Part shown: piece after piece, positions 1 to 64,000 of the stretch | Position numbering within the stretch: the first letter of the stretch is position 1 | How the letters are laid out: each line of letters starts with the position of its first letter | Assembly: GCA_007376135.1 (NCBI GenBank) | Contig: VMFR01000005.1 | Location: 4,141 to 68,140, forward strand | DNA: 64,000 nt | Reading direction: 5' to 3' | Source of the DNA: Parcubacteria group bacterium Gr01-1014_31 | GTDB taxonomy: Bacteria; Patescibacteriota; Patescibacteriia; Buchananbacterales; GWA2-38-13 | Notes under the pieces: model-generated | Database searches by the model: none | The model's input: the letters and a program-made list of their open reading frames with translations, nothing else | Told to the model about the DNA's origin: nothing | Translations under genes and position numbers: made by a program

Positions 1-501
1 GTCAGGACTGCCGAGCGCGCGGTAGGTCCGCTCGCTGTCGAGCTGGCCGTTCTCTTGGAAGAAGATGATGGAACTTGCATCCATGAAGTCCCGATGGAAA
101 TGGGCAGCCAGGATCCTGGCCATCAGGAACTCGCCTCGGCTGGCGGCGAAATCCGGGCTCTGGGGCCGGTCGATGATGCCGCGCTCCGCGTCATCCAACA
201 GCACTTCGAGGTCGATGCCGACCTGCAGGCCGCGCACGATCTCGCGAAAACGGTCCCGAACCAGCTGGAAAACGTGGTCGAACCGAATGCCCTGGCGGAC
301 ATGAGCCTGACACAGGTAGAGCAGATCAGTGACCTTGTGGTCATCGCGCGTCCGTTTGCCAGGCGCCGACACGACGAGGTATTCCCGCCGGGCGTTGGCC
401 TGCATAATGGAGCCGACCTTCTTGATCTGGTCGGCGGTGGCAACCGATGTGCCGCCGAACTTCGCCACAACCGTGCCCTCAGGCACGACAATACTGGCCA
501 C
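1..501 (-). CDS. Aspartate kinase, N-terminal part; the 3' end lies beyond the window start
   Basis: My minus-strand translation gives (M/V)ASIVVPEGTVVAKFGGTSVATADQIKKVGS...VVSAPGKRTRDDHKVTDLLYL. KFGGTSV is the amino-acid-kinase/aspartokinase N-terminal signature. A GTG start sits 4 nt after a perfect AAGGAGG Shine-Dalgarno (SD). The ORF has no stop down to position 1. It is missing from the ORF track because it is incomplete. Confidence 0.5.
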   Translation of the reverse strand, partial: MASIVVPEGTVVAKFGGTSVATADQIKKVGSIMQANARREYLVVSAPGKRTRDDHKVTDLLYLCQAHVRQGIRFDHVFQLVRDRFREIVRGLQVGIDLEVLLDDAERGIIDRPQSPDFAASRGEFLMARILAAHFHRDFMDASSIIFFQENGQLDSERTYRALGSPD

Positions 502-647
502 GTGGCCTCCTTTCATCTGGATTGTCCAAGGTACGATCGGCACGACGCGCAACGTCGCGAGCCGTTGGTTGGTCGTACCATAACTATCCATCACTGTCAA
601 TAAAAAACGGCCCGCAGGCCGCAAACATTCCCGGTACGCCGATGCCG

Positions 648-1901
648 CTATTCCTCGAGCACCACCACGCGTTTGGGTTCGCCGTCCGGCGAGAACCCGA
701 CCACCGCCACATAGGTCAATTTTCCCCCGACCTCGCCGACTTGGGAGAGCGCGAAAAATTTTTCCGCCCCCTGGCGCGCACCGGCGGCTTCCCTGAGGTC
801 ATACCGTTGGCCGTACTCTTGTCCATCGAGGACCACCACCGATGTACCCGCCTTCATGGCCAGCAGTGCGAGCTTTCCGCCGACCGCGGCGATCTCCAGC
901 ACGTCATCATACTCGCCACCCAGCGTCTGGCCATCGTAGTCGACGACCGATTTGCCGTTGACCGGCAGCGGCAGCATGGCGAGCTTACCACCCACCACAG
1001 CTGCATCGCGGTGATCCCCGGTCGGCAATACGTATGCGACTCTCCCATCGGGGTACTTGACGGCGGTGGCGTCGACCTGTACGGCGGGCAATCCCGTCTC
1101 TTTGCCGTCGGCTTCAACCACCGTCACGCGAACGCTGCCGCCGTCAACGATGGCGGCGGCTAATTTTCCGTCATAGAGAAACGGGAACAGCGCCCCACCT
1201 GTTGCCGCAGCAAACTCGCTGCCGTTGTGCCACACCGCGGTCCGGTCGGCGCCGGATGGATCTTTTCCCGGATCCACTCCGACGAACGCCAATTTCCCCT
1301 GAACCTCCAGCGGACTGCGCGCGAAAGCATACTGATCGCCGAACCGTTCCCCACGGTGAAAGATGACGGAACCGAATCCGCCCAGCGCGGAGAGAGACGG
1401 CTTGAGCGCGACCAGGGCCGGGCTGCCCCCGACATCAGCGATCTGCACCACGTCGCCGACATCGGCGTCTTCGGAACGCCAGATCTCGTCGCGGAAGACG
1501 GCCACCATGGTCTGACCGTCGCGAGCGAGGTACGCCAGCTGGCCGCTGACCGACGCGTAGCTGTCCCCAAGTCCGATGCCCACGGTTGTGAACTGCCGGC
1601 CGTACTCGCGGAAGGTGCGTCCGTTTTCCACGAAGGCCGCCGTGTTGGGCACCGCCACCGCCGGCGAAGTATTCCCAACCGCCCCGCGTCCCGCATCCTC
1701 CGGCGCCAAGGTCGGCCGCCAGAAGTACCATGCTAATCCGCCCAGACCGACCGCCAGAACCGCGATAATGGACAAAATGATAGCCGTTGTTGGCCGATGT
1801 GAAGAACCGCCAAGTGGGTCGACGATCTCACCACGCGGTGCGCGGGATGGCATACGCAAATATTGTACCACACCCGGTAGGACAACGGTCGAACCTAACA
1901 C
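648..1901 (-). CDS. Membrane-anchored repeat protein, about 6 tandem G(G/Q)KLA units, possibly a beta-propeller; hypothetical
   Basis: N-terminal TM helix IILSIIAVLAVGLGGLAWYFW. Recurring units about 45 aa long: VGGKLAMLPL, VGGKLALLAM, VGGKLTYVAV, DGKLAAAIVDGG, QGKLAFVGVD. Confidence 0.45.
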   Translation of the reverse strand: MLGSTVVLPGVVQYLRMPSRAPRGEIVDPLGGSSHRPTTAIILSIIAVLAVGLGGLAWYFWRPTLAPEDAGRGAVGNTSPAVAVPNTAAFVENGRTFREYGRQFTTVGIGLGDSYASVSGQLAYLARDGQTMVAVFRDEIWRSEDADVGDVVQIADVGGSPALVALKPSLSALGGFGSVIFHRGERFGDQYAFARSPLEVQGKLAFVGVDPGKDPSGADRTAVWHNGSEFAAATGGALFPFLYDGKLAAAIVDGGSVRVTVVEADGKETGLPAVQVDATAVKYPDGRVAYVLPTGDHRDAAVVGGKLAMLPLPVNGKSVVDYDGQTLGGEYDDVLEIAAVGGKLALLAMKAGTSVVVLDGQEYGQRYDLREAAGARQGAEKFFALSQVGEVGGKLTYVAVVGFSPDGEPKRVVVLEE

Positions 1902-2042
1902 GAAAAGTGTTGAGCCAATACCAGAGCCACCGCAGACTACAGTTGTATGTACTCGTCCGTTGTACTACCGGGCACACTCAAAACGCCCGTACCCAAAAAA
2001 CCGTCACGCAGATGCGGGACGGTTTGTACGCTGGGTGCTCCA

Positions 2043-3536
2043 TTACCGCGTCGGTGGAATGGCTTCGACGGTCGGTAGCGCCTGGTCCTCAACAGCCTTC
2101 AGCGGCATGACTCCTCCGCCGCCGCGCGACGGCTGGTCATTGGGTTCCAGCAGCTCCTTGATCAGCGGCACCACCACCGCCGTGCTCCAATACGGCTGTT
2201 CTTTCGGCGATTCGATCACCGGGAAACTGGCGGCCGGCACCAACAGCTCGTCGTTACGGTTGTTCTCGTACCGCCAGACCTTGACGTAGGTCAACGTCGG
2301 GGTACCCAGAACCACATCCAGAATTTTTGCCTGCGTACCTTCCGGGGTGAAGGAGCGGGCCTGCACCACCTTCAGGATGCGGTCAAAATCCGTTTCGGCG
2401 GCATACTGGGAACTTTCGAACTGCTGGCTGGTCAGATTCCAGACGTTGCCAACCTTGCGCGTACGGACGTTTATGCTGACGTTCACGCCATGCACGTTAC
2501 CGCCTTCGTCGTGCACCACCGTTCCGTCCACCAGCTGCGGGAACACGACGTTAATGTACTCCGGCACGTAGGCTGGCATGGTTTTTTCCTGCGCCATCAG
2601 GTAGAGGCGCTGCTCTTCCTGGATGGCGGGCTCTCCGTAGCCCCTCAGCTGCACTCCGTGCTGACGCAGAAAACCCGTTGCCAGCGCGATGAGGTCGGCA
2701 TCCGACGGCACGTCGCCGGGCTGGAGGGGATTTCCCGCGGCCTCCGGCATCGGACCGGGATAGGGGGACTTCTGGTTAATGGAAACCATTCCCTCCTGCA
2801 AATCGACGAACACCTGGTAGCCATCATTGGTCTCTTGGGTCAGGTTGACGGACTGCAACTTGGCGCCGCCGAAACTGCCGAGGTCGAGCAAGCCTGAACC
2901 GAGCTCGAGGAGCGACGATGCGGCCGGCAAATTGCCCTTGATGCGGCGGTACACGGTGCGCTGGTCGTCCTTCAGCTCCATCGGTTCTCCGCGGAATACG
3001 AAACGGTAGCCGACCATCATGTCCGGCGCGACCATGGAGGGCGCAGAGAGGGTCGCACGTTCGGCCGTCGCGACGCCTCCGCCGCCGCCCATACCGACAG
3101 CCATTTTGCTCGCGTCGCGCGAGATCATCATATTGCCCGCCAGCGAGCTGAGCGTTCCAAAGGCGTTGCTGCCACGCGCCGTCACCGCGGCTTGGGACCA
3201 CGTGACGGTTTCGCTCACGGGATTGGAGCGCCGCTGTAGGAGCGTCATCGTGGGAACAATGAGGAGTGTCGCCAGCGCCACGCCGCCGGCGGTGTACATG
3301 AATTTTTGCATAAAAGGTAAGGTAAAGAATGACGCGGACGGTATCTGTCGGTGGTGGTCGAGTTGCTGCAAAAGCTCCGCGCGCAAGCGCTGTACGAACA
3401 CCTCATCCACGGTCACCTGCGGCTGCGCGGTAATCAGCGTCGCAACGATCTCCCGCAGCCGCGCTTCGTGCTGCCGCAGGCCTGGCTCCAACGCGTAGAG
3501 CTCCTCCAAGATCGTTGCGAGATGTTGGGACGCCAT
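2043..3536 (-). CDS. Anti-sigma factor-like membrane protein with one TM and a large extracytoplasmic domain
   Basis: Starts 7 bp downstream of the ECF sigma stop. N-terminal helical region, then a single TM (MYTAGGVALATLLIVPTMTLL). Confidence 0.5.
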   Translation of the reverse strand: MASQHLATILEELYALEPGLRQHEARLREIVATLITAQPQVTVDEVFVQRLRAELLQQLDHHRQIPSASFFTLPFMQKFMYTAGGVALATLLIVPTMTLLQRRSNPVSETVTWSQAAVTARGSNAFGTLSSLAGNMMISRDASKMAVGMGGGGGVATAERATLSAPSMVAPDMMVGYRFVFRGEPMELKDDQRTVYRRIKGNLPAASSLLELGSGLLDLGSFGGAKLQSVNLTQETNDGYQVFVDLQEGMVSINQKSPYPGPMPEAAGNPLQPGDVPSDADLIALATGFLRQHGVQLRGYGEPAIQEEQRLYLMAQEKTMPAYVPEYINVVFPQLVDGTVVHDEGGNVHGVNVSINVRTRKVGNVWNLTSQQFESSQYAAETDFDRILKVVQARSFTPEGTQAKILDVVLGTPTLTYVKVWRYENNRNDELLVPAASFPVIESPKEQPYWSTAVVVPLIKELLEPNDQPSRGGGGVMPLKAVEDQALPTVEAIPPTR

Positions 3537-3542
3537 AGAAAG

Positions 3543-4115
3543 TTAGATGAATGGTACCAAGAGGGATATCAATGCGGCCGGACCCAGCCTGCCCCGCAGC
3601 GACGCAATGGCGCGGGAGAAACCCATCTTGCAGGCGGCCTCCGACTTGCCGGTGATCTCCGCGATCTCGCGGTAGGACAGCTGGTCCCAGAGCCGCAGCA
3701 GGACAAGGTCGCGCTGCTCGGGGGTTAGCGCCGCTACCTGTTCCCGCACCCGTTCCAGCTGCAGCGTCACGTGGGCGTCGCGGGCAACGTCCTGCGCGTC
3801 GGCCAGGTCCCAGGCGTCCGCGATATCGACGGTGGCACGCCGCGTGCGGTAGTGGTCGGTCACCGTATTGCGAGCGATGCGGTAGATCCACGCGCCGACG
3901 CTCCCGCGTTTAGGGTCGAAGGTGCGGATATGCTGCAGCGCCTTCAGGAACGCTTGACTGGTCAGATCTTCCGCCGTTTCGCGATGGTGCGTCCGATAGT
4001 AGACAAATTTAAAGATCGGCCGCGCGTACGCATCATAGAAAGCCGCGAACGCGTTGGCGTCGCCCGAAGGCAGTCGTTCAAGCAGTGCAGCGTCGAGGGT
4101 TGGGTTCACAGGCAC
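3543..4115 (-). CDS. ECF-type RNA polymerase sigma-70 factor
   Basis: Sigma-70 region 2 (AFAAFYDAYARPIFKFVYYR...AEDLTSQAFLKA) and region 4 (LTPEQRDLVLLRLWDQLSYREIAEITGKSEAACKMGFSRAIASLR). Confidence 0.8.
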   Translation of the reverse strand: MPVNPTLDAALLERLPSGDANAFAAFYDAYARPIFKFVYYRTHHRETAEDLTSQAFLKALQHIRTFDPKRGSVGAWIYRIARNTVTDHYRTRRATVDIADAWDLADAQDVARDAHVTLQLERVREQVAALTPEQRDLVLLRLWDQLSYREIAEITGKSEAACKMGFSRAIASLRGRLGPAALISLLVPFI

Positions 4116-4243
4116 TCCGGAGAGCGTGCCGGCCGGTGGGAGCGACCCGTCGGCAGCGGTGGCCGAGCCGGCCCTAGGCGCCGGCAGTTTGGCCTATCGC
4201 TACCATTCTACTACGAATCCTGCGGCCGGGGGTAACGCCGCGG

Positions 4244-5257
4244 CTACTTCCCTTCCGCAGGATGAGCTTGGTCGATCTCTTGGTAGACGATCTTGGAAAC
4301 GGCGGCGATGACCGGCGGAAGCCGGGAAAACTCCGGCCCGCGCGTCATCACGCACAGCAGGTAAGGCGCGCGCGGATGGTAGATAATACCGCAATCGTGC
4401 AGTTGGGCAACCGGCCTTCCGGCCTGGAGCGTTATGCGTTCCCCAAACTTGTGCGCAACCGTCCGGTTGGCGGGCACGCCGGCAATAATACCGTCGCGGA
4501 ACCGCGTTTTTGCCATCAGCTCCAATGCCTGTTCCGACCGCTCGCGATCCAGGTAGGAGGCATTATAGAGGATACGGAAGAACGAGGCGTAATCCTTCAC
4601 GGACATGTAATCACTGGCCGACCGCAGGCCGGGCACTTCCACCCCCAAATCGCGATAGACCGTTTCCAGGGTTGAGGTTGGGAGCGCTGATTTCAACAGA
4701 TCTTTGGCGTCGTTGTCGGAATTGACGATCATGCGGAACAACAATTCGCCGACCGGGTAGACCGTTCCGGGACGGATCGGTTCGACCGCCGCAATCTGCT
4801 GAGCGAAAAAGGCCTTCGGGCCATCGTACATCAATTCACGCGTCAGCACCGCGGGGTCGGATTCCGCAGCCTTAAGGTAGGACATCAGCACTGGCACCTT
4901 CAGTAAACTGGCTGGAGAAAATAAGTCCCGTTCGTTAATGCCAAACCATGGCCCGTTATTGAGGTCGCGCACATACACGGCAAGCTCAAGCCCAGGATTT
5001 GCCTGCTGGACCTCGATCAAAATGCGCTGTTTGGCGACCTTTTCGAAGGGAATGTATTTCTGCCGCAACGAGGCGAAGTCTCCCACCTCGCACTCGAGCA
5101 GCGGGTTGATCAAGCGGTAACCGGATTGCCGGACGACGACCGGAAGCGTTTCGGCGCAACACGCCTCGGGAGTCGCCAAGCGCTGCCCGATCAAAAATCC
5201 TAAACCGAGGCAAGTGATGCCGATGATGATCGTTGGAATACGCGCGCTCGGCGGCAT
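4244..5257 (-). CDS. Class A beta-lactamase-like serine hydrolase, N-terminally membrane-anchored
   Basis: SxxK (SPASLLKV), SDN (MIVNSDNDAKDLL) and a KTG-like AHKFGE motif. N-terminal TM/signal IIIGITCLGLGFLIG. Confidence 0.6.
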   Translation of the reverse strand: MPPSARIPTIIIGITCLGLGFLIGQRLATPEACCAETLPVVVRQSGYRLINPLLECEVGDFASLRQKYIPFEKVAKQRILIEVQQANPGLELAVYVRDLNNGPWFGINERDLFSPASLLKVPVLMSYLKAAESDPAVLTRELMYDGPKAFFAQQIAAVEPIRPGTVYPVGELLFRMIVNSDNDAKDLLKSALPTSTLETVYRDLGVEVPGLRSASDYMSVKDYASFFRILYNASYLDRERSEQALELMAKTRFRDGIIAGVPANRTVAHKFGERITLQAGRPVAQLHDCGIIYHPRAPYLLCVMTRGPEFSRLPPVIAAVSKIVYQEIDQAHPAEGK

Positions 5258-5308
5258 AAAAAAAGTGCTTCCACAGTAGCGGAAGCATCGCCCACCGACA
5301 AGGGTCGT

Positions 5309-5728
5309 TTACGCCAGGAGATTCAGTCCGGTCGATGGGTCGTGCATGCGGACAATCTCGTCGGGCAGCTGCCGAAAGGAGATCTCACAGGTTACCGAAA
5401 CGACCAGCCGCTTGATGTGGCCGCCGCGCACCCGCAGTTTATCGTCGGCGAACGTCCCGTGCACATGCACCGCGACTCCCCCCTCGAGCCGCGCCACGTT
5501 GCCTTGCAGGCCGCAGATCTCCAGGCCCTCCTCGATGATCTCGTCGCGGTATTCCTTATCGTACGGATGGTAGTGCGACAATGTCAACTCGCCACAGGCG
5601 CCGATCCCGTTGAACGTACCTCCGACAATGCCCTCGGCCTGGCACCATGCCTGCAATCCGGCGACCACCTCCTCGCCACGGTCGAACCGCAGGAGAAAAT
5701 TCTGACCATCGCGGGTGATCACGCGCAT
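5309..5728 (-). CDS. PPC/DUF296 domain DNA-binding protein
   Basis: MRVITRDGQNFLLRFDRGEEVVAGLQ...GACGELTLSHY is typical of the PCC domain. The in-frame upstream extension overlaps the next gene, so the internal Met was taken as the start. Confidence 0.5.
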   Translation of the reverse strand: MRVITRDGQNFLLRFDRGEEVVAGLQAWCQAEGIVGGTFNGIGACGELTLSHYHPYDKEYRDEIIEEGLEICGLQGNVARLEGGVAVHVHGTFADDKLRVRGGHIKRLVVSVTCEISFRQLPDEIVRMHDPSTGLNLLA

Positions 5729-5732
5729 ACGA

Positions 5733-6551
5733 TCATTCCACGCGCCGTGCCGCCGCACGGTAAGCACAATGCACGCAGGTTGGCGAGACGGGCGGCGACA
5801 CATCCGACTGCAGGCAGGCCCGCAGTTCAAGCAGCGTCGGTTCGACCCACGTGTCGTTGCCGACGTACGGAATGATCTTAACGTTGAACTCTAATTTTCC
5901 GTCGAACGCCTCGCGGTCGGTATCGCCGTTGCAGTACACAAAATACCCCGTTGGCGAAACGGTAAATTCGTTCCGGCGGAACAGCCACTGGTAGACCTCC
6001 ATCTGCCGCTTGTACGAGATCTGCCACGGCGCGTCAATGGTCACCTCGGTCTCCTTGGCCGTGGCCTTATAATCCACAACGATGAGTTCTCCCTGGGGGT
6101 TCACCCACACGTCGTCCACGCCGCCGGTCACCAGGAAATTCGTCGGCGGATGGAGGTACTGGACGCCGCGGCGCAGCGCGTCGCGCCACTCGTCCATCTT
6201 CGGGTGCTGGTACGGCACGGCGTCCACGCCGTAGGTCTTCATCAAGGGGTGCGCGGTTCCGGCCGCCCGGTGGATGTCGAATTCTTTCTTCAGGAGCGTA
6301 TCGACCGCCGTGTTCAGGTTGAATGGATACCCGGGAGGCTGCGGAATACCCAGCCGCCGGTCCAAGTAGAAACAGCGCCGGCAGTTCATGAACAGCTCGA
6401 TCTTGGAGCGGCTCACGCGGTAGGGCGCGCCCGAGGTCGGGGAAAAAACGTAGTGCCGGAATCCATTACTGCTCATATCGTCGGCAGTGTACCAAGAAAC
6501 CCCTTGATCCAGCCAGTCCACCGATCGCCCGACGGTGGGCAGCTGGCGCAC
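5733..6551 (-). CDS. PD-(D/E)XK nuclease, Cas4/RecB-like, with Fe-S cysteines (DUF83-like)
   Basis: IVVDYKATAK (D..K motif), QMEVYQWLF (the QhxxY motif of RecB-family nucleases), N-terminal CRRC and C-terminal C..CVHC cysteines. No CRISPR array or other cas genes nearby. Confidence 0.55.
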   Translation of the reverse strand: MRQLPTVGRSVDWLDQGVSWYTADDMSSNGFRHYVFSPTSGAPYRVSRSKIELFMNCRRCFYLDRRLGIPQPPGYPFNLNTAVDTLLKKEFDIHRAAGTAHPLMKTYGVDAVPYQHPKMDEWRDALRRGVQYLHPPTNFLVTGGVDDVWVNPQGELIVVDYKATAKETEVTIDAPWQISYKRQMEVYQWLFRRNEFTVSPTGYFVYCNGDTDREAFDGKLEFNVKIIPYVGNDTWVEPTLLELRACLQSDVSPPVSPTCVHCAYRAAARRVE

Positions 6552-6552
6552 C

Positions 6553-7014
6553 TTACGTGTTCAGACTCCATACGATGTAATTGAGATACGCGGCAAACAG
6601 CGTCCAGGCCAAGTACGGCGAAAGCAGCCAAGCCGCAAGTGGTGCTGGTCGCCGCAGCAGCACGATCAATGCTGCCACCGACGACCCCAGCAGCAGCGCC
6701 TCGGCAACCGCCCAGCCGATCTGATGAAAACCGAAAAATATCCAGCTCCACCCGGCATTCAGCGCGGCATTAAAAGCGAATACCGACATAACCGTCCGGC
6801 GCGTCGCTCCTGCCGTTTTCTCGTATGCCAGCAACGCCGCAGCGGCGGCCAGCGTAAACAGCGTCGTCCAAACCAGGCTAATAACCATGCCCGACGGTGT
6901 CCAGGACGGCTTCCCGATGGTGGCATACCACGCCATGTTGGCGCCGGTCACCAGACTGCCGGCAACAGCCGTGGCGATCGTTGCCAGTGGAATGACGATT
7001 TGATGGATACCCAT
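6553..7014 (-). CDS. tspO: TspO/MBR tryptophan-rich sensory protein
   Basis: KPSWTPSGMVISLVWTTLFTL and C-terminal AAWLLSPYLAWTLFAAYLNY; five TM helices. Internal Met taken as the start. Confidence 0.8.
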   Translation of the reverse strand: MGIHQIVIPLATIATAVAGSLVTGANMAWYATIGKPSWTPSGMVISLVWTTLFTLAAAAALLAYEKTAGATRRTVMSVFAFNAALNAGWSWIFFGFHQIGWAVAEALLLGSSVAALIVLLRRPAPLAAWLLSPYLAWTLFAAYLNYIVWSLNT

Positions 7015-7052
7015 ATCCCCTCCGTTCCCGCCCCGCCGGTTTATCGCGGCGT

Positions 7053-7466
7053 TTATGACGAAAGACCTCGCTGGCTGCGCGGGATGACCAGCTTCAGCCC
7101 GGACCACGTACGGTCTACGGCAACGACTTTTACGTCCACCAGTCCCTGCTGCAGCGCCAGGTGCCGAAGCACATTCTCATCAACATCCGAAGCGATGCCG
7201 GAACTTTTCTTCGGCCAAGACACCCATATCATCCCATTGGGCCGCAGCCGCGTTTTCAACCCAGGCAGCGCGGCTGCTAGCGCCTGCCGGTGAACGCAGA
7301 AATAATGAATATAATCAAGGTTGCTCCCCTGGGTGACCAACCGCGCTCCCGCCGGCAGCTTCCGAAATACCACGCGCAGAATTTCCGGCACATGGTAGAG
7401 TGCCACCCGCATTGCCGGTTTCAGCCCGAGTTTTTGCCGTAACGGTTTCCCCGAGTACCCTGCCAT
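7053..7466 (-). CDS. DUF3052 family protein
   Basis: GYSGKPLRQKLGLKP...WVSWPKKSSG...GLVDVKVVAVDRTWSGLKL matches my recollection of DUF3052. Confidence 0.5.
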   Translation of the reverse strand: MAGYSGKPLRQKLGLKPAMRVALYHVPEILRVVFRKLPAGARLVTQGSNLDYIHYFCVHRQALAAALPGLKTRLRPNGMIWVSWPKKSSGIASDVDENVLRHLALQQGLVDVKVVAVDRTWSGLKLVIPRSQRGLSS

Positions 7467-7469
7467 AGT

Positions 7470-8177
7470 TCAAGCTGTCCCCGCCAAGTACGCGCGCCGC
7501 CGCGGCGGTGGAAATCGTTCGATTGCGTAGCGCAGCATCGTGCGCGGCATCTTCTGATACCGCGGGCGCAGCCACGATTCCAGCGCCGCCGCATCGCGCT
7601 TGCCGACCTCGCGCAGCATCCAGCCCACGGCTTTATGAATGAGGTCGTGACGGTCGGCCATCAAGACCTGCGCCAGGGTGAACGTCGGACGGAAACGGCC
7701 GGCGCGGATGAACGCGAAGGTTGCAACGATCGCGACTCGCCGCTCCCAGACGTTGCGCGATTGAGCCAGGCGCGCCAAAAGTGCCGTTGGCCGGCCGACC
7801 AGGTACGCTCCCACGATATTGACGGCCGACAGGTCAACCAGATCCCAGTTGTTCACCCGGCGCAGGTGGCGCAGATAGAACTGGAATACCCTGTACTGCT
7901 CCCGTTCGTCGCCGATTTGGAACCGATGAACCAGGATGAGCAGCGCGCACAGTCGCTCCTCGTGTATCGCAGAGGAGAGCAGCCGCGCAACATCGGCGAG
8001 CGCGAGGTCGGTAAACTGCCGCGCCACCGCACGCGTCTGCGGGACGGTCACGCCCAAAAAAATATCGCCTTCTCCATACTCGCCCGGCCCGGTACGGAAG
8101 AAGCGCTGTAAAACCTTTGCCTTGGCGCCCGACGCTTGTTGGCGCAAGCGACGACGGAGTGCCGCAAGGGATGCCAT
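7470..8177 (-). CDS. DNA alkylation repair enzyme, AlkD-like HEAT-repeat glycosylase family
   Basis: LQRFFRTGPGEYGEGDIFLGVTVPQTRAVA is the hallmark N-terminus of the pfam08713 family. Confidence 0.65.
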   Translation of the reverse strand: MASLAALRRRLRQQASGAKAKVLQRFFRTGPGEYGEGDIFLGVTVPQTRAVARQFTDLALADVARLLSSAIHEERLCALLILVHRFQIGDEREQYRVFQFYLRHLRRVNNWDLVDLSAVNIVGAYLVGRPTALLARLAQSRNVWERRVAIVATFAFIRAGRFRPTFTLAQVLMADRHDLIHKAVGWMLREVGKRDAAALESWLRPRYQKMPRTMLRYAIERFPPPRRRAYLAGTA

Positions 8178-8229
8178 AGGATGGCGTTTCGGTCTTGGCA
8201 GGTGGTCGAACCGATACTATACTGACCGC

Positions 8230-8757
8230 ATGCCATTCAAGCTACCACACCTGACTAATCGGCAACAGGTTGCCGTCGCCGGCGGCGCACTGGTATTCAT
8301 TGCTGCAATCACACTGCTGATGTCCGGAATCCGCCCGCTGGGCAATCCCCCGGCAACGCTTCTGCCATCACAGATCCCCGTTGCTGGATCGACAGTTTCG
8401 CCGGCACCGGGAGGCAGCGCCACCCCGCGAACTTCTCCGACCGTACGCCCCGGCACAACCCCAAAACCCGGCGCGCTTTCCTATGGCGATGCGCTCGCCA
8501 AATACGGCGATTGGCGCATCCAACTCAACAGTAAATGCCAGGCCCAGCCGCCAAAGATGACGGTCAAGACCGGCACCTCGATACTGCTGGACAATCGTGC
8601 CCCGACGCCGAAAACGGCCACCCTCGACGGTACGGTCTACAAGCTCGCGGCCTACGATTTTCGGATCATTCGAATGACCGCTGCAACCTTGCCGCATACG
8701 GCCATTCTCCACTGCGATCCGCTGAAAAACGTCGCCCAGATCACCATTCAAAAATAG
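8230..8757 (+). CDS. Small membrane-anchored/secreted protein, paralog A
   Basis: N-terminal TM helix; C-terminal block YGDWRIQLNSKCQAQPPKMTVKTGTSILLDNR...; the ORF is followed by a terminator. Confidence 0.55.
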   Translation: MPFKLPHLTNRQQVAVAGGALVFIAAITLLMSGIRPLGNPPATLLPSQIPVAGSTVSPAPGGSATPRTSPTVRPGTTPKPGALSYGDALAKYGDWRIQLNSKCQAQPPKMTVKTGTSILLDNRAPTPKTATLDGTVYKLAAYDFRIIRMTAATLPHTAILHCDPLKNVAQITIQK

Positions 8758-8768
8758 CGACGTACCAT

Positions 8769-8800
8769 GCCGCCGCCGGCGTCTGCCGGCGGTTTTTTTG
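8769..8800 (+). terminator. Rho-independent terminator
   Basis: gccgccggcgtctgccggcgg hairpin followed by ttttttt. Confidence 0.6.
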
Positions 8801-8893
8801 TCAATCTAGCGAACCAACACATTCAGCCGTTCAAAAAATACCAGCCCGCCCGTCTACTACAACAGACGGAAGTTAACAAAAAATGCCTGCCTT

Positions 8894-9394
8894 ATGCAAC
8901 ATTTTCTTAACAACTTTCGTGCCGAGATTGCGATCGGCGTGGTTGGTACGGCCATCATTGTCGGCATCGGCGGCTGGTGGCTGCAGTCACTCGCCCCGCG
9001 ACCGGGAACAGCGGAGCTCCTGGCCGCCGATGAGCGCACTTCGCCGGACGCCCAACCTGAGAATACCGCCGGGCGCGTACGGCTCGCCAGCGCTGGCGCT
9101 GTCGGGGTCGCAACCACGTACGATGAGGCGCTGGAACAGTACGGCGACTGGCGCATCCAATTGAATGACGATTGCCAGGCCCGCCCGCCGCGAATGACGG
9201 TAAAAAGCGGGACCAGCGTGATGCTGGACAACCGTTCCGACGACCCGCAGACGGTCATCGCGAACGGCACTTCCTATCAGATCGCTCCGTACTACTACCG
9301 AATCATCACGGTCCGCAGCGGAGCGTCGCCCCACACCGTGTACCTGGACTGTGGGCAAGGGAAAAATGTTGCCCTTATTACCGCCCAATTCTAG
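8894..9394 (+). CDS. Small membrane-anchored/secreted protein, paralog B
   Basis: Same C-terminal block as paralog A (YGDWRIQLNDDCQARPPRMTVKSGTSVMLDNR...) and an N-terminal TM helix. Confidence 0.55.
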   Translation: MQHFLNNFRAEIAIGVVGTAIIVGIGGWWLQSLAPRPGTAELLAADERTSPDAQPENTAGRVRLASAGAVGVATTYDEALEQYGDWRIQLNDDCQARPPRMTVKSGTSVMLDNRSDDPQTVIANGTSYQIAPYYYRIITVRSGASPHTVYLDCGQGKNVALITAQF

Positions 9395-9397
9395 GGA

Positions 9398-9946
9398 TCA
9401 CGGTGTGGGACGCACCAACGGGGAGAATTTCTGACGCAGCTTGGCTAATTTCGGCGAGATGACGAACTGACAGTAGGGCTTATCCATATTATTCGCGTAA
9501 TACCTCATATGGTGATCCTCGGCCGGATAGAAGGTGGCGTACGGCGCAACCTCGGTCACGATGGGCCGCGGGTATACTTCTTCCGCACGCAAGTGCTCCA
9601 GGAACCGTTCAACGTCGCGCAGCTGTTCATCATCCGTGTACAGCACTACGGAGCGGTACTGCTCGCCGAAGTCGTTACCCTGCTGGTTTCTGGTCGTCGG
9701 GTCGTGCAATGCGAAAAATACCTCCAGCAGCTCCCGAAACGAAATGACGGCGGGGTCGAACTCGATCCGAACCACTTCCGCGTGCCCCGTGCCGCCCGCG
9801 CAGACCTGCTCATACGTCGGCTGCTTGGTTCTGCCGCCCGCGTAGCCCGGGGTCACCGCCGTCACTCCGCGCAGGCTGGCAAAGATCGCCTCCGTACACC
9901 AAAAGCAGCCGCCACCGAAGACCGCAAATTCACTTTTGCGCGCCAT
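9398..9946 (-). CDS. msrA: Peptide methionine (S)-sulfoxide reductase MsrA
   Basis: [13 protein letters not shown] active-site motif. Confidence 0.85.
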
Positions 9947-10307
9947 GCGGTTGAGAAACAAATGTTATGGACAACGAATTGACACAATGGCGGGTGTTCT
10001 TCGGGGTCATTCCCTCGCCCTCGAAGACATGGCCCAAATGGCCGCCGCACCGCGCGCAGGTGATCTCGGTCCGCAGGCCGTCGGCATCCAGCGTCCGCTG
10101 CACGGCGCCCGGAAAATGGTCGTCAAAACTGGGCCAGCCGCAGCCGGCATCGAACTTCGCCTCGGACGTGAACAGCGGATTGCCACACCGCCGGCAAACG
10201 TACGTGCCGGGCTCGAAGAACGCGTCGTACGTGCCCGAGAACGGCCGCTCCGTGCCCTTGCCCACGATCACGGCTTCCTCCTCCGGGGTCAACGGATTGA
10301 ATTGCAT
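9930..10307 (-). CDS. msrB: Peptide methionine (R)-sulfoxide reductase MsrB
   Basis: CxxC...CxxC zinc site ([21 protein letters not shown]) and a catalytic RHCVNS-like C-terminus. Precedes msrA as an msrB-msrA operon. Confidence 0.8.
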
Positions 10308-10504
10308 AGACGAGTATGATTATTATAACGAATCTGATACGGCGGCCACAAGGACCGCCCTGATGCCCATCCCCACACTCTGGGAGCAACTCCGCACGAC
10401 CACCGGTCCGCCGGTGTGCGCCGTTGCCGCTGTGTGTGGCTGATGGTAGAATATGCCGTATACCGTTCTTTCCGAAGTGATTAGTCTCTAACCGACAAAT
10501 CCGT

Positions 10505-12298
10505 ATGAAAAAAATATCCGTCGCGTTCATGACGCTGGCCCTGGCCGCCAGCACCCTCGCGCCGCTCGGCGGCGTCCAGCCCGTCCTCGCCCAGAGTAAA
10601 CTGAGCGAAGGCACGGTCGTGAAGGTCAAAGGATCGACCTCTCTCTACTACATCGGTTCGGCCGGCAAACGCTACGTCTTCCCGAACGAGCAAACGTTCC
10701 TCAGCTGGTACGATGACTTCTCCGGCGTCGTCGAGGCCAACCCGCAGGACGTCGCGCCGTTGCTGATCGGCGGCAACGTCCGCTACAAGCCGGGCGCGCT
10801 CCTCATCAAGATCGAGAGCGACCCGAAGGTCTACGCGGTCTCATCCAACGGCGTCATCCGCTGGGTCAAGACTGAAACGCTTGCCAAACAATTGTACGGC
10901 GACAAGTGGAACCTGCTGGTCGATGACGTACCCGTCGCGTTCTTCGCCAACTACAACGTCGGCACCGCTATCGAGAGCGCCGCTGAATTCGACCCGGAGG
11001 GCGAGGAAACCGTCACCCTCACCATCAGCGACAGTTTCCGTGCACGAATAGTCGCCAAGCAGGTGAGTAAAAACCTGGAGGAGTGCGAAAAGGCGGAAAA
11101 CCAGCTCGCCAAGATCCAAAAGCGTCTGCGCAAGCGCGGTTTATCCGTTGATTCGGTCGTGGATGGCTTCATTCAGCGCTGCATCGCGTCCGCCATCCAG
11201 CCGCTTGGCCCGGGACAGCCGATTCCGGTCAATAATGATGACGATGATGATGATAACGACGGAAAGAAGGTGACCATCTGCCATATTCCGCCGGGCAACG
11301 CGTCAGCCAAAACCACCATCAGCATCGGCTGGGCGGCGTTAAAGGCCCACATCAAGCACGGTGACACCCTCGGCGCGTGCAGTGGGCAAACCCACGGCGA
11401 CACCACCGCGCCGGTCATCTCCGCTATCGTTACCACGCCGCACGCCACCTCGACCGACATCGGCTGGACGACCAATGAGCCCGCGACCAGCAAAGTGGTC
11501 TACGCGACCCAAACGCTCGCGACCGCCTCCAGCACGTTCGCCGTCGCCAACGGCAGCCTGGTCACCACGCATGCCGCGATGCTCCCCAACCTCACCCCGT
11601 CCACGCTCTACTACTTCCGCGTAGAATCGGCGGACGCCAAAGGGAACGTTGCGACCTCGACGGAGCAGACCTTCACCACCACGGCTGGCCCCGCGCCGGC
11701 CGACACCACAGCGCCGGTCATTTCGCAGCTTTCCGCCACGTCAACCAACCAGACCACCGCGTCGGTCACCTGGCAGACCAATGAAAACGCCACCGGCAAG
11801 GTCACCTATGCCACCCAGCCGTTGAGCACGGCCACCACGACGCAGATGGCCACGCACGCTGGCCTGATGACCAGCCACGCCATCAATCTGTCCGGTCTGA
11901 CCGCTTCCACGACCTACCACTTTCGCGTGGAATCGGCCGACGGCAGCGGCAACACGGCCACCTCCAGCGAGATGACCTTCACTACGAAGCCCGTCCCGCC
12001 GCCGGTGGACACAACCGCGCCCATCATTTCGGGCCTGACGGTCACCCCGCATGCCACGACCACCGTCGTTGCCTGGACAACGAACGAGGCCAGCACGAGC
12101 AAGGCGACGTTCGCCACGCAGACGCTGGTGACGGCGACCAGCAGCCAGATGGTGTTCAACGCTTCGCTCACGACCTCGCATTCGTTGACGCTTTCGAACC
12201 TTGCGACCTCAACCTTGTACTTTTTCCTCGTGACGTCTGCCGACGCCAGTGGCAACACGGCCACCAGCACGGAGACGACCTTCCTGACCCTGCCGTAG
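10505..12298 (+). CDS. Secreted protein with three tandem fibronectin-III-like domains after a poly-Asp linker
   Basis: Signal peptide MKKISVAFMTLALAASTLAPLGGVQPVLAQ. DDDDDDND linker. Three repeats of about 100 aa: TTAPVIS..W.TNE.ATSKV.YATQ.L..A......L.TSH...L..L..ST.Y.FRVESAD..GN.ATS.E.TFTT. Confidence 0.6.
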   Translation: MKKISVAFMTLALAASTLAPLGGVQPVLAQSKLSEGTVVKVKGSTSLYYIGSAGKRYVFPNEQTFLSWYDDFSGVVEANPQDVAPLLIGGNVRYKPGALLIKIESDPKVYAVSSNGVIRWVKTETLAKQLYGDKWNLLVDDVPVAFFANYNVGTAIESAAEFDPEGEETVTLTISDSFRARIVAKQVSKNLEECEKAENQLAKIQKRLRKRGLSVDSVVDGFIQRCIASAIQPLGPGQPIPVNNDDDDDDNDGKKVTICHIPPGNASAKTTISIGWAALKAHIKHGDTLGACSGQTHGDTTAPVISAIVTTPHATSTDIGWTTNEPATSKVVYATQTLATASSTFAVANGSLVTTHAAMLPNLTPSTLYYFRVESADAKGNVATSTEQTFTTTAGPAPADTTAPVISQLSATSTNQTTASVTWQTNENATGKVTYATQPLSTATTTQMATHAGLMTSHAINLSGLTASTTYHFRVESADGSGNTATSSEMTFTTKPVPPPVDTTAPIISGLTVTPHATTTVVAWTTNEASTSKATFATQTLVTATSSQMVFNASLTTSHSLTLSNLATSTLYFFLVTSADASGNTATSTETTFLTLP

Positions 12299-12316
12299 GG
12301 TCCCGCGAATGAGGAA

Positions 12317-12350
12317 CAAAACCGCCCCGCTTAAGCGGGGCGGTTTTGTT
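12317..12350. terminator. Bidirectional rho-independent terminator between convergent genes
   Basis: aaaaccgccccgcttaagcggggcggttttgtt. Confidence 0.7.
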
Positions 12351-12858
12351 ATTTGGAAACCTGGTAGTACAGCGGGGTGCCGTTCGGTCCGTTGCTGGAC
12401 GCCTGCAGCACGCCCGTGCCGGCATTGGGCGTGGGCGCGGTCAGCCCCGGCAGCGTGACCGTCTCTCTGGTGTTCTCAAAATTCGCGTACAGGACGCAGT
12501 GGCCGTCAGCGGTTGCCGTATAACGGTAGTTGGTCGCCGCATCCGTGCCGGTCTTGGGGTCTTTGGGCAGGTTGGTCAGCGCCGATGCGAATTGCGGGTA
12601 CTTGGTCCGCAACTCGGCGGCAACCTCCGCCAGGTCGTAATCGCCCGCTCCGGCATCGGGCAGATAGCACTCGCTGCTCATCAGCATCCGGCCCATCTGG
12701 CTCATGGTGTGCAGACGCTTGGTGTCCCGCGCCTTGCCCACGACGCCGCTGAGCGAAACGATGACCAGTGTCGCCAGTATCCCGACAATAGCTACGACGA
12801 CTAATAATTCAAGAAGGCTGAACCCGCTGCGAAAAGATCCTGTCCGCATACCCATCAA
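12349..12858 (-). CDS. Type IV pilin / pseudopilin with class III prepilin signal
   Basis: N-terminal RSGFSLLELLVVVAIVGILATLVI processing and methylation motif (G|FSLLE). Confidence 0.75.
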   Translation of the reverse strand: MMGMRTGSFRSGFSLLELLVVVAIVGILATLVIVSLSGVVGKARDTKRLHTMSQMGRMLMSSECYLPDAGAGDYDLAEVAAELRTKYPQFASALTNLPKDPKTGTDAATNYRYTATADGHCVLYANFENTRETVTLPGLTAPTPNAGTGVLQASSNGPNGTPLYYQVSK

Positions 12859-13170
12859 ACTATTCTACTATTCACCCCGTTAGAGATTCGCAAGTGAACG
12901 CTTGAGGCGATTCTTCAGATAACGTTTCCCCATGCCGGATTTGAGATACGTCTCGCGTGCCCGCGCATCATCTTCGTTCAGACACGCTTCGTAATACAGC
13001 AGCCGAAACTGGCCTCGATGTTTAGTTGATTGGACCGTTCGTTCATTATGGATCCTCAAGCGTTCACGCAGATCGCTCGTATAACCGGTGTACCAACGTT
13101 TGTCCTTCAAACTTTGTAGTACGTAAGTGTAGAACATGAATCTCTAACGGGGTGAGCGCGAATAGTACCA
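12859..13170. mobile_element. Small TIR-bounded element carrying a GIY-YIG endonuclease gene
   Basis: Left end ACTATTCTACTATTCACCCCGTTAGAGA (12859-12886). Right end TCTCTAACGGGGTGAGCGCGAATAGTACCA (13141-13170). This gives a 15-bp perfect inverted repeat plus an ACTATTC outer match, and the IR overlaps the gene's stop codon. Related copies lie at 13483-13516, 14877-14952 and 15589-15665. Confidence 0.6.
12880..13137 (-). CDS. GIY-YIG nuclease family protein, 85 aa
   Basis: YTYVLQSLKDKRWYTGYTSDLRERLRIHN is the GIY-YIG motif. Confidence 0.7.
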   Translation of the reverse strand: MFYTYVLQSLKDKRWYTGYTSDLRERLRIHNERTVQSTKHRGQFRLLYYEACLNEDDARARETYLKSGMGKRYLKNRLKRSLANL

Positions 13171-13194
13171 TTGAACGAAATCTGGTAAATACGG

Positions 13195-13455
13195 CTAGAG
13201 AAGGGAGAGCAACTGCTTGACGATAACATGCTGCTGCCGAGCCAGAGCGTAGCAAACCAGCAGACTCTGCTTCTCGTACTCAATAATGTCGGCGGCCGAA
13301 AGGACCCGCAAATGCTTGGAAGTTGCCTTGAACGAAAGGCGAATTGCTTCGGCAATATCGCCCACCGGAGCCCCGGGGTGGCGCTTTAAATACTGCAAAA
13401 TTGCCAGCCGGCGGCGGTTGGCAGTCGCTTTCATCAGTTTCTCCAGGTTCTTCAT
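13195..13455 (-). CDS. ArsR/SmtB family transcriptional regulator
   Basis: ANRRRLAILQYL...VGDIAEAIRLSFKATSKHLRVL winged HTH. Confidence 0.7.
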   Translation of the reverse strand: MKNLEKLMKATANRRRLAILQYLKRHPGAPVGDIAEAIRLSFKATSKHLRVLSAADIIEYEKQSLLVCYALARQQHVIVKQLLSLL

Positions 13456-13482
13456 GCTCCCAAGCTTATCACAAGTCCTGCA

Positions 13483-13516
13483 CCTATGGAACTATTCGCG
13501 CGAATAGTTCCATAGG
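13483..13516. repeat. Perfect 34-bp palindrome directly upstream of the arsR start; resembles two element termini joined head-to-head
   Basis: CCTATGGAACTATTCGCGCGAATAGTTCCATAGG. Each half matches the right terminus of the GIY-YIG element (GCGCGAATAGT[A/T]CCAT). Confidence 0.6.
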
Positions 13517-13527
13517 ATGAACGGGGT

Positions 13528-14862
13528 TTACAGCAGAGCGGACGGATGACGGCACTGCGCAAGGAACTCCCGCTGCACCTTTTTCCGTTCCAGCAGACCC
13601 ACCTCCCGGAGGAAGGCGGCATCCTGCGCCGACTGCTCGCGCAATTTTTTGTCCAGCACGATAACCTGCTCATTCACCTGCAGCGCCAGGTCGTTGAGCC
13701 CGACCAACTTGATGCCGGCCAGCGTTCGCACGCGCGAGAGCGCCACGTACCCCATCCCGTATTCGAAGGTCTTTCCCAGGTCTATTTCGGCGCAATCCAG
13801 GCTCATACCCTGGCTCTTGTGCACGGTAATGGCCCACGCCAGCCGAAGTGGTATTTGGATGATGGACGCCAGGACCTTGCCGTCGTCCTCAATTGCCCAC
13901 GTTTCCGTCTGGGCTTTTATCTCCTCCCCGCTCAGCGTGGTAACCATAGGAAAACCGTCGTCCTCGTCAAACCCCGTCACGGTGCCGATGGTGCCGTTCA
14001 CGTAGCCCCGGTTGAAATTGTTCCGGATGAACATCACCACCGCCCCGACCTTCAGCGGCAGCTCCTGGTGGGCCAAGCAACCCCGCTGCAGCTCTTCTAC
14101 AAGGTGCGGGATGCCAATCGCTCGCATCGTGAACACTTTTTCCTCGCCGGGCAGTTTGTCGAGTTGCGTGAGATTGTACGCGTCCACGTCCGAATTGTGC
14201 GTGTACAGCAGCGTCGGCCGCACGATGCCGGCAACGGGCTGGTGCAGGCGTTCGCGCAGAATGTCGCGCGTCTCATCGGACACCCGGTTTTCTCGGATAT
14301 CGTTGAGTACGCGCAAAAACCGCTCATCGGCCTGCCGGTACTGCTCTTCCAGATAGCACACGGCAACGTCGGCGTTCTGCCAAGCTGCCGACTCGACGGC
14401 AAACCGGGGATCCTGGCCGTCGCGGGGCACGGGCGGCAGCTGGAAAAAATCTCCGCAGAACACTATCTGCAAACCGCCGAACGGCCGCAGGTCCTGCCGT
14501 ATAGATTTGCAGATGAGGTCCACCAGGTCCAACCGCTTGGCGTTCAGCATGGAAATTTCGTCGATGACCAAAACGCTGGCATAGTGCACGCGCGGCCACA
14601 GCTGCTCTTTTTCCAGCACCCTTTTCAGCTGCGCGTCGTTCAGCGTTTCGTGGATGCCCATACCGATCCATGAGTGGATGGTTCGGCCGTTCAAGTGCGT
14701 CGCGGCAATGCCGGTCGGCGCGGTGACCCCGACGTTGACCTTGTGTTTCAGAAGATACTCGATGTACCGGTTCAGCAAAAAAGTCTTGCCGCTCCCCGCC
14801 GGGCCGGTGAGAAAGACATTCCTGCCCGTCTTGAGCATTTCGTACGCCTCAAACCGCCGCAT
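13528..14862 (-). CDS. PIF1/RecD-like ATP-dependent DNA helicase
   Basis: Walker A GPAGSGKT, DEISML, and the FCGDFFQLPPV motif of the Pif1 family. Confidence 0.75.
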   Translation of the reverse strand: MRRFEAYEMLKTGRNVFLTGPAGSGKTFLLNRYIEYLLKHKVNVGVTAPTGIAATHLNGRTIHSWIGMGIHETLNDAQLKRVLEKEQLWPRVHYASVLVIDEISMLNAKRLDLVDLICKSIRQDLRPFGGLQIVFCGDFFQLPPVPRDGQDPRFAVESAAWQNADVAVCYLEEQYRQADERFLRVLNDIRENRVSDETRDILRERLHQPVAGIVRPTLLYTHNSDVDAYNLTQLDKLPGEEKVFTMRAIGIPHLVEELQRGCLAHQELPLKVGAVVMFIRNNFNRGYVNGTIGTVTGFDEDDGFPMVTTLSGEEIKAQTETWAIEDDGKVLASIIQIPLRLAWAITVHKSQGMSLDCAEIDLGKTFEYGMGYVALSRVRTLAGIKLVGLNDLALQVNEQVIVLDKKLREQSAQDAAFLREVGLLERKKVQREFLAQCRHPSALL

Positions 14863-14876
14863 AACATCAAAATACG

Positions 14877-14952
14877 ACTATTCTACTAATTTACCCCGCT
14901 AAAAGCGGGGTTCGCTCTCACCCCGCCAACGGCGGGGTAAATAGTACCATGG
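14877..14952. mobile_element. Gene-less (MITE-like) copy of the GIY-YIG element family
   Basis: ACTATTCTACTAATTTACCCCGCTAAAAGCGGGGTTCGCTCTCACCCCGCCAACGGCGGGGTAAATAGTACCATGG. Same termini as the 12859-13170 element, with two internal CCCCGC/GCGGGG hairpins. Confidence 0.5.
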
Positions 14953-14959
14953 TGGGTTT

Positions 14960-15160
14960 TTAGGGTTTGGGGTGAGTGTGCTGCACGCGGCCGACCACAC
15001 CGCTCTGCAAGCGGACCTTGATGCCGTGCGGATGGGTCGCGGAACTGGTCAAAATCTCCTGCACGATGCCGCGGGTCAGTTTCCCCGTCCGCTGGTCTTC
15101 TTTTTGGATAATGTCCACCTCCAAGCCTTCGACAATGTCTTCCCTATTTGGCACGGTCAT
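14960..15160 (-). CDS. YwbE (DUF2196) family small protein
   Basis: GLEVDIIQKEDQRTGKLTRGIVQEILTSSATHPHGIKVRL closely matches YwbE. Confidence 0.65.
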   Translation of the reverse strand: MTVPNREDIVEGLEVDIIQKEDQRTGKLTRGIVQEILTSSATHPHGIKVRLQSGVVGRVQHTHPKP

Positions 15161-15408
15161 ATTTTTCTAAAGAATCTAGAACGCTCAACAATATAGGCGG
15201 CAAGTTCTGGCTTGGTAAGACTTTCACCTAATTTTCTCTTGATCCTCAACCCAATCTGACGTATACGCTCCCTTGTTACACCCATTTCCTCACCGACTTC
15301 CTGGAGCGTCTTCCCTTCAAGTCGCAGGCTTAGGATTTTCTTTTCGCGAGGAGTGAGAAAATCTTCCTGCATTATCTTTTGCAAAACCGTGCTGTACTGC
15401 TGGGGCAT
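15157..15408 (-). CDS. Sigma-70 region-4-like HTH protein (small LuxR/sigma-factor C-terminal domain protein)
   Basis: [43 protein letters not shown]. Confidence 0.55.
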   Translation of the reverse strand: MPQQYSTVLQKIMQEDFLTPREKKILSLRLEGKTLQEVGEEMGVTRERIRQIGLRIKRKLGESLTKPELAAYIVERSRFFRKI

Positions 15409-15459
15409 AACTGTACTTATTTCTCCGTCATTGATGTGAGAAATACTGAATATAATTTA

Positions 15460-15531
15460 CGCCCTCGGCAGGACTTGAACCTGCAAATCCTCGTTAGAAC
15501 CGAGGCAGTTTATCCGTTAGCTTACGAGGGC
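15460..15531 (-). tRNA. tRNA-Arg (anticodon TCT)
   Basis: Hand-folded from sequence. Acceptor GCCCTCG/CGAGGGC. Anticodon stem CCTCG/CGAGG with loop GTTCTAA. T-arm GCAGG-TTCAAGT-CCTGC. Discriminator G. No CCA encoded. Confidence 0.75.
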
Positions 15532-15588
15532 ATGATTCCGACCCAGCACTGCCCCCTTCTCTTCTGCGGTGTAAACATAATCCCTGGA

Positions 15589-15665
15589 AACTATTCCCCT
15601 ATTTACCCCGCTGATAAGCGGGGTTCGCGCTTGACCCGCCGTTGGTAGTGGCGAATTAGAGAATG
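15589..15665. repeat. Degenerate copy of the TIR element family
   Basis: ACTATTCCCCTATTTACCCCGCTGATAAGCGGGGTTCGCGCTTGACCCGCCGTTGGTAGTGGCGAATTAGAG aligns with the 14877-14952 copy. Confidence 0.45.
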
Positions 15666-15673
15666 GGTTGAGT

Positions 15674-16474
15674 TTAGTAGAAGGTCATGTCGGGGTCGAA
15701 CTGACGGAGTTTCTTTGGCATGACGTCGTCGAGGTGATCCAGATCTTCGGGTACCAGCTCGATGAGCGGCAGTTTATATTTTGCGTACAGCGCTTGTTTG
15801 ATCGCCTTGCGCTTCAAGTAATCGGGCTTATCGTTCATGCCCCAAAATTCCACATACACACCCATCCGTTTCGTCGGCAACGGGATCAAAAAATCACACA
15901 CCAACGGTTCGGCCACCGGCACCCGTCGCTCATACCCATGCGGAATCAAATTGTGGTACAGCCAGTTGTCGATCGTTACCTCGGCGAAACTCCGAACATA
16001 GTGGCCGTCATCGGTGAATTTTTCGGGGTGGAACTCGTCACTGAAACGGAAATCGTGCTCCCAGGAGGTTTCGACATGATACTTCCCAAACGTCCGTTCG
16101 ACGGCCGCAACTTCCGCTGGCGTAAGCACCACCGGCGGGTAGTAACCTGTTTTCACTTTCTGAAAATTCAGCGCGCCTTTCAGCTGGAGACGGGTTAGTT
16201 GATAACGCCGGATTTTCCAAATCACACGCACCTGCTGCGAAAATTTTCCACCCCACGCCTCTGGAACTATATTGCCCTGCACCGTACCCAGCGCACGGAA
16301 CGTGCCGAACAGCCGCTCGGACATCAAATTGTACAGGTAGACAAAATCACCCTCGAGCAACTCCGCTAGCTGTTTCGCATGGATTGGCTTCTCTCCAAAC
16401 AACATCCGCTGGAAACACTCGTCCTGTGTGACATTAGTACAACGGAAAATATAGCCTTTGGGTGTGGACGGCAT
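15674..16474 (-). CDS. DCD (PUA-like/EVE-related) domain protein with an uncharacterized C-terminal domain
   Basis: PKGYIFRCTNVTQDECFQRMLFGEKP matches the DCD-domain N-terminal signature. Begins 14 bp after the MmeI-like stop. AT-rich. Internal Met taken as the start. Confidence 0.5.
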   Translation of the reverse strand: MPSTPKGYIFRCTNVTQDECFQRMLFGEKPIHAKQLAELLEGDFVYLYNLMSERLFGTFRALGTVQGNIVPEAWGGKFSQQVRVIWKIRRYQLTRLQLKGALNFQKVKTGYYPPVVLTPAEVAAVERTFGKYHVETSWEHDFRFSDEFHPEKFTDDGHYVRSFAEVTIDNWLYHNLIPHGYERRVPVAEPLVCDFLIPLPTKRMGVYVEFWGMNDKPDYLKRKAIKQALYAKYKLPLIELVPEDLDHLDDVMPKKLRQFDPDMTFY

Positions 16475-16487
16475 AAAAACAGCAAAA

Positions 16488-19298
16488 CTATGAAATCGTA
16501 CGGCGCGGCGAGGGTCTTTTCGTTGGTTTACTCTTACTTCCTGGATGTTCTTCTTTCCCGAGATACGCCTTGTACAGCCCAAACAAAAACTCTAACCGTT
16601 CGGGTTCGGTTTTGAAATCCCGCTTGCCGTAACATGCGTCAACCGCTCTGTCGAGGTTGTGGTGAGCATCGAGCAGCTCTTTTGGCATGGTGTTAGGATC
16701 ATAGAGATCGGCCAAAGTTGAACTGGTAAACTTTGCACGAGCATCAAGCACTGCCTGGGCTGCATTCTCAACAGCTTCTTTCTTATCCATCAATGGATTC
16801 TCCGGCCAAGGAAAGCTGTTGTAAACGATATCCTTCGAGTAACGGTAATCAGATTTTAGACGCCCTGCCACAGTACGCATCCAGGCCATGTGCATCCTAC
16901 TTTCCAATACTCCGAAATGGTAAAGACCCGCGCCAGAAACAATAAAAACTGCATCGCCTGCCAACGTATCTTTCCCCATAAAACCTATGGGGATATATTG
17001 GCGACGCTCGGAAGATACTTTTGGAATGACAAGGTAATCCCCATCTGGAATATTCTCAACATGGAAATGCGTTGGTTTTTCGGCCAGCCTTCGCGTTGGT
17101 TCACTTTTACTAAGGGCACGATATTGCCTTACGGCATTAATCCGTCGCATTACCTCAGGCAAGGAACGGATCTCATCTGGCCGTGCGTCACCTACCCATA
17201 GGCACCAGCGCTCAATCCCGTTAAGGAATTCTTCCGAGCCAATCCAACGTTTAAAGAATTTCTCCGCGCGTGGCTCTAAATGTAAAAACTTTAATTTTTC
17301 GGCCGCCGAGAAAAGATACATCCCTCCATCTATGGGCTTATTCCCAATTCCGATTTCTGGAATAATGCCCAAAGGTGCACGACGCCTCTCAAGAAAAACA
17401 TCAGGTGCGTCGACGAGATATGGATTAATATGAGAGGCGATAATCTCGTGTGGCTCGCCACGAATATCTTCGTATTCATATATCTTGAGAGTTTCGCCGG
17501 GCTGGCACCCAAAACCTATCACAACACAATACACAGCGGCTTTCCCCGGCGCCTCATTCGTCCACTTGAAAGTGCGATGTGCAAAATTAATATGGACCCT
17601 GTATCTCCCCATCATTTCATGCCATAGAATTCCTACCTGTTCTCCTTGAGTGATTGAATTAGTAGACACAAACGCACAGCTAATCGCGGTACCTTGAATG
17701 TATTGAGCTGCTTTGAGGTACCAACCTGAAACATAATCTAATACGCCACCTCCACTCTTATCACCAAACAACGAAACGATTTCCGCTCGTTGTTCATCAG
17801 CCATAACCTTCGAGCCAATAAACGGTGGGTTACCGACTATGTAGGTAAGTTTTTCCTCGGATACAAGTAATCGCCAGTCAATCTTCAGTGCGTTCCCCTG
17901 CATAATATGTGGCTGCTCAATGAGTGGAAGTTTACGGAGAGGCTCACCAAAGTAATCACCTAGTTGAACGTTTGTCATATGATCAGTCAACCAAAGTGAT
18001 AGCTGCGCAATCTGCGACGGGAATGATTCAAGTTCAATCCCAAACATCCTCTCGACGGAAAGTTTCGAAAGTTTCGATAAATCAATTTCCATCAGTAATA
18101 CACCCTGCCCGGCATCTACCCTAGCTGTGCGATCTTTATGCAATCGTTTAATTATCTCTAACTCAATTCTGCGTAGTTCACGATACGCGATGACAAGAAA
18201 GTTTCCACAGCCGCAAGCAGGATCAAGTAACGTAATTTTGGCTAACTTTTCCCATAAGGTGTTAAGCTTAGTAGTATTATTACCTACTGTCCTCAGTTCC
18301 CGCTCTAAATCATCTAGGAACAAACCACTTAGTACCTTAAGGATATTCTTCTCTGAGGTGTAGTGTGCACCTAAGTCATGGCGAGCTCGATCATCCATGA
18401 CCGATTGGAACATGGACCCGAATATCGCAGGCGAAATAACTGACCAATCAAATTGTACCGCCGCGATGATTGCGTCTCGGATGCCACGAGTGCCGAAGAG
18501 TGCGGGCAGCGGGGCGGCAAAAAGTCCACCATTAACGTATTCTAATGATGCAAGATCCTCATCAAAGTTTGTCTGCCGCTGGGCCGGCGGTGTATTTAGT
18601 ATTTGAAAAATTAGGCTTAGATGTGCACCAATATCTGAGCCGTCTTCTTTCGTTCTTTCTTCAAGGTAGTTACGGAAAAAATCACTATTAAAAATTCCGG
18701 TGTCATCGGCAAAGAAACAAAACACCAAGCGCGTCAGGAGCTTATCAATGGCCTCCCGGGGGTAATTCGTGATACGGATGGCTTCGTATAACTTTCCGAT
18801 GGCTTGAACCGCCTTAACACTAATGGGGTTTTCTTCACGATATGTCCGAACCCGAAATCCAGGAATGAAACTAAACAGCTTGATCTTTTTGGGGAATTCT
18901 TTAAGCTCGAATTCCTCCTGAAAAACCCCGCCGTCGGCCTCCAGATCATAAAACCGAATTCGAGCATAGTCCGTTACAACGATGTAACGAGGGCGATCAA
19001 CCTCTGGGAGCGCATCAAAATACGATCCTGCCTGTTGGTACGCGCTGTCTAAATTTTTACCGCCGCTTTTGTGTTCAACTATCAACGTGCCAGGCCAGAA
19101 TAAATCGATGAATCCACGATGGCGCTCACCGATGAGATTTACTTTTTCCTGATATCGGGCAACTGTGCGTCGTCGAATTCCGTATACCTCAAAAAACTCA
19201 TTCCAAAAAGACTGGTACTCACCGACTTCACTAGTCTGCCCCGCCCATTCACGGGCGAACGCGACTGCCTGGGCTCGTATTTCATTCCAATTCAGCAT
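16488..19298 (-). CDS. MmeI-family Type IIL restriction-modification enzyme (fused endonuclease, gamma-class N6-adenine methyltransferase and target-recognition domain)
   Basis: Collinear similarity to MmeI along its length: WNEIR, FFEVYGI, GFIDLFWPG, PRYIVVTDY, DPACGCGNFLVIAYRELR, GNPPFIG, CAFVSTNSITQGEQV, INFAHRTFKWTNEAPGKAAVYCVVIGFG, RWCLW, RQYIPIGF, RYRYSKDIVYNSFPW, DLYDPNTMPKELLDAHHNLDRAVD. 936 aa; MmeI is about 919 aa. Confidence 0.85.
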   Translation of the reverse strand: MLNWNEIRAQAVAFAREWAGQTSEVGEYQSFWNEFFEVYGIRRRTVARYQEKVNLIGERHRGFIDLFWPGTLIVEHKSGGKNLDSAYQQAGSYFDALPEVDRPRYIVVTDYARIRFYDLEADGGVFQEEFELKEFPKKIKLFSFIPGFRVRTYREENPISVKAVQAIGKLYEAIRITNYPREAIDKLLTRLVFCFFADDTGIFNSDFFRNYLEERTKEDGSDIGAHLSLIFQILNTPPAQRQTNFDEDLASLEYVNGGLFAAPLPALFGTRGIRDAIIAAVQFDWSVISPAIFGSMFQSVMDDRARHDLGAHYTSEKNILKVLSGLFLDDLERELRTVGNNTTKLNTLWEKLAKITLLDPACGCGNFLVIAYRELRRIELEIIKRLHKDRTARVDAGQGVLLMEIDLSKLSKLSVERMFGIELESFPSQIAQLSLWLTDHMTNVQLGDYFGEPLRKLPLIEQPHIMQGNALKIDWRLLVSEEKLTYIVGNPPFIGSKVMADEQRAEIVSLFGDKSGGGVLDYVSGWYLKAAQYIQGTAISCAFVSTNSITQGEQVGILWHEMMGRYRVHINFAHRTFKWTNEAPGKAAVYCVVIGFGCQPGETLKIYEYEDIRGEPHEIIASHINPYLVDAPDVFLERRRAPLGIIPEIGIGNKPIDGGMYLFSAAEKLKFLHLEPRAEKFFKRWIGSEEFLNGIERWCLWVGDARPDEIRSLPEVMRRINAVRQYRALSKSEPTRRLAEKPTHFHVENIPDGDYLVIPKVSSERRQYIPIGFMGKDTLAGDAVFIVSGAGLYHFGVLESRMHMAWMRTVAGRLKSDYRYSKDIVYNSFPWPENPLMDKKEAVENAAQAVLDARAKFTSSTLADLYDPNTMPKELLDAHHNLDRAVDACYGKRDFKTEPERLEFLFGLYKAYLGKEEHPGSKSKPTKRPSPRRTIS

Positions 19299-19365
19299 GG
19301 TTCGGAGTCGAGTAAATCATTCAAGCTTTTTTAATGACTAACAATTCTCCAGCATTCCAGTGTGT

Positions 19366-19400
19366 CAATTTTCCCACCATTGGGCCAAAAAGTCAAAAAC
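19366..19400 (-). promoter_or_regulatory. Promoter-like motif copy A upstream of the MmeI-like gene
   Basis: On the minus strand: TTGACT-TTTTGGCCCAATGGTGG-GAAAAT. Near-identical copies lie at 22496-22530 and 25783-25815. Confidence 0.45.
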
Positions 19401-19429
19401 AAACGGGGCTATTAGCCTTTCTTCAAAGA

Positions 19430-19460
19430 ACAAAAAAACGCCAGCATGAGGGCTGGCGAT
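19430..19460 (-). terminator. Rho-independent terminator on the minus strand, following the PRTase-like gene
   Basis: Minus strand: gccagccctcatgctggc followed by ttttttt. Confidence 0.55.
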
Positions 19461-19718
19461 TCCTCTTAAGAGCTCATACTAGAAGATTTCAAATGCAACG
19501 CGTCAGCTATTTGAATTTACAATTCACATAGATACCTTTTAATAGAGCCCGCACTTTTATCTTAGCACTACTCAGCTTAGTAGGCCAGAATAGTATCAAG
19601 GTATTCGATAACGGCTGTAGCTTAGGCCAGTCCACTATTGTGGCGCTTTTTAGAAAACTTCCGCCGTTCTTTAGTGAACAGAAATTTTATGGTGCGCATT
19701 TCTTAATCGCACACTCCT

Positions 19719-20579
19719 TTACCCGCGGACTAGATCAGTAATGCGTGGAAAAATGCCAAATTTACTATCCTGTCCCACGTTGCCCCTGAAAATGCTAGGC
19801 ACGCCATTAGGTGTATTCCTATAAAAAACTACCATAGAGGCAAGGCCTCTATAACCCAATGGAGCCCCCCGATCTCCCTCCCTGCAATAACCAACCAGCC
19901 TCTCTCTTTCTACATCATCAAGAATTATACTATCAGGGTGCAATGGTCGATCATTCTTATCGTGGATATAATCACAGACGATTTCGACGCCTACTTTAGT
20001 AATTGCAGCGAAGGCTTCGCGACAAATGCAAGGCAAGAGAAAAAATTCAGAAAACTGACCTATCAAAGGAACTTCTTTTGCGACATAATTTCTTGAATTT
20101 AAAAATTGATCACCAGTCCCCGAAAAATCATCAACATATATAATAGCGCCACTTCCTAGGCTGATTGTCGTCTTGATGAGCTCAAGTAAGTTTTGACAAT
20201 CGATAATATGCACGCGCTTTCGTTCTAGATTAGCTTTATCGCGGAGTAAGTTAAGCATCAAGTGGCTACTACTTGCTGGCTTGTCCACGGTCACATATAT
20301 AACTTTTTCTAATGCTACCCCTCGACTTTGTAATTTAGCTAGTAACTTTCCATTGTGTTTGACGAGGACATCTTCCGTCTTTTGTTCCGAATAATACCGG
20401 ATATGACTCAACAAGGACAAAATTAGATGGTGATCAGTTTTAGGAAATTGATCGAGCCAACTAAGAACTAATTGCGGGTGGACTTTTTGAGGGTGGTAAT
20501 CCTTAACTCGCCTACAAAAGTGCAGAATCCTCAAGTAATCTAAGGGATGCAACATCGCCCATGATAAATTATTCATCAT
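19719..20579 (-). CDS. Phosphoribosyltransferase (PRTase)-like domain protein
   Basis: AIIYVDDFSGTGDQF resembles the PRPP-binding loop (hhhhDDhxxTG). AT-rich. Start uncertain; overlaps the upstream gene's end. Confidence 0.4.
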   Translation of the reverse strand: MMNNLSWAMLHPLDYLRILHFCRRVKDYHPQKVHPQLVLSWLDQFPKTDHHLILSLLSHIRYYSEQKTEDVLVKHNGKLLAKLQSRGVALEKVIYVTVDKPASSSHLMLNLLRDKANLERKRVHIIDCQNLLELIKTTISLGSGAIIYVDDFSGTGDQFLNSRNYVAKEVPLIGQFSEFFLLPCICREAFAAITKVGVEIVCDYIHDKNDRPLHPDSIILDDVERERLVGYCREGDRGAPLGYRGLASMVVFYRNTPNGVPSIFRGNVGQDSKFGIFPRITDLVRG

Positions 20580-21576
20580 CTGTCGGGGTGCCATCCTCCA
20601 TTTTCGCAAGCAGATTTGTAATATAGACCTGCACACCCCTCACGGCCCTCACAAAATCTTTATTAACCTCGCTTGTTAGCTGAGATTCCAATCCCCTTAA
20701 CTTTTCTACAAGATCATTACAAGCGGTAATTGCTGTTGTAATATTTCGAGGTGGCAAAAAAATATCAAAAGTATCACGAGTTTCTAGCTCTATGTGGTTC
20801 ACGTATTCTTTTAACTTTGATTTAAATTCTTTCTCCCGGTTCTGTTCTTGGGCTTTTGCCGATGCTTCAATTATCCTTCGGAAATGAATTACGCTTACGA
20901 TCTTCCCTGATTTGTATTTATCAACAAGCCTTTGAATCAAAACTTCTCTGCCAAGTTCCCTAAATAATCCTGGTAGTTTATCCTCATAAATCTTAATGAC
21001 CGGGTAGGCCTCAATCCAAAAATTCGAAGCCACTCGTCTATCGGGCTCTGACTCTAGAGACAAAGCCTGAAACTTTTCCGGAAAGCTAAGTAATATTTTG
21101 CAACGCTCCACCTGCATCTCACTTAAACCCGTAAGATCAGATATCTTTTTATTATCGTCTTCGTGCAGCTCTTCAATGATGGTTTTCAGACTAATCGCAG
21201 TTGGCATTAGCTCCCATTGTTGTCTAAAGTTATGAATCGAAAACATGTAAAGCAGGCCGGCAATTTTTGTCGGTGGCTCAACAATATTAGCGGGTATAGT
21301 AATCTCAAAACCATCATCAGCCAATTCCGCGCAACACCGAAACCGTCTCTCCCCATCTAAAATTGCATATTTTTCTTGTCCTTTAATTTTGTAAGCGGTG
21401 ATCGGTACAAGTACCCCATGTTGTTGGATACTTTCTTTTAATTCTCGTAAGGGCACGGGGTCGAATAACTTTCTGGGGTTATTTCGATTTGGTTTTATCT
21501 CGGTGACATGAAGATGCTTGAGTAGTCCGGTAGGAACAACTTCCGTAATAACTTTATGTTGTTTATTACTAGACAT
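20569..21576 (-). CDS. ParB/sulfiredoxin-like nuclease domain protein
   Basis: HVTEIKPNRNNPRKLFDPVPLRELKESIQQHGVLVPITAY...LDGERRFRCC is the ParB N-terminal domain with its GERR motif. Confidence 0.65.
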   Translation of the reverse strand: MSSNKQHKVITEVVPTGLLKHLHVTEIKPNRNNPRKLFDPVPLRELKESIQQHGVLVPITAYKIKGQEKYAILDGERRFRCCAELADDGFEITIPANIVEPPTKIAGLLYMFSIHNFRQQWELMPTAISLKTIIEELHEDDNKKISDLTGLSEMQVERCKILLSFPEKFQALSLESEPDRRVASNFWIEAYPVIKIYEDKLPGLFRELGREVLIQRLVDKYKSGKIVSVIHFRRIIEASAKAQEQNREKEFKSKLKEYVNHIELETRDTFDIFLPPRNITTAITACNDLVEKLRGLESQLTSEVNKDFVRAVRGVQVYITNLLAKMEDGTPTDDE

Positions 21577-21580
21577 TATT

Positions 21581-22387
21581 TTAAACCAATATGTTTGAAA
21601 TCAAAAATTCTCGAGCAGCTTTCCGATTAGAGGAGAACCCAGCTATGCTTCTCCTCACAGAAATTATTCTTTTATAAAATCCTTCCGAAAGCATTTTCGC
21701 CTCATTTGATTCTAAATAGCTAACCAAAAAAGGAATCCGCATGCGACTAAGCCTGCGCATCCATTTTCGTAATCTAATAAGCTTTTTGAAATCAAATTTA
21801 GAGCTATCATAGTCTGTAAAAATGTTTTTGTTATGGACACTGAAAGGCGGATCCATATAGACAAAATCTCCTTTCCGAACGTAACGAAGTGTTTCATCAA
21901 AATCAGCAGCTAAGAGATGTGCCCTCTTCAAAAGCTTAGAAGAACGAGAAAAGACAAGCTCGCTCGGGATGCTGCCAGTTTTGCCGTAAGGCACATTAAA
22001 TTGGCCTGATTGATTTGTTCTATATAAACCATTGAAACAAAAACGATTGAGATACACAAAACGAGCCGCCCTTACCAATGGGTTGTTGATTTTTTTTGAA
22101 TCAAGAGACCTTAGCGAGTAATATGTCTGCTTAGATTGATCTAGCTCTTCTAATATAGCCAAGACTCCTTTCCAATCTTTTTTTATCTGCCTATAGGTAG
22201 CTATCAACTCAAGATTAATATCAGCGAGTAGGGCCTCTTTTGGGGCTACATTAAAAAAGAGGCACGCAGATCCGGCGAACGGTTCCACATACCGCTTACT
22301 TTGACTTGCGCGCCAATAACTGGAAAGTAACGGTACTAACTGCCTCTTGCTGCCAGCCCAACGTAAAATTGTATAATTAGCTGCCAT
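21581..22387 (-). CDS. Dam-family DNA N6-adenine methyltransferase
   Basis: LRWAGSKRQLVPLL...YVEPFAGSACLFF (AdoMet-binding motif I) and DPPF (motif IV). Confidence 0.8.
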   Translation of the reverse strand: MAANYTILRWAGSKRQLVPLLSSYWRASQSKRYVEPFAGSACLFFNVAPKEALLADINLELIATYRQIKKDWKGVLAILEELDQSKQTYYSLRSLDSKKINNPLVRAARFVYLNRFCFNGLYRTNQSGQFNVPYGKTGSIPSELVFSRSSKLLKRAHLLAADFDETLRYVRKGDFVYMDPPFSVHNKNIFTDYDSSKFDFKKLIRLRKWMRRLSRMRIPFLVSYLESNEAKMLSEGFYKRIISVRRSIAGFSSNRKAAREFLISNILV

Positions 22388-22495
22388 TCACAATTATTAT
22401 TATACGCCCAGTTCTTATTAAAAGAAAAAATTCCCTAATATGACTGACCGGAAGTGAAGTAAACCATATCGAAAAAAATAGTCTATTACCATTCC

Positions 22496-22530
22496 AATGG
22501 TCCCACCGTTAGGCCAAAAAGTCAAAACCT
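22496..22530 (-). promoter_or_regulatory. Promoter-like motif copy B upstream of dam
   Basis: Minus strand: TTGACT-TTTTGGCCTAACGGTGG-GACCAT. Confidence 0.4.
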
Positions 22531-22658
22531 CGATGCGCCCATTGGTAGGAAAGTAGGTAAAAAATCGAGGCCCCGCCTCGGGCGGGCAGGGAGCAAAGCG
22601 GTGGGTCCCGCCAACGGCGAGGTAGGCCATTTACCCGGTAATGACGGTTTGAGGTTAC

Positions 22659-22772
22659 TGGATTCCCGCCTTCGCGGGAATGACGGTTTTTTTGATTTCT
22701 GGACCTCCGCTACGGCGCGGGGATGGCGGTTTCTGGTTTTTTTCTGGACCCCCGCCTACGCGGGGTGACAAT
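22659..22772. repeat. About 2.7 tandem copies of a 41-45 bp hairpin unit
   Basis: TGGA(T/C)(T/C)CCCGC(C)T(T/A)CG(G)CG(C)GGG(A/G)ATG(A/G)CGGTTT..TTTTT. A related gggaatgacgatttgtttt lies near 25870. Confidence 0.5.
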
Positions 22773-22773
22773 A

Positions 22774-22806
22774 CAAAAAAGCGCCACCAGCAGGTGGCGC
22801 TTTTTC
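22774..22806. terminator. Rho-independent terminator ending the DUF5674-to-DUF4342 operon
   Basis: aaaaaagcgccaccagcaggtggcgcttttt. Confidence 0.7.
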
Positions 22807-22816
22807 AACGATATCT

Positions 22817-23104
22817 CTACCCCCTCCTCTCCACCACAATCGTGCAATTGGCAACCAGCGCAGCAATGGCACCGATGGCCGCCCAAATCGGGATGAGGGC
22901 GACGCCGACCACGCCGATGGTGAGGGGAAATTCCAAAATAGTGTGCCCCTTCTCATTTTTGATGATGATACGCCGGACGTTGCCCTCCTTCACTAGGGCT
23001 TTTATCCTTTTCACCACGTCGCCGCCCGAAACTTTGAACTCTTCGTGCCGCACGTTTTCTGCCATATGTTTGGTGGTTAGTAGCGCTTCAATTCTCGCAG
23101 GCAC
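22817..23104 (-). CDS. DUF4342 family small protein
   Basis: VKRIKALVKEGNVRRIIIKNEKGHTILEFPLTIGVVGVALIPIWAAIGAIAALVANCTIVVER matches my recollection of DUF4342. Confidence 0.55.
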   Translation of the reverse strand: MPARIEALLTTKHMAENVRHEEFKVSGGDVVKRIKALVKEGNVRRIIIKNEKGHTILEFPLTIGVVGVALIPIWAAIGAIAALVANCTIVVERRG

Positions 23105-23618
23105 CGCGAACGTAAGAACTCACCAGCGAATTGCGGCAGGCTTCGCACGCGTTGGAAAACGTTTGCTGAATCGGATAGCATGGTGCCCTGATACACTGGA
23201 TTTGCACTGTTCCGCACACGGGGTCGTACTGCTGGGTGCAGACCTCGGCGTTCCGCGACTCCGGCGTACAAGTAGCAGACCCCCCTGCCGGCGGCTTGGC
23301 ACCCGTGCAGCGCCAGTTGATTTCTGCTGTTTTGGTCTCCGCGCTCACGACGCAAGCCGGGTTGCAACCCTCGCGCGTAGCGTTCAGGTTGGCATCAAAC
23401 CACCACGTCTTTGAATTCTCGTTGAAAGAGCCGGGGGCCAGGGTCTCCCCGCCCTTGATACAGGTTGCCTCCGCAATTTCCCGCGCCTGGGCTTCCGTGA
23501 AATCGGCCGGGCTCGGCTCGGGCGTTACGGTTGGGGACGGTGTTGGAGTTGGCGTTACCGCGGGCGTACACCCCGCCAGCACCACAACCGCTGCGCTTGC
23601 AACAAAGTATTTCAGCAT
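23088..23618 (-). CDS. Lipoprotein with a C-terminal Kazal-type inhibitor-like domain
   Basis: Lipobox VVLAGC, Pro/Thr linker, then CTQQYDPVCGTVQIQCIRAPCYPIQQTFSNACEAC (Kazal-like YDPVCG...FSNAC..C). Confidence 0.5.
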   Translation of the reverse strand: MLKYFVASAAVVVLAGCTPAVTPTPTPSPTVTPEPSPADFTEAQAREIAEATCIKGGETLAPGSFNENSKTWWFDANLNATREGCNPACVVSAETKTAEINWRCTGAKPPAGGSATCTPESRNAEVCTQQYDPVCGTVQIQCIRAPCYPIQQTFSNACEACRNSLVSSYVRGACEN

Positions 23619-23746
23619 ATACAAGGTGATACGACAGCAAAGCAAATAAGTAACTTACTCAATAATTCTCACACTACTGGAAGGTGGAGCCAAAAACAGT
23701 GAAGCGGGGAGCATGAAGTAAGGAGTAAGAGTACCGGAAACGATTT

Positions 23747-25087
23747 CTACCGAATGCCGGTATCGCAGGAAAGCCGTACTTCATGCAGCGCCCCCGGTTC
23801 GATGGCGATGGTTTGCGTCTCACAGCGAGGAAAGGGGTTGCCACCGACGGGCTGCAAGCCGTACTCGCCCGGCGGGAGCATCACGCGGAAATTGCCCTCC
23901 TGGTCGGTTTCCGCGATGGCAAACGGGGCGCTGCTTGGACTGTCGGCGGCAATCACCTGCACCGCCGTCACGTAGGGCTTATCCGCGCACGCCGGGTCGG
24001 GAGGTTCCCGCTGCACCGGGCAGTTGGGGCCAAGTATGACTTTTCCCTGCACGCCGGAATCGTACGGCAAAATACCGCCGCTCCCCGGCGTTGGTGCCGC
24101 CATTGGCTCCCAGCCAAACGGGACGGCGCACGGCGTTGGGAAATCCTTTTCCTCGCCGGTCAGCGTGCTTTTCGCGCGCGTGATGACCTGAATGCAAACC
24201 ATCGAACTTCCCTCGCCCCGAGCTTGGCGGGCCAGGAGATTCAAACGGCCATCCTTCATCTCGTAGTACTCCACCGCAACGCCGGCAGGCGCTTCCGAGA
24301 GCTCATCGAGGTACAGCGGCGGATTTGCGACCAGCAGCCGACTGTCCAGCCGGTACTGCAACGAAAACGCGCTGCCTAAACTGTACTCTACAATTGCACC
24401 GGTCTTCGCGTCCACAATGGCATGCATCTGACACGACGCACCACAACCCCATTCAATGACGGTATAGTGGCCGGCAAAATTTGGCCCGTAGGTGAGTCCG
24501 TCAATAATCCTTGGCCCAACGATCTTTGCCGCCGCCGGGGATGTCTCGAAATCAACGTTGGCACGCGGTCCGGTATACGCATCTGGGGCTGGATAATCAC
24601 TGAAGCGGTACAGGTATGGCGTAGCTACATCCAACAACCATACCGCCGGGCCTTCGTAGGGCGAACCGTGCAGCACATGCACGCGCGGGGCCAGCAGCTC
24701 CCCGACCGGTTGCGAAATCGCGTACTCCCCATTGGCCGCCACGCTGAACACATACTCTTTCTTGTCCCCGAACCACAGCGAGAGCGGCTCACTGGTCTTG
24801 TTCTTGATGACGAGGCGCTGCTTGGCCGTCATTTTCTGGCAACGCGGGGAAGGAACGTCTTGGTTCACCTCCACGCGAACGACGTTTTCATCGCCCGGTT
24901 CAACACACGCTCCGACAGCGGGATACTCGCTGTCGGCCGGCAAGACTGCGGCCAGCGGTTTGCCACCACCCTGGTCGGGCTGATCGTTCCCGCTGGGGGT
25001 GCGGCTGGGACGGCGAATCGCAAAAATTGCAATTCCCGCAACGGCAACCAGCGCCACGGCAGCGACGACGAGAATAATTTTTTTCAT
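23747..25087 (-). CDS. Hypothetical membrane-anchored extracytoplasmic protein
   Basis: N-terminal TM ILVVAAVALVAVAGIAIFAI; no recognizable domains. Confidence 0.45.
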   Translation of the reverse strand: MKKIILVVAAVALVAVAGIAIFAIRRPSRTPSGNDQPDQGGGKPLAAVLPADSEYPAVGACVEPGDENVVRVEVNQDVPSPRCQKMTAKQRLVIKNKTSEPLSLWFGDKKEYVFSVAANGEYAISQPVGELLAPRVHVLHGSPYEGPAVWLLDVATPYLYRFSDYPAPDAYTGPRANVDFETSPAAAKIVGPRIIDGLTYGPNFAGHYTVIEWGCGASCQMHAIVDAKTGAIVEYSLGSAFSLQYRLDSRLLVANPPLYLDELSEAPAGVAVEYYEMKDGRLNLLARQARGEGSSMVCIQVITRAKSTLTGEEKDFPTPCAVPFGWEPMAAPTPGSGGILPYDSGVQGKVILGPNCPVQREPPDPACADKPYVTAVQVIAADSPSSAPFAIAETDQEGNFRVMLPPGEYGLQPVGGNPFPRCETQTIAIEPGALHEVRLSCDTGIR

Positions 25088-25108
25088 ACGGTTATTTTCA
25101 CACCGACA

Positions 25109-25438
25109 TTACAAATGCGCCCGCGCGGCGTAATTGAAGGGGTAAAAATAATTACGCCACAGCTGGTCGGTAGATTTCCATTGATTGTCACCGACAAAAT
25201 AATCGCTCAACACTTCGCGGACCCGCGCGATCTCCTTGCAGCGCCGCCTGTTTTTTCCGTCCGCCAGGGTCAGGTCGATGAGTTCCAGCGCGCGCTCGAA
25301 CGCCAGGCGGCTGTACTCCGGATTTTTGCTCCGCCACGAGATGGTCCGCTCCACTTCGCTGCCGATATTGGCCAGCTGCTCGATCAGCGAAAGCTCGCGC
25401 CATTTCCCGTTCGCTAATTCCCGATGTTGGTAGGTCAT
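25109..25438 (-). CDS. Hypothetical protein, 109 aa
   Basis: ORF translationally coupled (ATGA) to the upstream DUF5674 gene. Confidence 0.4.
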   Translation of the reverse strand: MTYQHRELANGKWRELSLIEQLANIGSEVERTISWRSKNPEYSRLAFERALELIDLTLADGKNRRRCKEIARVREVLSDYFVGDNQWKSTDQLWRNYFYPFNYAARAHL

Positions 25439-25776
25439 TTCGTTACCAGCTGAGTTACTATCGCAACGATCTTTTTCTGCAGCGCCGGGTCTTGCACGCT
25501 GCGGCTGCGGTTGTCTTGCGACGGCCGCAGGTTGATCATCGAGTCGAATTCGATAAAATTTTCCTCTTGTTCATCCGGATACAGGTTGATACCCCACAGG
25601 TCGGCTTGCAGAGAACCCTGCTCAAGCAGGTACGCCTCTTCGTCGGCGTGCAGCTCGGCGTCAATCGCCATGATCTTTTTCTCCACGTCAACTACCGCTT
25701 TGACCATATTGCCAAAACCATGCGCAGCGATCTGCCGCAACTCCGCAAGAGTTACCGGGGACTGGATGATACGCAT
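25435..25776 (-). CDS. Conserved small protein resembling DUF5674
   Basis: GFGNMVKAVVDVEKKIMAIDAELHADEEAYLLEQGSLQADLWGINLYPD...FDSMINLRPSQDNRSR. The promoter-like motif ends 7-11 bp from the ATG, so the transcript is probably leaderless. Confidence 0.45.
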   Translation of the reverse strand: MRIIQSPVTLAELRQIAAHGFGNMVKAVVDVEKKIMAIDAELHADEEAYLLEQGSLQADLWGINLYPDEQEENFIEFDSMINLRPSQDNRSRSVQDPALQKKIVAIVTQLVTK

Positions 25777-25782
25777 AAAAAA

Positions 25783-25815
25783 ATTTTCCCACCGTTAGGC
25801 CAAAAAGTCAAAATC
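25783..25815 (-). promoter_or_regulatory. Promoter-like motif copy C immediately upstream of the DUF5674 ATG
   Basis: Minus strand: TTGACT-TTTTGGCCTAACGGTGG-GAAAAT, with the -10 ending about 7 nt before the ATG. Confidence 0.45.
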
Positions 25816-25965
25816 ATGAAGTAGGGAACCCGTAACAAGTGGGAGAGGAATTTTTTCTAGATTCCCTCTGCGTCTCGGGAATGACGATTTGTTTTCCCCC
25901 TCACCCAACCCTCTCCCACATCGGGGAGAGGAAAATTATTTTGGGTATAATACAGGTGCTCCTGG

Positions 25966-27429
25966 TTAGTCACCCAAATCAATCACCTCATCAATACGGA
26001 TCTGCGCGACAAAGTCGGGCAAATGCGAGACTAGCACCATTCCGCCGGCGTACTGATCCAGTGCCTGCGCAATGATGGGCAGGTGGCGGAAGTTGATGTG
26101 GTTGGTGGGCTCATCCAGCAGCAGGACGGCGGGCGCCAGGAGTACCAGTCGGCAGAACGACAGCAACCCTTTCTGGCCTTCGGATAACGCGCGGATGGGG
26201 CTGGAAAGCAGCTTCCCGTCAAGCAGGAAACCCGCCGCGGCAGAGCGCAAGAGGTGCTCGTCGGGGCGCTCCATCGCGGCTTTGAGCACCGCGAACGCCG
26301 TCAGGTCGGGGTCCAGGTTGCTGAAATCCTGCTTGTAGTATCCCACGCGCACTTCGGGAGAGATGACTGCATCATCAAAACCGCCGGCATTCAACCGTTC
26401 CAGCAGCGTACTCTTACCCACCCCGTTGGGCCCCGCCAGCAGGACGTGGGTGTCTTTTCGCACCGTCAGATCCAGCGGCCGGCGCACGGGGGCGTGGTTT
26501 TTCAGCGCGGTCACGGCGCGAAACGCGATGAGCTGGCCGTCGAAGTGCCGATCCAGCGCCTGGACCGGAATGGTGAACGGGCGGATGACCTTGTCTTCGC
26601 GGCGCACGTCCACCATCTGTTCTTCGGCAGTCTCGGCAACTTGGCGCATGCGTTTGGCGACGCTCCGCAATTTTCCCCCCTTGTGAGCAAACACTTCCGC
26701 TTGGGCGCGCTTTTCCCGCACCTGCGCTGCCAGGCGCGCGTTCTGCAGATTTTCCCGCTCGATGCGATTTTTGATCTCCTCCACCACCACGCTGTAGTTG
26801 CCGGTGTACTGCTCGATGGTGTGGTTGAACGCGTCCAGATACAGCACGCCGTCGGAAAACGCGTTGAGAAAATCCGCATCGTGGGAGATGACCACGCAGG
26901 TTTTCTCATACGCCATCAAAAAACCGGTCAGGTGCTCGATGCCGATGGCGTCCAGATTATTGGTGGGCTCGTCCAGCAGCAGGACATCCGGGTGCTGGAT
27001 GAGCGCGTGGGCCAGCAACAGCCTAGCTCTCTGGCCGCCGGAACATTTGTTCAGGTGGCGCTCGAAGGGAACGGACAGGTGCACTACTTCGCACACCTCG
27101 GCGATGAGTTTATCGAGATTGTACTTCTGCTCGGTGAACGCGCTGGCAAAGTATTCGCGCACCGTGTGGCCCAGCATCGCTTTGGGCATCACCTGCCGCG
27201 CAATGCCGATGGTGGCATCGGCGGGCGTGAGAAATACGGAACCCTCGGTCGGGGCAAGTTCTCGGGTGATGAGCTTGAAGATGGTGCTCTTGCCGGCGCC
27301 GTTCTGGCCCATCAAGGTGATGCGGCTGCCCGTGCGGACGGAAAAACTGGCTTCCTCAAGCAGCTTATGATCGTGCTCGTATTCGAAGCTCACGTTCGAG
27401 AACCGAAGGATGACGTTATCGTTGGCCAT
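25966..27429 (-). CDS. ABC-F family ATPase with two ABC domains
   Basis: Two Walker A sites (GQNGAGKST, GPNGVGKST) and two signature/Walker B regions (LSGGQRARLLLAHAL...LLLDEPTNNLD, LSEGQKGLLSF...LLLDEPTNH). Confidence 0.8.
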   Translation of the reverse strand: MANDNVILRFSNVSFEYEHDHKLLEEASFSVRTGSRITLMGQNGAGKSTIFKLITRELAPTEGSVFLTPADATIGIARQVMPKAMLGHTVREYFASAFTEQKYNLDKLIAEVCEVVHLSVPFERHLNKCSGGQRARLLLAHALIQHPDVLLLDEPTNNLDAIGIEHLTGFLMAYEKTCVVISHDADFLNAFSDGVLYLDAFNHTIEQYTGNYSVVVEEIKNRIERENLQNARLAAQVREKRAQAEVFAHKGGKLRSVAKRMRQVAETAEEQMVDVRREDKVIRPFTIPVQALDRHFDGQLIAFRAVTALKNHAPVRRPLDLTVRKDTHVLLAGPNGVGKSTLLERLNAGGFDDAVISPEVRVGYYKQDFSNLDPDLTAFAVLKAAMERPDEHLLRSAAAGFLLDGKLLSSPIRALSEGQKGLLSFCRLVLLAPAVLLLDEPTNHINFRHLPIIAQALDQYAGGMVLVSHLPDFVAQIRIDEVIDLGD

Positions 27430-27573
27430 GGGGGAAATAATATTTCTCTACTTCGAGCGAGCCGCGCGAGTCGAGAAGTAAGCTCATAGGTAGCTTCTCG
27501 ACAAGCTCGAAGGCTATTTTTTACTTTTCAACTATTCCTCAACCGTTTCAAAATACTGGCTCATCCCAAATGC

Positions 27574-28839
27574 CTAGCAACTGTTCCCTGCCACAAAACC
27601 GGTCGTCCAACACAACTGCAGACTGTAGCCCCCCGAAGGACGGTCAATGTTCAAAACGTCGCCGACCAAATAGAGATTCGGCACCAGCCGCGACTGCATG
27701 GTTTTAAAATCCACCTCGGGCAGCGCGACACCGCCCGACGACACCACGGCCTTATCCGCACCCAGCAGGCCCTGCACGTGCAGGGGTATGGCCTTGAGCA
27801 GCGCGACCAGAGCGCGTCGGTCAGCACTGCGTACGCTGTGGTTGGCAGTCTCGCCATCAATACCGGCAAGCTCCAAAATTGCGGCCACCAGCGCCGCCGG
27901 AATGAGCCTACCCAAAGTATTTTTCAATTTTTTATTGCTCTCGGCCACCAGGTGGGTTTGCAGCTCTTGGCGCAGCTGGGCGTGGTCCCGGGACGGGAAC
28001 AGGTCCAGTACGATTTGCACGTCGCCGTAGCGCAGCAGCTCGCCCACGTGTTTGCTCATGTTCAACACCACGGGCCCACTGATGCCAAAATGCGTGAACA
28101 GGAGCTTGCCCTTGTGTACCTCCTGCTTCTGCTGATTTTGGAACGTGGTGAGTTTGCACGCTGGCAGAGCCACGCCGCCCAATTTTTTCGCCCATGCGTC
28201 GTGGAGCGCAATAGGCACCAGGGCAACGTCATTTTCTATGATGGTATGGCCGAGCTGCTTCAGCCAGGCGTAGCCCTCGCCCGTGGAGCCGGTTTCCGGC
28301 CGCGAAGTGCCGCCCGTCGCCACGATGCACGCTGCGGCCTCCAGCTCGGGCGCATTTTTGCGCCGGATGCGGATGTGGCCCGTGCTTTGGTCCACCGCCA
28401 AACCGCGAACGGCGGCGGAAGTTTGTACCTGCACGCCGCCTTGCCGCACGTAGCCGGCCAGCACGTCGAGCACCGACTGCGCGGAATTGGAAACCGGAAA
28501 TACCCTCCCCTCCGCCTCAACTTTCGTCGCCATCCCGCGAGCGTGGAAAAAACTTAAGCTTTCCTCCATGCCAAACTGCGAAAACGCGGAGAACAGGAAT
28601 TTGTCATTGCCTTTGTATTTGGCGAGCAGCGTGCGGGTCTGGGGCGCGGCGTTGGTCACATTGCACCGTCCGCCGCCGGTGATGAGCAGTTTCTTCCCCA
28701 AGATGGCATTTTTCTCCAACAGCAACACCGAACGGCCGCGCTCGGCCGCCCGGCCGGCCGCCATCATCCCAGCCGGACCGCCGCCGATGACCACCACTTC
28801 CCAGCGGGTTGGAGCAATGGGTTTCCCCTGCGACATCAT
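27574..28839 (-). CDS. HI0933-like FAD-dependent flavoprotein (BaiN / aminoacetone oxidase family)
   Basis: VVVIGGGPAGMMAAGRAAERG Rossmann fold, GGGRCNVTN, and C-terminal GYSLQLCWTTGFVAG. Confidence 0.7.
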   Translation of the reverse strand: MMSQGKPIAPTRWEVVVIGGGPAGMMAAGRAAERGRSVLLLEKNAILGKKLLITGGGRCNVTNAAPQTRTLLAKYKGNDKFLFSAFSQFGMEESLSFFHARGMATKVEAEGRVFPVSNSAQSVLDVLAGYVRQGGVQVQTSAAVRGLAVDQSTGHIRIRRKNAPELEAAACIVATGGTSRPETGSTGEGYAWLKQLGHTIIENDVALVPIALHDAWAKKLGGVALPACKLTTFQNQQKQEVHKGKLLFTHFGISGPVVLNMSKHVGELLRYGDVQIVLDLFPSRDHAQLRQELQTHLVAESNKKLKNTLGRLIPAALVAAILELAGIDGETANHSVRSADRRALVALLKAIPLHVQGLLGADKAVVSSGGVALPEVDFKTMQSRLVPNLYLVGDVLNIDRPSGGYSLQLCWTTGFVAGNSC

Positions 28840-28854
28840 GGTTATAACGTTCCT

Positions 28855-28892
28855 GACGAGAAGAACCGCCCTCCATGGAGGGCGGTTCTTGC
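28855..28892. terminator. Hairpin terminator downstream of csp
   Basis: agaaccgccctccatggagggcggttctt. Confidence 0.55.
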
Positions 28893-28902
28893 ACTGCTGC
28901 GC

Positions 28903-29100
28903 TTACGCGCGAGCGACGTTGGTGGCGGCCGGACCCTTGGGCCCGTCCACGACCTCAAAGGTTACCGTGTCGCCGACCTTCAGTTCGCTGTAGGTCACTC
29001 CCTTGAGTTCCTTGGAGTGAAAAAACAGGTCTTTGGCCTCGCCTTCGCGGGCGATGAACCCAAAGCCTTTTTCCGTCAGCGTCTTGATAGTACCAGTCAT
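28903..29100 (-). CDS. Cold-shock protein (CspA family)
   Basis: GTIKTLTEKGFGFIAREGEAKDLFFHSKEL...GDTVTFEVVDGPKGPAATNV; RNP motifs. Confidence 0.85.
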   Translation of the reverse strand: MTGTIKTLTEKGFGFIAREGEAKDLFFHSKELKGVTYSELKVGDTVTFEVVDGPKGPAATNVARA

Positions 29101-29483
29101 GTAATTGTGCGTACGTTAACTTATTTTCAGAAACTCGACAACGATTTCTGTAGCTTAGCAGCGTGCCGCCACTCTAGCACAAACGTAGGATTATTTCAAA
29201 TTCCCTGAGCGTCAGGTGCGCCCATTGGTTTCTGACACCTTTTGGTACCTTTCTTAGACCACCGCCGTCGGCGGGGCAAGAAGGTACCGCTAAAGTCGCG
29301 CCCCGTGTCGGAAAGTAGAAAAAATCGGGTTGCTTGACTTCCGCATGGGCGGCAGTGACGGTCCGGCCGCTGCTGCCAAATACATATTGACGAACATAGA
29401 TGTTTGACCTAAATATTACAGTACTTCCACGCCCCTTTCGGGGAGGTCGACGGCGGGACTAAAGGTAACTTATATTTTTTCTT

Positions 29484-30116
29484 ATGATAGCAACTCTTCC
29501 CATGCCGATGCGACGCGCAGCAGCCTTGCTGGCGGCAGCCGGGCTGCTCCTGGCGGGGCTCATGTTCGCGCTGCAACAGCGGCCGGCGCAGGCGGCTCCG
29601 TCCTCCGCGGCGGGCGGCATGTGTCCCCGCGACACGGCCGGCACGATCTATCTCGAGATCAAAGGTATTGAGGGCGAATCCAAGGACCAGCAGCATCCGG
29701 GCTGGCTAGAACTTGAATCCTACAGCTGGGGCATGACCCAGACGGGCGCGATCGGCGGCGGTGGGGGCGGCGGCGCCGGCAAGGTCAGCATGCAGGATTT
29801 CCACTTCACGATGAAGATGGATAAAGCCTCGCCCAAACTGATGCAGGCCTGTGCACTTGGCGAGCACCTCCGCGAGGTCAAGCTGGACGTGCGGCGCCCC
29901 AACGCCCCGGAATCCTTCCTGCAGTGGACGATGGAAGACGTTTTCTGCTCGTCATACCAGACGAGCAACATCGCAAACGGCGACGCCCTTCCGACCGAGC
30001 AGGTCAGCCTGAACTTCGGCAAGATCAAGGTTTCCTACACCGAGCAGGACAAGATGTGCAAACCGGGCGAAAAAACCGAATTCCAGTGGGACGCGGAGAC
30101 CAATACCGGCGTCTAG
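29484..30116 (+). CDS. hcp: Hcp1-family protein (type VI secretion tube protein) with an N-terminal Sec-type signal peptide
   Basis: IYLEIKGIEGESKDQQHPGWLELESYSWGMTQTGAIGGGGGGGAGKVSMQDFHFTMKMDKASPKLMQACALGEH aligns closely with P. aeruginosa Hcp1 (IKIGDVKGESKDKTHAEEIDVLAWSWGMSQSG...GGGGGAGKVNVQDLSFTKYIDKSTPNLMMACSSGKH). The N-terminal 45 aa, MPMRRAAALLAAAGLLLAGLMFALQQRPAQA|AP, is a canonical signal peptide. An alternative internal start at 29619 would give a standard Hcp. Confidence 0.7.
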   Translation: MIATLPMPMRRAAALLAAAGLLLAGLMFALQQRPAQAAPSSAAGGMCPRDTAGTIYLEIKGIEGESKDQQHPGWLELESYSWGMTQTGAIGGGGGGGAGKVSMQDFHFTMKMDKASPKLMQACALGEHLREVKLDVRRPNAPESFLQWTMEDVFCSSYQTSNIANGDALPTEQVSLNFGKIKVSYTEQDKMCKPGEKTEFQWDAETNTGV

Positions 30117-30135
30117 CGGCCTTTTCCACCGGATG

Positions 30136-30170
30136 CAAAAACCCCCGGGCGCTCCGGGGGTTTTGTTTTC
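30136..30170 (+). terminator. Rho-independent terminator after hcp
   Basis: aaaaacccccgggcgctccgggggttttgtttt. Confidence 0.7.
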
Positions 30171-30236
30171 TACGTTATCGCCGATCAAGGCATTTTGTGG
30201 TAGAATACAGTACATCGAAATAATAACCCAACCTAT

Positions 30237-32042
30237 ATGCCAAAGCGAGCGCCCCGCAAGCGGCAACCGCACCCGCTGTCCCTCCACGCGAAAATCGCGC
30301 ACACGTATGCCTGGCTGATGGTCTGGACGTACGCTGATTTCGTTTTGGGGGTGATCATCGGAGCGACGGTGTTTTCCCTCTTCCCCCCGACGGTCACGCC
30401 CGGGGCTCTCCGCGCCTACGCCGCGCCGGGAGTCACCATGGCGGCGACGGCCGTTGCCTCGCCGTCCGCCTACGTCATCTACGTCAGCGTGGATGGCTTG
30501 CGCCCGGACGCCGTCACGAATCTGGGACCGGCCGGCGCGCCGAATTTCTACCGCCTGATCAACGAGGGGGCAACGACCTTGAACGCCCGCACCGACTACG
30601 ACTATACCATCACCCTGCCCAACCACGTGACGATGGCCACCGGACGAGGGGTCAACGGCAGCAACGGCCACAACTGGACCTTGAACTCCGACCCCGCGCC
30701 CGGCCAGACCATCCACAGCAACAAGGGCAGCTATGTGGCCAGCGTCTTTGACGTCGCCCACGACAACGGCCGTCGGACCGGCCTGCTGGCGAGCAAAACC
30801 AAGTTCAGCTTGTTCGATACCAGCTACGACGCCGCCAACGGCGCGCCGGACACCACGGGAACGGACAACGGCCGCGACAAGATCGACACCTACGTGTACA
30901 ACGGCAGCACCGCCAACCTGACGTCGCGCTTCATCAACGACATGAACGCCAATCCCTATCATTTCAGCTTTGTCCACTTTGCCGACCCCGACACGGTTGG
31001 CCACGCCAACGGCTGGAACCCCACGCCCGGTTCCGCCTATTCCAACGCGGTGAAAACCGTGGACGGGTACCTCGGGCAGATCCTACAGCTCATTGACTCC
31101 AACAGCACGTTGAATGGCAACACGACGCTCATCGTTTCCGCCGACCACGGCGGCAGCGGAGGCGACCACTCCAACGCCACGCTGCCGGAGGACTACACCA
31201 TCCCGTTCTTCGCCTGGGGGAAAAATACGGCCGCCGCTGCCGAGCTCTACGGGCTCAATCCGGCCTCGCGGCTTGACCCGTTCACCGGGCGCCCGACCTA
31301 CGGCGCAACGCCGCAGCCCATCCGTAATGGCGACGCGGGCAATCTGGCGCTCTATCTGCTGGCGCTGCCCCCCATCCCGACTTCCTTCATCAACGCCAGC
31401 CAGGACCTCGCGCTGACGGCGGGTGGCCCCACTTCCCCGGTCGCCAACGCCGGGCCGGACCAGTCTAAAACGGACACGGATAACACTGGGAGCGAAACCT
31501 TTACGCTTGACGGGAGCGGCTCCTTTGACCCCGACGGGACCATTACTGCCTACGAATGGTCCGAGGGCGGCTCGACCATCGCGACCACCCCCACGTTCAG
31601 CCGGGATTTCGCCGTCGGTTCGCACTCCGTGTACCTGACCGTCACCGACGACAGCGGGCTGACCAGCCTGGACACTGCGGTGGTTACCGTCAACCCGTAT
31701 GTGGCGCCGCCGCCAGCGACCACGATCCATGTCGGGGGCATCACCATGGGCAAGGAAACGACCATTCGCGGCAAAAAACCCTACTGCCGCGCCATCGCCG
31801 CCGTGGCCATCGTCAACCAGGACAACGCGTCGATCAAGAGCGCCAACGTAATGGGCCAATGGGCAGGGTCGGTAACCGCGACTGCCAGCCTTTCCACGAA
31901 TCGGAACGGTGTTGCCACGTTCCGCAGTTCGTGGACGCAAAATTGCGGGGTCTTTACCTTCACGGTTGCCGACGTGGTGCTGGCTGGATACGTGTACGAC
32001 CCGTCGCTGAACGTAGCAACCACCGCCAGCATCAGCTTCTAG
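30237..32042 (+). CDS. Alkaline-phosphatase-superfamily phosphodiesterase/phosphatase with a PKD domain and C-terminal beta domain; membrane-anchored/secreted
   Basis: YVIYVSVDGLRPDA is the AP/NPP metal-site motif. PKD domain: ANAGPDQS...FTLDGSGSFDPDGTITAYEWSEGG...HSVYLTVTDDSGLTS. N-terminal TM helix. Exact start uncertain. Confidence 0.6.
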   Translation: MPKRAPRKRQPHPLSLHAKIAHTYAWLMVWTYADFVLGVIIGATVFSLFPPTVTPGALRAYAAPGVTMAATAVASPSAYVIYVSVDGLRPDAVTNLGPAGAPNFYRLINEGATTLNARTDYDYTITLPNHVTMATGRGVNGSNGHNWTLNSDPAPGQTIHSNKGSYVASVFDVAHDNGRRTGLLASKTKFSLFDTSYDAANGAPDTTGTDNGRDKIDTYVYNGSTANLTSRFINDMNANPYHFSFVHFADPDTVGHANGWNPTPGSAYSNAVKTVDGYLGQILQLIDSNSTLNGNTTLIVSADHGGSGGDHSNATLPEDYTIPFFAWGKNTAAAAELYGLNPASRLDPFTGRPTYGATPQPIRNGDAGNLALYLLALPPIPTSFINASQDLALTAGGPTSPVANAGPDQSKTDTDNTGSETFTLDGSGSFDPDGTITAYEWSEGGSTIATTPTFSRDFAVGSHSVYLTVTDDSGLTSLDTAVVTVNPYVAPPPATTIHVGGITMGKETTIRGKKPYCRAIAAVAIVNQDNASIKSANVMGQWAGSVTATASLSTNRNGVATFRSSWTQNCGVFTFTVADVVLAGYVYDPSLNVATTASISF

Positions 32043-32066
32043 GCGCTCGCGGGAAAAACAATTCGC

Positions 32067-32100
32067 CAAAAAGCGCCGTCCTAGGACGGCGCTTTTTTTA
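32067..32100. terminator. Bidirectional rho-independent terminator
   Basis: aaaaagcgccgtcctaggacggcgcttttttt. Confidence 0.7.
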
Positions 32101-32230
32101 CTGCGGCAAGCAGGACCGGCTTAATTACTCTGCAAATTCTTCTTCAGGAACGCGAGCGTCTTTTCCCAGGCGTCCTTGGTCTCCTGCGGTCAGGCCGGCG
32201 CGTGCCGGCCTGACCGCAGGAGAGAAACAA

Positions 32231-32713
32231 TTACTGGCGCCGCCGCGCGCGGACGAACAGGAAGACCGCGATGGCGGCCACGGCAATGACAATGACCCAC
32301 GACATCGGCCCGCCCTTCGCACTCTCCCCGGCAGTTGCCGGGGCATCGGTTCCCAGAGCCGGCACCGGCGTGCCAACCACCCGCTCCTCCGCGGTGATGT
32401 CGTCTTGCTTGTCCGCGACCCCGTCGGCGTTCGTGTCGGTCAGCTCGGCAACGACTTGGTCATTTTCCCAGCGCAGCCAGAGGTCGTTCTTGCCGTCCTC
32501 ATTCTGGTCGTACGCGGTCAACACCATGGCCTCGCCGTCGTAGTAGGTGGTGCGGTCGGTCTTGCCGTTGCCGTCGGTGTCGGCGGCAACCACCTCGGTA
32601 TACGCGACGCTCTGCCCATATACCTCCACGGTCTGAGGGGTGGTGGTCTGGGCGAACGCCAGGACCGGGGCGAACAGCGCAATGGTACTGAGAGAAAAAA
32701 TGCGGTTTCGCAT
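32231..32713 (-). CDS. Secreted Ca-binding-like (EF-hand / thrombospondin type-3-like Asp repeats) protein with a C-terminal TM anchor
   Basis: Signal peptide MRNRIFSLSTIALFAPVLAFAQ. Asp/Asn/Gly loops: DTDGNGKTD, DQNEDGKNDL, DTNADGVAD. C-terminal TM then RARRRQ. Confidence 0.5.
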   Translation of the reverse strand: MRNRIFSLSTIALFAPVLAFAQTTTPQTVEVYGQSVAYTEVVAADTDGNGKTDRTTYYDGEAMVLTAYDQNEDGKNDLWLRWENDQVVAELTDTNADGVADKQDDITAEERVVGTPVPALGTDAPATAGESAKGGPMSWVIVIAVAAIAVFLFVRARRRQ

Positions 32714-32718
32714 AGCAA

Positions 32719-33924
32719 TTACTGGTTTGCCTTGGCCTTCTCTTTCTGGCAAGCGTCGATGAGCGAGGACTTCACGCGGTCTTTCTCCTTGGCCTCCCAC
32801 TGGACCAGATCATTCTGGAATTGGGAAGCCTGCTGCTTGAGCACGTCGGCCTGCAGGCGGCGCGCGCGGTTCTTCAGATAGCTTTCCTGCAGCACGTCGT
32901 CGATGCCGCGGTTCTTCAGGTGTTGCTGGCGGAGGATCTCCACCTCTTCGTCGGTCAGGTCGGCCGAGCCGAAGGTGGATTTCACCGATTCCGAGACCAC
33001 GGTGGTGGCGATGGTCAGGGGATCGCCGACGCTCTCCAGCGCGTCCAGCGCCGCGGACAGCCCGACGGACTTGACCTTACCCGTCACCGAATCCGTGTTG
33101 ATGGCCAGCTTGGAATCGCCGGGCGTCACCTGTCGCACCAGCTTGATCTTGGCCGCGAGCACTTCCGCGACGCTCTCGAAATCCAGCACCTTCTCAAAGC
33201 TGCCCTTCATGCCGCGGTTGGCATCGATGGTGTCGTAGGTCACCCAGGCCAGCCGCCAGAAAGATTTCAACAGGTTCGTCTTGATGTTTTGGACCAGCGC
33301 CTGCTTGTACTCGCGCAGCTCCACGCGCACCAGCCGGTCGACTTCCATATCGCGTTCCAGGAGGAAGATCTCGAGCTTCGCATCAACGATCTTACCCATG
33401 GTCGCCGCGTGTTCCTTGCCTTCAAAGCTGCGGTCCGACGGCGCGATGCGGTCGTCCAGGTCCGAGTACTTCTTCCAGTCGCTATCGAAAACCGACGCGT
33501 TGATCTGGCAGGTCTTTGGGTTGATGGGGCCGCTCAGGTCGGCGGCCTCCTCGGCATCCACGCATTTGCCGTTCACGGCCTTGGTGCCTTCCTTGCAGTA
33601 ACGGCACTCGTCGGAGGCAAAGATGCCCCCGGCAGCCTCGCAATTGCCCTTGAAAGCCGCGCGTAACTCATCCACCCAGGCTTTGTAGCCGGCTTGGACC
33701 TTGCTGTTGGCCGCGCTCTTGCTCTGGCCGATGTCCTTGCAGTACTCGTTGTGGAACGCGCACTTACAGTAGCGGAAATCCATCTTCGCCCCGCAGTAGT
33801 CGTCGCGGATGTCGGGGGCGCGGAATTTGTCCACCTTGGCGTACGACGCGGCGAACGCGACGGCGGCAAAACCAAGCCCCGCCGCGACCGCGGCTCTCGT
33901 CCCCCAGGCGCGCATAGATTTCAT
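32719..33924 (-). CDS. Hypothetical secreted protein with a Cys-rich N-terminal region
   Basis: Signal peptide, then a region with 10 cysteines, then a long helical region. Confidence 0.45.
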   Translation of the reverse strand: MKSMRAWGTRAAVAAGLGFAAVAFAASYAKVDKFRAPDIRDDYCGAKMDFRYCKCAFHNEYCKDIGQSKSAANSKVQAGYKAWVDELRAAFKGNCEAAGGIFASDECRYCKEGTKAVNGKCVDAEEAADLSGPINPKTCQINASVFDSDWKKYSDLDDRIAPSDRSFEGKEHAATMGKIVDAKLEIFLLERDMEVDRLVRVELREYKQALVQNIKTNLLKSFWRLAWVTYDTIDANRGMKGSFEKVLDFESVAEVLAAKIKLVRQVTPGDSKLAINTDSVTGKVKSVGLSAALDALESVGDPLTIATTVVSESVKSTFGSADLTDEEVEILRQQHLKNRGIDDVLQESYLKNRARRLQADVLKQQASQFQNDLVQWEAKEKDRVKSSLIDACQKEKAKANQ

Positions 33925-33972
33925 AACGGCACCAGTTTTACACTTCCCGCTGCTCCCGTCAACGCAGGCTAT

Positions 33973-34656
33973 TCACAGGTAGGCGACGTAACGGTACATC
34001 ACCCAGAAATGGCTGAAGCTGCCGGCGATGACGAAGAGGTGGAAGATCTCGTGCATCCCCAGCCAGCGGGTGCGCGGCAGGACCCGGTCGAGACCGAAAA
34101 AGACGGTGCCCAGCGTGTAGAGGATGCCTCCGGCAAACAGCCAGGCAATGCCGGCCGCAGGCAGGATGGTCACGAGTTTTGCCATGGCAACCATCACCAG
34201 CCAGCCGATGCCGATGTAGAGAAAGACCGACAGCCACGGGTTCAACATGATGCCCGCGCCCTTGAGGATGGCGCCGGCGAGCGCCAAACCCCAGACGACC
34301 CCGAACAGCGTCCAGCCCCAACCGCCGCCGAGCGCCACCAGGCAAATGGGTGTATACGTGCCCGCGATAAGCAGGTAGATGGTCGCATGATCAATGCGTC
34401 GCAGGATAAGCTTCCCCCGCCAGGACGCCGGCGCCAGGTGGTAGAACGTACTGGCCAGGTACAGGAGCAGCAGCGTCGCCCCGAAGACCGAGAACGAAAC
34501 GACCTCGCGCGCCGTGCCGGAAACCGCCGCAAACCCGATGAGCGCGACGGTACCCAGCACCGACAGCAGGAACGCCGCAAAGTGCAGCAGGCTGCTGCCG
34601 GGCTCATTATCCGCCTGAGGATGGAGCACGAGATGCCGAACCGGGTAGCCCATCAT
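33973..34656 (-). CDS. Hemolysin-III / PAQR family membrane protein
   Basis: Seven TM segments; motifs STFYHLAP...LRRIDHATIYLLIAGTYTP...HEIFHLFV. Confidence 0.75.
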   Translation of the reverse strand: MMGYPVRHLVLHPQADNEPGSSLLHFAAFLLSVLGTVALIGFAAVSGTAREVVSFSVFGATLLLLYLASTFYHLAPASWRGKLILRRIDHATIYLLIAGTYTPICLVALGGGWGWTLFGVVWGLALAGAILKGAGIMLNPWLSVFLYIGIGWLVMVAMAKLVTILPAAGIAWLFAGGILYTLGTVFFGLDRVLPRTRWLGMHEIFHLFVIAGSFSHFWVMYRYVAYL

Positions 34657-34741
34657 ACTTCATCATTATCCTGCGGACAGCTCGCCGCGTCAAAAAAAAG
34701 AGCGCCCACGGCAGGAGCCATGGGCGCAGGAACGGAAAGAT

Positions 34742-36034
34742 TCATGAGAAGCGGTATCCCTTGGGGATGACCAGGATGCCGCCCTCGGACAGGACGGGGG
34801 TGTTGGACACCGGCTCGCCGGCCTTGAGTCGGGAAAACATATCGGCGAACTTGACGGTATCCCACGGCGGTTGCCGCGGCGACATCTGCAGGCCATGAGG
34901 AATGACCACCTCCTTGTCCACGACGACCCGCTCCAACCGGCAGTTCGAGCCAACCTGCACGTCATTGAGCAGGATGCAATCGGCAACGACGCTGCCACGG
35001 CCGACGACCGTGCCGGACGACACCACGCTGTGGGTAACGTGCACGTCGTCCTGGCAGATGGCGTCGGGACCGAACACCGCCCGGTCAATGCCGCCGACCC
35101 GGTCGAATTTCGCCGGACTGATGGGCCAAAGCGGCGCGGTGTACATCGGCCACTGGCGGCCGTAGAGATTGAACGGCGGCTGCCGGTCGCACAGCATCAT
35201 CTGCACCTGGTACCAGGCCTCGATGGTGCCCGTGTCGGCGAAAAAACCGCGTTCGCCTGCCTCCACGCCGGGAATGCTGTTGATTTCCAGGTCGTAGCCC
35301 AGCACGCGGCAATTGTTGATGAGCCAGGGGATGCCGGAACGGCTCAAGGTCATTTCCGGCTGGTGGGATGCGCCGATGTGGTCCAGCATCTGGACGAACG
35401 GCTGGCGCCGGATGGCGTACATCGCCAGGTTGGCGTGACAGAAGCCCGGTCGGCCGGGAATAGACTGGGGCGCGTCCGGCTTTTCCCGCATGATGTGCAC
35501 GCGGTCGTCGGGGTCGATCTCCAGCACGCCGAGCTGGCCGCGCGCCTCCGCCACGGGAACAGCGCGGTAGACCATGGCCGCGTCCGCATCGGCTTGCAGC
35601 ATCGCGGTGATGAACTGGCGAAAGTCGACTTTGACCACCTGGTCGGCCATCACCACCAGGAAAATTTCGGTGCCGTTGGACAGCAGAGTGCTGCGCAATT
35701 GCAACAGGGAGTCGGCGTCCGACAGGAAAAACCGGTCGTCCTCCTTGGGAGGCGCCAGCACCCGCACGTACTGGCCCCGCATCTGCGCCACGCCATTGGC
35801 GTAGCCTTCCAGATGCCGGATGAGCGACTGCGGCCGCCGTTGCACGATGACGTGCACGTGGGTGATGGAGGAATTCAGCAGGTTGGACAGCATGATGTCC
35901 ACCAGCCGGTTGTTCCCCCCGATGGGGATGGCGGGTTTGGCGCGAAAACGCGACAGCGGCTCGATGCGCGTGCCGTCGCCGCCGGCGCACACCACGCCCT
36001 GCACTTTGGAGGTATCCAAGATAAGGTATTCCAC
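34742..36034 (-). CDS. glgC: Glucose-1-phosphate adenylyltransferase (GlgC)-like nucleotidyltransferase
   Basis: GVVCAGGDGTRIEPLSRFRAKPAIPIGGNNRLVDIMLSNLLNS matches the GlgC N-terminus. C-terminal left-handed beta-helix region. Confidence 0.55.
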   Translation of the reverse strand: MEYLILDTSKVQGVVCAGGDGTRIEPLSRFRAKPAIPIGGNNRLVDIMLSNLLNSSITHVHVIVQRRPQSLIRHLEGYANGVAQMRGQYVRVLAPPKEDDRFFLSDADSLLQLRSTLLSNGTEIFLVVMADQVVKVDFRQFITAMLQADADAAMVYRAVPVAEARGQLGVLEIDPDDRVHIMREKPDAPQSIPGRPGFCHANLAMYAIRRQPFVQMLDHIGASHQPEMTLSRSGIPWLINNCRVLGYDLEINSIPGVEAGERGFFADTGTIEAWYQVQMMLCDRQPPFNLYGRQWPMYTAPLWPISPAKFDRVGGIDRAVFGPDAICQDDVHVTHSVVSSGTVVGRGSVVADCILLNDVQVGSNCRLERVVVDKEVVIPHGLQMSPRQPPWDTVKFADMFSRLKAGEPVSNTPVLSEGGILVIPKGYRFS

Positions 36035-36188
36035 GGGTTTTCAACTCCTTTTCAAGGGGACAAACGAACGAGCCACCAATGAACACGAACGGCCACGCTA
36101 GCACACAACGGCAAGTTTTTCAAGGCCTTATCGGGATGACGGAGGTACCGAGTTCGGCTATACTGCTAGGGTAATCACTCCCCTTTGT

Positions 36189-37103
36189 ATGCCCAAACAC
36201 CCGTACGCAACAGCAACGACGCTGGCGCTCGCCACGGCTGCAATCTCCGGCGCGGCCAATTTCCTCAACAAGTCGGCGCTGGCCGCCGTTCAGGGCCCGA
36301 TATTCTTCACCACCATGAAAAATGGGGCGGTGGCCGTCGCGCTCATCGGGATCGTGCTGATGTCCCGGCAGTGGCGCGAATTTTTCCATCTCCGTCGCGA
36401 CCAATGGCTACGGCTGCTTTTGGTCGGCGTCATCGGCGGGTCGCTGCCGTTCGCGCTGTTCTTCACGGGCCTGGCCCAAACCTCAGCCATTAACGCGTCG
36501 CTCATCCATAAAACGCTGGTGTTGTGGGTGGTCGTACTGGCCGTGCCCCTGCTGAAGGAACGCATCTCCTGGCTACAGGGACTGGGCATCGCGGCCGTTT
36601 TTTCCGCCAATCTCCTGGTCGGCGGTTTTGCGGGTTTCAAATTTAACGCCGGCGAACTGATGATACTGGCCGCCACCCTGTTGTGGGCGGTGGAGAATGT
36701 TATTGCCAAACGGACGCTTGCCGACGTGTCCAGCCTGACCGTGGCTTCCGCGCGCATGGTCATTGGGTCCGCGCTACTGTTTGTTCTTCTTACCTGGCGC
36801 GGAGAGGCCAGCCGGATACCGGAACTGAACGCGGCGCAATGGGGATGGGTGGCACTCAGCGGCGTGCTGCTCACGGGGTACGTTTTGACCTGGTACGCAG
36901 CGCTCAAGCGCGCGCCGGCAACGTACGTCGCGACGCTTTTGGTACCCGCGACTCTAGTGACCAACGTGCTTTCCGCGGTGTTCGTGACCCACGCGATTCC
37001 CGCGCGCGACGTGCAGGCAATACTGTTGTTCGTTCTGGGTACCCTGCTGGTCATCCGCTTTGCCAGAACGACAAAAATTCCGGCTCCCTCACCGGTGACC
37101 TAG
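36189..37103 (+). CDS. EamA/DMT family transporter
   Basis: Ten predicted TM helices with a duplicated EamA architecture. Confidence 0.65.
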   Translation: MPKHPYATATTLALATAAISGAANFLNKSALAAVQGPIFFTTMKNGAVAVALIGIVLMSRQWREFFHLRRDQWLRLLLVGVIGGSLPFALFFTGLAQTSAINASLIHKTLVLWVVVLAVPLLKERISWLQGLGIAAVFSANLLVGGFAGFKFNAGELMILAATLLWAVENVIAKRTLADVSSLTVASARMVIGSALLFVLLTWRGEASRIPELNAAQWGWVALSGVLLTGYVLTWYAALKRAPATYVATLLVPATLVTNVLSAVFVTHAIPARDVQAILLFVLGTLLVIRFARTTKIPAPSPVT

Positions 37104-37104
37104 T

Positions 37105-37836
37105 ATGGACGGCATTTTGCGCTGCAGCCGATACTCCTTTGGACCCAACCGGCTGCACTACTGCGGCCCTGACCAGAACCGCGAGATGCTCGCCTATCTG
37201 GAGGAAGGCGTCAGCGACGCGGGGCTAACCGGCATTCTGAAAAAATTCGCGACGCTGTACCCGTATCTCCAGCACATCGCGGCTGCTAACCGCATCGCCG
37301 ACCCGTTTGATGAGCGCGTGGTGGAGGCCTACTGGATCGGCAACGACCTGCTGGAACGCGTCTCACCGCAATCGCTCTATACGCACCTACGCGATACCCT
37401 GCAGCTGAAGGACCGCCTGGGCAGCGTGGAGTTCGACCGTTTGACCGAGAAGATCCGCGCGGGTGCCCTTCCCCACCACTCCTTCCATGTCTTGGACATC
37501 TGGTTGCGCACCGGCCATGTGGAGCGAATGCATACCGTAGAAAGCATGGACGCCTGCCGCATCGGCTGGGGCACGGTGGTGACCGTGCAAGGGCCCGCGA
37601 TCACCGTGGAAACCGAGCCGGTCGTCCTGCGCGACGGCAAATTGGAATTGGGCGCGCCCGTGCAGCGGACGGTTACCCGTGCGCTGGAAACGGCCAGCGA
37701 CCTCGAGCAGGTACAACCCGGGGACCTCATCACCATGCACTGGGGAGTTCCGTGCGAGGTCGTCACCTCTGCCCAGGCCGCGGTATTGCGCCGCTACACC
37801 GTCCGCCACCTGCAGTTGGCGAATCTGACGCTATGA
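37105..37836 (+). CDS. Conserved hypothetical protein (possibly DUF6390-like)
   Basis: N-terminal SRYSFGPNRLHYCGPD motif. Gene coupled to the downstream YibE/F gene. Confidence 0.4.
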   Translation: MDGILRCSRYSFGPNRLHYCGPDQNREMLAYLEEGVSDAGLTGILKKFATLYPYLQHIAAANRIADPFDERVVEAYWIGNDLLERVSPQSLYTHLRDTLQLKDRLGSVEFDRLTEKIRAGALPHHSFHVLDIWLRTGHVERMHTVESMDACRIGWGTVVTVQGPAITVETEPVVLRDGKLELGAPVQRTVTRALETASDLEQVQPGDLITMHWGVPCEVVTSAQAAVLRRYTVRHLQLANLTL

Positions 37837-38942
37837 GGATACGTTTTATTCTTCTCTCGGTAGTACTGGCCGTTGTGCCGTGGGCCGCAGCGGCGGATGA
37901 CCATGATGCCGGCGACGTGTTCACCGCACGGGTCGTCGAAATATTGGAGCAGCAAACGGAAACCCGCGACAACGGTTCAACCTTCACCCAGCAGGATCTG
38001 AGGCTCGAGGGACTGCAGGGGGAATGGCGTGGGCGCACTATCGTCACCCAAGGCGTCTCCGACATCGAAATCCTTGCCAGCCGCGTCTATCGCGTCGGCG
38101 AGAAGGTCTTGGTACAGCGCGTGCCGGGGGTAGACGGCAGCGACGCGTTCTACGTGGTGGATGCGGTGCGCACCGGCAGCCTGGCGGCGCTGGCGTTGGT
38201 CTTCGCACTGGTGGTCGTCGCGATCGGCCGCCGCAAAGGCCTGCGGGCGCTCGTCAGTCTGGCCGCCAGCTATGCCGTCATCATGTGGTTCATCCTGCCG
38301 CGGTTGTTGGCCGGCGCCAACCCGCTGCTGGTCAGCGTCCTGGGTGGGTTTGCCATCCTCACGGCGATCACCTACCTGACCGAGGGGTGGTCGAAACAGT
38401 CGCATGTCGCGCTGCTGGCGATGCTCGTCAGCCTAGTGGCGACGTACCTCATCGCCGTGCTGTTCACGACGCTGGCACAGATCAGCGGCACCGCCCAGGA
38501 GGAGGTGCTAGTGCTGGCCGACGCGGCCACGGGCGCATTGGATTTCCGGGGACTGCTCTTGGCGGCCATCATCATCGGCACCCTGGGGGTACTGGATGAT
38601 GCGGTCATCAGTCAGGTGGAGACCGTCGCCCAGCTGCGCCAAGCCAACCCGGGATTGTCCGCGCGCGAACTTTATCGGCGGGCGTCTGCGGTCGGCACGG
38701 CACACCTCGGCGCAATTATTAATACGCTATTTCTCGCCTATGTGGGCGCCTCGCTGCCTTTGCTGCTCCTGTTCTCGCTCCGTACGCCGCCCTTTACCAG
38801 CACCGCGCTGCTCCTCAATAGCGAACTCATTGCCACCGAGATCGTGAAAACACTGGTGGGTTCGATCGGCTTGGCCTTGGCGGTGCCGATCGCGACGGCG
38901 CTCGCCGCCTACGTGCCGCACTCGCGCACACACCCGAGATGA
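37833..38942 (+). CDS. YibE/F family membrane protein
   Basis: Signal peptide plus an extracytoplasmic domain, then multiple TM helices. ATGA overlap with the upstream gene. Confidence 0.55.
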   Translation: MRIRFILLSVVLAVVPWAAAADDHDAGDVFTARVVEILEQQTETRDNGSTFTQQDLRLEGLQGEWRGRTIVTQGVSDIEILASRVYRVGEKVLVQRVPGVDGSDAFYVVDAVRTGSLAALALVFALVVVAIGRRKGLRALVSLAASYAVIMWFILPRLLAGANPLLVSVLGGFAILTAITYLTEGWSKQSHVALLAMLVSLVATYLIAVLFTTLAQISGTAQEEVLVLADAATGALDFRGLLLAAIIIGTLGVLDDAVISQVETVAQLRQANPGLSARELYRRASAVGTAHLGAIINTLFLAYVGASLPLLLLFSLRTPPFTSTALLLNSELIATEIVKTLVGSIGLALAVPIATALAAYVPHSRTHPR

Positions 38943-39322
38943 TAGTTTTTGTCTTCGGCAACTCCGACCTGGCGGCTGATTCCTTGCCGCTGCGGATCTT
39001 GCCGCGGCTGCAGGCACTGCGCCCGTCGGTGGATTTTCGCGTGGCCGACCCCAACGAAGAATGGGACATCCCGTGCCAGCTGGTCGTCGTGGACACGGTC
39101 GTTGGCATTTCGCAGGTGACCGTGTTCGAGGGGCTTGAAAAATTTTCGGCCGCGCCGCGGATGACCATGCACGACTTTGACGCGCTTTCCAACTTGCGGC
39201 TGCTCCAAAAGCTCGACAAACTGGACCAGGTGACCGTCATCGGCATACCTCCCGCCATGGACGAAACAAAAGCGGCGGCAGAAGTTGCCGCCGCGCTGCA
39301 ACGCTTGCCGACCGCCGGCTAA
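38939..39322 (+). CDS. Hydrogenase maturation protease (HybD/HyaD/HoxW-like), short form
   Basis: Collinear with HybD: MIVFVFGNSDLAADSLPLRILPRL vs ILVLGVGNILLTDEAIGVRIVE; VVVDTV vs IIADAI; MTMHDFDALSNL vs ISPHQLGLADVL; VTVIGIPP vs LTLVGVIP. Confidence 0.55.
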   Translation: MIVFVFGNSDLAADSLPLRILPRLQALRPSVDFRVADPNEEWDIPCQLVVVDTVVGISQVTVFEGLEKFSAAPRMTMHDFDALSNLRLLQKLDKLDQVTVIGIPPAMDETKAAAEVAAALQRLPTAG

Positions 39323-39858
39323 TGCCGGTGGCCGCCGCCTTCCCCGTGGCCGTGGACGCTGTCCGTGGCGCAGGTGTAGAGCTGGTGCGAATATACTTGA
39401 AACCCAAGCATCGCCTGGGTATACTGGCGGGCTTCGACGGTGCTTTTTTCGGCATGCTCCTGGAGGTGCTCCAAATGGTGGAAGCGGTTCCAGAGCTGCT
39501 CTTGGACGGCAGCGGTGAGAAAATCAACGAGCGGCTGCGGGTCGCCGGTCTCAATGGCGCGTTCGGCCAGCGGGATGACCGGACCAACAGACAGCCCTGC
39601 GGGCTGCAGCCCGCTGAACGGCGCGCCCTCTCCCGCCCGATGGAGGCGCACGACGGTCTCATACAGCCACTGCTCGGCCACCTCACGCGCCGCTTCGCCC
39701 AATGCCCGCGCGGCCATAGTTTTCATGAACGCGGCACGCAGTTCGGCTTCGGCCTCCGCCGGCGCATACGGCAAAAGGATGGCTACGTTATTTTCCGCAA
39801 CGGCCCGCTTGGCGGCTTTGATGACCGGCCCGTCCCACGTATCACAATGCGGCGGCAT
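39319..39858 (-). CDS. Hypothetical protein with a His-rich C-terminus, last gene of the hydrogenase operon
   Basis: Ends ...SVHGHGEGGGHRH; a possible metal (Ni)-binding tail. Confidence 0.4.
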   Translation of the reverse strand: MPPHCDTWDGPVIKAAKRAVAENNVAILLPYAPAEAEAELRAAFMKTMAARALGEAAREVAEQWLYETVVRLHRAGEGAPFSGLQPAGLSVGPVIPLAERAIETGDPQPLVDFLTAAVQEQLWNRFHHLEHLQEHAEKSTVEARQYTQAMLGFQVYSHQLYTCATDSVHGHGEGGGHRH

Positions 39859-40052
39859 ACCGTGAAGTGATTAAGATTCAAAATACCGTTTTACTCGCAA
39901 GGACTTTCCGGCGCTGGGACGTCCGCGCCGTGCTCGATCCACTGCCCGCCGCGGCAGCTCCAGTTGTCCTCGCCCGACAGCAGGCGCAGCCCCAGGAAGA
40001 ATGCTACGACGACGCCCGCGATCAGCATGATCATTGCGCTCTCCCGCATAGC

Positions 40053-41348
40053 CTAGGCGTCCCAGTTCACCTTGAGGAAGTGCGAACCGCAGCTCATGCA
40101 CGGATCATAGGCGCGGATGAGCTTCTCGATCTCGAACGCGATCTTCTCTTTCGGAGCGTCCGGCAGCAAGTCTTGAACCAGACGGCGCACGTCGTCCTCG
40201 ATATTGAACTGGTTCTGACCGGTAGGAACGACGATCTCCCCGCGCTGAACGATCCCGTCCGCGCCGAGCTCCACCTTGTGGTAGAGCGTGCCGCGCGGCG
40301 CTTCCACCACACCCACGCCAACAGCCGCCCTCGGTTTGGCGGTCACCACCGGTTCCGGCGTGAACGTCGTTTGCGCCAGAGTGTCGATGCTGGCATCCAC
40401 GCAGTGCAGGATCTCGATGGCCTGCGCCAGGTTGTTGTGAAAAATATCGGTCGAGGGAAAGACTGCCAGCGCCGCTACCACGTCGGCTTTGGTCCTTGCG
40501 TGCAGCCGGTCTTTGGCCAGGTTCATCCGCGCCAGCGCCCCGACCATGTAGGACTCCCCGCGGTGCCGGTACGCGGACGCCTGCGAATACGGCAAAACTA
40601 CTTTTTCCAGATGGTCACGGAACTGGTCCTCCTGCAAGCACAACCCTTTGCCCGTCTGGATGCAGCCGTTGACAAAACCATAGCGTTCCGGCAGAAGGGC
40701 CATGTAGTTGGTCTGGCGGTCGAAATGGAACGGGGCACGCAAGAACACGTCGATGAGGCGCAGTACGGCGGGCCGCGCGGCTTGAAGCTTTTTCACCGCC
40801 TCAGCGATACCCGCCGGGTCCGGAAATTTCAGAAAGCCGCCGATGGTCGGATACAGCGCATGCACGGAGCGCCCCGACACCAATGTCGCGAGGTAGTTGC
40901 CGGCGGATTTTATCTCGAACCCGTCGTGGAGCAGCTGGTGCTGCTCGGGGTCATTCTCGTCGAAATCCAAAAAAGCGTCCTTGCCGTAGATATCGGGCAG
41001 GGCAAACAGGTAGAGGTGCAGGGCATGGTCGCGGATGTTCAGCCCGGCCATGGTCAGCTCCTTGAGCGCGATGCTTTGCGGCGTGGGCGTTATACCCAGT
41101 GCCCGTTCGCAGGCTTCAATGCTGCACAGCAGGTGCGCATTGGAACAGGTGCCGCAAATGCGCGCCAGCAGCTGCGGCAGCGCGGCGATGGGTTTCCCCT
41201 GCATCGCCTGGGTAAAGAAGCGCTTGAACTCGGTGATCTTGAACTGGACCTGAACGACCTTGCCGCCGCGAACCTTGACGTCCAGCGCGGCCGAACCTTC
41301 CACCTTGGTCAGGCGGTCCATCGTGAGGTCTAGGTCGATGGTGTGCAT
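40053..41348 (-). CDS. [NiFe]-hydrogenase large subunit, about 432 aa, likely group 3 (cytosolic)
   Basis: N-terminal RICGTCSNAH and C-terminal DPCMSCGSH metal-binding motifs; an 8-aa tail after His consistent with protease processing. The ORF track's 150-aa N-terminal extension was rejected; start set at MHTIDLDLTMDRL. Confidence 0.75.
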   Translation of the reverse strand: MHTIDLDLTMDRLTKVEGSAALDVKVRGGKVVQVQFKITEFKRFFTQAMQGKPIAALPQLLARICGTCSNAHLLCSIEACERALGITPTPQSIALKELTMAGLNIRDHALHLYLFALPDIYGKDAFLDFDENDPEQHQLLHDGFEIKSAGNYLATLVSGRSVHALYPTIGGFLKFPDPAGIAEAVKKLQAARPAVLRLIDVFLRAPFHFDRQTNYMALLPERYGFVNGCIQTGKGLCLQEDQFRDHLEKVVLPYSQASAYRHRGESYMVGALARMNLAKDRLHARTKADVVAALAVFPSTDIFHNNLAQAIEILHCVDASIDTLAQTTFTPEPVVTAKPRAAVGVGVVEAPRGTLYHKVELGADGIVQRGEIVVPTGQNQFNIEDDVRRLVQDLLPDAPKEKIAFEIEKLIRAYDPCMSCGSHFLKVNWDA

Positions 41349-41365
41349 AACAAGAAAGGCAAAAA

Positions 41366-42055
41366 TCAAAATGCAAAAGGCAAAAGCTTGGCGGTCAATT
41401 CGGCGGCCAGCAGCCCCCCCATGACGATACTTAGACACCCGGCGCTCAGTTGTACCGCGCGGTGTGCCCGGTCGAACCGCTGCGTGAGCAGGAATGGCAC
41501 GGTCAACGCCGACGATACGGCCATCATCCCAAGGATGGACCCCGCCCCGAACACGCCGGCAAACAGCATACCTTGGCCGAACGTCGGGGCACTCGCCATG
41601 ACCAGCAGTGCGAGCGCAGCGCTCCCCGCCAGCCCGTGGAGCATCCCGACAAGGAACGAACGGTGCTGGTGGGCATGCGCGGGACTGCCGGCGTGGGCGT
41701 GCCAGTGCACATGCCGTACGCCATGGTCGTGGACATGCGCGTGCACGTGCAGCCGCTCCCGCCGCATCGTGCGCAGGACGTTGACCCCGAGCCACACCAG
41801 CATCGCCGCGACGGCATACTCAAAGAGCAGCGCCAAGACGACCGGCATCGTGACGCGGAACGCGAGCAGCAGAATACCGACGGTCATCAGCGCGAGGGTG
41901 TGCCCGAGCCCCCAACGCAAACCTAACTGCCACGACCGCCGCACGCTTTTCGTTTCCGCGGCCATCGCAGTGACCGCGAGGACATGATCGGCGTCTAAGG
42001 CATGCTTGACGCCCAGCACCAGTCCCAGCAAGTAAATTGACCACCAGGTACTCAT
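41366..42055 (-). CDS. NicO/RcnA-type Ni2+/Co2+ transporter
   Basis: KHALDADH is the HX4DH motif. His-rich loop HVHAHVHDHGVRHVHWHAHAGSPAHAHQH. Six TM helices. Confidence 0.65.
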   Translation of the reverse strand: MSTWWSIYLLGLVLGVKHALDADHVLAVTAMAAETKSVRRSWQLGLRWGLGHTLALMTVGILLLAFRVTMPVVLALLFEYAVAAMLVWLGVNVLRTMRRERLHVHAHVHDHGVRHVHWHAHAGSPAHAHQHRSFLVGMLHGLAGSAALALLVMASAPTFGQGMLFAGVFGAGSILGMMAVSSALTVPFLLTQRFDRAHRAVQLSAGCLSIVMGGLLAAELTAKLLPFAF

Positions 42056-42741
42056 AACGCGCCCCCTCGCAGTTCCTTGACCAGCGCATTTACTTTCGCC
42101 AAAAACGTATTCGGGTCCATCGGGCAGCCCGGGATTTCCGCGTCAACCTTGACGACGTCCGATACTTTTTGCACCTTCGGGAGGGCGGAAAACCGCGCCA
42201 CTAGTGGGGCGATCTCGGCCTGCTGCTCGGGCGTGAATGTATTGCGCTGCCCCGCCGGCAGTCCGATGCAAGCGCACGCCCCGACGGCCACCAACTTTTT
42301 GGACCGTCCGCGAATGTCCCGTACAGTTGCCGCCTGGTGCTCGGAGGCAATCGCCCCCTCGATGAAAGCAATATCGAACGCATCCATGACGTTCCGCGAC
42401 TTCAGCACCCGGGCATGGCGGAAATCGAACAGCCGTTTCCACTCCTGCCAGTGGTCATTCATCACCTCGGTCATCACCACCGTATTGTCCTCGCAGCAGG
42501 AGAAGGAAAACCATCCAATTTTCAGCTTCGGCGGGAGCGGCGGGACGGCGGGAATGATGGCGGGCGCCTGCGCGCTGCGCACCGCCAGGGCCCGGACGGG
42601 TGGCTTTTTCGCCGTCCGCCGAAGGGTCTTTGGCAAAGATAAACGAGGTTTTGTTAGACGCTTCTTGACAACCCGTTTTACTGCGCGAGAGCGCAGCCTG
42701 ACAGGCCTACGTTTGCCAATTTTCAATTTTCGATTTCCCAT
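42052..42741 (-). CDS. [NiFe]-hydrogenase small subunit (NuoB/HoxY-like) with an unusual basic N-terminal extension; start uncertain
   Basis: KLKIGWFSFSCCEDN...GACACIGLP...IPGCPMDP cluster-binding motifs. In-frame N-terminus of about 70 aa rich in K/R with no alternative ATG. The annotated ATG lies inside the IR of the adjacent inserted element. Confidence 0.6.
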   Translation of the reverse strand: MGNRKLKIGKRRPVRLRSRAVKRVVKKRLTKPRLSLPKTLRRTAKKPPVRALAVRSAQAPAIIPAVPPLPPKLKIGWFSFSCCEDNTVVMTEVMNDHWQEWKRLFDFRHARVLKSRNVMDAFDIAFIEGAIASEHQAATVRDIRGRSKKLVAVGACACIGLPAGQRNTFTPEQQAEIAPLVARFSALPKVQKVSDVVKVDAEIPGCPMDPNTFLAKVNALVKELRGGAL

Positions 42742-43185
42742 GAATGTTACATTAGTATTTCAATGAGGCTCGTTCACGTAGGGTAGAAGTTATCTTTTGG
42801 AAAATCATAGTTAGTGCCTGCGTCTCAAGCCACAACTTTCGAATATCTGTCCTCATGTCTGGTTGCGCAGTTACCAACATCCGCAGCCAATGCTTGGTTT
42901 CCTGGGCCTCTTTTTTACAAATGGCTATTTTATGGCCAAAATCCTTTTTTGAGCTAGCACCATTCGCTTCCATGTAGTTCGCCCCAATGCTTGTGGCAGA
43001 GCGAATAAGTTGAGAAATTATCGGCTTTGTTATGTGATCAGGATTCACGGTTCTACAAAAAACGATCACTGCGCTGCCAAATAATGCCGTCCGTTCCTCC
43101 AAATCATATCGCTTTGTTTGGAATTTTTGTTCCATTGAAAATTCATCGAAAATTGGAAATTGTAAATTGAAAATTTGCTCGCTCT
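42714..43185. mobile_element. AT-rich IR-bounded insertion carrying a four-helix-bundle (rRNA-IVS-type) protein gene
   Basis: Left GCCAATTTTCAATTTTCGATTTCCCATGAATG and right ATTCATCGAAAATTGGAAATTGTAAATTGAAAATTTGC are imperfect inverted repeats. About 40% GC vs about 65% in the flanks. Confidence 0.5.
42752..43135 (-). CDS. Four-helix-bundle protein (23S rRNA intervening-sequence protein family, TIGR02436-like)
   Basis: YDLEERTALFGSAVIVFCRTV...LIRSATSIGANYMEANGASSKKDFGHKIAICKKEAQETKHWLRML. Confidence 0.7.
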   Translation of the reverse strand: MEQKFQTKRYDLEERTALFGSAVIVFCRTVNPDHITKPIISQLIRSATSIGANYMEANGASSKKDFGHKIAICKKEAQETKHWLRMLVTAQPDMRTDIRKLWLETQALTMIFQKITSTLRERASLKY

Positions 43186-44452
43186 AGCGCGCTAAGGTCC
43201 CCAGGTCCACGGTCGGGTCGGCAAGCTTATCCTTAATGGGACTTACCTTTACGTTCTTTTCGATCAGTTTGCATACGGAGGCAAGCTCGTTGGTGCGGTT
43301 GATGAAGGTCGCACCCACCAGCTCGTCATGCTCGTCCACAATGAGACGCGCAAAGGTATTGCCCTGCGGCCCCCGGGTGATGACTTGGCGGCCCTGCGAC
43401 CGCACGTCGCCGGCGAACGCGATGGTCAGCCCGAATCCCATGGCCGTATAGAACGACACCAGCTTGAACGGTTGCCGCTCGCCCAGCATGTTGGCGGCCG
43501 CAAGCTTGCCGTGCATCTGGGCGTTGACCCAATTGCCCAGCAATACATGCTCGTCCAAAATAAGGTCGTTGAACTCGGCGCAATCGCCGGCCGTATACAC
43601 GTCCGGTGCGCTGGTCTTCAGGTACTCGTCGGCCAGGATCCCGCGATTGGTTTTCACGGTTGACCCCTGGAGCCAGGAAAGGTCGGGCTGCGCCCCTACG
43701 CCAGCGACAATAACTTCACAAGGAATATTCTGACCGCTTTCCAGGGTCACCCCCGACACCTTGGCGCGGCCGTCCACGGTTTTGACGAGCGCGTTGCGGT
43801 GGATCTTCACGCCGCCGGAAAGCAGCGCCGCCTCGATCATTTTGCCCGACTGTTCATCCAGCAACGGGTCCCAGTAGTGCGGCTCGCGCATGACCAGGGT
43901 GACCTGCAAGCCTGCCATCGTCAACATCTCGCACATCTCAAAACTGGTGAATCCGGAACCGACGCAAACAGCGCGCTTGGCTTTTTTTATGGCGGCAATG
44001 ATCTGTTTCGCGTCGTCCAGCGTCCGCAGGTACAGGACTCCCTTTTTGTCGGCGCCGTCAGCAGGCCAAGGGACGGCCTGCGCCCCAGTCGCGATCAGCA
44101 GCTTGCGATACCGCAATGTTTTTTTGCCGTCCAGGGTAACGGTGTGCGCCGCCGCGTCAACGGCCGTGGCGCGCTGCCCCGCCAGCAAATCAATTTTCAG
44201 CTCGCGGTACCATTGCAGGGTTTTCAGCCAGATCTGGTCGAAGGGGATCTTGCCGAGGAAAAAATTCGGTTTGGACAACAAAATGCGCGAATAAAAACGG
44301 TGCGGTTCGTCGGAGACGACCGCAATCGTTGCGCCCGCATCCCGCTGCCGCAAGGTTTCGGCGGCCGTGGTACCCGCCACCCCACCGCCGATGATGCAAT
44401 AGTCGTAGGCCACCGCCTGCCGGCTACGGATAGATCTGCTTGCCCGCTTCAT
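43184..44452 (-). CDS. FAD/NAD(P)-dependent pyridine nucleotide-disulfide-family oxidoreductase (ferredoxin/rubredoxin reductase-like)
   Basis: YDYCIIGGGVAGTTAAETL FAD fold; a second Rossmann fold VCVGSGFTSFEMCEML; TAGDCAEF. Confidence 0.65.
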   Translation of the reverse strand: MKRASRSIRSRQAVAYDYCIIGGGVAGTTAAETLRQRDAGATIAVVSDEPHRFYSRILLSKPNFFLGKIPFDQIWLKTLQWYRELKIDLLAGQRATAVDAAAHTVTLDGKKTLRYRKLLIATGAQAVPWPADGADKKGVLYLRTLDDAKQIIAAIKKAKRAVCVGSGFTSFEMCEMLTMAGLQVTLVMREPHYWDPLLDEQSGKMIEAALLSGGVKIHRNALVKTVDGRAKVSGVTLESGQNIPCEVIVAGVGAQPDLSWLQGSTVKTNRGILADEYLKTSAPDVYTAGDCAEFNDLILDEHVLLGNWVNAQMHGKLAAANMLGERQPFKLVSFYTAMGFGLTIAFAGDVRSQGRQVITRGPQGNTFARLIVDEHDELVGATFINRTNELASVCKLIEKNVKVSPIKDKLADPTVDLGTLAR

Positions 44453-44699
44453 CGTACAGGAAGATCGCGCGCGTCGGGCAGGATTGCGCGGCCGCTAAGA
44501 TGGTCGCGTCGCCGACCTGCTGGTCCTCAAGGCTCCCCCGCTCGGCCGGACCCGAATTTTTTACGCCCTGAAGTTTAATGACCGCCTTGTTCTCGGCATC
44601 CAGTTCGAACACGGTGTTGGCCGTAATGACGCAGGTCGACGCCCCGATGCACAGGTTGCGGTCGACGACGATCTTGGCGATCTTCTTCTCGTCTGCCAT
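44424..44699 (-). CDS. Small single-cluster ferredoxin
   Basis: VVDRNLCIGASTCVITANTVFELD...AAQSCPTRAIFL resembles [3Fe/4Fe-4S] Fdx-type ferredoxins. Confidence 0.5.
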   Translation of the reverse strand: MADEKKIAKIVVDRNLCIGASTCVITANTVFELDAENKAVIKLQGVKNSGPAERGSLEDQQVGDATILAAAQSCPTRAIFLYDEAGKQIYP

Positions 44700-44729
44700 A
44701 CCGGCAATAGTTATTGATTAAGAGATCGG

Positions 44730-45335
44730 CTAACAAGCAAATTCACCCTGCCCGCACGGCGAGGGCAACTCGCGCTGCAGCGGCACGCCCGGCTCAGTGC
44801 CAGTGGCGATATACTCCTCAACTTTGCGCTGCGCCCACTCGTGCTCATGGTTCCATAACGTCCAGAAATGGCGCCACTCGTTCCAGCCGATACCCAACGA
44901 TTTGACGTAGATGCCCTGCTCGGCCAGCATTTGGCCGACCTTGCGGCCGGTCATGCACGGCATGCTGTAGCAATAGACAATCACCTCTTTGCCCCCGGGC
45001 AACGCGCGAAATCCTGCAGTAATACGGTCTTTTTCGTCGTAGGCGGAGGTATTGGGGTCCGTGTAGGCAGAAATGTTGACCGCCCCGATGATGTGTTCAC
45101 GCTCGTACTCCTGGGGTGAGCGCAGGTCAACGAGGACGAAACTTTTGTCGCCCTTATCCATCTTACCGCGCAGACTGTGCGGACTGACGTGCACCGCATT
45201 CTCGATGCGATAAAACTCGGCAATGGAATCCTGGGGGGTCGGCGTCGCGGGTCTATTGTTGTACCACACGACGGCTCCGCCGGCCAGGGCGCCGAAAATG
45301 GCCGCAATGATGATGGTTCTGATGGTCTGCATATG
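44730..45335 (-). CDS. Rhodanese-domain sulfurtransferase, membrane-anchored
   Basis: Active-site loop VYCYSMPCMTGRK (CxxGxR). N-terminal TM. Confidence 0.6.
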   Translation of the reverse strand, partial: HMQTIRTIIIAAIFGALAGGAVVWYNNRPATPTPQDSIAEFYRIENAVHVSPHSLRGKMDKGDKSFVLVDLRSPQEYEREHIIGAVNISAYTDPNTSAYDEKDRITAGFRALPGGKEVIVYCYSMPCMTGRKVGQMLAEQGIYVKSLGIGWNEWRHFWTLWNHEHEWAQRKVEEYIATGTEPGVPLQRELPSPCGQGEFAC

Positions 45336-45431
45336 CGGATAGTATACCGGCCCGGGGCGGCAAAAACAAGATAAAAAACGGGCCACCTGGCGGCGGCCCG
45401 TTTTGTTGCGGCGGATTTTTTTCGTCGGCGA

Positions 45432-47090
45432 CTAGCGCATCTTCAACCCCTCCAACCCGCGCACTTCGCCTTTCAATTCCAGCGCGGGTACCTGAATGAC
45501 CGGCACCTGGCTCGTCTTGCCGTAGCCGCACTCCTCGGGGTCGGGAATGACCGTACCGTCCAGCGCCGTGGCCGACCCGCTCTTCGCGTGCCAGTGCTCC
45601 TCTTTGTCGCACTCCGGTCCCGTGAAACGCCGTAGTTGCGCGAGGGGGATCATTTTCCCGCCGTAATTGATGACGTCGATCATCGCGGCCACTGGCGTGA
45701 CGGTAATTTGCACATTGAACGGAATGGTGTTGATGAGCTCGTTGGACGCGTTGTAGACCGTGATACTGCCAACCGCGGTGTACAGGCCCGGACCAAAGGC
45801 CTGCACCGTGCCACAGGAGTAGCTGACGTCTACTTTCGCCGGCAACGCTCCGCCGGGAGCGGCGATCTTCAGCCAGCCGGGGATATTGCCGACGACGGCG
45901 TAACGGGCGGAGTCTGGCGTTGCCTGCTGCAAATTCAGCGTCTGCAGCTGCTGCGCGCACGGCCCGCGCTCCGGAATGGTGCGACTAATGTAGACGCCAT
46001 CCTGCTGTTTGGCGCCCGTGGACGGCGCCACGCACTGGGCGGGCTTGCCCGCGCAGATCTCGGGGGCGACGCAGTCGGTCTTTTCGGACGCGCAGGTTCC
46101 GTTGTCGCAGAACGCGCGTCCGACCTGCGAGCTGCTGCAGCATACCGGTTCCGTGCTGCCGCAGTCGGCGTCCTTCGCGCAGGTCCGGCCGGAATCCTTG
46201 AGCTTCTGCTTGAGCTCGTCCAGCGATTCCTTGATGTGTACAGTGCCAAACAACCCATCGCTTAACCCGGCTGCCTTGGCTTTCTGCAGCTGGTTCTCAA
46301 GGTCGGCAATCTGCCGCTGCAGCTCGGGGTCGTTGCCGGAAAACGCGCCGGTGCAGGCGGGACTGGTGGACTGTATCTGCGCCCCGCTCCCGCCGGTCGT
46401 CAGCGCGCCAATGTTCACGTTCGACGCGCCGCCGGGTTCCTTGCACTTCTTTTCGATGGCATCAAGGATGGCCAGTTTTTGCTGCGCCGCGGCCTGGGCC
46501 TGGGCCTGCGCCGCCTCATAGCGCTGCTGCGCTGCCGCCTCTTTCGCCTGCCGGTCATTCTGGTTGGCGGTCCTGCCGGCCGCCAGCTCGGCGTCGCACT
46601 GCGTTTCTTTCTCCTGATAAAACTCCGGCTTGCGCGCCTTTTCCACGCAGTCGTTGTACTCCTTTTTCGCCTGTTCACGCTGGTTGAATTTCGCCTCATT
46701 GAATCCTTTGTCCGCTGCAAAATCCGCCATGATCTCCTCGTAGAGCCGCCCGACCTCCTCAAAAGCCTGCTTGCACGGGTCCGCGGTCAGCGCCCGCGAA
46801 ATGCACTCGTGGTACTGTTTTTCAAGCTGCTGGTTTTTCGCCCAATACGCGTCGCTTATTTGGTCGCGCGCGGCCGCGTGCGATCCTTGTGCGGCGGTTT
46901 TCCGCTGCTCCAATTCATCAGCGACCGCTTGTCTCGCCTGTACGAGCTCCTCGCACTTGGTATTACGCACATCTACCCCGCCGTCCGTGAACTGCGGATT
47001 GAAAGCGCCGCTCAGGAAAGCGGCGGCTACGCCAACCGCGGCCACGCCGACCAAACCGGCCGCAACGCGTCCCAACATCATACCCTTCAT
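45432..47090 (-). CDS. Hypothetical secreted protein; coiled-coil, Q/A-rich, with a Cys-rich region
   Basis: Signal peptide; AQAQAQAAAQQ low-complexity stretch; CxxDxDCGSTEPVCC cysteine cluster. Confidence 0.45.
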   Translation of the reverse strand: MKGMMLGRVAAGLVGVAAVGVAAAFLSGAFNPQFTDGGVDVRNTKCEELVQARQAVADELEQRKTAAQGSHAAARDQISDAYWAKNQQLEKQYHECISRALTADPCKQAFEEVGRLYEEIMADFAADKGFNEAKFNQREQAKKEYNDCVEKARKPEFYQEKETQCDAELAAGRTANQNDRQAKEAAAQQRYEAAQAQAQAAAQQKLAILDAIEKKCKEPGGASNVNIGALTTGGSGAQIQSTSPACTGAFSGNDPELQRQIADLENQLQKAKAAGLSDGLFGTVHIKESLDELKQKLKDSGRTCAKDADCGSTEPVCCSSSQVGRAFCDNGTCASEKTDCVAPEICAGKPAQCVAPSTGAKQQDGVYISRTIPERGPCAQQLQTLNLQQATPDSARYAVVGNIPGWLKIAAPGGALPAKVDVSYSCGTVQAFGPGLYTAVGSITVYNASNELINTIPFNVQITVTPVAAMIDVINYGGKMIPLAQLRRFTGPECDKEEHWHAKSGSATALDGTVIPDPEECGYGKTSQVPVIQVPALELKGEVRGLEGLKMR

Positions 47091-47154
47091 AAAAAAAGCT
47101 TAGGAATAGGATGGGTACAGCCTAGAGGATTTTATAATATTAATAAAGGTCTAT

Positions 47155-47397
47155 CTATCGCAGGGGGTACGCCGCGGGTTTGAACCTCTCATCCTCTAAA
47201 TCATCAACAAAACAGACCACCGCAAGGCCGACAGCGGCTCGGTACATTCTATTGCTGCTCATCTTTCTCGCTACCAGCTCATACGTGAGAGCGGAGCCAA
47301 AGAGAAGCCCGCCCATGAAAACAAAATCGAAGAAGGTCCAATGCCAGCCGTCTCCATCTACTCCACTGCCGAGAAGTGTCAACACCAAGGGTATCAA
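47155..47397 (-). CDS. Possible small membrane protein within the AT-rich segment (low support)
   Basis: 80-aa ORF with two hydrophobic segments. Confidence 0.2.
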   Translation of the reverse strand: MIPLVLTLLGSGVDGDGWHWTFFDFVFMGGLLFGSALTYELVARKMSSNRMYRAAVGLAVVCFVDDLEDERFKPAAYPLR

Positions 47398-47527
47398 TAG
47401 TAAGAGTTCTACGATAACAGCTCACGCACTCAGTCTTCTTTTAATGCTTTGCATAAAAAATGTCAGGCTCTTTCTAAGATAACTCTGCTGGCCATCTGGG
47501 ACGATGCTGGAACCACTATTTCTCATA

Positions 47528-48157
47528 TTATTCCATCTGTTGTTTAATCTGCCAATCTGTGAAGTCTTGGTTTACATACACGATGTGTGATACGGATCTA
47601 TCTTTAAAGGTGTCGCGAAATTCGCTAACAATGTAAGAATAGGCACCATCTTTGATTTCTAGTAATCCCACACAAAATACTATTTTGAAATTGTGCCTTT
47701 TGTAAATCGCCTCTCGTATTTTACTTCTGTAGAATTTTTTTGCGCCATCAAAGAAAACTACCAGCGCTTTATCTTTTGCGTATTCTGGGCCTCTTTTGAT
47801 TTTGTGTTCTACCGCCCAAATTATTCGTTCTTCCCCTGTAGGCAGTTGTTTACCCGCTGGATAATCCATTGCGCAAACGTGTTCAACTACAAAACCATTT
47901 TGCTTGTCTACATTCCAAACCACTCCATCTCCATCTTTTTTCTCGCCGAATGTTTGTCTGTCGCCCGTAATTTTCTGAATGACAACCGTAATAAGCCAGT
48001 TCGCCCAAGCTTCGCGCACCAGCATATCAAAATTAGTGAATCGCTTCCCTTGCGTTAGAAAAAGAGGATTTTTCACATAGGGCTCCATATTTTTTAGAGC
48101 CCGTTTCAGGTCTTTAATAAATTTTGCGCCGTCTTCAATCATGAGAATATTTCTCAA
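47528..48157 (-). CDS. Hypothetical protein within the AT-rich (~40% GC) segment
   Basis: 209-aa ORF with atypical composition; no motif recognized. Confidence 0.45.
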   Translation of the reverse strand: MRNILMIEDGAKFIKDLKRALKNMEPYVKNPLFLTQGKRFTNFDMLVREAWANWLITVVIQKITGDRQTFGEKKDGDGVVWNVDKQNGFVVEHVCAMDYPAGKQLPTGEERIIWAVEHKIKRGPEYAKDKALVVFFDGAKKFYRSKIREAIYKRHNFKIVFCVGLLEIKDGAYSYIVSEFRDTFKDRSVSHIVYVNQDFTDWQIKQQME

Positions 48158-48244
48158 GGGCGTCTATCGACTCTCTTAATTATGCCTCACCATATCGGAC
48201 TAGGGGTTTGGGACGATGTTGGAACAATCTTAAATTGAAAAACA

Positions 48245-48688
48245 TCAAGGGCGACGCTTTCCGGCTGCAAGCATCAAACAGGCTTCCTCGATTCGGCGCG
48301 TATGAGCCTCCGGCTGTTTGGCTAATTCGATCCAGCTAACAAAGTCCCTGCGCTCGGTCGGCGTGAGATCTCTCCAGGTAGCCTTTGCTTTCGGGGCAGC
48401 TCCGAGGGCTTTGTAGAGATTCATTGGCACAACTGCAAAGCAACAGGGGCGGCGCTTTCCGGCTGCAAGCATACTGGGGACTCTCTCGATACGGCGTCTC
48501 CGCGTCTCCGGTTGCTTGGCTGAGTCTATCCAAAGAATAAAATCCCGGCGCGCAATTGGCGTGAGATCCTCCCACTGAGTCTCCGCCTTCGAGGCACCCA
48601 CAAGAGCTTTGCGAAGATCCGTTGGCACTCTGGCCTCCGGTCCTTCTCCAGGCGGCTTAGGATTCATTTTGTTCATAACTGTTCTCAA
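48245..48688 (-). CDS. Tandem-duplicated YdeI/OmpD-associated (OmdA, bacteriocin-protection) domain protein
   Basis: Two repeats: VPTDLRKALVGASKAETQWEDLTPIARRDFILWIDSAKQPETRRRRIERVPSMLAAGKRRP and VPMNLYKALGAAPKAKATWRDLTPTERRDFVSWIELAKQPEAHTRRIEEACLMLAAGKRRP. Confidence 0.55.
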   Translation of the reverse strand: MRTVMNKMNPKPPGEGPEARVPTDLRKALVGASKAETQWEDLTPIARRDFILWIDSAKQPETRRRRIERVPSMLAAGKRRPCCFAVVPMNLYKALGAAPKAKATWRDLTPTERRDFVSWIELAKQPEAHTRRIEEACLMLAAGKRRP

Positions 48689-48705
48689 TCAATTATTTTA
48701 CTATT

Positions 48706-48800
48706 CATCCTATTTGGCTCGCGTGGCGGGATTCGAATTCACCACGGCGAACCTTCGGCCCGCAACCAATGGATTAATCCGCCGAAGACGGACTCTGCCA
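48706..48800 (-). pseudogene. tRNA-like remnant: partial duplicate of the tRNA-Asn 3' half with a 21-nt insertion in the T-arm and a different acceptor end (encodes CCA)
   Basis: Shares the exact 19 bp cccgcaaccaatggattaa and gggattcgaa with the adjacent tRNA-Asn. It cannot be folded into a complete cloverleaf. Confidence 0.45.
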
Positions 48801-48837
48801 TTGAGGTAAACTAAAAAGATACACAACACCCTCCCTG

Positions 48838-48909
48838 CTCCGGGGGCGGGATTCGAACCCGCAACCAATGGATTAACAGTCCACTGCTCTGCCGTTGAGC
48901 TACCCCGGA
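48838..48909 (-). tRNA. tRNA-Asn (anticodon GTT)
   Basis: Hand-folded. Acceptor TCCGGGG/CCCCGGA. D-arm GCTC-AACGGCA-GAGC. Anticodon stem GTGGA/TCCAT with loop CTGTTAA. T-arm GCGGG-TTCGAAT-CCCGC. Discriminator G. A 10-bp inverted extension flanks the acceptor stem. Confidence 0.75.
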
Positions 48910-49152
48910 GCAGGGAGGGTGTTCATAAGCCACTCCCGACCTTTTCCCGATTTTAAAAAACGTTCGCGGCCCATCGCTTCGGATCGCGTCTGATACTCCT
49001 CGCTTAACACGACGACCCAAGGGCCTCTATTTTTTGTGGAAAAACACCATCCGCGTTGTGTGACCGCAACCGTTCCGCAAGATTCTTTGTCTGGCCCTTG
49101 TAGAGCCTGCCCTTTCCATTACGAATGACGTAGACCCAAAATGACACAGCAC

Positions 49153-50334
49153 TTAATAGTCCTTTAATTTTGCCGCGTCGACGTGCTTGGATATCTTTTC
49201 CAAGGCCTTGGCCTCGATCTGACGGATGCGTTCGCGCGTGACGTCGAATTCCTTCCCAACCTCTTCCAACGTGTGGGACACCCCGTCGGTCAGGCCAAAC
49301 CGCATCTCCAGGATCTTTTGCTCGCGCGGGGTCAGGTCCCTGATGACGCGCGTGACATACTCCTTGAGCAGCTGCAGCGCGGCCACGCGGTCGGGCGTCA
49401 CCGTTTTTACGTCCTCGATGAAATCTTCCAGGGTGCTATCCTCGTCATCCTCGCCGACCGACGTCTCGATGGAGATGGTGTCTTGCGAAATCTTAATAAT
49501 GTGGTGGATTTTGTCAATCTCTTCGCCCATTTCGGCGGCGATCTCCTCCGGCAGCGGCTCGCGGCCCAAATCCTGGATGAGCTGGCGTTCCACCTGCTTG
49601 AACTTGTTGATGGTCTCCACCATGTGCACGGGGATGCGGATGGTGCGGGACTGGTCGGCCAGCGCGCGGGTGATTGCCTGGCGGATCCACCAGGTCGCGT
49701 AGGTGGAGAACTTGTACCCCTTGCGGTAGTCGAATTTTTCCACCGCGCGGAACAGGCCGATGTTGCCCTCCTGAATGAGGTCCAGGAGCGACAGCGACTT
49801 GCCGGTGAACCGCTTGGCGATGGAGACCACTAAACGCAGGTTGGCCTCGATGAGACGGCGTTTGGCCTCCTGATCGTTGCGTTCGGCGCGCTTGGCCAAG
49901 GCGATCTCCTCGTCCGCTTTCAGCAGCGGGACTTTGCCAATCTCGCGTAGGTACATCTGGATGGAATCGGACGACACGTCGCCGATGTCGATACGCTTTT
50001 TGCCGCCGGCCTTGATGCCGATCTTCTCCATCAACGCCTCGGGGTCCTTTGCCTTGTCCAGGTAGCCGCCCTCCAGTTCGATGATCTGGATGCCCATCGA
50101 ATCCAAGTCTTCCAGCATCTGCTCGTACAGGTGCAAGTAATCCTCCACTTCCGGCAACGCCTTGAGCAACTCCGCTTCCGTCAAAAAACCGCGCTGGCGC
50201 CCCTTGCGGATGAGCTGGTCGATAAGCGCTTGGTCGGGGACGGCCTTGGCGCGCACGACGGGCTTTTGCGCCTTGCGGGGCGTGCGCTTGGCCGAACGCG
50301 CCGGGCGGGAACGGGCCATTTTTTTGGCTGCCAT
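49153..50334 (-). CDS. rpoD: RNA polymerase primary sigma factor (sigma-70)
   Basis: [40 protein letters not shown] (region 2) and [24 protein letters not shown] (region 4.2). Confidence 0.9.
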
Positions 50335-50428
50335 ACGCAGGACGATAAAAAATCACCGGCCGCAAGGACTGGCGCAGTTTCCCACAACGTTGAATGTGCG
50401 GGTGGTCACGGAGTGATGAGGGACGCCG

Positions 50429-52225
50429 CTAGGCGCCCAGGAGGTGCAATTGGTTCGTCAACTCGGAAAATTGGCGCGTCAGGCGTTCGACCGCACCACT
50501 GTCGCGGGCGGCCTCCGCTGCCTGCAGCTCCTGCTGCACCGTCTTGATCTGCCGCCGCAGATGTTCGCGGCGCAGCTCGGTGCAAATGGTCGCGACCTCC
50601 TGCGTCAGCACGGAGTCAACGAAGTCGCCGAAGTCGCGCTCAGCCGCCATCCACAGGGTGTCGACCAGCGCCGCTAACTCGGCCGCTTCGCTCCCCTGCA
50701 GCCAACGTCGAAAATCAGTGGCGGCAGGCACCTTGCCTTCCGCCGACGTGGTTTTATTATAATAGAGAACCAGCTGTCTGTAAAGCTGCTGATATTGGGG
50801 TTCCTGGACCTGCTCAGGCCCCAGCCACTGCACGGTACTGGCGACACGCGCGGGCTGAAAAACCAGCAGCGTCACCAGCTGCTCCTCCAGGCGCTGCCAT
50901 CGCTCGCGCTCGTCGGCCCGGGCGGCGGCTTGGACGGCGGGTTGGGCGCGGGATGTCGACGGCCGCGGCAACTGTTCCCGCAAGACCTGCTCCGGAACAT
51001 CGACGGTATTGGCCAGGCGCTGCAGCCAGTGGCTGCGCTCCACGGCGCTGCCGATCTTCCCGATGGTGGACAGGAGGACCTTGGCGACCTGTTTTTTGTT
51101 CGCCGCGCCGGTCAACGGATGCGCGGCCAACGTCTTTGCGAAACTGAACTCCATGAATTCCGCGGCTGATTCCACTGCCGTCCGCCAAACAGACGGGTCC
51201 TTGCGCACGCACTCATCGGGGTCTTTGCCGAACGGCAGCTGGATGACGCGGACGTTGCACTCCGCCGCCAGCATCAGGTCGATACCTCGTGAAGCGGCCG
51301 CCAGTCCGGCAGCATCCATATCGAACGCCAACGAAAAATTCGCCGAAAAACGTTTCAGCAATTTTATCTGATCGGCGGTCAGCGCCGTGCCGGCTACCGC
51401 GACGACGTTCTTAACCCCTGCCTCCCAGGAGGCGATGGCGTCCATGTAGCCCTCGACCAGCACCGCCCGGTCCAGGGTCCGAATCTCCTGCTTGGCGCGG
51501 TGCAGGTTGTAGACGATCACCCCCTTATTATAGATGTCGGTTTGCGGCGTGTTGATGTACTTGGCGCCGGTTTCCTTCGGATCCAGGGTCCGGCCGCCGA
51601 ACCCGACCGTCTGGCCGTGCCCGTCATGGATGGGAAACATCAACCGGTTGCGGAATCGGTCGTAGAAACCCGAGCCGCGCTCCTTTTTCACCAGCAGGCC
51701 CGCCTCAAAAATGTCGCGCTCCGTGAATCCGCGCTCCTGCAAGAACCGTCCGGTCGCCTCCCAGCTGTCGGGCGCCCAGCCCAGGCCGAACGTTTCCACC
51801 GCCGCCGGGCTCATTTCGCGCCGCTGCAGGTACTCGCGCGCGAGTTCGGCATGCGGAGAATCGCGCAGCAGCGCCTGAAAATATCCCGCCGCCGCGTCCA
51901 CGATCTCCAGCAGGGTATTACGACGATTATGCAACTGCGGGTCGGTGCGACGCAACGTCACCCCGGCTTTCTGCGCCAGCAACCGCAGGGCGCCGGGAAA
52001 ATCCAACCCCTCCATTTTCATGATGAAGCTGAAGACGTCCCCGCCCTCGCTGCAGCCGAAGCACCGCCAGATCTGACGGTCCCGCGAGACCATGAACGAC
52101 GGGGTCTTTTCGTGGTGGAACGGACAGAGCGCCTTGTGGTTGGCACCGGCCGGTTTCAATGCCACGTACTCACCCACGATATCAATGATATCCAGGCGCG
52201 TTTTTACCTCTTCCTTGGGGTCCAT
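50429..52225 (-). CDS. dnaG: DNA primase
   Basis: CHC2 zinc finger CPFHHEKTPSFMVSRDRQIWRCFGC; TOPRIM VLVEGYMD; classic dnaG-rpoD order. Confidence 0.9.
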   Translation of the reverse strand: MDPKEEVKTRLDIIDIVGEYVALKPAGANHKALCPFHHEKTPSFMVSRDRQIWRCFGCSEGGDVFSFIMKMEGLDFPGALRLLAQKAGVTLRRTDPQLHNRRNTLLEIVDAAAGYFQALLRDSPHAELAREYLQRREMSPAAVETFGLGWAPDSWEATGRFLQERGFTERDIFEAGLLVKKERGSGFYDRFRNRLMFPIHDGHGQTVGFGGRTLDPKETGAKYINTPQTDIYNKGVIVYNLHRAKQEIRTLDRAVLVEGYMDAIASWEAGVKNVVAVAGTALTADQIKLLKRFSANFSLAFDMDAAGLAAASRGIDLMLAAECNVRVIQLPFGKDPDECVRKDPSVWRTAVESAAEFMEFSFAKTLAAHPLTGAANKKQVAKVLLSTIGKIGSAVERSHWLQRLANTVDVPEQVLREQLPRPSTSRAQPAVQAAARADERERWQRLEEQLVTLLVFQPARVASTVQWLGPEQVQEPQYQQLYRQLVLYYNKTTSAEGKVPAATDFRRWLQGSEAAELAALVDTLWMAAERDFGDFVDSVLTQEVATICTELRREHLRRQIKTVQQELQAAEAARDSGAVERLTRQFSELTNQLHLLGA

Positions 52226-52347
52226 AGCGATAGCGAACCCATTGTACGCCTCCGGAGAGCCACAAACCAGTTGACCGCCCGACGGTTTCTTGGTTTAATG
52301 AGTGGACTCAATTCCGGCGCGGCGTCCGTCGCGTTCTGCCCGAGAGC

Positions 52348-52432
52348 GGAGAGGTCGCATAGTGGCCTAGTGCGCCTGCTTGGAGAGCAGGTATACCGCA
52401 AGGTATCGCGGGTTCGAATCCCGCCCTCTCCG
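52348..52432 (+). tRNA. tRNA-Ser (anticodon GGA), long variable arm
   Basis: Hand-folded. Acceptor GGAGAGG/CCTCTCC. D-arm GCAT-AGTGGCCTA-GTGC. Anticodon stem CCTGC/GCAGG with loop TTGGAGA. 16-nt variable arm. T-arm GCGGG-TTCGAAT-CCCGC. Discriminator G. Confidence 0.75.
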
Positions 52433-52570
52433 CCCTGGTCGGAACACTGACTGCTGCCGACCGCTCCAGTCGGCGCTGCACCAAGTGAACCAAGAACCAT
52501 AGTGATGCCCCGCCGTACGTGCGAGGCGTTTTCGTTACCGCCCAACCTGCTATACTGAGGATATTCATCT

Positions 52571-53230
52571 ATGCGCCTTTCACGGACGGAATGGTTGACT
52601 CTGGGCTTGATCGGGCTCACGTTTGTCGCCGGCGCCCTGGTATTCCCGTGGCTGCCGGCGCGGGTTGCCGCGCATTGGAACTTCTCCGGCGCGGTGGACG
52701 GTTACACCTCGCGTTTTTGGGGAGCATTTTTAGTACCGCTCATCGGCCTGGGGTTATGGGCGCTGTTCGTCTTCCTGCCGCGCGTCGACCCGCAAAAACG
52801 CAACATCGAACAATTCCGCCACACCTTTGACGCGTTCATCGCCCTCATCTTCATCTTTCTCGCCTACATCTACCTCTTGACGCTGGGTTGGAACTTCGGC
52901 ACGCGAGGGGAGATCGGCCAGTGGCTTTCCCCGGCCTTTGCCCTGCTGATGTTCGGCATCAGTGAGTTGGTCACGAATGCTCAGCCGAATTGGAGTGTGG
53001 GCATCCGCACGCCCTGGACCTTGAGCAGCCCGACCGTCTGGAAAAAAACGCACCGCCTCGGCGCGGTGCTCTACAAGGTTTGCGGCGGACTGGCGCTGCT
53101 GGGCGCGCTGTTGCCTAGCGTCGCGTTCTTTTTCGTTCTCGTGCCCGTCGTCAGCGTGAGCATCATACTGTTCGCGTACTCCTTCTTCGCCTATCGCGCC
53201 GAGCAGTCCGGGACGGCGCGGCCGCGCTAG
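52571..53230 (+). CDS. SdpI/YhfL-like (DUF1648 + SdpI) membrane protein
   Basis: Six TM helices with the characteristic N-terminal DUF1648 helix pair. Confidence 0.5.
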   Translation: MRLSRTEWLTLGLIGLTFVAGALVFPWLPARVAAHWNFSGAVDGYTSRFWGAFLVPLIGLGLWALFVFLPRVDPQKRNIEQFRHTFDAFIALIFIFLAYIYLLTLGWNFGTRGEIGQWLSPAFALLMFGISELVTNAQPNWSVGIRTPWTLSSPTVWKKTHRLGAVLYKVCGGLALLGALLPSVAFFFVLVPVVSVSIILFAYSFFAYRAEQSGTARPR

Positions 53231-53239
53231 CACGCTCGT

Positions 53240-54742
53240 ATGCGGATGATCCCGGCCACCATGGCCACGCAGCACCCGGACAACGCGGGACCTCCGTACT
53301 GGGAACGTGACAGCGACGGATTCGTCTCCACGGGCGAAGAGATCGAGGAGTGCCTATCGGCATTCCGCGACCTGGGTTGCCAGGAATTCATGTGGGACTG
53401 GGAGGGCAAGCACGTCGACGAGGCGGTCGTCGATAAGCTCTTCCATGCCCACCTCGCCTTTTTTAAAAAACGCCAGTTGGGCCGTGACGTATTTTTGACC
53501 TTCCGCATCCCCAACATCTGGCACGAGCGCGGCTACAGTTTGGCGCGCGCGATGATGGGCATCCATACGGCGGAAAGTTTTGCCCGCGACCTGGGCCTCC
53601 ATACGCCGCCGCTGTTCGAGGTCATCTTGCCGATGACCAAAAAGGCATCCGACATCATTACCATTCAAAGAACCTTCAGCCGCCTGTCGCGCTTTACCAG
53701 CAGGCTCTTCCGCGAACCGTGCCATTTCCACTACCTCAACGTACTGCCCCTGCTGGAGGGTGTTGATGACCTACTGTCCGCACCGCGGCTGCTTGAGCGC
53801 TACCTGGTGCTGCACCGCCGCGAGTTCGGAAAAAAACCCTCTTCGCTTCGACTCCACATCGCGCGCAGCGACCCGGCGCTCAACGCCGGGCTGGTGCCGG
53901 CGGTCGTGGCAGGCAAAGTGGCGCTCCATCATTACTATCGGTTCGGCCGCCGCCACAACATCGCGATCTATCCGGCGCTCGGAGCCGGCACGCTGCCCTT
54001 CCGTGGCGGTTTGTCGCCCCTGCGCATCAACGATTTTATCCGCGAGTACGGCGGGGTGCGCACCGTCTACATTCAGTCGGCGTTTCGTTACGACTTCCCC
54101 TTGCCGACGGTCATTCGGGCGATCCAACGGCTGAACCGCGAACTGCCGCGCACCGAGCCGCCGCACTACTCCCACGCCCAGATCGCAACGGCGGCGCAGC
54201 TCTGCCGTCAATTCACTGCGCCCTACCGCCGGACCGTGGAAGCGATCGCGCCCATGGTCAACCGCGTCGCCCAGCATGTCCCCAGCCGACGCGAACGGAA
54301 ACTGCACATCGGACTGTTCGGCTACTCGCGCACGATGGGGAAGGTGCGGCTACCGCGGGCCATTCCCTTCACCGCAGCGCTCTACTCCCTTGGGGTTCCG
54401 CCGGAACTGATCGGCACGGGTCGCGGGCTGCGGCTTTGGGGACGCGCAAACAGCGGCGTGGAAACCTACTACCGTAACTTCCGCCGCGATCTGGTGCTGG
54501 CCGGCCGCTCCCTTAACAAGGACAACCTGGCGCGGTTGAGCGCGCTGCATCGCGGTTGGCGAGCCGTTGCGGACGATGTTGCCGCCATCGAATCCTTTCT
54601 GGGCCTGGAACTGGGGCCCAAAACCCGCGCCGACGAGGTCCACCACACCCTGACGACCGACGTATTGCGAAACTGGTCGACGGGCGCGGAGGTCGCCGAC
54701 CTCATCATCCAGTCGGGCAAGATCCGTCACAGCCTCGGGTAA
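53240..54742 (+). CDS. Phosphoenolpyruvate carboxylase, archaeal type (PepcA family, about 500 aa)
   Basis: N-terminus MIPATMATQHPDNAGPPYW...LGCQEFMWDWEGKH and the overall length match archaeal-type PEPC rather than the 900-aa bacterial Ppc. Confidence 0.65.
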   Translation: MRMIPATMATQHPDNAGPPYWERDSDGFVSTGEEIEECLSAFRDLGCQEFMWDWEGKHVDEAVVDKLFHAHLAFFKKRQLGRDVFLTFRIPNIWHERGYSLARAMMGIHTAESFARDLGLHTPPLFEVILPMTKKASDIITIQRTFSRLSRFTSRLFREPCHFHYLNVLPLLEGVDDLLSAPRLLERYLVLHRREFGKKPSSLRLHIARSDPALNAGLVPAVVAGKVALHHYYRFGRRHNIAIYPALGAGTLPFRGGLSPLRINDFIREYGGVRTVYIQSAFRYDFPLPTVIRAIQRLNRELPRTEPPHYSHAQIATAAQLCRQFTAPYRRTVEAIAPMVNRVAQHVPSRRERKLHIGLFGYSRTMGKVRLPRAIPFTAALYSLGVPPELIGTGRGLRLWGRANSGVETYYRNFRRDLVLAGRSLNKDNLARLSALHRGWRAVADDVAAIESFLGLELGPKTRADEVHHTLTTDVLRNWSTGAEVADLIIQSGKIRHSLG

Positions 54743-54746
54743 CGGT

Positions 54747-55364
54747 ATGCGCTTCATTGACCTGACCCGGCCGCTGGGCGCGACCGTACCGGTGTTTCCC
54801 GGCGATCCCCCGGCCATTCTGGAATGCATCGCGACGGTCAGGGAACACGGCTTCGCGAGCCATCGCATTGCCGCGAGCGTGCACACCGGTACCCACATTG
54901 ATGCGCCCGCCCACATGCAGGAAGGCGGAAAACTTTTGTCCGACATCGGTGTGGAACGGTACTTTGGACGCGGCGTGCTGGTGGATGCGCGCGGCACGAC
55001 CGCGGTAACGGCCACTGCGCTGAAAAACATCGAGTTACGGCGCGGAGACATCGTGCTGGTGCTGACCGGATGGTCGGCGCAGTACGGCAGTAAGCGGTAC
55101 TATGCCGATTACCCGGAGATCGCACCGAGCTTTGCTCAGCTGCTGGCCGACGCGCACGTCAGCCTCGTGGGCATGGATACGCCCAGCCCCGACCGTCCGC
55201 ACTACCTGGTCCACAAACTGCTGCTGAGCCGCGATGTGCTTATCATTGAAAATCTCACCCGCCTGGAGGAACTGCAGGAGGCAAAGGAATTTGAAGTGAC
55301 GGCGCTCCCTGCCTACTGGGAAGCCGACGCAGCGCCCATCCGCGTGGTGGCGCGCATCCCGTAA
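54747..55364 (+). CDS. Cyclase-family protein (kynurenine formamidase-like)
   Basis: HTGTHIDAPAHM is the HxGTHxDxPxH motif. Confidence 0.65.
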   Translation: MRFIDLTRPLGATVPVFPGDPPAILECIATVREHGFASHRIAASVHTGTHIDAPAHMQEGGKLLSDIGVERYFGRGVLVDARGTTAVTATALKNIELRRGDIVLVLTGWSAQYGSKRYYADYPEIAPSFAQLLADAHVSLVGMDTPSPDRPHYLVHKLLLSRDVLIIENLTRLEELQEAKEFEVTALPAYWEADAAPIRVVARIP

Positions 55365-55373
55365 CCAAAGACT

Positions 55374-55952
55374 ATGATCAACCGCACTATCAAATTGCTC
55401 ATTTTCTCGGACATATTTTTCGTCACCGGATTCGGACTGATTGAACCGATCCTCGCGATCTTCGTCAAAGAGAACCTTGCGGGCGGGACGGTATTTGCCG
55501 CCGGTATCGCCACCATGCTGTTCCTGGTCACGAAATCCGCCATCCAACTGCCGTTCTCCCGCTACGTGGACCGCCACGAGCACAAGGTCCGCTGGCTGAT
55601 CGTCGGGTCATTCATCATCGCGACGGTGCCCTTTCTCTATATCCTCGCGCGCGATGTTTCCATCATCTATCTGGCGCAGATCCTCTACGGTATCGGCAGC
55701 GGCTTGGCGTACCCGACGTGGCTGGGGCTGTGGAGCACCAATCTGGATAAACGCCAGGAAAGTTTTGAGTGGAGTCTATACTCGACGCTGACGGGTTTTG
55801 GCACGGCGGCAACGGCAGTGGTCGGCGCGGCGATCGCCCAATTCATCGGCTTCACCTACACGTTCGTGCTGGTTGGCATTATGGCGCTGGCCGGCTGCCT
55901 GGTCCTCTTCACGCTGGAGGAACAAGCCGCACACCGCGCGCGCCGGCGCTAA
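55374..55952 (+). CDS. Half-size MFS-like transporter (6 TM, 192 aa)
   Basis: Six hydrophobic helices and an MFS-like loop-2 motif; only half the usual 12-TM length. Confidence 0.4.
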   Translation: MINRTIKLLIFSDIFFVTGFGLIEPILAIFVKENLAGGTVFAAGIATMLFLVTKSAIQLPFSRYVDRHEHKVRWLIVGSFIIATVPFLYILARDVSIIYLAQILYGIGSGLAYPTWLGLWSTNLDKRQESFEWSLYSTLTGFGTAATAVVGAAIAQFIGFTYTFVLVGIMALAGCLVLFTLEEQAAHRARRR

Positions 55953-55964
55953 TTTGACGCCGGT

Positions 55965-56528
55965 ATGGCCCGCATTCCTTCCGTCGAACATGTCGTGCTC
56001 ATCGACGACAACGACCAGGTGCTCGGCGTCGCGCCGAAAGCGACCGTGCACGGTTCAACCACCCCGCTGCACCGCGGATTTTCTCTGTTCCTGTTCAACC
56101 GCGCGGGCGAACTGCTCCTGCAGCAACGCGCGCTGCACAAGCTGACCTGGCCGGGCGCGTGGTCCAACTCCGTGTGCGGACATCCTGCCGCGGATGAAAC
56201 GGCATCGCAAGCCGCCGTCCGGCGCACGCGGGAAGAACTCGGACTCACGCTGCAGGACGCCCTTCAGATCGCGCCTTACCGGTACCGTTTCCGCCGCCAA
56301 GGCGTGGAGGAAAATGAGATCTGTCCGCTGGTCGTCGCCACCACCCGCCAAACGCCATCGCCGAACCCCGAAGAAGTGGCGGCGATCCGCTGGGTCGGAT
56401 GGAACGATTTTCTCAGAGAAGTGCGTGAAAATCCTGGACGCTATTCGGAATGGTGTGAAGAGGAGATCGTGGTGCTGGATGAAAGCCCGGCCTTCCGCGA
56501 CTGGTACCTCCAACGGTTCGGGAAATAG
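55965..56528 (+). CDS. idi: Isopentenyl-diphosphate delta-isomerase, type 1 (Nudix)
   Basis: HRGFSLFLFNRAGELLLQQRALHKLTWPGAWSNSVCGHP...EEVAAIRWV. Confidence 0.75.
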   Translation: MARIPSVEHVVLIDDNDQVLGVAPKATVHGSTTPLHRGFSLFLFNRAGELLLQQRALHKLTWPGAWSNSVCGHPAADETASQAAVRRTREELGLTLQDALQIAPYRYRFRRQGVEENEICPLVVATTRQTPSPNPEEVAAIRWVGWNDFLREVRENPGRYSEWCEEEIVVLDESPAFRDWYLQRFGK

Positions 56529-56535
56529 CCTGACG

Positions 56536-56580
56536 ACAAAAAAGATCCCCCCCCCCCCCGTTTCAGCGGGGATCTTTTCT
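56536..56580. terminator. Bidirectional terminator hairpin containing a C13 homopolymer
   Basis: aaaaaagatc-C13-gtttcagcggggatctttt. Confidence 0.55.
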
Positions 56581-58081
56581 AGACCGGCCGCGCCGGTATG
56601 CCGGTCGGCGCGATCTTGAAATGCAACGTTTTTTCCAGCTGATGACCGACGCGCAGCAACAACGCTTCATCGAACGACTTACCGATGAGCTGCAGTCCGA
56701 CCGGGAGTTTCGCGCTCGCATCATCAGGCGCGGGAGCCAACCCGCACGGCAGCGACAACCCCGGCACGCCGGCAACGTTGGCCGCAACGGTATACACGTC
56801 CGAGAGGTACATGGCCAGCGGATCGTTGGCGCGCGCGCCGATCTTGAACGCGACGGTCGGCGAGGTCGGCGTCACCAGGCAATCCACCTGCTGAAAGGCG
56901 CGCTCAAAATCCTGCCGAACCAAGGTGCGCACCTGCTGGGCTTTACGGTAGTACGCGTCATAGTAACCGGCCGAAAGCGCGTAGGTGCCCAGCATCACGC
57001 GCCGCCGTATCTCGGGACCCAACCCCTCGCCGCGCGTCTGCCCGTACTGGGCGATCAGGGTATCTTGCTCGCGCCGCGACAACCCGAAACGCACGCCATC
57101 GTAACGGGCTAAATTGGATGACAACTCGGCCGGCACGATGACGTAGTACACGGCCAGCGCATAGTCGGTATGCGGCAAACTGAGGTCGTACACCAGCGTC
57201 GCCCCCAGGCGTTCCAGCTGCTTGAGCGCCGCTTCAAAACTTTCCTTGACGCCAGGCTCAACGCCGGCAACCGTGTGCTCTGAAAAATATTCCTTCGGGA
57301 CGCCGATCTTCATCCCCTTCATGGGGCGCTCGAGATCGGCGGAAAAATCCGGTACGGTCCGGGGAGAAGTGGTGGCATCCAGCGGGTCCTGGCCGGCGAT
57401 CGCCTGCAGTACCGCGGCCGCATCGCCGACGCTGCGCGCAAAAGGCCCGATCTGGTCCAACGACGACGCCATGGCCAGTAATCCGTACCGCGAAACCCGC
57501 CCGTACGTCGGCTTCAGACCGACCACGCCGCAGAGACTGGCGGGCTGGCGGATAGAGCCGCCCGTATCGGAACCGAGCGCCACGCAGGCCTCGCCGGCCG
57601 CAACCGCGGCCGCCGAACCGCCACTGGAACCCCCGGGTACCCGGGTCACATCCCAAGGATTTTTCGTGGGGCCGAATGCCGAATGCTCCGTCGATGAGCC
57701 GCACGCGAATTCATCCAGATTGGTCTTCCCCAGCACGACCGCGCCGGCCTGCTGGAGGCGGGTAGCCACCGTCGCGTCGTAGGTGGCAACATAGTCCGCC
57801 AGTATCTTTGAGGCCGCGGTAGTTTTGGTCCCGGTCACGCACAAATTATCCTTCAGGGCGATGGGGATGCCGGCTAACGGATTTGAAAATTCTCCGGACT
57901 TATCATACGCCACGGCCCGCGCGACCGCCTGCTCAGGCGCGACCGAAAGGAACGCATGCAACGCGCCTTCGACCTGGGCGATGCGCGCCAAGTACGCCAC
58001 GGTCAGGTCGCGGCTGGAAAACTCCCGGCTTCGCAGGCCGGCGTTGGTTTCCCTGAGCGTCAGCTCGGTCAAATGGGCCAT
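56579..58081 (-). CDS. gatA: Glutamyl/aspartyl-tRNA amidotransferase subunit A
   Basis: Amidase signature GGSSGGSAAAVAAG; 500 aa; gatC immediately upstream. Confidence 0.9.
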   Translation of the reverse strand: MAHLTELTLRETNAGLRSREFSSRDLTVAYLARIAQVEGALHAFLSVAPEQAVARAVAYDKSGEFSNPLAGIPIALKDNLCVTGTKTTAASKILADYVATYDATVATRLQQAGAVVLGKTNLDEFACGSSTEHSAFGPTKNPWDVTRVPGGSSGGSAAAVAAGEACVALGSDTGGSIRQPASLCGVVGLKPTYGRVSRYGLLAMASSLDQIGPFARSVGDAAAVLQAIAGQDPLDATTSPRTVPDFSADLERPMKGMKIGVPKEYFSEHTVAGVEPGVKESFEAALKQLERLGATLVYDLSLPHTDYALAVYYVIVPAELSSNLARYDGVRFGLSRREQDTLIAQYGQTRGEGLGPEIRRRVMLGTYALSAGYYDAYYRKAQQVRTLVRQDFERAFQQVDCLVTPTSPTVAFKIGARANDPLAMYLSDVYTVAANVAGVPGLSLPCGLAPAPDDASAKLPVGLQLIGKSFDEALLLRVGHQLEKTLHFKIAPTGIPARPV

Positions 58082-58084
58082 AGC

Positions 58085-58390
58085 CTAGGCAAACACGCCG
58101 CGCGTCTGGATGAAATCGCCGGACCGCTCCGGTGCCGCGGTCAGCAGGCGTTCGCGCGTGGCCGCATCGCACCCAGCCACTTGATCGGCCCGCATAACAT
58201 TGCTCAGACCCGTAACTTGGGCGGTTACCGCCACCCCATCGGTCTTCAACTCGCTCAACTTTCCGACATACTGAAGAATGGCGGCAAGCTGCTCCGTGAA
58301 ACGCGTCAGTTCATCGGCCGGCAAGGTCAGCCGCGCCAGCTGCGCTACGTGCTCCACGTCACGACGGGTTATCGTTGGCATACCGAACAA
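58085..58390 (-). CDS. gatC: Glutamyl/aspartyl-tRNA amidotransferase subunit C
   Basis: TRRDVEHVAQLARLTL...is a GatC-like N-terminus. The real start is probably the internal Met at about 58381. Confidence 0.75.
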   Translation of the reverse strand: MFGMPTITRRDVEHVAQLARLTLPADELTRFTEQLAAILQYVGKLSELKTDGVAVTAQVTGLSNVMRADQVAGCDAATRERLLTAAPERSGDFIQTRGVFA

Positions 58391-58420
58391 TAAAAAATAT
58401 CCTCCAGCGTACGCGATTAC

Positions 58421-60595
<2,175 letters not shown>

Positions 60596-60599
60596 TTAC

Positions 60600-61484
60600 T
60601 TACGGGCACGGCTGGTCGGCCGGCAACGACAGCGGATATTTCTTGTTGATGCCGCACTCGGAGTAAATGACCTGGTCCAGCAGTCCGAGCACCGGGGGAC
60701 GGTTGGGAACCGACACCTTGATCTCCTGGCTGCTGATGAAATTACCCGCGCGGCCGGTCAGCTCGACCCGAGAGGCGACCGGCTGGGTCACGTTGCTATT
60801 CCGCGCCCGGAAGGCGCTGATATTGACGTCTGAACGGATCGCCCGCAATTTCACGACGTAGCTGGCACCCGTGTTTAAACCGGAAAAAGAATTCGCGCTC
60901 GTGCTGTTCAGCGGACAATCGTAGACTTGCTGCAGTGTCGTGCCCTGCATGCCGCCCCACACGTTCGCATCTCCCACCTTGGTTACGGTGACCACGACCG
61001 ACCCTTGCGGATTCGTCCCGCTGGCATCGCGGCAATTGATCTCCAGCTCGTCGACACAGGCGGCCGTGCTCAAGCTGCCCGACACCGTGTCGGAGGCGCA
61101 GCGTCCCGGCAAAGTGGTCTGCGTATCGAAAATATCGATCTGCTCCGACTGGTCCTGTTCAAGTGGCACAAAGGTCAGGGTCGGCGATGTCGGGTACACG
61201 TCGGTCAGCTCGCAGCCCGCGATCGCCGGGCATGACCCGCCGCAATCGCAGTTCGTGCCGACCCCCATCCCCAGCTCGGGCGGCGGAATACGCAGCTTAC
61301 GGGTACGGTAGAGCGCTCGTTCCACGCCGCTCTCCGCCACGTAGTACAGGCGCTGCGACGAGGCGCTCAGCGTTGCCCCACCCAACCCCGCCAGGACGGC
61401 GATCGCCAGGTTCAACGCCGCCGCCAATGCGGCCGTGGTGATCAACAGCGTGAGCAGCAGCTCGGAGCCGCGGCGGGATTTCAT
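60600..61484 (-). CDS. Pilin/pseudopilin-like protein with an atypical prepilin motif
   Basis: N-terminus MKSRRGSELLLTLLITTAALAAAL (G-S-E rather than the canonical G-F-T-L-x-E). Sits in the pilin cluster. Confidence 0.4.
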   Translation of the reverse strand: MKSRRGSELLLTLLITTAALAAALNLAIAVLAGLGGATLSASSQRLYYVAESGVERALYRTRKLRIPPPELGMGVGTNCDCGGSCPAIAGCELTDVYPTSPTLTFVPLEQDQSEQIDIFDTQTTLPGRCASDTVSGSLSTAACVDELEINCRDASGTNPQGSVVVTVTKVGDANVWGGMQGTTLQQVYDCPLNSTSANSFSGLNTGASYVVKLRAIRSDVNISAFRARNSNVTQPVASRVELTGRAGNFISSQEIKVSVPNRPPVLGLLDQVIYSECGINKKYPLSLPADQPCP

Positions 61485-61530
61485 GATGCCGGAAACTTGG
61501 AACATGGGACAATAGGTGCCGACGGCCGGG

Positions 61531-62418
61531 CTATCGCTTGTACAGGCGCTGCACGATGGTCGACTGGAATGTCAGCCGCGTGCCCGGGTTGTTGGCATCC
61601 TGCACCGTCAGGAAAAACGTGACGGCCGGCTGCACATTCGGCCCAAATGCACACTGGCCTCCGGTCGTCGTCGTACAGGTGGATGAAAAACACGCATCCG
61701 TCCGGTTGACGGCCGTACAGGTGCAGACGGAGCCATTGTAATTTGCACCATCGCGCGGCCCGCAGTCGGCATCGCGCGTCGTTTGAATATCGGTCGCTGG
61801 GTCAATGTCATCCGGGTACGGCTGGAGCGGCTGCGTGAAAAAGAATCCCACATCCACGACATTCAGGCCGGGGATATTGAACAAACGCTCACAAACGGTC
61901 GCCGCCGCTCCCGCGCGCGTGAAGCGATACAACCCGAGCGTGCCGGGAAACAAGGGGTCGCCGTCGTCGTCGGCGCAGAGGTCAAGTACGGTACTGGGGT
62001 CGCGCCGGTTAAAAACGTAGGCGACCACCGTGTCGTTGGTGTTCGTTTCATCGCCGCCGTTGTTGGAGAGCACGAGCTCATGTTCCTGGCGGTAGATATT
62101 GGTATTGGCGTAGGGATTCCCGGCCTCGGCCGCGTTCACATCAACCCGATACAAGGTTTCGGGGGTCGCATCGTTGCTGTAATTGAACGTCCCCCAGTAG
62201 GACAGCTCCAAGATGCGGATCTCGCGCGCCATCTGGTCCATGAGCAGATTGGCTTCGGTGATGATCTTTTGACGCTGCGAGCCGAGCCGTTGGGCCCGCG
62301 AATACGTCAGGTACACGTTCACAACGGTCAACACCACGATGACGAACATGCCGAGCGCCGCCATGGTTTCCAACAACGTGAACCCTTGGGGCTGCGAGTA
62401 TCGCCTACTTCCAGACAT
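61531..62418 (-). CDS. Type IV pilin-like (minor pilin/pseudopilin) protein
   Basis: QGFTLLETMAALGMFVIVVLTVV prepilin motif after the internal Met; the ORF's long N-terminal extension was rejected. Confidence 0.6.
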   Translation of the reverse strand: MSGSRRYSQPQGFTLLETMAALGMFVIVVLTVVNVYLTYSRAQRLGSQRQKIITEANLLMDQMAREIRILELSYWGTFNYSNDATPETLYRVDVNAAEAGNPYANTNIYRQEHELVLSNNGGDETNTNDTVVAYVFNRRDPSTVLDLCADDDGDPLFPGTLGLYRFTRAGAAATVCERLFNIPGLNVVDVGFFFTQPLQPYPDDIDPATDIQTTRDADCGPRDGANYNGSVCTCTAVNRTDACFSSTCTTTTGGQCAFGPNVQPAVTFFLTVQDANNPGTRLTFQSTIVQRLYKR

Positions 62419-63097
62419 AGAGATAATCCTCCAGGATAACGCAGCCGTTGGCACTGCCGGAGCAGCTCCGCCCGGGGTAATTGACCCGGGCGCGGATGAC
62501 ATGTCCAGCGAACTGCGTATACTGGGCAGCGCAACTCCCCGGGCAGCTGGCCCCGGTCGTGGTGACGCACTCCGCATTGGTGTCGGGCCGGACGCAGATG
62601 AGAGAAATATCCAACCGGCGGCGGTAACGGGTACCGGTGCCCGCCGGGCAACCCGCCTGCTGCTGGAAGTACATATTATTCTGAAGGCACAGCTGGGTGC
62701 CGGTATTCGTGAAGCTGGCGTTCGCACTGTTGAAGTTCAACGTCCACGAACCTGAGGTCGTATTCATTTCCACGGTCGCGTCCTGGTCGGCGGTGGGCGG
62801 CGTGGGCTGGGGCAAAGGATACGGCAGCGTGGTGTACGACGGCGGCGTACAGTCGGAACAGCCCACCTCATACGAACCGCGCAACATCCCGTTATCGCGC
62901 AACCACCGTGCCACTTCGATACCCTCGCGTGCCAGGTTATTGGCCACTGCCGTCTCTTCGGAAGAACGCTGGCCGCGCAACGACATGACCACAAGCGTCG
63001 CGATCGAAGTCAGCGCCATGAGAATAATAAACACGGCCACCGTCAGCTCTGCCAGACTTTGGCCGTGTCGTTGGCGGAAAAAATATCCCGCGCCCAT
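62405..63097 (-). CDS. Type IV pilin-like protein
   Basis: GQSLAELTVAVFIILMAL prepilin-like N-terminus. Confidence 0.55.
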   Translation of the reverse strand: MGAGYFFRQRHGQSLAELTVAVFIILMALTSIATLVVMSLRGQRSSEETAVANNLAREGIEVARWLRDNGMLRGSYEVGCSDCTPPSYTTLPYPLPQPTPPTADQDATVEMNTTSGSWTLNFNSANASFTNTGTQLCLQNNMYFQQQAGCPAGTGTRYRRRLDISLICVRPDTNAECVTTTGASCPGSCAAQYTQFAGHVIRARVNYPGRSCSGSANGCVILEDYLYVWK

Positions 63098-63101
63098 GAC
63101 G

Positions 63102-63851
63102 CTAACGTTCCTGAATGCCGCCGCCGCCCGTGTTGAAGATGAGCTGCACACTGGACCCGCTGACGGTCGGGCCGAACGTCACGATATTGCGCAGCCGCGC
63201 GGAACCAGTGTAGCCGCCGCAGTTGGTGAGTTCGCCACGGAGCGTGGCGCTGCCGCTGTACGGCGCGAACACCACCGAACCCCAGGTCTCATTTTGGTCA
63301 GCGCACCCGACCATACCCACCGTCAACGGGCTGGTCTGCATCGGCGACTCCACCGTTTTCACACCGTTCTGTAAGACTTCATCCGCATCGTAGGCGCTGT
63401 CCCCGTCAACGTCGGCAAATACCTGGTACGTACAGGGCGGGGTCGTACAGCTTTGGAACCGGAGGCCGAACCCCCCCTTCGGCACTTTGTCCGTGCACGT
63501 GCCCGCACAAGATCCGCTGGGCGTACACACACTGACGTCGCTGGAACCGACGACGCAAACGGAAGCGGTCTTTCCCGAAAGCCCGAGCTGATGTACGAAA
63601 CGGGCATCAGCAACGACCACGTCGCGAACCCGCCGCAAGGTCTGTACTTTCGTGCGGCCGCGGAATGCCGCGATACTGGCGCCGGCAATGACTACGGTAA
63701 TGAGCAGACCGACCCACACCTCCACCAAGGTGAACCCGGAGGGCCAGCGACGTTTTCCGTGAACACCCCCGGCTGCTGTTGGAGTTCGAATTTCCGCCAT
63801 AGTGCACTGCCTGCGTTTAATAATTACCAACCGATCTGTCGGACGTACCAA
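63102..63851 (-). CDS. Type IV pilin-like protein
   Basis: SGFTLVEVWVGLLITVVIAG prepilin motif; start uncertain (63800 or 63851). Confidence 0.55.
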   Translation of the reverse strand: MVRPTDRLVIIKRRQCTMAEIRTPTAAGGVHGKRRWPSGFTLVEVWVGLLITVVIAGASIAAFRGRTKVQTLRRVRDVVVADARFVHQLGLSGKTASVCVVGSSDVSVCTPSGSCAGTCTDKVPKGGFGLRFQSCTTPPCTYQVFADVDGDSAYDADEVLQNGVKTVESPMQTSPLTVGMVGCADQNETWGSVVFAPYSGSATLRGELTNCGGYTGSARLRNIVTFGPTVSGSSVQLIFNTGGGGIQER

Positions 63852-64000
63852 GCGATGATGGGTTCCCCATACAATAACGCGGTGATGCCCCCGGCGGCCA
63901 GGAACGTTCCCAGAGGAAGTTTGCTCCCCAGCCGTTTCATGCCCACTGCCAAGAGCGCGACCCCGACCGCTGCTCCCACGAAATAGGAAAGCATCAGGGC
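63824..64000 (-). CDS. Prepilin peptidase (A24 family), C-terminal fragment; the 5' end lies beyond the window
   Basis: My minus-strand translation ends ...LMLSYFVGAAVGVALLAVGMKRLGSKLPLGTFLAAGGITALLYGEPIIAWYVRQIGW*, matching PilD/A24 C-termini. Confidence 0.55.
   Translation of the reverse strand, partial: ALMLSYFVGAAVGVALLAVGMKRLGSKLPLGTFLAAGGITALLYGEPIIAWYVRQIGW

Follow-up and report, generated by a model that had tools for sequence, protein, structure and literature searches.

Why should a DNA adenine methylase, a ParB-like protein and a phosphoribosyltransferase (PRTase) be encoded side by side, and what could the three proteins do together? The question is raised by a locus in a Parcubacteria MAG, which we analysed within a stretch of 64,000 nt of contig VMFR01000005.1 (the window, to which all positions refer). 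The three genes, here called the trio, are located in a 39–50% GC island of a genome of 61% GC. The locus is laid out as follows.

22817–23104: gene of a DUF4342 protein, upstream of the trio
22566..22591, (−) strand: terminator-like hairpin and T-run, which ends the upstream DUF4342 gene; 5′ boundary of the trio's transcription unit
22501..22527, (−) strand: promoter-like 27-nt motif TTTTGACTTTTTGGCCTAACGGTGGGA with a TTGACT −35 box and a degenerate −10 part
21581–22387, (−) strand: dam, predicted Dam-family (D12 class) N6-adenine DNA methyltransferase, 268 aa
20569–21576, (−) strand: ParB-like gene (parB), 335 aa, with a PF02195 match
19719–20579, (−) strand: PRTase-CE gene, 286 aa from the ATG at 20579; predicted effector
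19459..19718, (−) strand: 3′ untranslated spacer of 260 nt, including a 25-codon ORF at 19622–19699
19429..19458, (−) strand: hairpin CGCCAGCCCTCATGCTGGCG with T7 behind it, resembling an intrinsic terminator; closes the unit on its 3′ side

All three genes are on the (−) strand, and the unit has terminators on both sides. dam and parB are spaced by 4 nt (TAA-AATA-ATG), and parB overlaps the PRTase gene by 11 nt, or by 26 nt if the NCBI start is used. The short gap, the overlap and the flanking terminators agree with a preliminary description of the locus, in which the three genes were proposed to form one operon-like module. The hairpin and T7 terminator proposed there was also found, with the stem at 19458–19439 followed by the T7.

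The dam product matched PF02086 at 1.3e-45 and TIGR00571 with 206 bits (cut-off 115), and its nearest solved relative is the GATC methylase DpnM (7e-43). It carries the SAM motif EPFAGSA and the catalytic motif DPPF; as EPF[AV]GSA and DPP[FY], these are kept in 38 of 38 Dam sequences from the trio loci described below. Judged by fold, SAM motif and DPPY/F motif, the Dam protein of the trio is predicted to be a D12-class methyltransferase. Its PADLOC matches were to generic methylase models only. The observed/expected ratio of GATC, at 0.88 for the host part and 0.91 for the island, says nothing about avoidance of this site.

The ParB-like protein matched PF02195 at 4e-15 and TIGR00180 with 61 bits (cut-off 58.45). 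It had been labelled a ParB/Srx nuclease, a label that we abandon: the best matches by both sequence and fold, HTH domain included, were to the CTP-binding clamps Noc, Spo0J/ParB and KorB, and the NPR and GERRxR boxes are kept. The protein consists of an N-terminal NTP-binding domain with NPR and GERRFR boxes, a Noc/ParB/KorB-like HTH and, at approximately residues 180–330, a C-terminal helical domain specific to the family. NPR and DGxRR were invariant across the ParB-like proteins of the trio. Instead of the canonical catalytic box ENLQRE, which contains the box III glutamate, these proteins have an invariant HNFR(E/Q)Q with His in the place of the glutamate, and for this reason NTP hydrolysis may differ from that of the known clamps. 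In fold and motifs the protein fits the ParB/Noc/KorB family of CTP clamps, and clamp activity is predicted. Its NCBIfam matches were to classical ParB/Noc, PRTRC, RepB and ICE ParB models and, weakly, to a serine kinase; none of the DndB or DpdB models was matched, and PADLOC gave 0 matches. ParA is absent from the operon and from the recurrent neighbours. Upstream of dam, no 8–12-mer palindrome or shared k-mer resembling a parS site was seen in 39 loci. With neither ParA nor parS, the trio falls outside the ParABS partition systems.

The third protein matched PF24390 (PRTase-CE) at 2e-33 and the PADLOC model PRTase_III-A at 1e-24. Its PRPP loop is intact, with the motif AIIYVDDFSGTGDQF that had already been pointed out, and the retron-type motif Gx14PN(N/G)xP is present as Gx14PNGxP (G...FYRNTPNGVP). 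When homologues were aligned, the VDD...G.Q PRPP loop and the G...N..PN..P motif were invariant or nearly invariant. Homologue alignment also placed the start at the ATG at 20579 instead of the GTG at 20636 that was initially proposed; the NCBI annotation has 291 aa with the start at 20594. Alignment of the trio PRTase with the retron-linked PRTase, the type III-A effector, gave a probability of 98% in hhalign. Foldseek searches against solved PRTases yielded E-values of 3e-4 to 1e-2 at 12–16% identity, with a query-normalised TM-score of ∼0.3, and no PRTase came up among PDB sequences in a profile search. The PRPP loop is all that the protein has in common with OPRT/HGPRT/APRT/UPRT-type enzymes. 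It is thus placed outside the housekeeping type I PRTases of purine/pyrimidine salvage, and the suggestion of a non-housekeeping, retron-effector-type PRTase stands. Membership in DS-32 was rejected, as the NCBIfam DS-32 model scored 36.5 bits against a cut-off of 250.

The arrangement is not unique to this genome. Close relatives of the PRTase (at least 38% identity) were found in 41 distinct genome loci, 37 of which have the order Dam-ParB-PRTase; the remaining four are either truncated at a contig end or degraded. By our count, the trio loci come from ∼13 phyla, with unrelated neighbours. Carriers include Acidobacteriota, Saccharibacteria, Nitrospirota, Latescibacterota, Gemmatimonadota, Chloroflexota, Spirochaetia, Cloacimonadota, Rhodothermia, Ignavibacteria, Verrucomicrobia, Planctomycetota and Betaproteobacteria, and the trio is often met in soil Acidobacteriota and in bacteria of the candidate phyla radiation (CPR). 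The one cultured carrier that was found is Paracidobacterium acidisoli 4G-K13 (NZ_QVQT02000004.1, trio within 493846–506658). In every context look-up the genes were on one strand and in one order, with intergenic gaps of −29 to +44 nt. The two findings named beforehand as speaking against a dedicated module, a match of the PRTase to a housekeeping enzyme and absence of the trio from all other genomes, were both not observed; the trio recurs widely. The family is rare: of 1.84 billion representatives searched at E ≤ 1e-30, 74 clusters matched.

The three proteins also appear to have evolved together. Their pairwise-identity matrices correlate with r = 0.86–0.92, a value reached by none of 999 permutations, and this mirror-tree correlation could partly stem from shared species phylogeny. 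Among 143 flanking ORFs scanned with Pfam and PADLOC there was no fourth conserved gene: the ORFs matched 132 different Pfam families, none more than three times. In distant variants the ParB and PRTase-CE proteins are retained with another methylase family or gene order. In L050 and L051 the partner is a 455-aa D12 methylase encoded downstream, and in L071 it is an N6_N4 methylase. Among the loci examined, none had an intact ParB and PRTase in combination with a missing methylase. In the degraded locus L021, dam is gone along with the N-terminal half of ParB, and in L044 the C-terminus of the PRTase is gone and dam and parB are retained. The frameshifts seen in L045 and L037 could have arisen as errors of long-read sequencing.

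In the window, the trio has as neighbours an MmeI-type IIG restriction-modification enzyme and a DCD plus PD-(D/E)xK protein (PADLOC PDC-S69). The neighbours of its relatives include BglII/methylase and HNH/methylase pairs, serine recombinases, SNF2, an ORC-CDC6-like plus SIR2 protein and EVE. The association with defence islands is only moderate, and many loci have housekeeping flanks. A functional link to the MmeI-type gene was discarded, since that gene is missing from all other trio loci. A phage or plasmid origin was also discarded: tblastn searches of 50,697 phage and 72,556 plasmid records brought up nothing that matches the trio, and the one contig found in IMG/VR is a scaffold that also belongs to a Nitrospirota MAG.

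No single catalogued system in PADLOC-DB 2.0 or NCBIfam 20.0 was matched by all components, and no specific NCBIfam model scored above cut-off; in PADLOC, the trio matched nothing beyond generic models of methylases and that of the retron PRTase. In the searchable literature on PRTase-CE, on ParB with PRTase and on ParB with phosphoribosyltransferase and Dam/methylase, we found the combination nowhere described. The trio shares with type III-A retrons (e.g., Retron-Eco11; PMC12746101) the effector family PRTase-CE (PF24390), the PRPP loop and Gx14PN(N/G)xP. When activated, the effector of these retrons depletes PRPP and infection is aborted (PMC12746101). Unlike the retrons, the trio has no reverse transcriptase (RT), no msr/msd RNA and no C-terminal wHTH on the effector, and it has the ParB-like protein and the DNA methylase instead. 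RVT_1 had no match in the window proteins between 12880 and 25087, the flanking ORFs of 38 trio loci contained no recurrent RT, and msr/msd RNA was not found by Rfam in 12000–27000, nor is the spacer conserved. In the retron-type relative L052, RVT_1 adjoins the PRTase.

Other known systems resemble the trio in part. BREX and MADS likewise combine an N6-adenine methylase with non-nuclease partners, have an exchangeable methylase module and occur as mobile, patchy cassettes, but none of their proteins is present here and the predicted effector is PRPP-dependent. Neither ParB nor the PRTase matched a nuclease domain and no nuclease recurs as a neighbour; lacking a cognate restriction endonuclease, the trio is outside type II restriction-modification. 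The ParB of the trio has the NPR/GERRxR NTP-binding domain followed by an HTH, as do the CTP-dependent clamps ParB/Spo0J, Noc and KorB, but it differs from these in having no ParA or recognisable parS, in its HNFR(E/Q)Q box, in its own C-terminal domain and in the position of its gene between methylase and PRTase. A ParB/Srx-superfamily domain alongside DNA-modification enzymes is also seen in DpdB, DndB and the ParB-like domain of the conflict system GmrSD (PMC12839542, PMC5512222) and in phage ParB-methylase fusions; in contrast to these, the genes of the trio are separate and there is no HNH domain, TGT-like protein or Dnd protein. An operon of PRTase-CE, ORC-CDC6-like, CARF6-like and N6 methylase genes was found in L053, L055, L057, L059, L060 and L062. 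Like the trio, it joins a PRTase-CE to a DNA-binding NTPase and a DNA adenine methylase, but it has four genes, an ORC/Cdc6-type AAA+ sensor with a CARF-like partner in place of ParB and a PRTase that is only ∼22% identical. Finally, ShosTA, DS-32 and Ophion employ PRTase-fold toxins or effectors as well, but of other PRTase lineages and with other partners (pyrophosphatase/DprA-like, NADAR, and radical SAM plus PHP).

With middling confidence, we propose that the three genes make up a self-contained conflict system, anti-phage or anti-plasmid, that is horizontally mobile and follows restriction-modification logic without a nuclease. This reading is based on the strict co-occurrence and order of the genes, the lack of a fourth conserved gene, their co-evolution, the motif conservation, the exchange of methylases, the decay pattern, the kinship to retron effectors, the restriction systems in the surrounding island and the absence of the trio from sequenced phages and plasmids; an anti-phage role is a reasonable reading. 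The methylase would place an N6-adenine mark on resident DNA, probably at GATC-like sites, and this methylation would protect it as self. The ParB-like protein would act as an NTP-dependent DNA clamp and DNA sensor that engages unmarked DNA and then recruits or activates the PRTase-CE. The latter would be a toxic effector using up PRPP, whether it simply drains the pool or moves phosphoribose onto a base or nucleic acid. As a result, replication of the invader would be blocked or the infection aborted. It counts against this scheme that a toxin set off by unmethylated DNA would also need to ignore the hemimethylated DNA of replication. In a more specific version, which we consider unlikely, the PRTase-CE would go beyond draining PRPP: loaded onto DNA by a CTP-gated ParB clamp, it would use PRPP to phosphoribosylate a base of unmethylated invader DNA (e.g., at the adenine N6 otherwise blocked by the methylase), or remove the base by pyrophosphorolysis. 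If this were true, phosphoribosylation of bases in place of cleavage would be a new restriction chemistry, and ParB would be the first classical partition-type clamp to serve as an immune sensor.

The same three proteins could be put to other uses. In one rather unlikely alternative the methylase gives no protection from the effector and labels host DNA as the source of a danger signal: breakdown products of m6A (m6-dAMP, N6-methyladenine), released when a phage degrades the chromosome, would activate the PRTase-CE or be its substrate, leading to abortive infection, with ParB in a tethering or regulatory role. There is a precedent in the PUA-Calcineurin-CE-HAD system, which is triggered by Dam-derived m6-dAMP, and related effector modules occur together with N6-adenine methylases but with no restriction enzyme (PMC12871103). 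Nucleobases and nucleotides are ligands of PRTases, and methylase families can be swapped provided that some DNA methylase is present. However, this would make a DNA clamp superfluous, no PUA, EVE or other modified-base reader domain was found in the trio, and the methylase of L071 might make m4C instead of m6A, as it is of the N6_N4 family. The trio could also be a DNA modification module in which DNA itself is the substrate of the PRTase-fold enzyme, for base exchange or phosphoribosylation, and the ParB-like NTPase loads the enzyme as DpdB does DpdA, with the methylase adding a second mark and the restriction part located elsewhere or absent. We think this improbable. ParB-like proteins do serve in DNA-modification machines, namely DpdB in Dpd and DndB in Dnd (PMC12839542), PRTases make and break N-glycosidic bonds, and DS-32 pairs a PRTase with a NADAR protein resembling DarG, an ADP-ribosylglycohydrolase. 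In addition, all three contexts in which PRTase-CE was seen here provide a DNA-binding partner: the wHTH (with msDNA, according to PMC12746101), the ORC-CDC6-like protein and ParB. Against this, the PRTase-CE family acts in retrons as a toxic effector that lowers PRPP, the ParB of the trio groups with Noc, ParB and KorB and leaves the DndB/DpdB models unmatched, and a conserved reader or nuclease partner was not found. L071 speaks in the same direction, as its ORC-CDC6-like plus SIR2 fusion, followed by a faint CARF-like gene, resembles the ORC-CDC6-like/CARF6-like operon with PRTase-CE in L059. This likeness hints that PRTase-CE and the SIR2 domain may occupy the same effector position; SIR2 is an NAD-consuming effector.

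A selfish addiction module akin to type II restriction-modification, with the methylase as antidote to the toxic PRTase (with ParB) and with persistence through post-segregational killing instead of phage protection, would account for a cassette that is small, mobile and patchily distributed among unrelated neighbours. It would also fit the decay pattern, which is consistent with a need for a methylase wherever ParB and PRTase are intact, and PRTase toxins are known from toxin-antitoxin systems such as ShosTA (PMC11961720). We nevertheless give it a low probability: the trio was on 0 of 72,556 plasmids, and addiction is compatible with defence, as restriction-modification and toxin-antitoxin systems do both. 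That a partition ParB, a regulatory Dam and a salvage PRTase are adjacent by chance is hardly credible. The generic names, with homologues labelled ‘ParB family chromosome partitioning protein’, are all that favours such a housekeeping origin. It is contradicted by the missing ParA partner, the low-GC island, the low identity of the PRTase to solved enzymes, the rarity of the family and the conservation of the block in unrelated contexts across phyla.

Should the proposed conflict system be a defence system, it would represent a third deployment of PRTase-CE, beside retrons and the ORC-CDC6/CARF-linked operon, and a classical ParB/Noc/KorB-type clamp would be the DNA sensor of an immune system. 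With a constant ParB and PRTase and exchangeable methylases, the trio would be a small model (∼2.7 kb, three genes) for the nuclease-free reading of methylation status and for what PRTase-CE enzymes do. Few defence systems have been studied in soil Acidobacteriota and CPR bacteria.

The non-coding ends of the unit were also analysed. There is indeed a spacer from the PRTase stop to the terminator, although its length is 260 nt and not the 280 nt claimed, and the 25-codon ORF is found in it on the (−) strand. The idea that it encodes a 3′ UTR RNA or a small peptide did not hold up. An Rfam scan of 12000–27000 at E ≤ 1 yielded only a tRNA, the fold of the spacer was not better than that of shuffled sequence (z = −1.04), and alignment with close relatives showed only decaying nucleotide similarity. 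In the closest spacer-bearing relative an indel breaks the frame of the ORF, and other relatives lack the spacer altogether. As it is neither conserved nor structured above shuffles, the spacer was dismissed as a component of the system. At the 5′ end, the promoter-like motif had been described as repeated, and the 27-nt element was indeed detected in three copies (22501–22527, 19372 and 25787), all on the (−) strand, with zero expected by chance. Two of the three copies read TTGACT-17-GAAAAT; the copy upstream of dam, 114 nt from the dam ATG, has a degenerate −10 (GACCAT). A promoter function of the motif is plausible from its sequence.

Three minus-strand genes in the window form the trio:

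21581-22387, minus strand, ORF of a Dam-family methylase, 268 aa
20569-21576, minus strand, ORF of a ParB-like protein, 335 aa
20579 (start ATG) to 19719 (stop), minus strand, PRTase-like protein, from ORF and homologue alignment

Four nucleotides separate the dam stop from the parB start, and the parB stop overlaps the PRTase ATG at 20579 by 11 nt. Judged from the alignment of homologues this ATG is the most plausible start; the NCBI annotation begins at 20594 and gives 291 aa. The gene upstream of the trio ends in a terminator-like hairpin (22591-22566), and a strong hairpin with a T7 stretch (19458-19439) lies at the trio's 3′ end. With hairpins at both ends, the three genes thus make up a separate transcription unit. 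The source MAG is ‘Parcubacteria group bacterium Gr01-1014_31’.

The methylase matches PF02086 (1.3e-45), exceeds the TIGR00571 cut-off (206 bits vs 115) and carries the motifs EPFAGSA and DPPF; among solved structures, DpnM, which methylates GATC, is its nearest relative (7e-43). The catalytic motifs of the trio methylase are unbroken in 38/38 sequences. The second protein, which the preliminary description had labelled as containing a nuclease domain, matches ParB_N (4e-15) and, across residues 21-172, TIGR00180, and a profile of 36 homologues matched Noc, Spo0J/ParB and KorB over residues 6-181. A Foldseek search with its AlphaFold model (pLDDT 83) placed the CTP-bound clamps Noc, KorB and ParB on top and sulfiredoxin-type proteins far lower. 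Both the NPR box and the DGERRxR box are invariant; where other clamps have ENLQRE, the family has an invariant HNFR(E/Q)Q, and residues ~180-330 form a family-specific helical domain. Based on the clamp matches, the box pattern and the C-terminal domain, the protein is better described as a predicted NTP-dependent DNA-binding protein of the ParB/Noc/KorB type than by the nuclease label.

The third protein matches Pfam PRTase-CE (PF24390, 2e-33), a name which shows that others have already catalogued this effector family, and the PADLOC models of retron type III-A effectors (1e-24). It retains the PRPP loop AIIYVDDFSGTGDQF as well as the retron-type motif, with PNGVP where Gx14PNNxP, typical of retron-linked PRTases (PMC12746101), is expected. 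Its structure model is very confident (pLDDT 95) yet matches solved housekeeping PRTases just weakly (E = 3e-4 to 1e-2, 12-16% identity); a role as salvage enzyme was rejected. In Retron-Eco11, phage helicases activate the effector; this activation cuts PRPP by about half and is toxic (PMC12746101). The PRTase-fold proteins of ShosTA, DS-32 and Ophion are toxins or effectors as well.

PRTase-CE was also found in two other settings. In the retron arrangement of locus L052 it is fused to a ‘wHTH-PRTase associated’ domain and adjoined by a reverse transcriptase. In the other setting it opens an operon of four genes, followed by those for an ORC-CDC6-like ATPase (PF24389, 2e-134), a CARF6-like protein (PADLOC, 3e-95) and an N6 methylase. 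Such operons were seen at L053, L055, L057, L059, L060 and L062 (e.g. L059:5803-10814), in Actinomycetota, one Rhodobacteraceae MAG and one Acidobacteriota MAG. Profile comparison over the whole domain matched the trio PRTase to the retron-setting PRTase with 98% and to the four-gene-operon PRTase with 97% probability. A DNA-binding partner stands beside PRTase-CE in all three settings and a DNA methylase in two of the three.

All looked-up loci of PRTase homologues at 47-85% identity encode MethyltransfD12, ParB_N and PRTase-CE in the same order, among wholly unlike neighbours (e.g. folate genes and LeuRS; carbamoyl-phosphate synthase; restriction-modification genes and a serine recombinase). 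A scan with one genome per species yielded 58 loci. The complete same-strand trio is present at 37 of the 41 distinct loci whose PRTase is at least 38% identical; the other four are degraded or interrupted by a contig end. The trios share no common flanking gene, their 143 neighbouring ORFs representing 132 Pfam families that each occur at most three times. The three proteins are inherited together: their pairwise-identity matrices correlate at r = 0.86-0.92, a value reached in 0/999 permutations.

Among the hosts are many Acidobacteriota, Saccharibacteria, Nitrospirota, Latescibacterota, Gemmatimonadota, Chloroflexota, Spirochaetia, Cloacimonadota, Rhodothermia, Ignavibacteria, Verrucomicrobia, Planctomycetota and one betaproteobacterium; Paracidobacterium acidisoli 4G-K13 (L010) is a cultured strain among them. 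The PRTase family is rare: when 1.84 billion cluster representatives were searched with its profile, 74 matched at E ≤ 1e-30, and the number rose to 1440 at E ≤ 1e-3. It was not found in the phage and plasmid collections searched. Two more divergent PRTases (24-25% identical to the window protein) likewise lie within Dam-ParB-PRTase trios. The trio at L068:173-2909 has a Dam and a ParB that share 44-46% identity with their window counterparts, against 24% for the PRTase; judged from these sequences, divergence or exchange seems to be faster for the effector than for the other two proteins.

In distant branches the ParB and PRTase-CE pair is constant and the methylase differs. Two alphaproteobacterial loci (L050:2369-7811 and L051:4932-7415) carry a 455-aa D12 methylase downstream of the pair, in L051 on the opposite strand; the L050 PRTase is split by an IS66 element/transposase. 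At L071:4010-7079 the pair is followed by an N6_N4-family methylase. This swapping suggests that the pair needs DNA methylation as such. The degraded loci fit this: L021 lacks both dam and the N-terminal half of ParB, in L044 the PRTase is truncated next to an intact dam and parB, all of L041 is decayed, and no intact ParB and PRTase without a methylase was present in the small sample of loci examined. Frameshifts in L037 and L045 may be sequencing errors. L071 also carries an EVE protein, a helicase-nuclease and an ORC-CDC6-like and SIR2 fusion gene; the gene after the fusion has a faint CARF match. Set beside the four-gene operon, this fusion and its neighbour suggest that the effector position is exchangeable.

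We see in the trio a candidate defence tied to methylation, its effector borrowed from the retron type and its sensor of the ParB type. The most likely reading, with about an even chance, is a restriction-modification-like immune cassette that works without a nuclease. The gene content, the co-inheritance, the exchange of methylases and the homology of the effector are observed; from them we infer that the methylase would protect resident DNA by putting a self mark on it, that the ParB-like clamp would sense DNA lacking the mark, and that PRTase-CE would act as the effector by using up PRPP. A scheme based on a methylome-derived danger signal, as demonstrated for PUA-Calcineurin-CE-HAD (PMC12871103), is an unlikely rival account of the trio. 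About equally unlikely are a DNA-modification machine analogous to DpdA/DpdB and a purely selfish addiction module. Housekeeping genes adjacent by chance are effectively excluded. Returning to the immune cassette, none of the PADLOC-DB 2.0 models matches the ParB-like protein, NCBIfam 20.0 holds no specific model for Dam, ParB-like protein or PRTase, and full-text literature searches, in which not all supplements are searchable, found no description of an association of ParB with a PRTase/phosphoribosyltransferase.

Three copies of a 27-nt element, TTTTGACTTTTTGGCCYAAYGGTGGGA, lie within 6.5 kb of the window:

19372-19398, minus strand, copy of the element
22501-22527, minus strand, copy of the element
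25787-25813, minus strand, copy of the element

Zero copies are expected by chance in the window, and each precedes a minus-strand gene. The trio had been proposed to be driven by this repeated promoter motif. The element is promoter-like: two copies read TTGACT-17-GAAAAT with a TG just 5′ of the −10 hexamer, and the copy upstream of dam has GACCAT as its −10 part. The third copy stops 7 nt short of the ATG start codon of the DUF5674 gene at 25435-25776, a distance suggesting a leaderless transcript. Exact copies were also found on three metagenome contigs (L073:10856; L074:2400, 3186; L075:1782, 2568), of which L073 matches parts of the window at 79-81% identity. These precede unrelated genes: a DUF5674 homologue and, by eye, a RadC-like and a methylase-like gene. 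As its copies stand upstream of different genes, the element is a putative lineage-specific promoter-like cassette and elsewhere no part of the trio. Its 17-nt spacer is unusually conserved, a hint that a regulator may bind there or that the element may be a mobile promoter cassette. An RNA or peptide component had also been suspected in the 260-nt stretch between the PRTase stop and the terminator. We rejected it: there is no Rfam match, the fold z-score is −1.04, the 25-codon ORF is not conserved, and a comparable spacer is missing from other trios.

The trio lies within a segment of 39-50% GC (~15.1-22.6 kb) in a genome and flanks of ~61% GC. This segment is a small defence island with three defence-type modules, in which no integrase was seen (~15100-22600). 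Besides the trio it contains:

16488-19298, minus strand, complete MmeI-type IIG restriction-modification enzyme, 936 aa (five of five MmeI Pfam domains; PADLOC REase_MTase_IIG, 1123 bits)
15674-16582, minus strand, protein with an N-terminal DCD domain (Development and cell death, PUA/EVE-like)
15459-15532, minus strand, tRNA-Arg(TCT)
15157-15408, small sigma-70 region-4/LuxR-type protein

The MmeI-type gene, directly downstream of the trio, is an independent neighbour, since it has its own promoter-like copy (19372-19398) and adjoins the trio at no other trio locus. In its C-terminal half the DCD protein resembles PDC-S69, a PADLOC candidate (1e-36), and a PD-(D/E)xK model, and it may be a modification-dependent nuclease. 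With the listed TTG start its ORF runs into the end of the MmeI-type gene; the true start is probably further downstream. Short GC-rich hairpin repeats, ACCCCGC-N-GCGGGGT, lie in intergenic stretches around the island (14889-14942, 15596-15640 and 22607-22624) and look like REP-like or terminator-like elements. Just outside the island (12349-14862) are a type IV pilin-like protein, judged by eye, and the following:

12880-13137, GIY-YIG protein
13195-13455, ArsR-type HTH protein
13528-14862, PIF1/RecD-like helicase, with weak PADLOC matches to PDC-S68 and RecD-like models

What the first reader, a model, noticed from the sequence alone, without database searches (positions are those of the whole stretch)
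29484..30116. Bona fide Hcp1-family T6SS tube protein carrying a canonical Sec signal peptide, with no T6SS genes nearby
The core aligns almost residue-for-residue with P. aeruginosa Hcp1, including the native Gly-run (GGGGGGGAGKVSMQDFHFTMKMDKASPKLMQAC) and the GESKD...SWGMTQTG N-terminal strand. The ORF begins 45 codons upstream with MPMRRAAALLAAAGLLLAGLMFALQQRPAQA|AP, a textbook n/h/c signal peptide with an AXA cleavage site and coding-like GC3. Hcp is normally cytoplasmic and exported by the T6SS itself. No TssB/C, VgrG or ClpV genes occur in the 64 kb; the neighbours are all secreted proteins. This suggests an orphan Hcp re-routed through Sec, for example as an extracellular ring scaffold or adhesin.
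Basis: partly seen in the sequence, partly recalled or inferred. Interest (0 to 1): 0.6.

Follow-up and report, generated by a model that had tools for sequence, protein, structure and literature searches.

The report
Signal-peptide Hcp in a T6SS-less bacterium
A tiny groundwater bacterium (Parcubacteria, CPR) that shows no sign of a type VI secretion system carries a real Hcp "tube protein" gene with an ordinary export signal on its front, and it belongs to a large, apparently undescribed class of exported Hcp proteins.

Summary
Window 29484-30116 (+) encodes a 210-aa protein. Residues 54-207 are an Hcp1-type domain: Pfam T6SS_HCP 137 bits, and the AlphaFold model matches P. aeruginosa Hcp1 at TM 0.88. 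Residues 1-37 have every rule-based feature of a Sec signal peptide, with cleavage predicted at AQA|AP.

The extension is translated. Its start codon and sequence are conserved in five relatives, it is under purifying selection (dN/dS 0.10-0.40), and the internal Met46 is not conserved.

The window comes from Parcubacteria group bacterium Gr01-1014_31, where the gene is already deposited as "hemolysin-coregulated protein". None of the ~50 window ORFs scanned is a T6SS component.

As a control, 24 of 26 signal-less relatives sit beside T6SS genes (TssA/B/C/E/F/G, ClpV, the accessory ImpE). None of 8 signal-bearing loci does.

The clade also has its own cysteines (C47, C155, C192), consistent with extracytoplasmic disulfides.

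The phenomenon is wide. At least 45 clusters of single-domain Hcps carry signal-like N-termini, and giant proteins carry six tandem Hcp domains.

Two reader claims fail. The neighbours are not all secreted, and identity to Hcp1 is 38%. Function is inferred only: most likely a self-assembling extracellular ring.

The parts
29387..29415 (+). Promoter-like element: TTGACG (-35), 17-nt spacer, TAAATA (-10)
   Evidence: The TTGACG hexamer and its spacing are conserved in 5 of 6 related loci (alignment A2), read directly from the sequence. The consensus scanner instead picked TCGACG-18-TATATT at 29447-29476. Which one is used is not resolved.
29444..29456 (+). 13-mer AGGTCGACGGCGG, conserved upstream (9 invariant positions plus small shifts), likely a DNA-level regulatory site
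   Evidence: It is conserved in all six loci although synonymous sites in the CDS are near saturation. No Rfam hit, no covarying pairs, and RNA folds are no better than shuffles.
29484..30116 (+). Complete CDS of the pre-protein (210 aa plus stop)
   Evidence: From Met7 (29502) it is identical to GenBank TSC76037.1, 'hemolysin-coregulated protein', Parcubacteria group bacterium Gr01-1014_31.
29484..29594 (+). Signal peptide, codons 1-37: n = MIATLPMPMRR, h = 19 aa, c = QQRPAQA; predicted SPase I cut after Ala37
   Evidence: Rule-based anatomy finds a single AXA site, at the same relative place in all six clade members, and QRPAQAAP is invariant. dN/dS is 0.06-0.44. AlphaFold helix at residues 8-30.
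29595..29642 (+). Linker of the mature N-terminus, codons 38-53 (APSSAAGGMCPRDTAG), containing clade-invariant Cys47 (29622-29624)
   Evidence: G44, G45, C47, R49 and T51 are invariant in the clade and absent from canonical Hcps. The model is low-confidence and unstructured here.
29643..30113 (+). Hcp1-type beta-barrel domain, codons 54-210, with Cys123 (29850-29852), Cys155 (29946-29948) and Cys192 (30057-30059)
   Evidence: Pfam, PDB and fold matches. Cys155 and Cys192 occur only in signal-bearing Hcps: 10/53 and 6/53, against 0/144 signal-less sequences for both. Canonical relatives have C123 plus C136 instead.
30138..30174 (+). Intrinsic terminator (12-bp GC-rich stem, 3-nt loop, T-run), making the gene monocistronic
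   Evidence: The next gene starts at 30237.

Best explanation
This is a T6SS-independent, exported Hcp.

Origin and setting. A high-GC Parcubacteria (CPR) lineage holds an Hcp1-family gene whose closest signal-less relatives are T6SS-cluster Hcps, the few named ones from Acidobacteria and Planctomycetes-type bacteria. In this lineage the gene is a stand-alone, monocistronic unit whose product starts with a 37-residue Sec-type signal peptide.

Proposed mechanism, step by step:
1. The pre-protein is made from the ATG at 29484. Shown by comparative evidence.
2. It is targeted to SecYEG by the positively charged n-region and the 19-residue hydrophobic core, and crosses the single cytoplasmic membrane unfolded. 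Inferred from the signal's anatomy.
3. Signal peptidase I cuts at AQA|AP. This releases a 173-aa, 18.8-kDa, acidic (pI 5.0) mature protein. Inferred.
4. Outside the cytoplasm the protein folds into the Hcp barrel. Two clade-specific disulfides stabilise it: C123-C155 inside the barrel, and C47-C192 tying the new N-terminal linker to the beta8-beta9 loop. The pairing is inferred from the co-occurrence of the cysteines, not from geometry.
5. Like P. aeruginosa Hcp1, which forms 9-nm hexameric rings on its own, it most likely assembles into rings on or near the cell surface. There it would serve as a structural or binding module rather than as a projectile. This step is inferred and is the least certain.

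Wider class. The protein belongs to a much wider class of Hcp proteins with non-T6SS export signals.
For: Hcp identity.

The extension is real coding sequence. It is conserved in five relatives of 204-212 aa with invariant QRPAQAAP. dN/dS is 0.10-0.40. The start codon is conserved, Met46 is not, and there is an in-frame stop upstream. GC3 is 0.79.

Signal anatomy with a unique conserved AXA site.

Host is a CPR bacterium: LigA 100% identical to Parcubacteria Gr01-1014_31, and the next-best named hits are Patescibacteria, Doudnabacteria and Buchananbacteria. The gene itself is deposited from that MAG. CPR genomes have Sec but no detectable T6SS (PMC9166423).

No T6SS family among ~50 window ORFs. 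None in the flanks of the relatives.

Control: 24/26 signal-less relatives have TssA/B/C/E/F/G, ClpV or ImpE next door, against 0/8 signal-bearing loci, p = 2.5e-6.

Cysteine pattern: C47/C155/C192 are invariant in the clade. C155 is found only in signal-bearing Hcps. A second signal-bearing subclade has exactly C123 + C155. Canonical relatives have C123 + C136.

Vertical inheritance in one lineage: partial synteny with L001; L007 MsrA and MsrB are 69% and 76% identical to the window's; GC is 0.58-0.61.

Wide class: 45 of 78 single-domain representatives among the best 150 hits have signal-like N-termini.

Hcp1 rings self-assemble without other T6SS parts (PMC11011275).
Against: No signal-peptide predictor (SignalP or similar) was available, so the signal call is rule-based.

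The 19-residue h-region is hydrophobic enough (Hessa sum -1.9) to stay in the membrane if it is not cleaved.

Five of six members have RR in the n-region and all have Arg in the c-region, which are Tat-like traits.

Only 64 kb of the genome was seen, so a T6SS elsewhere is excluded only by what is known about the phylum.

No coordinates of the model could be read, so disulfide geometry is untested.

The NCBIfam TssD model scores 57.4, just under its 58.9 cut-off.

The two Hcp1 positions that can be cross-linked between stacked rings (G90, R157) are changed in this clade, to N/E140 and E205. Tube stacking may therefore be altered or lost.

There are no expression, localisation or assembly data of any kind.
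Confidence: 0.6

Rival explanations
1. Signal-anchor. The hydrophobic segment is not cleaved and acts as an N-terminal transmembrane helix. The Hcp domain would then be displayed on the outer face of the cytoplasmic membrane, tethered by the 23-residue stretch (31-53) that follows the hydrophobic core.
For: The h-region is 19 residues with a summed Hessa free energy of -1.9 kcal/mol. AlphaFold predicts a 23-residue helix (8-30) followed by a disordered tether. Another window protein (23747-25087) has a similar uncleavable anchor.
Against: A unique AXA site with Pro at -4 lies 7 residues after the h-region. It is invariant (QRPAQA|AP) in six members whose h-regions have diverged. That degree of conservation is not expected for a mere tether. 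Long h-regions are also normal for the cleaved signal peptides of single-membrane bacteria (general knowledge).
Confidence: 0.2
2. Tat export. The protein folds, and perhaps oligomerises, in the cytoplasm and is then exported by the twin-arginine pathway.
For: RR is present in the n-region of 5 of 6 members. The signal is long (37 aa). A conserved Arg in the c-region could act as Sec avoidance. TatA and TatC occur in some Paceibacteria (PMC9166423). One unrelated signal-bearing Hcp (P0317) does look Tat-like, with SRRTVLK.
Against: RR is followed by AAA, TAA or TVT, so the Tat pattern RR.[FGAVML][LITMVF] fails in all six, and P0003 has RH. The h-region is strongly hydrophobic (mean Kyte-Doolittle 2.4-2.7). 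No Tat-signal model hit appeared even at E <= 1. New cysteines fit oxidative folding after export better than folding before it.
Confidence: 0.08
3. Ordinary cytoplasmic T6SS tube protein with a mis-called start. Translation begins at the internal Met46, and a T6SS is encoded elsewhere in the genome.
For: The Hcp domain is intact and close to canonical T6SS Hcps at 50-60% identity. Only 64 kb of the genome was inspected.
Against: Met46 is not conserved. The extension is under purifying selection and its start codon is conserved. No T6SS gene lies in the window or in any flank of eight signal-bearing loci, whereas 24 of 26 canonical relatives are inside T6SS clusters. The host is a CPR bacterium, a group in which T6SS has not been detected. 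The clade has replaced the canonical C136 and gained three cysteines.
Confidence: 0.03
4. Same export route, different purpose: an extracellular decoy. The exported ring would bind and neutralise Hcp-dependent effectors or other small proteins fired at the cell by T6SS-armed neighbours or hosts.
For: The evidence is indirect. The lumen-forming Hcp barrel is well conserved. The gene stands alone with no partner genes. The closest canonical relatives come from T6SS-bearing Acidobacteria and Planctomycetes that share such habitats. That Hcp rings bind effectors in their lumen is established knowledge for P. aeruginosa Hcp1 and was not tested here.
Against: Nothing in the sequence data points specifically to effector binding. 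No immunity-like or effector-like gene is linked.
Confidence: 0.07

Closest known systems
P. aeruginosa Hcp1 (PA0085, PDB 1Y12), the canonical T6SS tube protein TssD
   Same: Same Pfam family and same fold (TM 0.88). The alignment is colinear over 153 residues and includes the Gly-rich extended loop and the helix carrying the conserved Cys.
   Different: Only 38% identical. The window protein has a 53-residue N-terminal extension with a signal peptide and three extra conserved cysteines. It is not linked to any T6SS gene and sits in a CPR bacterium. It also scores just below the NCBIfam TssD cut-off.
Signal-less 160-163-aa Hcps from T6SS clusters of Acidobacteria, Planctomycetes and unnamed metagenomic bacteria (P0007-P0120, L020-L092)
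   Same: They are the closest sequence relatives of the domain, at 50-60% identity.
   Different: They begin directly with MA(A)VDYFLKI and carry C123 + C136. In 24 of 26 loci they lie beside TssA/B/C/E/F/G, ClpV or ImpE.
Other signal-bearing orphan Hcps found here (P0351, P0383, P0102, P0111, P0023 and about 40 further 50%-identity clusters)
   Same: A single Hcp domain preceded by a hydrophobic N-terminal signal, with no T6SS neighbours where flanks exist. One subclade shares C155.
   Different: In most of them the signal is fused almost directly to the first strand (...AFA|ASDYFLK). Some are paired with a second, longer signal-bearing Hcp-like gene (L011, L014). The window clade alone has the C47/C192 pair and the QRPAQAAP...GGxCxR[DE]T linker.
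Hcp proteins with C-terminal toxin extensions (Hcp-fused polymorphic toxins)
   Same: They are another case of the Hcp domain serving as a module with an added part (PMC3482391).
   Different: In those proteins the addition is a C-terminal toxin and delivery still depends on a T6SS. Here the addition is an N-terminal export signal and there is no T6SS.
Engineered Hcp1 G90C/R157C disulfide-linked nanotubes
   Same: They show that Hcp rings self-assemble without other T6SS parts, and that added cysteines can lock higher-order assemblies together (PMC11011275).
   Different: They are artificial. The natural cysteines here are at other positions, and the two engineered positions are changed to N/E140 and E205 in this clade.

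Membership tests
Hcp family (Pfam PF05638 T6SS_HCP; Hcp1 fold) | Sequence match above the family's curated threshold | tested here: met
   137.1 bits against a gathering score of 23.5, covering the full-length model 1-129.
Hcp family (Pfam PF05638 T6SS_HCP; Hcp1 fold) | Hcp beta-barrel fold with one helix and an extended Gly-rich loop | tested here: met
   AlphaFold2 gives pLDDT >90 over the barrel. The top Foldseek hits are all Hcp structures, led by 1y12 at TM 0.88 and E=6e-16.
Hcp family (Pfam PF05638 T6SS_HCP; Hcp1 fold) | Assembly into hexameric rings | not testable with these tools
   No multimer prediction and no model coordinates were available. This is inferred only from the conservation of the domain.
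TssD, the functional T6SS tube protein (NCBIfam TIGR03344) | Score above the curated subfamily cut-off | tested here: not met
   57.4 bits against a cut-off of 58.9, a marginal miss.
TssD, the functional T6SS tube protein (NCBIfam TIGR03344) | Encoded with T6SS core genes (TssB/C sheath, baseplate, ClpV, VgrG) | tested here: not met
   No T6SS family among ~50 window ORFs. 0 of 8 signal-bearing loci have such neighbours, against 24 of 26 canonical loci. The rest of the genome could not be searched.
TssD, the functional T6SS tube protein (NCBIfam TIGR03344) | No N-terminal signal peptide; polymerises in the cytoplasm inside the sheath | tested here: not met
   A conserved, selected 37-residue signal peptide is present.
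Sec-type (SPase I) signal peptide | Positively charged n-region, hydrophobic h-region, c-region with small residues at -3 and -1, a helix breaker, and no Pro at +1 | tested here: met
   n-region net +2. The h-region is 19 aa with mean Kyte-Doolittle 2.36. Pro at -4, A-Q-A at -3 to -1, Ala at +1. The site is unique and conserved in all six members.
Sec-type (SPase I) signal peptide | Actual export and cleavage; score from a trained predictor | not testable with these tools
   No SignalP-type tool was available and there are no experimental data.
Tat signal peptide | Twin-arginine consensus (S/T-R-R-x-F-L-K; RR.[FGAVML][LITMVF]) with a weakly hydrophobic h-region | tested here: not met
   The pattern fails in all six members and P0003 has RH. 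The h-region is strongly hydrophobic. No Tat-signal HMM hit at E <= 1.
Bacterial lipoprotein signal (SPase II) | Lipobox [LVI][ASTVI][GAS]C at the end of the h-region | tested here: not met
   Cys47 lies 17 residues after the h-region and is preceded by G-G-M/T/L.

The most novel reading that the evidence does not exclude
Hcp rings may have a second life outside the T6SS. On this reading, a widespread family of exported Hcp proteins self-assembles into disulfide-stapled rings or tubes on the cell surface. Three export forms were seen: Sec-signal forms such as this one, single chains with six tandem Hcp domains and a planctomycete extracellular motif, and six-domain chains with RTX repeats. In CPR epibionts such a structure could serve as an attachment device, or as a roughly 4-nm conduit to the host cell.
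Probability: 0.12. Interest if true: 0.85.

Novelty: new variant of a known kind. Interest (0 to 1): 0.62.

Why it matters
Hcp is the textbook example of a protein secreted without a signal peptide, and its presence in supernatants is the standard readout of T6SS activity. A conserved, selected Hcp with a classical export signal breaks that link between the Hcp fold and the T6SS. This is all the more so because the host belongs to a phylum where no T6SS has been detected and is thought to have a single membrane.

It also warns annotators. "Type VI secretion system tube protein Hcp" in a genome is not evidence of a T6SS. Here 45 of 78 single-domain representatives among the best hits carry signal-like N-termini.

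For CPR biology, it adds a small, abundant-looking, self-assembling surface-protein candidate to a group whose means of interacting with hosts is largely unknown.

For protein engineering, natural cysteine-bearing exported Hcps and natural single-chain six-domain Hcps are ready-made variants of a scaffold already used to build nanotubes.

Tried and rejected
- Internal start at Met46: rejected, because Met46 is not conserved and the extension is under selection.
- Tat signal and lipobox: both patterns fail.
- A structured RNA leader or riboswitch upstream: nothing in Rfam, no covariation, and folds no better than shuffles. The conserved 13-mer is more likely a DNA site.
- Exact-sequence look-ups of the window protein and of a neighbour found no contig on record. 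The deposited form was found only through the cluster look-up.
- The genome-collection scan returned only the sister MAG.
- The single-protein scan of JGI metagenomes found nothing. The clade-profile scan returned mostly canonical Hcps, which I then used as the control set.
- Taxonomy of the other signal-bearing Hcps: the cluster look-up gave no organism names, and the profile search was swamped by canonical Hcps.
- Conserved partner genes: none. The flanks differ in every lineage.
- Disulfide geometry could not be measured because model coordinates are not returned.
- Literature searches for signal-peptide Hcps, Hcp in CPR and T6SS-independent Hcp export found nothing relevant.

Full report
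**What is there.**
Window 29484..30116 (+) is a 210-codon ORF. Residues 56-185 match Pfam T6SS_HCP end to end (E=5e-40, 137 bits against a cut-off of 23.5). The best solved relative is P. aeruginosa Hcp1/PA0085 (1y12, E=4e-31, residues 54-207). An AlphaFold2 model built on 120 homologues has mean pLDDT 83. It shows a helix at 8-30, a disordered stretch at 31-54, and a confident beta-barrel with pLDDT >90. Its top Foldseek matches in the PDB are all Hcp structures, led by 1y12 at TM 0.88 and E=6e-16. Identity to P. aeruginosa Hcp1 is 38% (58/153), colinear with three small indels, so "almost residue-for-residue" overstates it. The NCBIfam TssD model scores 57.4, just under its 58.9 cut-off.

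**The N-terminal extension is a real, selected part of the protein.**
- Five relatives (P0001-P0005, 62-93% identical, 204-212 aa) all carry it. After them the hit list drops to ordinary 160-163-aa Hcps at about 50% identity.
- In all six loci the ORF opens with ATG followed by [IFV]-A-T. Conservation jumps at that ATG, and an in-frame TAA lies 18 nt upstream in the window.
- Nei-Gojobori dN/dS for codons 1-53 is 0.10-0.40 across six pairwise comparisons. The Hcp domain gives 0.12-0.30, with dS near or above 1 for the distant pairs.
- GC3 is 0.79 in the extension and 0.81 in the domain, against 0.49 overall GC in the upstream intergenic region.

**Anatomy of the extension.**
- The n-region is MIATLPMPMRR (net +2).
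- The h-region is AAALLAAAGLLLAGLMFAL (19 aa, mean Kyte-Doolittle 2.36).
- The c-region is QQRPAQA, followed by AP. Pro is at -4, Ala at -3 and -1, and there is no Pro at +1.

This is the only AXA-type site after the hydrophobic core. The octamer QRPAQAAP is invariant in six proteins whose hydrophobic cores have diverged. The Tat pattern fails in all six, and P0003 has RH. No Tat-signal model scores even at E <= 1. There is no lipobox. No trained signal-peptide predictor was available, so this call rests on rules. An uncleaved signal-anchor remains a serious alternative, because the core is hydrophobic enough to stay in the membrane (Hessa sum -1.9). Cleavage after Ala37 would leave a 173-aa, 18.8-kDa protein of pI 5.0, against a median pI of 6.4 for canonical relatives.

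**Whose gene it is.**
The window's NAD-dependent DNA ligase is 100% identical to that of "Parcubacteria group bacterium Gr01-1014_31" on a 166.8-kb contig. The next named hits are Patescibacteria, Doudnabacteria, Buchananbacteria and other CPR groups at 50-70%. From Met7 the Hcp is identical to GenBank TSC76037.1, "hemolysin-coregulated protein", from that MAG. The gene is therefore deposited and named, but I found nothing written about it.

P0001 comes from a sister MAG (GCA_030648715.1) that shares downstream synteny: NTP-transferase, EamA, DUF6390, YibE/F and a NiFe hydrogenase. The contig holding P0004 also carries MsrA and MsrB that are 69% and 76% identical to the window's. All clade loci have 58-61% GC. 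This fits vertical inheritance within one high-GC Parcubacteria lineage. A survey of freshwater CPR genomes found Sec, and Tat in some classes, but no type III, IV, VI or VII systems (PMC9166423).

**No T6SS around it, with a control.**
Pfam scans of about 50 window ORFs found no T6SS family, and there is no second Hcp in the window. The gene is monocistronic. It has a promoter-like TTGACG-17-TAAATA, a conserved 13-mer upstream, and a strong terminator at 30138-30174. Flanking genes differ in every relative.

To find out what absence of neighbours means, I fetched 80 metagenomic loci with a clade profile. I sorted them by whether the Hcp ORF has a signal-like extension and clustered all flanking ORFs. 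Pfam identified the recurrent neighbour families as follows:

| Neighbour family | Canonical loci with it (of 26) |
|---|---|
| TssC/VipB | 21 |
| TssA | 19 |
| TssB/VipA | 18 |
| ImpE | 15 |
| TssF | 12 |
| TssE | 8 |
| TssG | 8 |
| ClpV | 8 |

Of the 26 signal-less loci with at least 2.5 kb of flank, 24 have at least one of these. Of the 8 signal-bearing loci (the window, L001, L005, L007, L008, L011, L014, L051), none does. Fisher p = 2.5e-6, or 8e-6 if the window and its sister MAG are counted once. The three upstream genes are a cold-shock protein, an HI0933-like flavoprotein and an ABC-F ATPase.

**Cysteines.**
The six clade members share exactly four cysteines: C47 in the new linker, C123 on the helix, C155 in strand 6, and C192 in the beta8-beta9 loop. 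Canonical relatives have C123 and usually C136 (88 of 114), which the clade has replaced by Val. Across 197 aligned domains, Cys155 occurs in 10 of 53 signal-bearing proteins and in 0 of 144 signal-less ones. These are two clades, so the count is not independent. The second clade (P0318, P0331, P0351, P0361) has exactly C123 + C155.

I infer one disulfide C123-C155 and, in the window clade only, a second C47-C192. This is what one expects of a protein that folds outside the cytoplasm. The geometry could not be checked.

**It is one branch of a large class.**
An exhaustive HMMER search of 1.84 billion representatives gave 10,422 Hcp-like hits. Among the best 150, 78 are single-domain proteins under 300 aa. 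Of these, 45 have at least 15 residues with a strongly hydrophobic segment before the domain. Many have textbook sites, for example ...MFAFA|ASDYFLKINGVEGES and ...QNAFA|ASVDYFLKIDG. The query's own signal biases this sample upward, so 45/78 is not a frequency, but it is at least 45 clusters at 50% identity. In a rough NJ tree the window clade sits inside a signal-rich group (17 of 18 tips), and signal status changes at least 21 times over the tree. The GC content of these loci ranges from 35% to 71%, so the hosts are diverse. Their taxonomy could not be obtained.

**How it most likely works.**
- Shown: an intact Hcp1-type domain, a translated and selected N-terminal hydrophobic signal with a conserved AXA site, clade-specific cysteines, a CPR host, and no linkage to T6SS genes.
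- Inferred: Sec targeting, SPase I cleavage at Ala37|Ala38, oxidative folding with two disulfides, and self-assembly into hexameric rings. P. aeruginosa Hcp1 forms 9-nm rings on its own, and forms disulfide-locked tubes when cysteines are placed at G90 and R157 (PMC11011275).
- Caveat: those two positions correspond to N/E140 and E205 here. Both are clade-specific departures from the G and K of canonical relatives, so ring stacking may be altered.
- Function: the role (structural ring, binding module, decoy for incoming effectors, conduit) is open. I rank a self-assembling extracellular or surface ring first because nothing else is linked to the gene.

**Verdict.**
It is a new variant of a known kind: a known fold and family with an export route and genomic setting that are not described in the literature I could search. 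All evidence is computational.

Noticed in passing
Not in the window: proteins P0243-P0301 etc. (e.g. P0243 1125 aa, P0244 1048 aa, P0247 1066 aa, P0261 1351 aa): About 60 of the best 150 representatives are giant proteins with exactly six tandem Hcp domains. Pfam confirms 6 T6SS_HCP stretches in each of the four tested. Many start with the planctomycete extracellular motif RRRLxxExLExRxLL (PF07595, sub-threshold in P0244). P0261 adds RTX calcium-binding repeats, which mark type I secretion substrates. These look like single-chain pseudo-hexameric Hcp rings exported by non-T6SS routes. I found no description of them.
   Followed up: partly
L011:2252-4022 and L014:10001-11339: In two unrelated metagenomic loci, a signal-bearing Hcp is followed directly by a second, longer signal-bearing Hcp-domain gene (400 aa with a C-terminal repeat region; 263 aa with a degenerate Hcp domain). 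No T6SS genes are nearby. This may be a two-gene exported Hcp module, absent from the window.
   Followed up: partly
window 29387-29456: A conserved -35-like TTGACG and a 13-mer AGGTCGACGGCGG lie upstream of the Hcp gene in six loci, despite saturated synonymous sites. There is no RNA-structure support. In two relatives a response-regulator gene is divergently transcribed.
   Followed up: partly
window 15459-22387: A low-GC island (39-48% against about 61%) lies next to tRNA-Arg (15459-15532). It holds an MmeI-family restriction-modification enzyme (16488-19298), a PRTase-CE protein (19719-20636), a ParB_N-domain protein (20569-21576) and a D12 adenine methyltransferase (21581-22387). It is probably a horizontally acquired defence island.
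   Followed up: no
window 25109-29483 compared with L001:308-1763: The Hcp gene sits at a synteny break. In the sister MAG, DUF5674 and a 109-aa gene lie just upstream of Hcp with DUF1761 between them. In the window, an ABC-F ATPase, an HI0933-like flavoprotein and a cold-shock gene lie between. Downstream, the sister MAG has a PETase/dienelactone-hydrolase gene where the window has a 601-aa phosphodiesterase-PKD protein.
   Followed up: partly
window 648-3536, 23747-25087, 32719-33924, 45432-47090, 60600-63851: Several large ORFs (301-552 aa) have signal- or anchor-like N-termini and no Pfam match at all. They are typical CPR 'dark' surface proteins.
   Followed up: no
window 40053-44452 and 53240-54742: NiFe-hydrogenase large and small subunit genes have a NicO/DsbD_2-like membrane protein between them and a pyridine-nucleotide-disulfide oxidoreductase nearby. 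There is also an archaeal-type PEP carboxylase (PEPcase_2). These are metabolic extras for a Parcubacteria genome.
   Followed up: no
P0317: One signal-bearing Hcp representative has a convincing Tat-type signal (SRRTVLKSTAAGVGVLAGAAAITTATADA). Exported Hcps may therefore use more than one pathway.
   Followed up: no

Follow-up and report, generated by a model that had tools for sequence, protein, structure and literature searches.

A compact hyd2-lineage [NiFe]-hydrogenase locus in a CPR genome and its probable ferredoxin and flavoprotein partners

The window analysed here, a stretch of 64,000 nucleotides from the CPR genome of Parcubacteria bacterium Gr01-1014_31, carries the genes of a minimal cytosolic [NiFe]-hydrogenase with two subunits, which belongs to the CPR hyd2 lineage, is related to group 3b and is probably wired via a ferredoxin and a flavoprotein. 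Hydrogenases of this kind have already been described, as a clade in which the small subunit is truncated (~160 aa), beta/gamma subunits are lacking, genes for a PF07992 flavoprotein and an Fe-S protein lie close by and the function is uncertain, and their partners and function were left open (Jaffe et al., 2020, BMC Biol 18:69, PMC7304191). ORF coordinates and Pfam matches bear out the minus-strand gene order given in a first-pass annotation of this DNA, which runs from the ferredoxin to the DUF6448 protein through genes that overlap or abut; the reading frames are all intact, the database matches of the operon genes are strong, and chance ORFs are not the explanation. The operon likely has its upstream boundary at a terminator-like hairpin of 13 pairs with a T-run, which follows an upstream 552-aa gene (45375..45404, minus strand), and likely ends at a second such hairpin of 9 pairs (8 GC) with a T-run (39272..39294, minus strand).

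The hydrogenase subunits

The large subunit (431 aa; 40053..41348, minus strand; Pfam NiFeSe_Hases) has intact L1 (RICGTCSNAH) and L2 (DPCMSCGSH) motifs, and the locus had been correctly recognised as that of a compact soluble [NiFe]-hydrogenase. Its closest PDB matches are group 3b structures (E 2.7e-60), and its best NCBIfam matches are group 3b alpha subunits, at 217 bits against equivalog cut-offs of 700, which lie far above; groups 3c, 3d and 3a and group 1 score much lower. More than 4000 homologs were found, with top matches at ~70% identity from Parcubacteria, Kerfeldbacteria, WWE3 and other CPR, and the homologs in 80 CPR species genomes are 61-96% identical to the window sequence. 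Invariance across CPR, at ~70% identity, extends to the four Cys of the Ni-Fe motifs, the four that bind the cluster and ~180 further positions of the large subunit. The description of this subunit as His-terminated was a misreading, as eight residues (FLKVNWDA) follow the final motif His and are conserved across relatives as HFLKVxW. Directly after the large subunit lies a 52-aa ORF with a hydrophobic segment (39891..40049, minus strand), which is conserved in the 90-96% identical relative L001 and for which no family match was found.

The small subunit (229 aa; 42052..42741, minus strand) is composed of a 71-aa Lys/Arg-rich N-terminal tail and a 158-aa core, which in comparison with 250-aa delta subunits comprises the proximal-cluster domain only. 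Its earlier description as NuoB-like with a CC motif agrees with the Pfam Oxidored_q6 match (8.6e-18) and the motif SCCED, and in the family alignment the only conserved Cys are the tandem pair C82-C83, C156 and C206. Canonical 250-aa delta subunits read x-C-E-G-C where hyd2 proteins read C-C-E-D-N/S, and the sequence predicts that the small subunit retains one cluster, bound by a NuoB-like tandem-Cys motif. The basic tail had been presented as a further peculiarity of the enzyme; it is present here, with a net charge of +23, but is lineage-specific (+20 in L001, +7 in L002), the family median tail being 8 aa. At two hyd2 loci the small subunit is fused to an NAD(P)H flavoprotein module. One fusion (P0242), found in independent assemblies, joins a Pyr_redox_2 (TrxR-like) domain to a hyd2-type small subunit and is followed by a large subunit with 53% identity to that of the window and the same HFLKxxW tail, and the other (P0248) joins a NuoF-like FMN/[4Fe-4S] module to the small subunit, with genes for a large subunit and DUF6390 after it. 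In the archaeal fusion, the partner domain resembles thioredoxin reductase and carries a CVNC motif. Both fused flavoproteins belong to different subfamilies from that of the window, which is PdR/BphA4-like.

Electron-transfer partners and their genomic context

The operon is headed by a single-cluster ferredoxin (91 aa; 44424..44699, minus strand; Pfam Fer4_15 at 2.4e-10, Fer4_13) and an FAD/NAD(P)H flavoprotein (422 aa; 43184..44452, minus strand; Pyr_redox_2 and Reductase_C), whose gene shares its first 29 nt with the ferredoxin gene. The ferredoxin is related to that of Pyrococcus furiosus (best PDB match 2z8q/1siz), with Ala replacing Asp14, and an alignment of 28 sequences contains exactly three invariant Cys (C17-x2-A20-x2-C23 ... 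C74-P); its cluster is predicted to be [3Fe-4S], or [4Fe-4S] with one non-Cys ligand. The flavoprotein is of the ferredoxin/rubredoxin-reductase type, with 3lxd, 8c0z_E AorC, BphA4 and rubredoxin reductases as best PDB matches and PadH, the NAD-linked subunit of 2-oxoacid oxidoreductase, as best NCBIfam match; a conserved redox-active Cys pair was not found in it. As the first-pass annotation had pointed out, this partner set differs from the HydBG, HoxFU and FrhBG of characterised group 3 enzymes. Its further view that the set is unusual holds against those enzymes, but within a large CPR clade the set is the norm and not an oddity of the Gr01-1014_31 locus; strictly, such partners are not those of a well-characterised subgroup either, as group 3b is well characterised and its characterised members are without them.

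Synteny was followed in 80 GTDB species loci (CPR) anchored on the large subunit and reciprocally in 80 metagenome loci anchored on the flavoprotein, and under either anchoring the island NifS-NifU-Nfu-Fd-FADox-[ACD-PFOR]-SSU-LSU-protease-DUF6390-EamA recurs, where ACD stands for ADP-forming acetyl-CoA synthetase and PFOR for 2-oxoacid:ferredoxin oxidoreductase. Anchored on the large subunit, the small subunit lies immediately upstream in 80/80 loci, the flavoprotein within 10 kb in 51/80 (adjacent in 25, further upstream in 24, mostly with ACD/PFOR between, and downstream in 2) and the ferredoxin within 10 kb in 44/80, while PFOR is found in 31 and ACD in 23 of these loci plus the window. In 13/80 loci the flavoprotein was not found despite >5 kb of upstream sequence, hence this partner is not obligatorily linked. 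Among the 80 flavoprotein-anchored loci, the ferredoxin is immediately upstream in 60, and the flavoprotein is followed by the small subunit in 35 and by ACD/PFOR in 24; where the downstream flank reaches 7 kb or more, a hydrogenase is present in 24 of 30 loci.

We infer that the hydrogenase and the pair are coupled, both physically and in redox terms. Cut to the proximal-cluster domain, the small subunit would hold a single [4Fe-4S] cluster on the tandem Cys-Cys and two more Cys, and with one cluster it could therefore not wire electrons to a distant site alone. The missing wiring would be provided by the two genes at the operon head, the soluble three-Cys ferredoxin and the ferredoxin-reductase-type FAD flavoprotein, as a detachable counterpart of the beta/gamma diaphorase module, and the path would be H2 <-> [NiFe] <-> one [4Fe-4S] proximal cluster <-> ferredoxin <-> FAD <-> NAD(P)(H). 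In relatives, the neighbouring PFOR, coupled to ACD, may also feed the ferredoxin pool, and the island as a whole could vent fermentative reductant as H2 or, in the reverse direction, generate NAD(P)H from H2. The potential of a three-Cys ferredoxin may not be low enough to evolve H2 or reduce NAD+, which would count against this path.

It is conceivable, although we consider it unlikely, that the hydrogenase simply draws its electrons from ferredoxin (PFOR -> ferredoxin -> H2) and that the ferredoxin/flavoprotein pair serves Fe-S biogenesis with NifS/NifU, in the manner of ISC Fdx and Fdx reductase, or a 2-oxoacid oxidoreductase, as a PadH epsilon-like component. The PadH match and the PFOR and ACD counts are consistent with this, and in many loci the pair directly follows NifS-NifU-Nfu, even when ACD/PFOR parts it from the hydrogenase; a role in Fe-S assembly or one linked to PFOR would explain such retention just as well. 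However, linkage of the flavoprotein is commoner with the hydrogenase (24/30) than with nifSU, which lies within the flank in 18 of the 39 flavoprotein-anchored loci whose upstream sequence spans 3 kb or more. Moreover, the flavoprotein abuts the small-subunit gene in 25 loci, many of which have neither nifSU nor PFOR, the window and L001 among them, and the two small-subunit fusions likewise argue for wiring of the hydrogenase to NAD(P)H.

A sulfhydrogenase-like or disulfide-reducing enzyme, in which H2 or NAD(P)H would reduce polysulfide, S0 or thiol-disulfide, as proposed for group 3b, and a rhodanese would handle sulfur, appears improbable. Sulfhydrogenases I and II are the closest characterised relatives, polysulfide reduction is often suggested in the CPR literature, the CVNC-bearing archaeal fusion partner would suit such chemistry, and the putative operon starts with a rhodanese-domain gene with an N-terminal hydrophobic segment (44730..45386, minus strand; Pfam Rhodanese E 2.6e-15), the first past the terminator. 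Yet this rhodanese family (f31) occurs in 3 loci only (window, L001, L036) and is therefore not a core part, the beta/gamma (sulfide-dehydrogenase-like) subunits of characterised group 3b enzymes are absent from the window, and its flavoprotein is without the conserved redox-active Cys pair.

Maturation genes and strain-specific additions

Convergent with the operon is a gene for a 127-aa HybD/HycI-like maturation endopeptidase (38939..39322, plus strand), a convergent protease being present in 65/80 large-subunit-anchored loci. Its earlier reading as a short HybD-like protease is upheld by its family, in which 10/11 members match HycI and D14, D52 and H78 are invariant, but the window sequence alone matches weakly (Pfam HycI E 1.6e-3, under the gathering score). 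The protease would cleave the large-subunit C-terminus during maturation. hypA-F were not found in Pfam scans of ~50 ORFs of the window, in line with the first reading, but a maturation-type gene is present in DUF6390 (243 aa; 37105..37836, plus strand), given its HypC-like C-terminal domain. This beta-barrel starts at the invariant C151, follows a helical N-domain with invariant Cys/His and matches HypC 2z1c_B (TM 0.63), which makes DUF6390 a candidate large-subunit chaperone that probably helps maturation. In an archaeal hyd2 locus, a shorter DUF6390 homolog adjoins a genuine HypC, and hypC and hypD adjoin one hyd2 locus (L056). An EamA-family (DMT) membrane transporter (36189..37103, plus strand) accompanies DUF6390 beside hyd2 loci in CPR and one archaeal locus, and is fused to it in P0154.

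The NicO-type transporter reported between two structural genes is confirmed as a NicO/UreH-like putative Ni(II) permease (229 aa, ~6 TM; 41366..42055, minus strand), with Pfam matches to NicO (31.0 bits, cut-off 27.7 bits) and DsbD_2, the motifs KHALDADH in TM1, WGLGHT and LHGLAGS and, within residues 96-135, a loop with 12 His. The start codon of its gene overlaps the stop codon of the small-subunit gene (ATGA), and a NicO-like transporter is found in only 4/80 other loci. Upstream of the operon terminator lies the gene for the all-helical DUF6448 protein (179 aa; 39319..39858, minus strand), which ends in HGHGEGGGHRH; in its family the N-terminus is invariant (MPPHCD[TS]xDGPV) and the C-terminus is rich in His. 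The permease might serve metal supply, and DUF6448 is a candidate metal-binding protein. The third addition encodes a four-helix-bundle protein (127 aa; 42752..43135, minus strand) of the 23S rRNA-intervening-sequence protein family (23S_rRNA_IVP/TIGR02436), with GC 0.43 and GC3 0.44 against ~0.6 and 0.77 in its neighbours. It is a foreign cassette bracketed by an inverted repeat, whose left arm (43145..43178) and right arm (42715..42741, overlapping the annotated small-subunit start codon) match over 27 nt at 85% and 18 nt at 94%, with 0 expected by chance, and form a stem in both MFE and centroid folds; the cassette is missing from all 80 relatives. All three genes, previously listed in the gene order of the operon, are missing from L001 and are strain-specific, accessory single-gene additions in intergenic spacers.

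That the locus is a remnant, in decay or without catalytic activity, such as a sensor or pseudo-enzyme, as the absence of hypA-F from the window and the three insertions inside the operon might suggest, is highly improbable given the invariant residues of both subunits, the intact reading frames, the position of the insertions in spacers, one of them translationally coupled, the retained protease and HypC-like gene, and the hypCD genes of one relative.

Comparison with known systems

With the published hyd2 systems (PMC7304191) the window shares a CPR host, a 3b-related large subunit, a ~160-aa small subunit, the lack of beta/gamma genes, a PF07992 FAD/NAD(P) protein, a small Fe-S protein and a HypC-related family nearby, whereas the NicO-like gene, DUF6448 and the four-helix-bundle cassette within the operon and the 71-aa basic tail are added in the window copy. 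To that account we add the recurring island, the tandem-Cys small subunit with its predicted single cluster, the three-Cys ferredoxin, the two flavoprotein fusions and the HypC-like barrel of DUF6390.

The closest solved relatives of the large subunit, matching over full length (E 1e-58 to 1e-60), are the group 3b NADP-coupled hydrogenases, or sulfhydrogenases I and II, of Pyrococcus and Thermococcus (5yxy, 9nez), which share its short C-terminal extension and to whose delta N-terminal domain the hyd2 small subunit aligns. In contrast to these, HydB and HydG are absent from the window, the delta-type subunit is without the domain holding the other two clusters, and CxxC is replaced by the tandem CC. 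In group 3d HoxFUYH (5xf9) and bifurcating HydABCSL (7t2r), a proximal-cluster-only small subunit passes electrons to a separate flavoprotein module, as proposed here, and the NuoF-like fusion of one hyd2 relative is a further likeness; the window, however, has no HoxF/HoxU homologs but a glutathione-reductase-fold flavoprotein (PdR/BphA4 type) needing a separate ferredoxin. PdR-Pdx, BphA4-BphA3, ArR 3lxd and AorC of tungsten aldehyde oxidoreductase (8c0z) have a flavoprotein of the same architecture and, encoded beside it, a small Fe-S carrier. Unlike in the P450/dioxygenase pairs, the ferredoxin of the window has the P. furiosus-type single-cluster fold and is not [2Fe-2S], and the terminal partner would be a hydrogenase rather than an oxygenase. 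NuoB/Nqo6 of complex I belongs to the same Oxidored_q6 fold family, with two consecutive and two distant Cys and a weak PDB match (2fug_6), and cluster N2 of complex I is ligated by tandem Cys. The hyd2 small subunit differs in that a membrane arm and a quinone site are lacking; its sequence marks it as a derivative of the 3b delta subunit (S-C-C-E-G-C -> S-C-C-E-D-N), and the tandem motif is therefore convergent with that of NuoB.

The hydrogenase locus and its class

The hydrogenase genes lie on the minus strand of the window in the order single-cluster ferredoxin (91 aa, 44424-44699; Fer4_15, E 2.4e-10), FAD/NAD(P) flavoprotein (422 aa, 43184-44452; Pyr_redox_2, E 8.6e-58, plus Reductase_C), four-helix-bundle protein of the 23S-rRNA-IVS family (127 aa, 42752-43135), small subunit (229 aa, 42052-42741; Oxidored_q6, E 8.6e-18), NicO/DsbD_2-like membrane protein (a putative permease; 229 aa, 41366-42055), large subunit (431 aa, 40053-41348; NiFeSe_Hases), a hydrophobic ORF (52 aa, 39891-40049) and a DUF6448 protein with the C-terminus HGHGEGGGHRH (179 aa, 39319-39858). 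Convergent with this operon is a HycI-like gene on the plus strand (127 aa, 38939-39322), and 5' of it, on the same strand, are genes for YibE/F, DUF6390 (37105-37836) and an EamA transporter (36189-37103). ORF listing and profile scans bear out the gene map drawn by the first-pass annotation, including its statement that hypA-F are missing, as none was found among the ~50 window ORFs scanned. Several operon genes abut or overlap: those for ferredoxin and flavoprotein share 29 nt, and a single ATGA holds both the stop codon of the small subunit and the start codon of the permease. Two terminator-like hairpins on the minus strand (45404-45375 and 39294-39272) flank a putative nine-gene unit running from a rhodanese gene to DUF6448. 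The 52-aa ORF, directly 3' of the large-subunit gene, has one hydrophobic segment, found no match in a family search and is kept in L001, the locus of a close relative.

The four cysteines that hold the Ni-Fe site in PF00374 come from an N-terminal RxCGxCxxxH and a C-terminal DPCxxCxxH/R. The large subunit matches this family (Pfam, E 2.3e-25) and carries both motifs, RICGTCSNAH and DPCMSCGSH, which are invariant in 18 relatives. It had been described as His-terminated, which does not hold, since eight residues (FLKVNWDA) follow the His of DPCMSCGSH; the tail HFLKVxW is invariant across the 18 relatives and fits an enzyme that is processed by the neighbouring putative protease. More than 4000 homologs were found, the best ~70% identical and the top ones from Parcubacteria, Kerfeldbacteria, WWE3, Azambacteria and Sungbacteria; identity to the large subunits of 80 CPR species is 61-96%. 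The best PDB and NCBIfam matches are the alpha subunits of group 3b SHI/SHII (208 and 217 bits; E 2.7e-60), as against at most 142 bits for other hydrogenase groups (3c, 3d, 3a, 1), and the 217 bits lie far under the group 3b NCBIfam equivalog cut-offs (700-880 bits). Judged by these best matches, the large subunit appears most similar to group 3b sequences.

Group 3b enzymes are heterotetramers, in which HydB (beta, Fe-S) and HydG (gamma, FAD/[2Fe-2S]/NADPH) are encoded together with alpha and delta, and the delta subunit of ~250-260 aa carries three [4Fe-4S] clusters and a CxxC proximal motif. No HydB/HydG-type gene was found among the ~50 window ORFs scanned, and beta/gamma genes are likewise absent from the families that recur around 80 related loci. 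A CPR-specific clade with these properties, hyd2, has been described as related to group 3b on a long branch, with beta/gamma subunits absent, a truncated small subunit (mean ~164 aa), PF07992 FAD/NAD(P) and small Fe-S families near a subset of the loci, a hypC-like family also nearby, and a function that “remains uncertain” (Jaffe et al., 2020, PMC7304191). The CPR group 3b enzymes of a later paper are of the canonical four-subunit type. With its CPR host, truncated small subunit, PF07992 and Fe-S neighbours and no beta/gamma genes, the locus is near certainly a hyd2 hydrogenase. The peculiarity of its partner set, a ferredoxin plus a flavoprotein, is therefore genuine, but the unusual status that the first-pass annotation gave it falls away, because this gene content has already been published for hyd2 (Jaffe et al., 2020). 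What the window adds is a hyd2 variant that carries accessory metal-handling genes.

Proposed electron-transfer partners of the hydrogenase core

Conservation of the neighbourhood was followed in 80 loci from GTDB species genomes, all of them CPR MAGs, which were anchored on the large subunit and searched with the window proteins. The small-subunit gene is directly 5' of the large-subunit gene in all 80. A convergent gene for the putative protease is at most 1 kb away in 56 loci and at most 10 kb away in another 9. Of the flavoprotein genes, 25 adjoin the small subunit, 24 are found at a greater distance on its 5' side and 2 on the 3' side, and 13 loci that have >5 kb of upstream sequence contain none; ferredoxin is present in 44. 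The recurring island reads NifS, NifU, Nfu, ferredoxin, flavoprotein, small subunit, large subunit and, optionally, a 150-aa family on one strand, followed on the other by protease, DUF6390 and EamA (Pfam); genes for ADP-forming acetyl-CoA synthetase (ACD) and for the beta and alpha chains of 2-oxoacid:ferredoxin oxidoreductase (PFOR), also on the other strand, may stand between flavoprotein and small subunit.

Given such an island, the pair of ferredoxin and flavoprotein could also work for Fe-S assembly or for PFOR instead of the hydrogenase, which is the main rival explanation. A reciprocal test, which avoids the bias of anchoring on the hydrogenase, bears on this: metagenome contigs were scanned with the flavoprotein alignment, yielding 80 loci, in 60 of which ferredoxin is directly 5' of the flavoprotein, while solitary flavoprotein genes number five. 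The following gene is ACD/PFOR in 24 and the small subunit in 35. Upstream flanks of 3 kb or more are available for 39 loci, and 18 of these have NifS/U; downstream flanks of 7 kb or more are available for 30, and 24 of these have a hydrogenase. By these counts, the pair is tied more tightly to the hydrogenase than to anything else.

The ferredoxin has exactly three invariant Cys (C-x2-A-x2-C...C-P), and among solved structures it comes closest to P. furiosus ferredoxin, whose ligand Asp14 it replaces by Ala, so that its cluster would be [3Fe-4S], or 4Fe with a non-Cys ligand. The flavoprotein is predicted to be of the ferredoxin-NAD(P)+ reductase type with a glutathione-reductase fold (PdR/BphA4/rubredoxin reductase), as it combines Pyr_redox_2 and Reductase_C, conserves no redox-active Cys pair and has a small Fe-S partner gene; its best PDB matches are ferredoxin/rubredoxin reductases and AorC. 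Residues at the beta2 end give no decision between NADH and NADPH.

Small subunits of hyd2 have a median length of 166 aa. The one in the window has a core of 158 aa, in which only C82, C83, C156 and C206 are conserved, C83 being Ser in 4 of 64 and C158 usually Val; these four Cys indicate one cluster. The basic N-terminal tail that had been singled out is present, but it is confined to a sub-lineage, with a net charge of +23 here, +20 in L001 and +7 in another relative (L002), and the family median is a tail of 8 aa.

Two fusion proteins bear on how this subunit exchanges electrons. P0242 (500 aa), found in independent assemblies, joins Pyr_redox_2 (TrxR-like, CVNC) to a hyd2-type small subunit; its context is archaeal (ribosomal S24e/S27e, Spt4), and 3' of it are a large subunit 53% identical to that of the window, ending SHFLKIKWD, and then a convergent HycI-like gene. 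P0248 (702 aa) joins a NuoF-like FMN/[4Fe-4S] module to the small subunit; 3' of it come a large subunit (430 aa) and DUF6390. The TrxR-like fusion was located on an archaeal contig (L169:6001-8788), the NuoF-like one on P0248's own contig. Both fusions speak for an NAD(P)H-linked flavoprotein module as the usual docking partner of the single-cluster small subunit; that one is TrxR-like and the other NuoF-like suggests that the electron-input module is interchangeable, and the archaeal locus indicates that hyd2 is not strictly CPR-specific.

In the window, the separate flavoprotein would take this part, bridged to the small subunit by the Fe-S centre of the ferredoxin. Electrons may thus pass between a minimal hydrogenase core, the soluble ferredoxin and the ferredoxin-reductase-type flavoprotein, the ferredoxin being coupled in most relatives to PFOR/ACD as well, and a fermentative episymbiont would in this way carry out H2:ferredoxin:NAD(P) chemistry in either direction. 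On synteny, reciprocity and fusions, we consider this partner chain the best supported of the explanations and somewhat more probable than not.

Candidate maturation genes and strain-specific insertions

HybD/HycI endopeptidases bind metal through an acidic/acidic/His triad, and D14, D52 and H78 are invariant in the putative protease family of the locus. The window protein scores 18.7 bits against PF01750 (HycI), under the cut-off of 23, while 10 of 11 relatives match Pfam HycI (best E 5.1e-5); a family-profile search of PDB sequences found no HybD/HycI, and a hydrogenase maturation endopeptidase is predicted from the Pfam matches across the family.

DUF6390 is ~60% conserved across CPR (2332 matches) and stands beside hyd2 in ~55 of the 80 loci as well as in the window. 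Its AF2 model (pLDDT 74.5, residues 1-45 of low confidence) has a helical domain, a C-terminal barrel and a helix. HypC/HupF (PF01455) is a small OB-fold barrel with an essential Cys at position 2. The DUF6390 barrel resembles OB folds, including HypC of T. kodakarensis (2z1c_B; Foldseek E 7.8e-3, TM 0.63, 24% identity), and the invariant C151, although internal, stands at the start of the barrel, in the place of the N-terminal Cys of HypC. Neither Pfam nor a PDB profile search linked DUF6390 to HypC, and hhalign against one HypC gave a weak E of 0.033; as these sequence links are not significant, a HypC-like C-terminal domain is hypothesised from fold match and gene context. The N-terminal domain is Cys/His-rich. 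In 14 loci the gene directly 3' of the large subunit belongs to the 150-aa family, which is homologous to DUF6390 but shorter (hhalign 94.8%, E 5.5e-8); its archaeal member is flanked by a bona fide HypC and by EamA. The pair of DUF6390 and EamA follows hyd2 in CPR, as the short homolog and EamA do in the archaeal locus; the two are fused in the protein P0154. DUF6390 and EamA may form a new module for large-subunit maturation or metal delivery. Regular expressions for HypB, HypC, HypD and HypE motifs, run over 1.34 Mb (80 loci and the window), matched nothing but the hypC and hypD genes right after the protease in one relative's locus (L056:11865-13187, with a NicO-like gene upstream), which suggests recourse to the usual Hyp proteins wherever these are encoded.

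The large subunit of L001 is 96% identical, and for ~22 kb this locus runs collinear with the window at 87-96% DNA identity, apart from three gene-sized blocks that L001 lacks: 42627-43184 (four-helix bundle), 41351-42063 (permease) and 39301-39926 (DUF6448). The four-helix-bundle gene is compositionally foreign (GC 0.43, GC3 0.44). Inverted repeats of 27 nt and 18 nt bracket it (42715-43178; 0 matches expected by chance), pair in both MFE and centroid folds and with their right arm cover the small-subunit start codon; their motif has no other copy in the window or the 80 loci. The cassette resembles an rRNA intervening sequence, here in an mRNA, and could split or modulate the transcript.

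The permease gene is native-like (GC3 0.79). Its product has KHALDADH in TM1 and matches Pfam NicO marginally (31.0 bits, cut-off 27.7) and NCBIfam nico/NicT weakly; with 229 aa and ~six hydrophobic segments, as opposed to the eight TM helices of the HoxN/NixA type, it is UreH/RcnA-sized. From signature and profile, a NiCoT/NicO/UreH-type, putatively Ni-transporting permease is predicted. Four other hyd2 loci have a homolog (43-47% identical) in one of two positions, and all four homologs carry an HX4DH-type motif and a His-rich loop; this supports a functional link to Ni supply, yet an optional one.

DUF6448 is absent from the other 80 loci; the window's copy matches a protein of Parcubacteria group bacterium Gr01-1014_31 with 100% identity. 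Relatives from many phyla (54-60% identical) invariably begin with MPPHCD[TS]xDGPV, are rich in His at the C-terminus and have varied neighbours (CDF transporter, NosL/ApbE, ribosomal genes); the confident AF2 model (pLDDT 86.9) is all-helical, with no PDB fold match in Foldseek. NiSOD carries an N-terminal HCxxPCGxY nickel hook on a four-helix bundle, and the HCD N-terminus brought this enzyme into consideration; it was rejected as unsupported, on the single Cys, the three residues before the His, the lack of a NiSOD match by PDB sequence or fold, and the varied genomic contexts. DUF6448 is probably an unrecognised metal-binding protein. These strain-level insertions show accessory metal-handling genes slotting into a conserved operon.

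Elsewhere in the window, a low-GC stretch on the minus strand (16488-22387; GC 0.39-0.48 vs ~0.61 for the window) encodes an MmeI-family type IIL restriction-modification enzyme (936 aa), a PRTase-CE, a ParB_N-domain protein and a D12 (Dam-like) adenine methyltransferase, and is probably a horizontally acquired defence island. The plus strand also encodes a T6SS Hcp-family protein with a signal-like N-terminus (29484-30116) and an archaeal-type PEP carboxylase (PEPcase_2; 53240-54742).

Hyd2 among known hydrogenases

Groundwater abounds in CPR bacteria, which are usually classed as hydrogen cyclers of the type “group 3b, NADPH-linked, maybe sulfur-reducing”. If their dominant enzyme is a two-subunit core that exchanges electrons with a ferredoxin and a detachable flavoprotein, then donor/acceptor, thermodynamics and ecological role, H2 scavenging versus fermentative H2 release, are mis-annotated in many metagenome studies; it would also be one of the smallest cores of a cytosolic [NiFe]-hydrogenase and attractive for biochemistry. 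We tentatively propose, while holding it short of even odds, that hyd2 is a distinct group 3 subclass of CPR and at least one archaeon, with a tandem-Cys single-cluster dimer, interchangeable NAD(P)H flavoprotein modules (free ferredoxin plus PdR-type reductase, or fused TrxR-like/NuoF-like) and DUF6390 and EamA as a dedicated maturation pair, the latter possibly in metal delivery.

The small subunit marks the difference from group 3b. Among wider-family representatives, the canonical 250-aa delta has x-C-E-G-C, often S-C-C-E-G-C, in contrast to S-C-C-E-D-N/S in hyd2. Compared with delta, the hyd2 core is shorter and has its four conserved Cys, with CC-E-D-N replacing C-E-G-C; the second canonical Cys appears to have been lost and the preceding one fixed, and tandem-Cys ligation would have arisen from a 3b-type ancestor. 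The likeness is to NuoB, whose cluster N2 is tandem-Cys ligated, as is predicted for the hyd2 small subunit.
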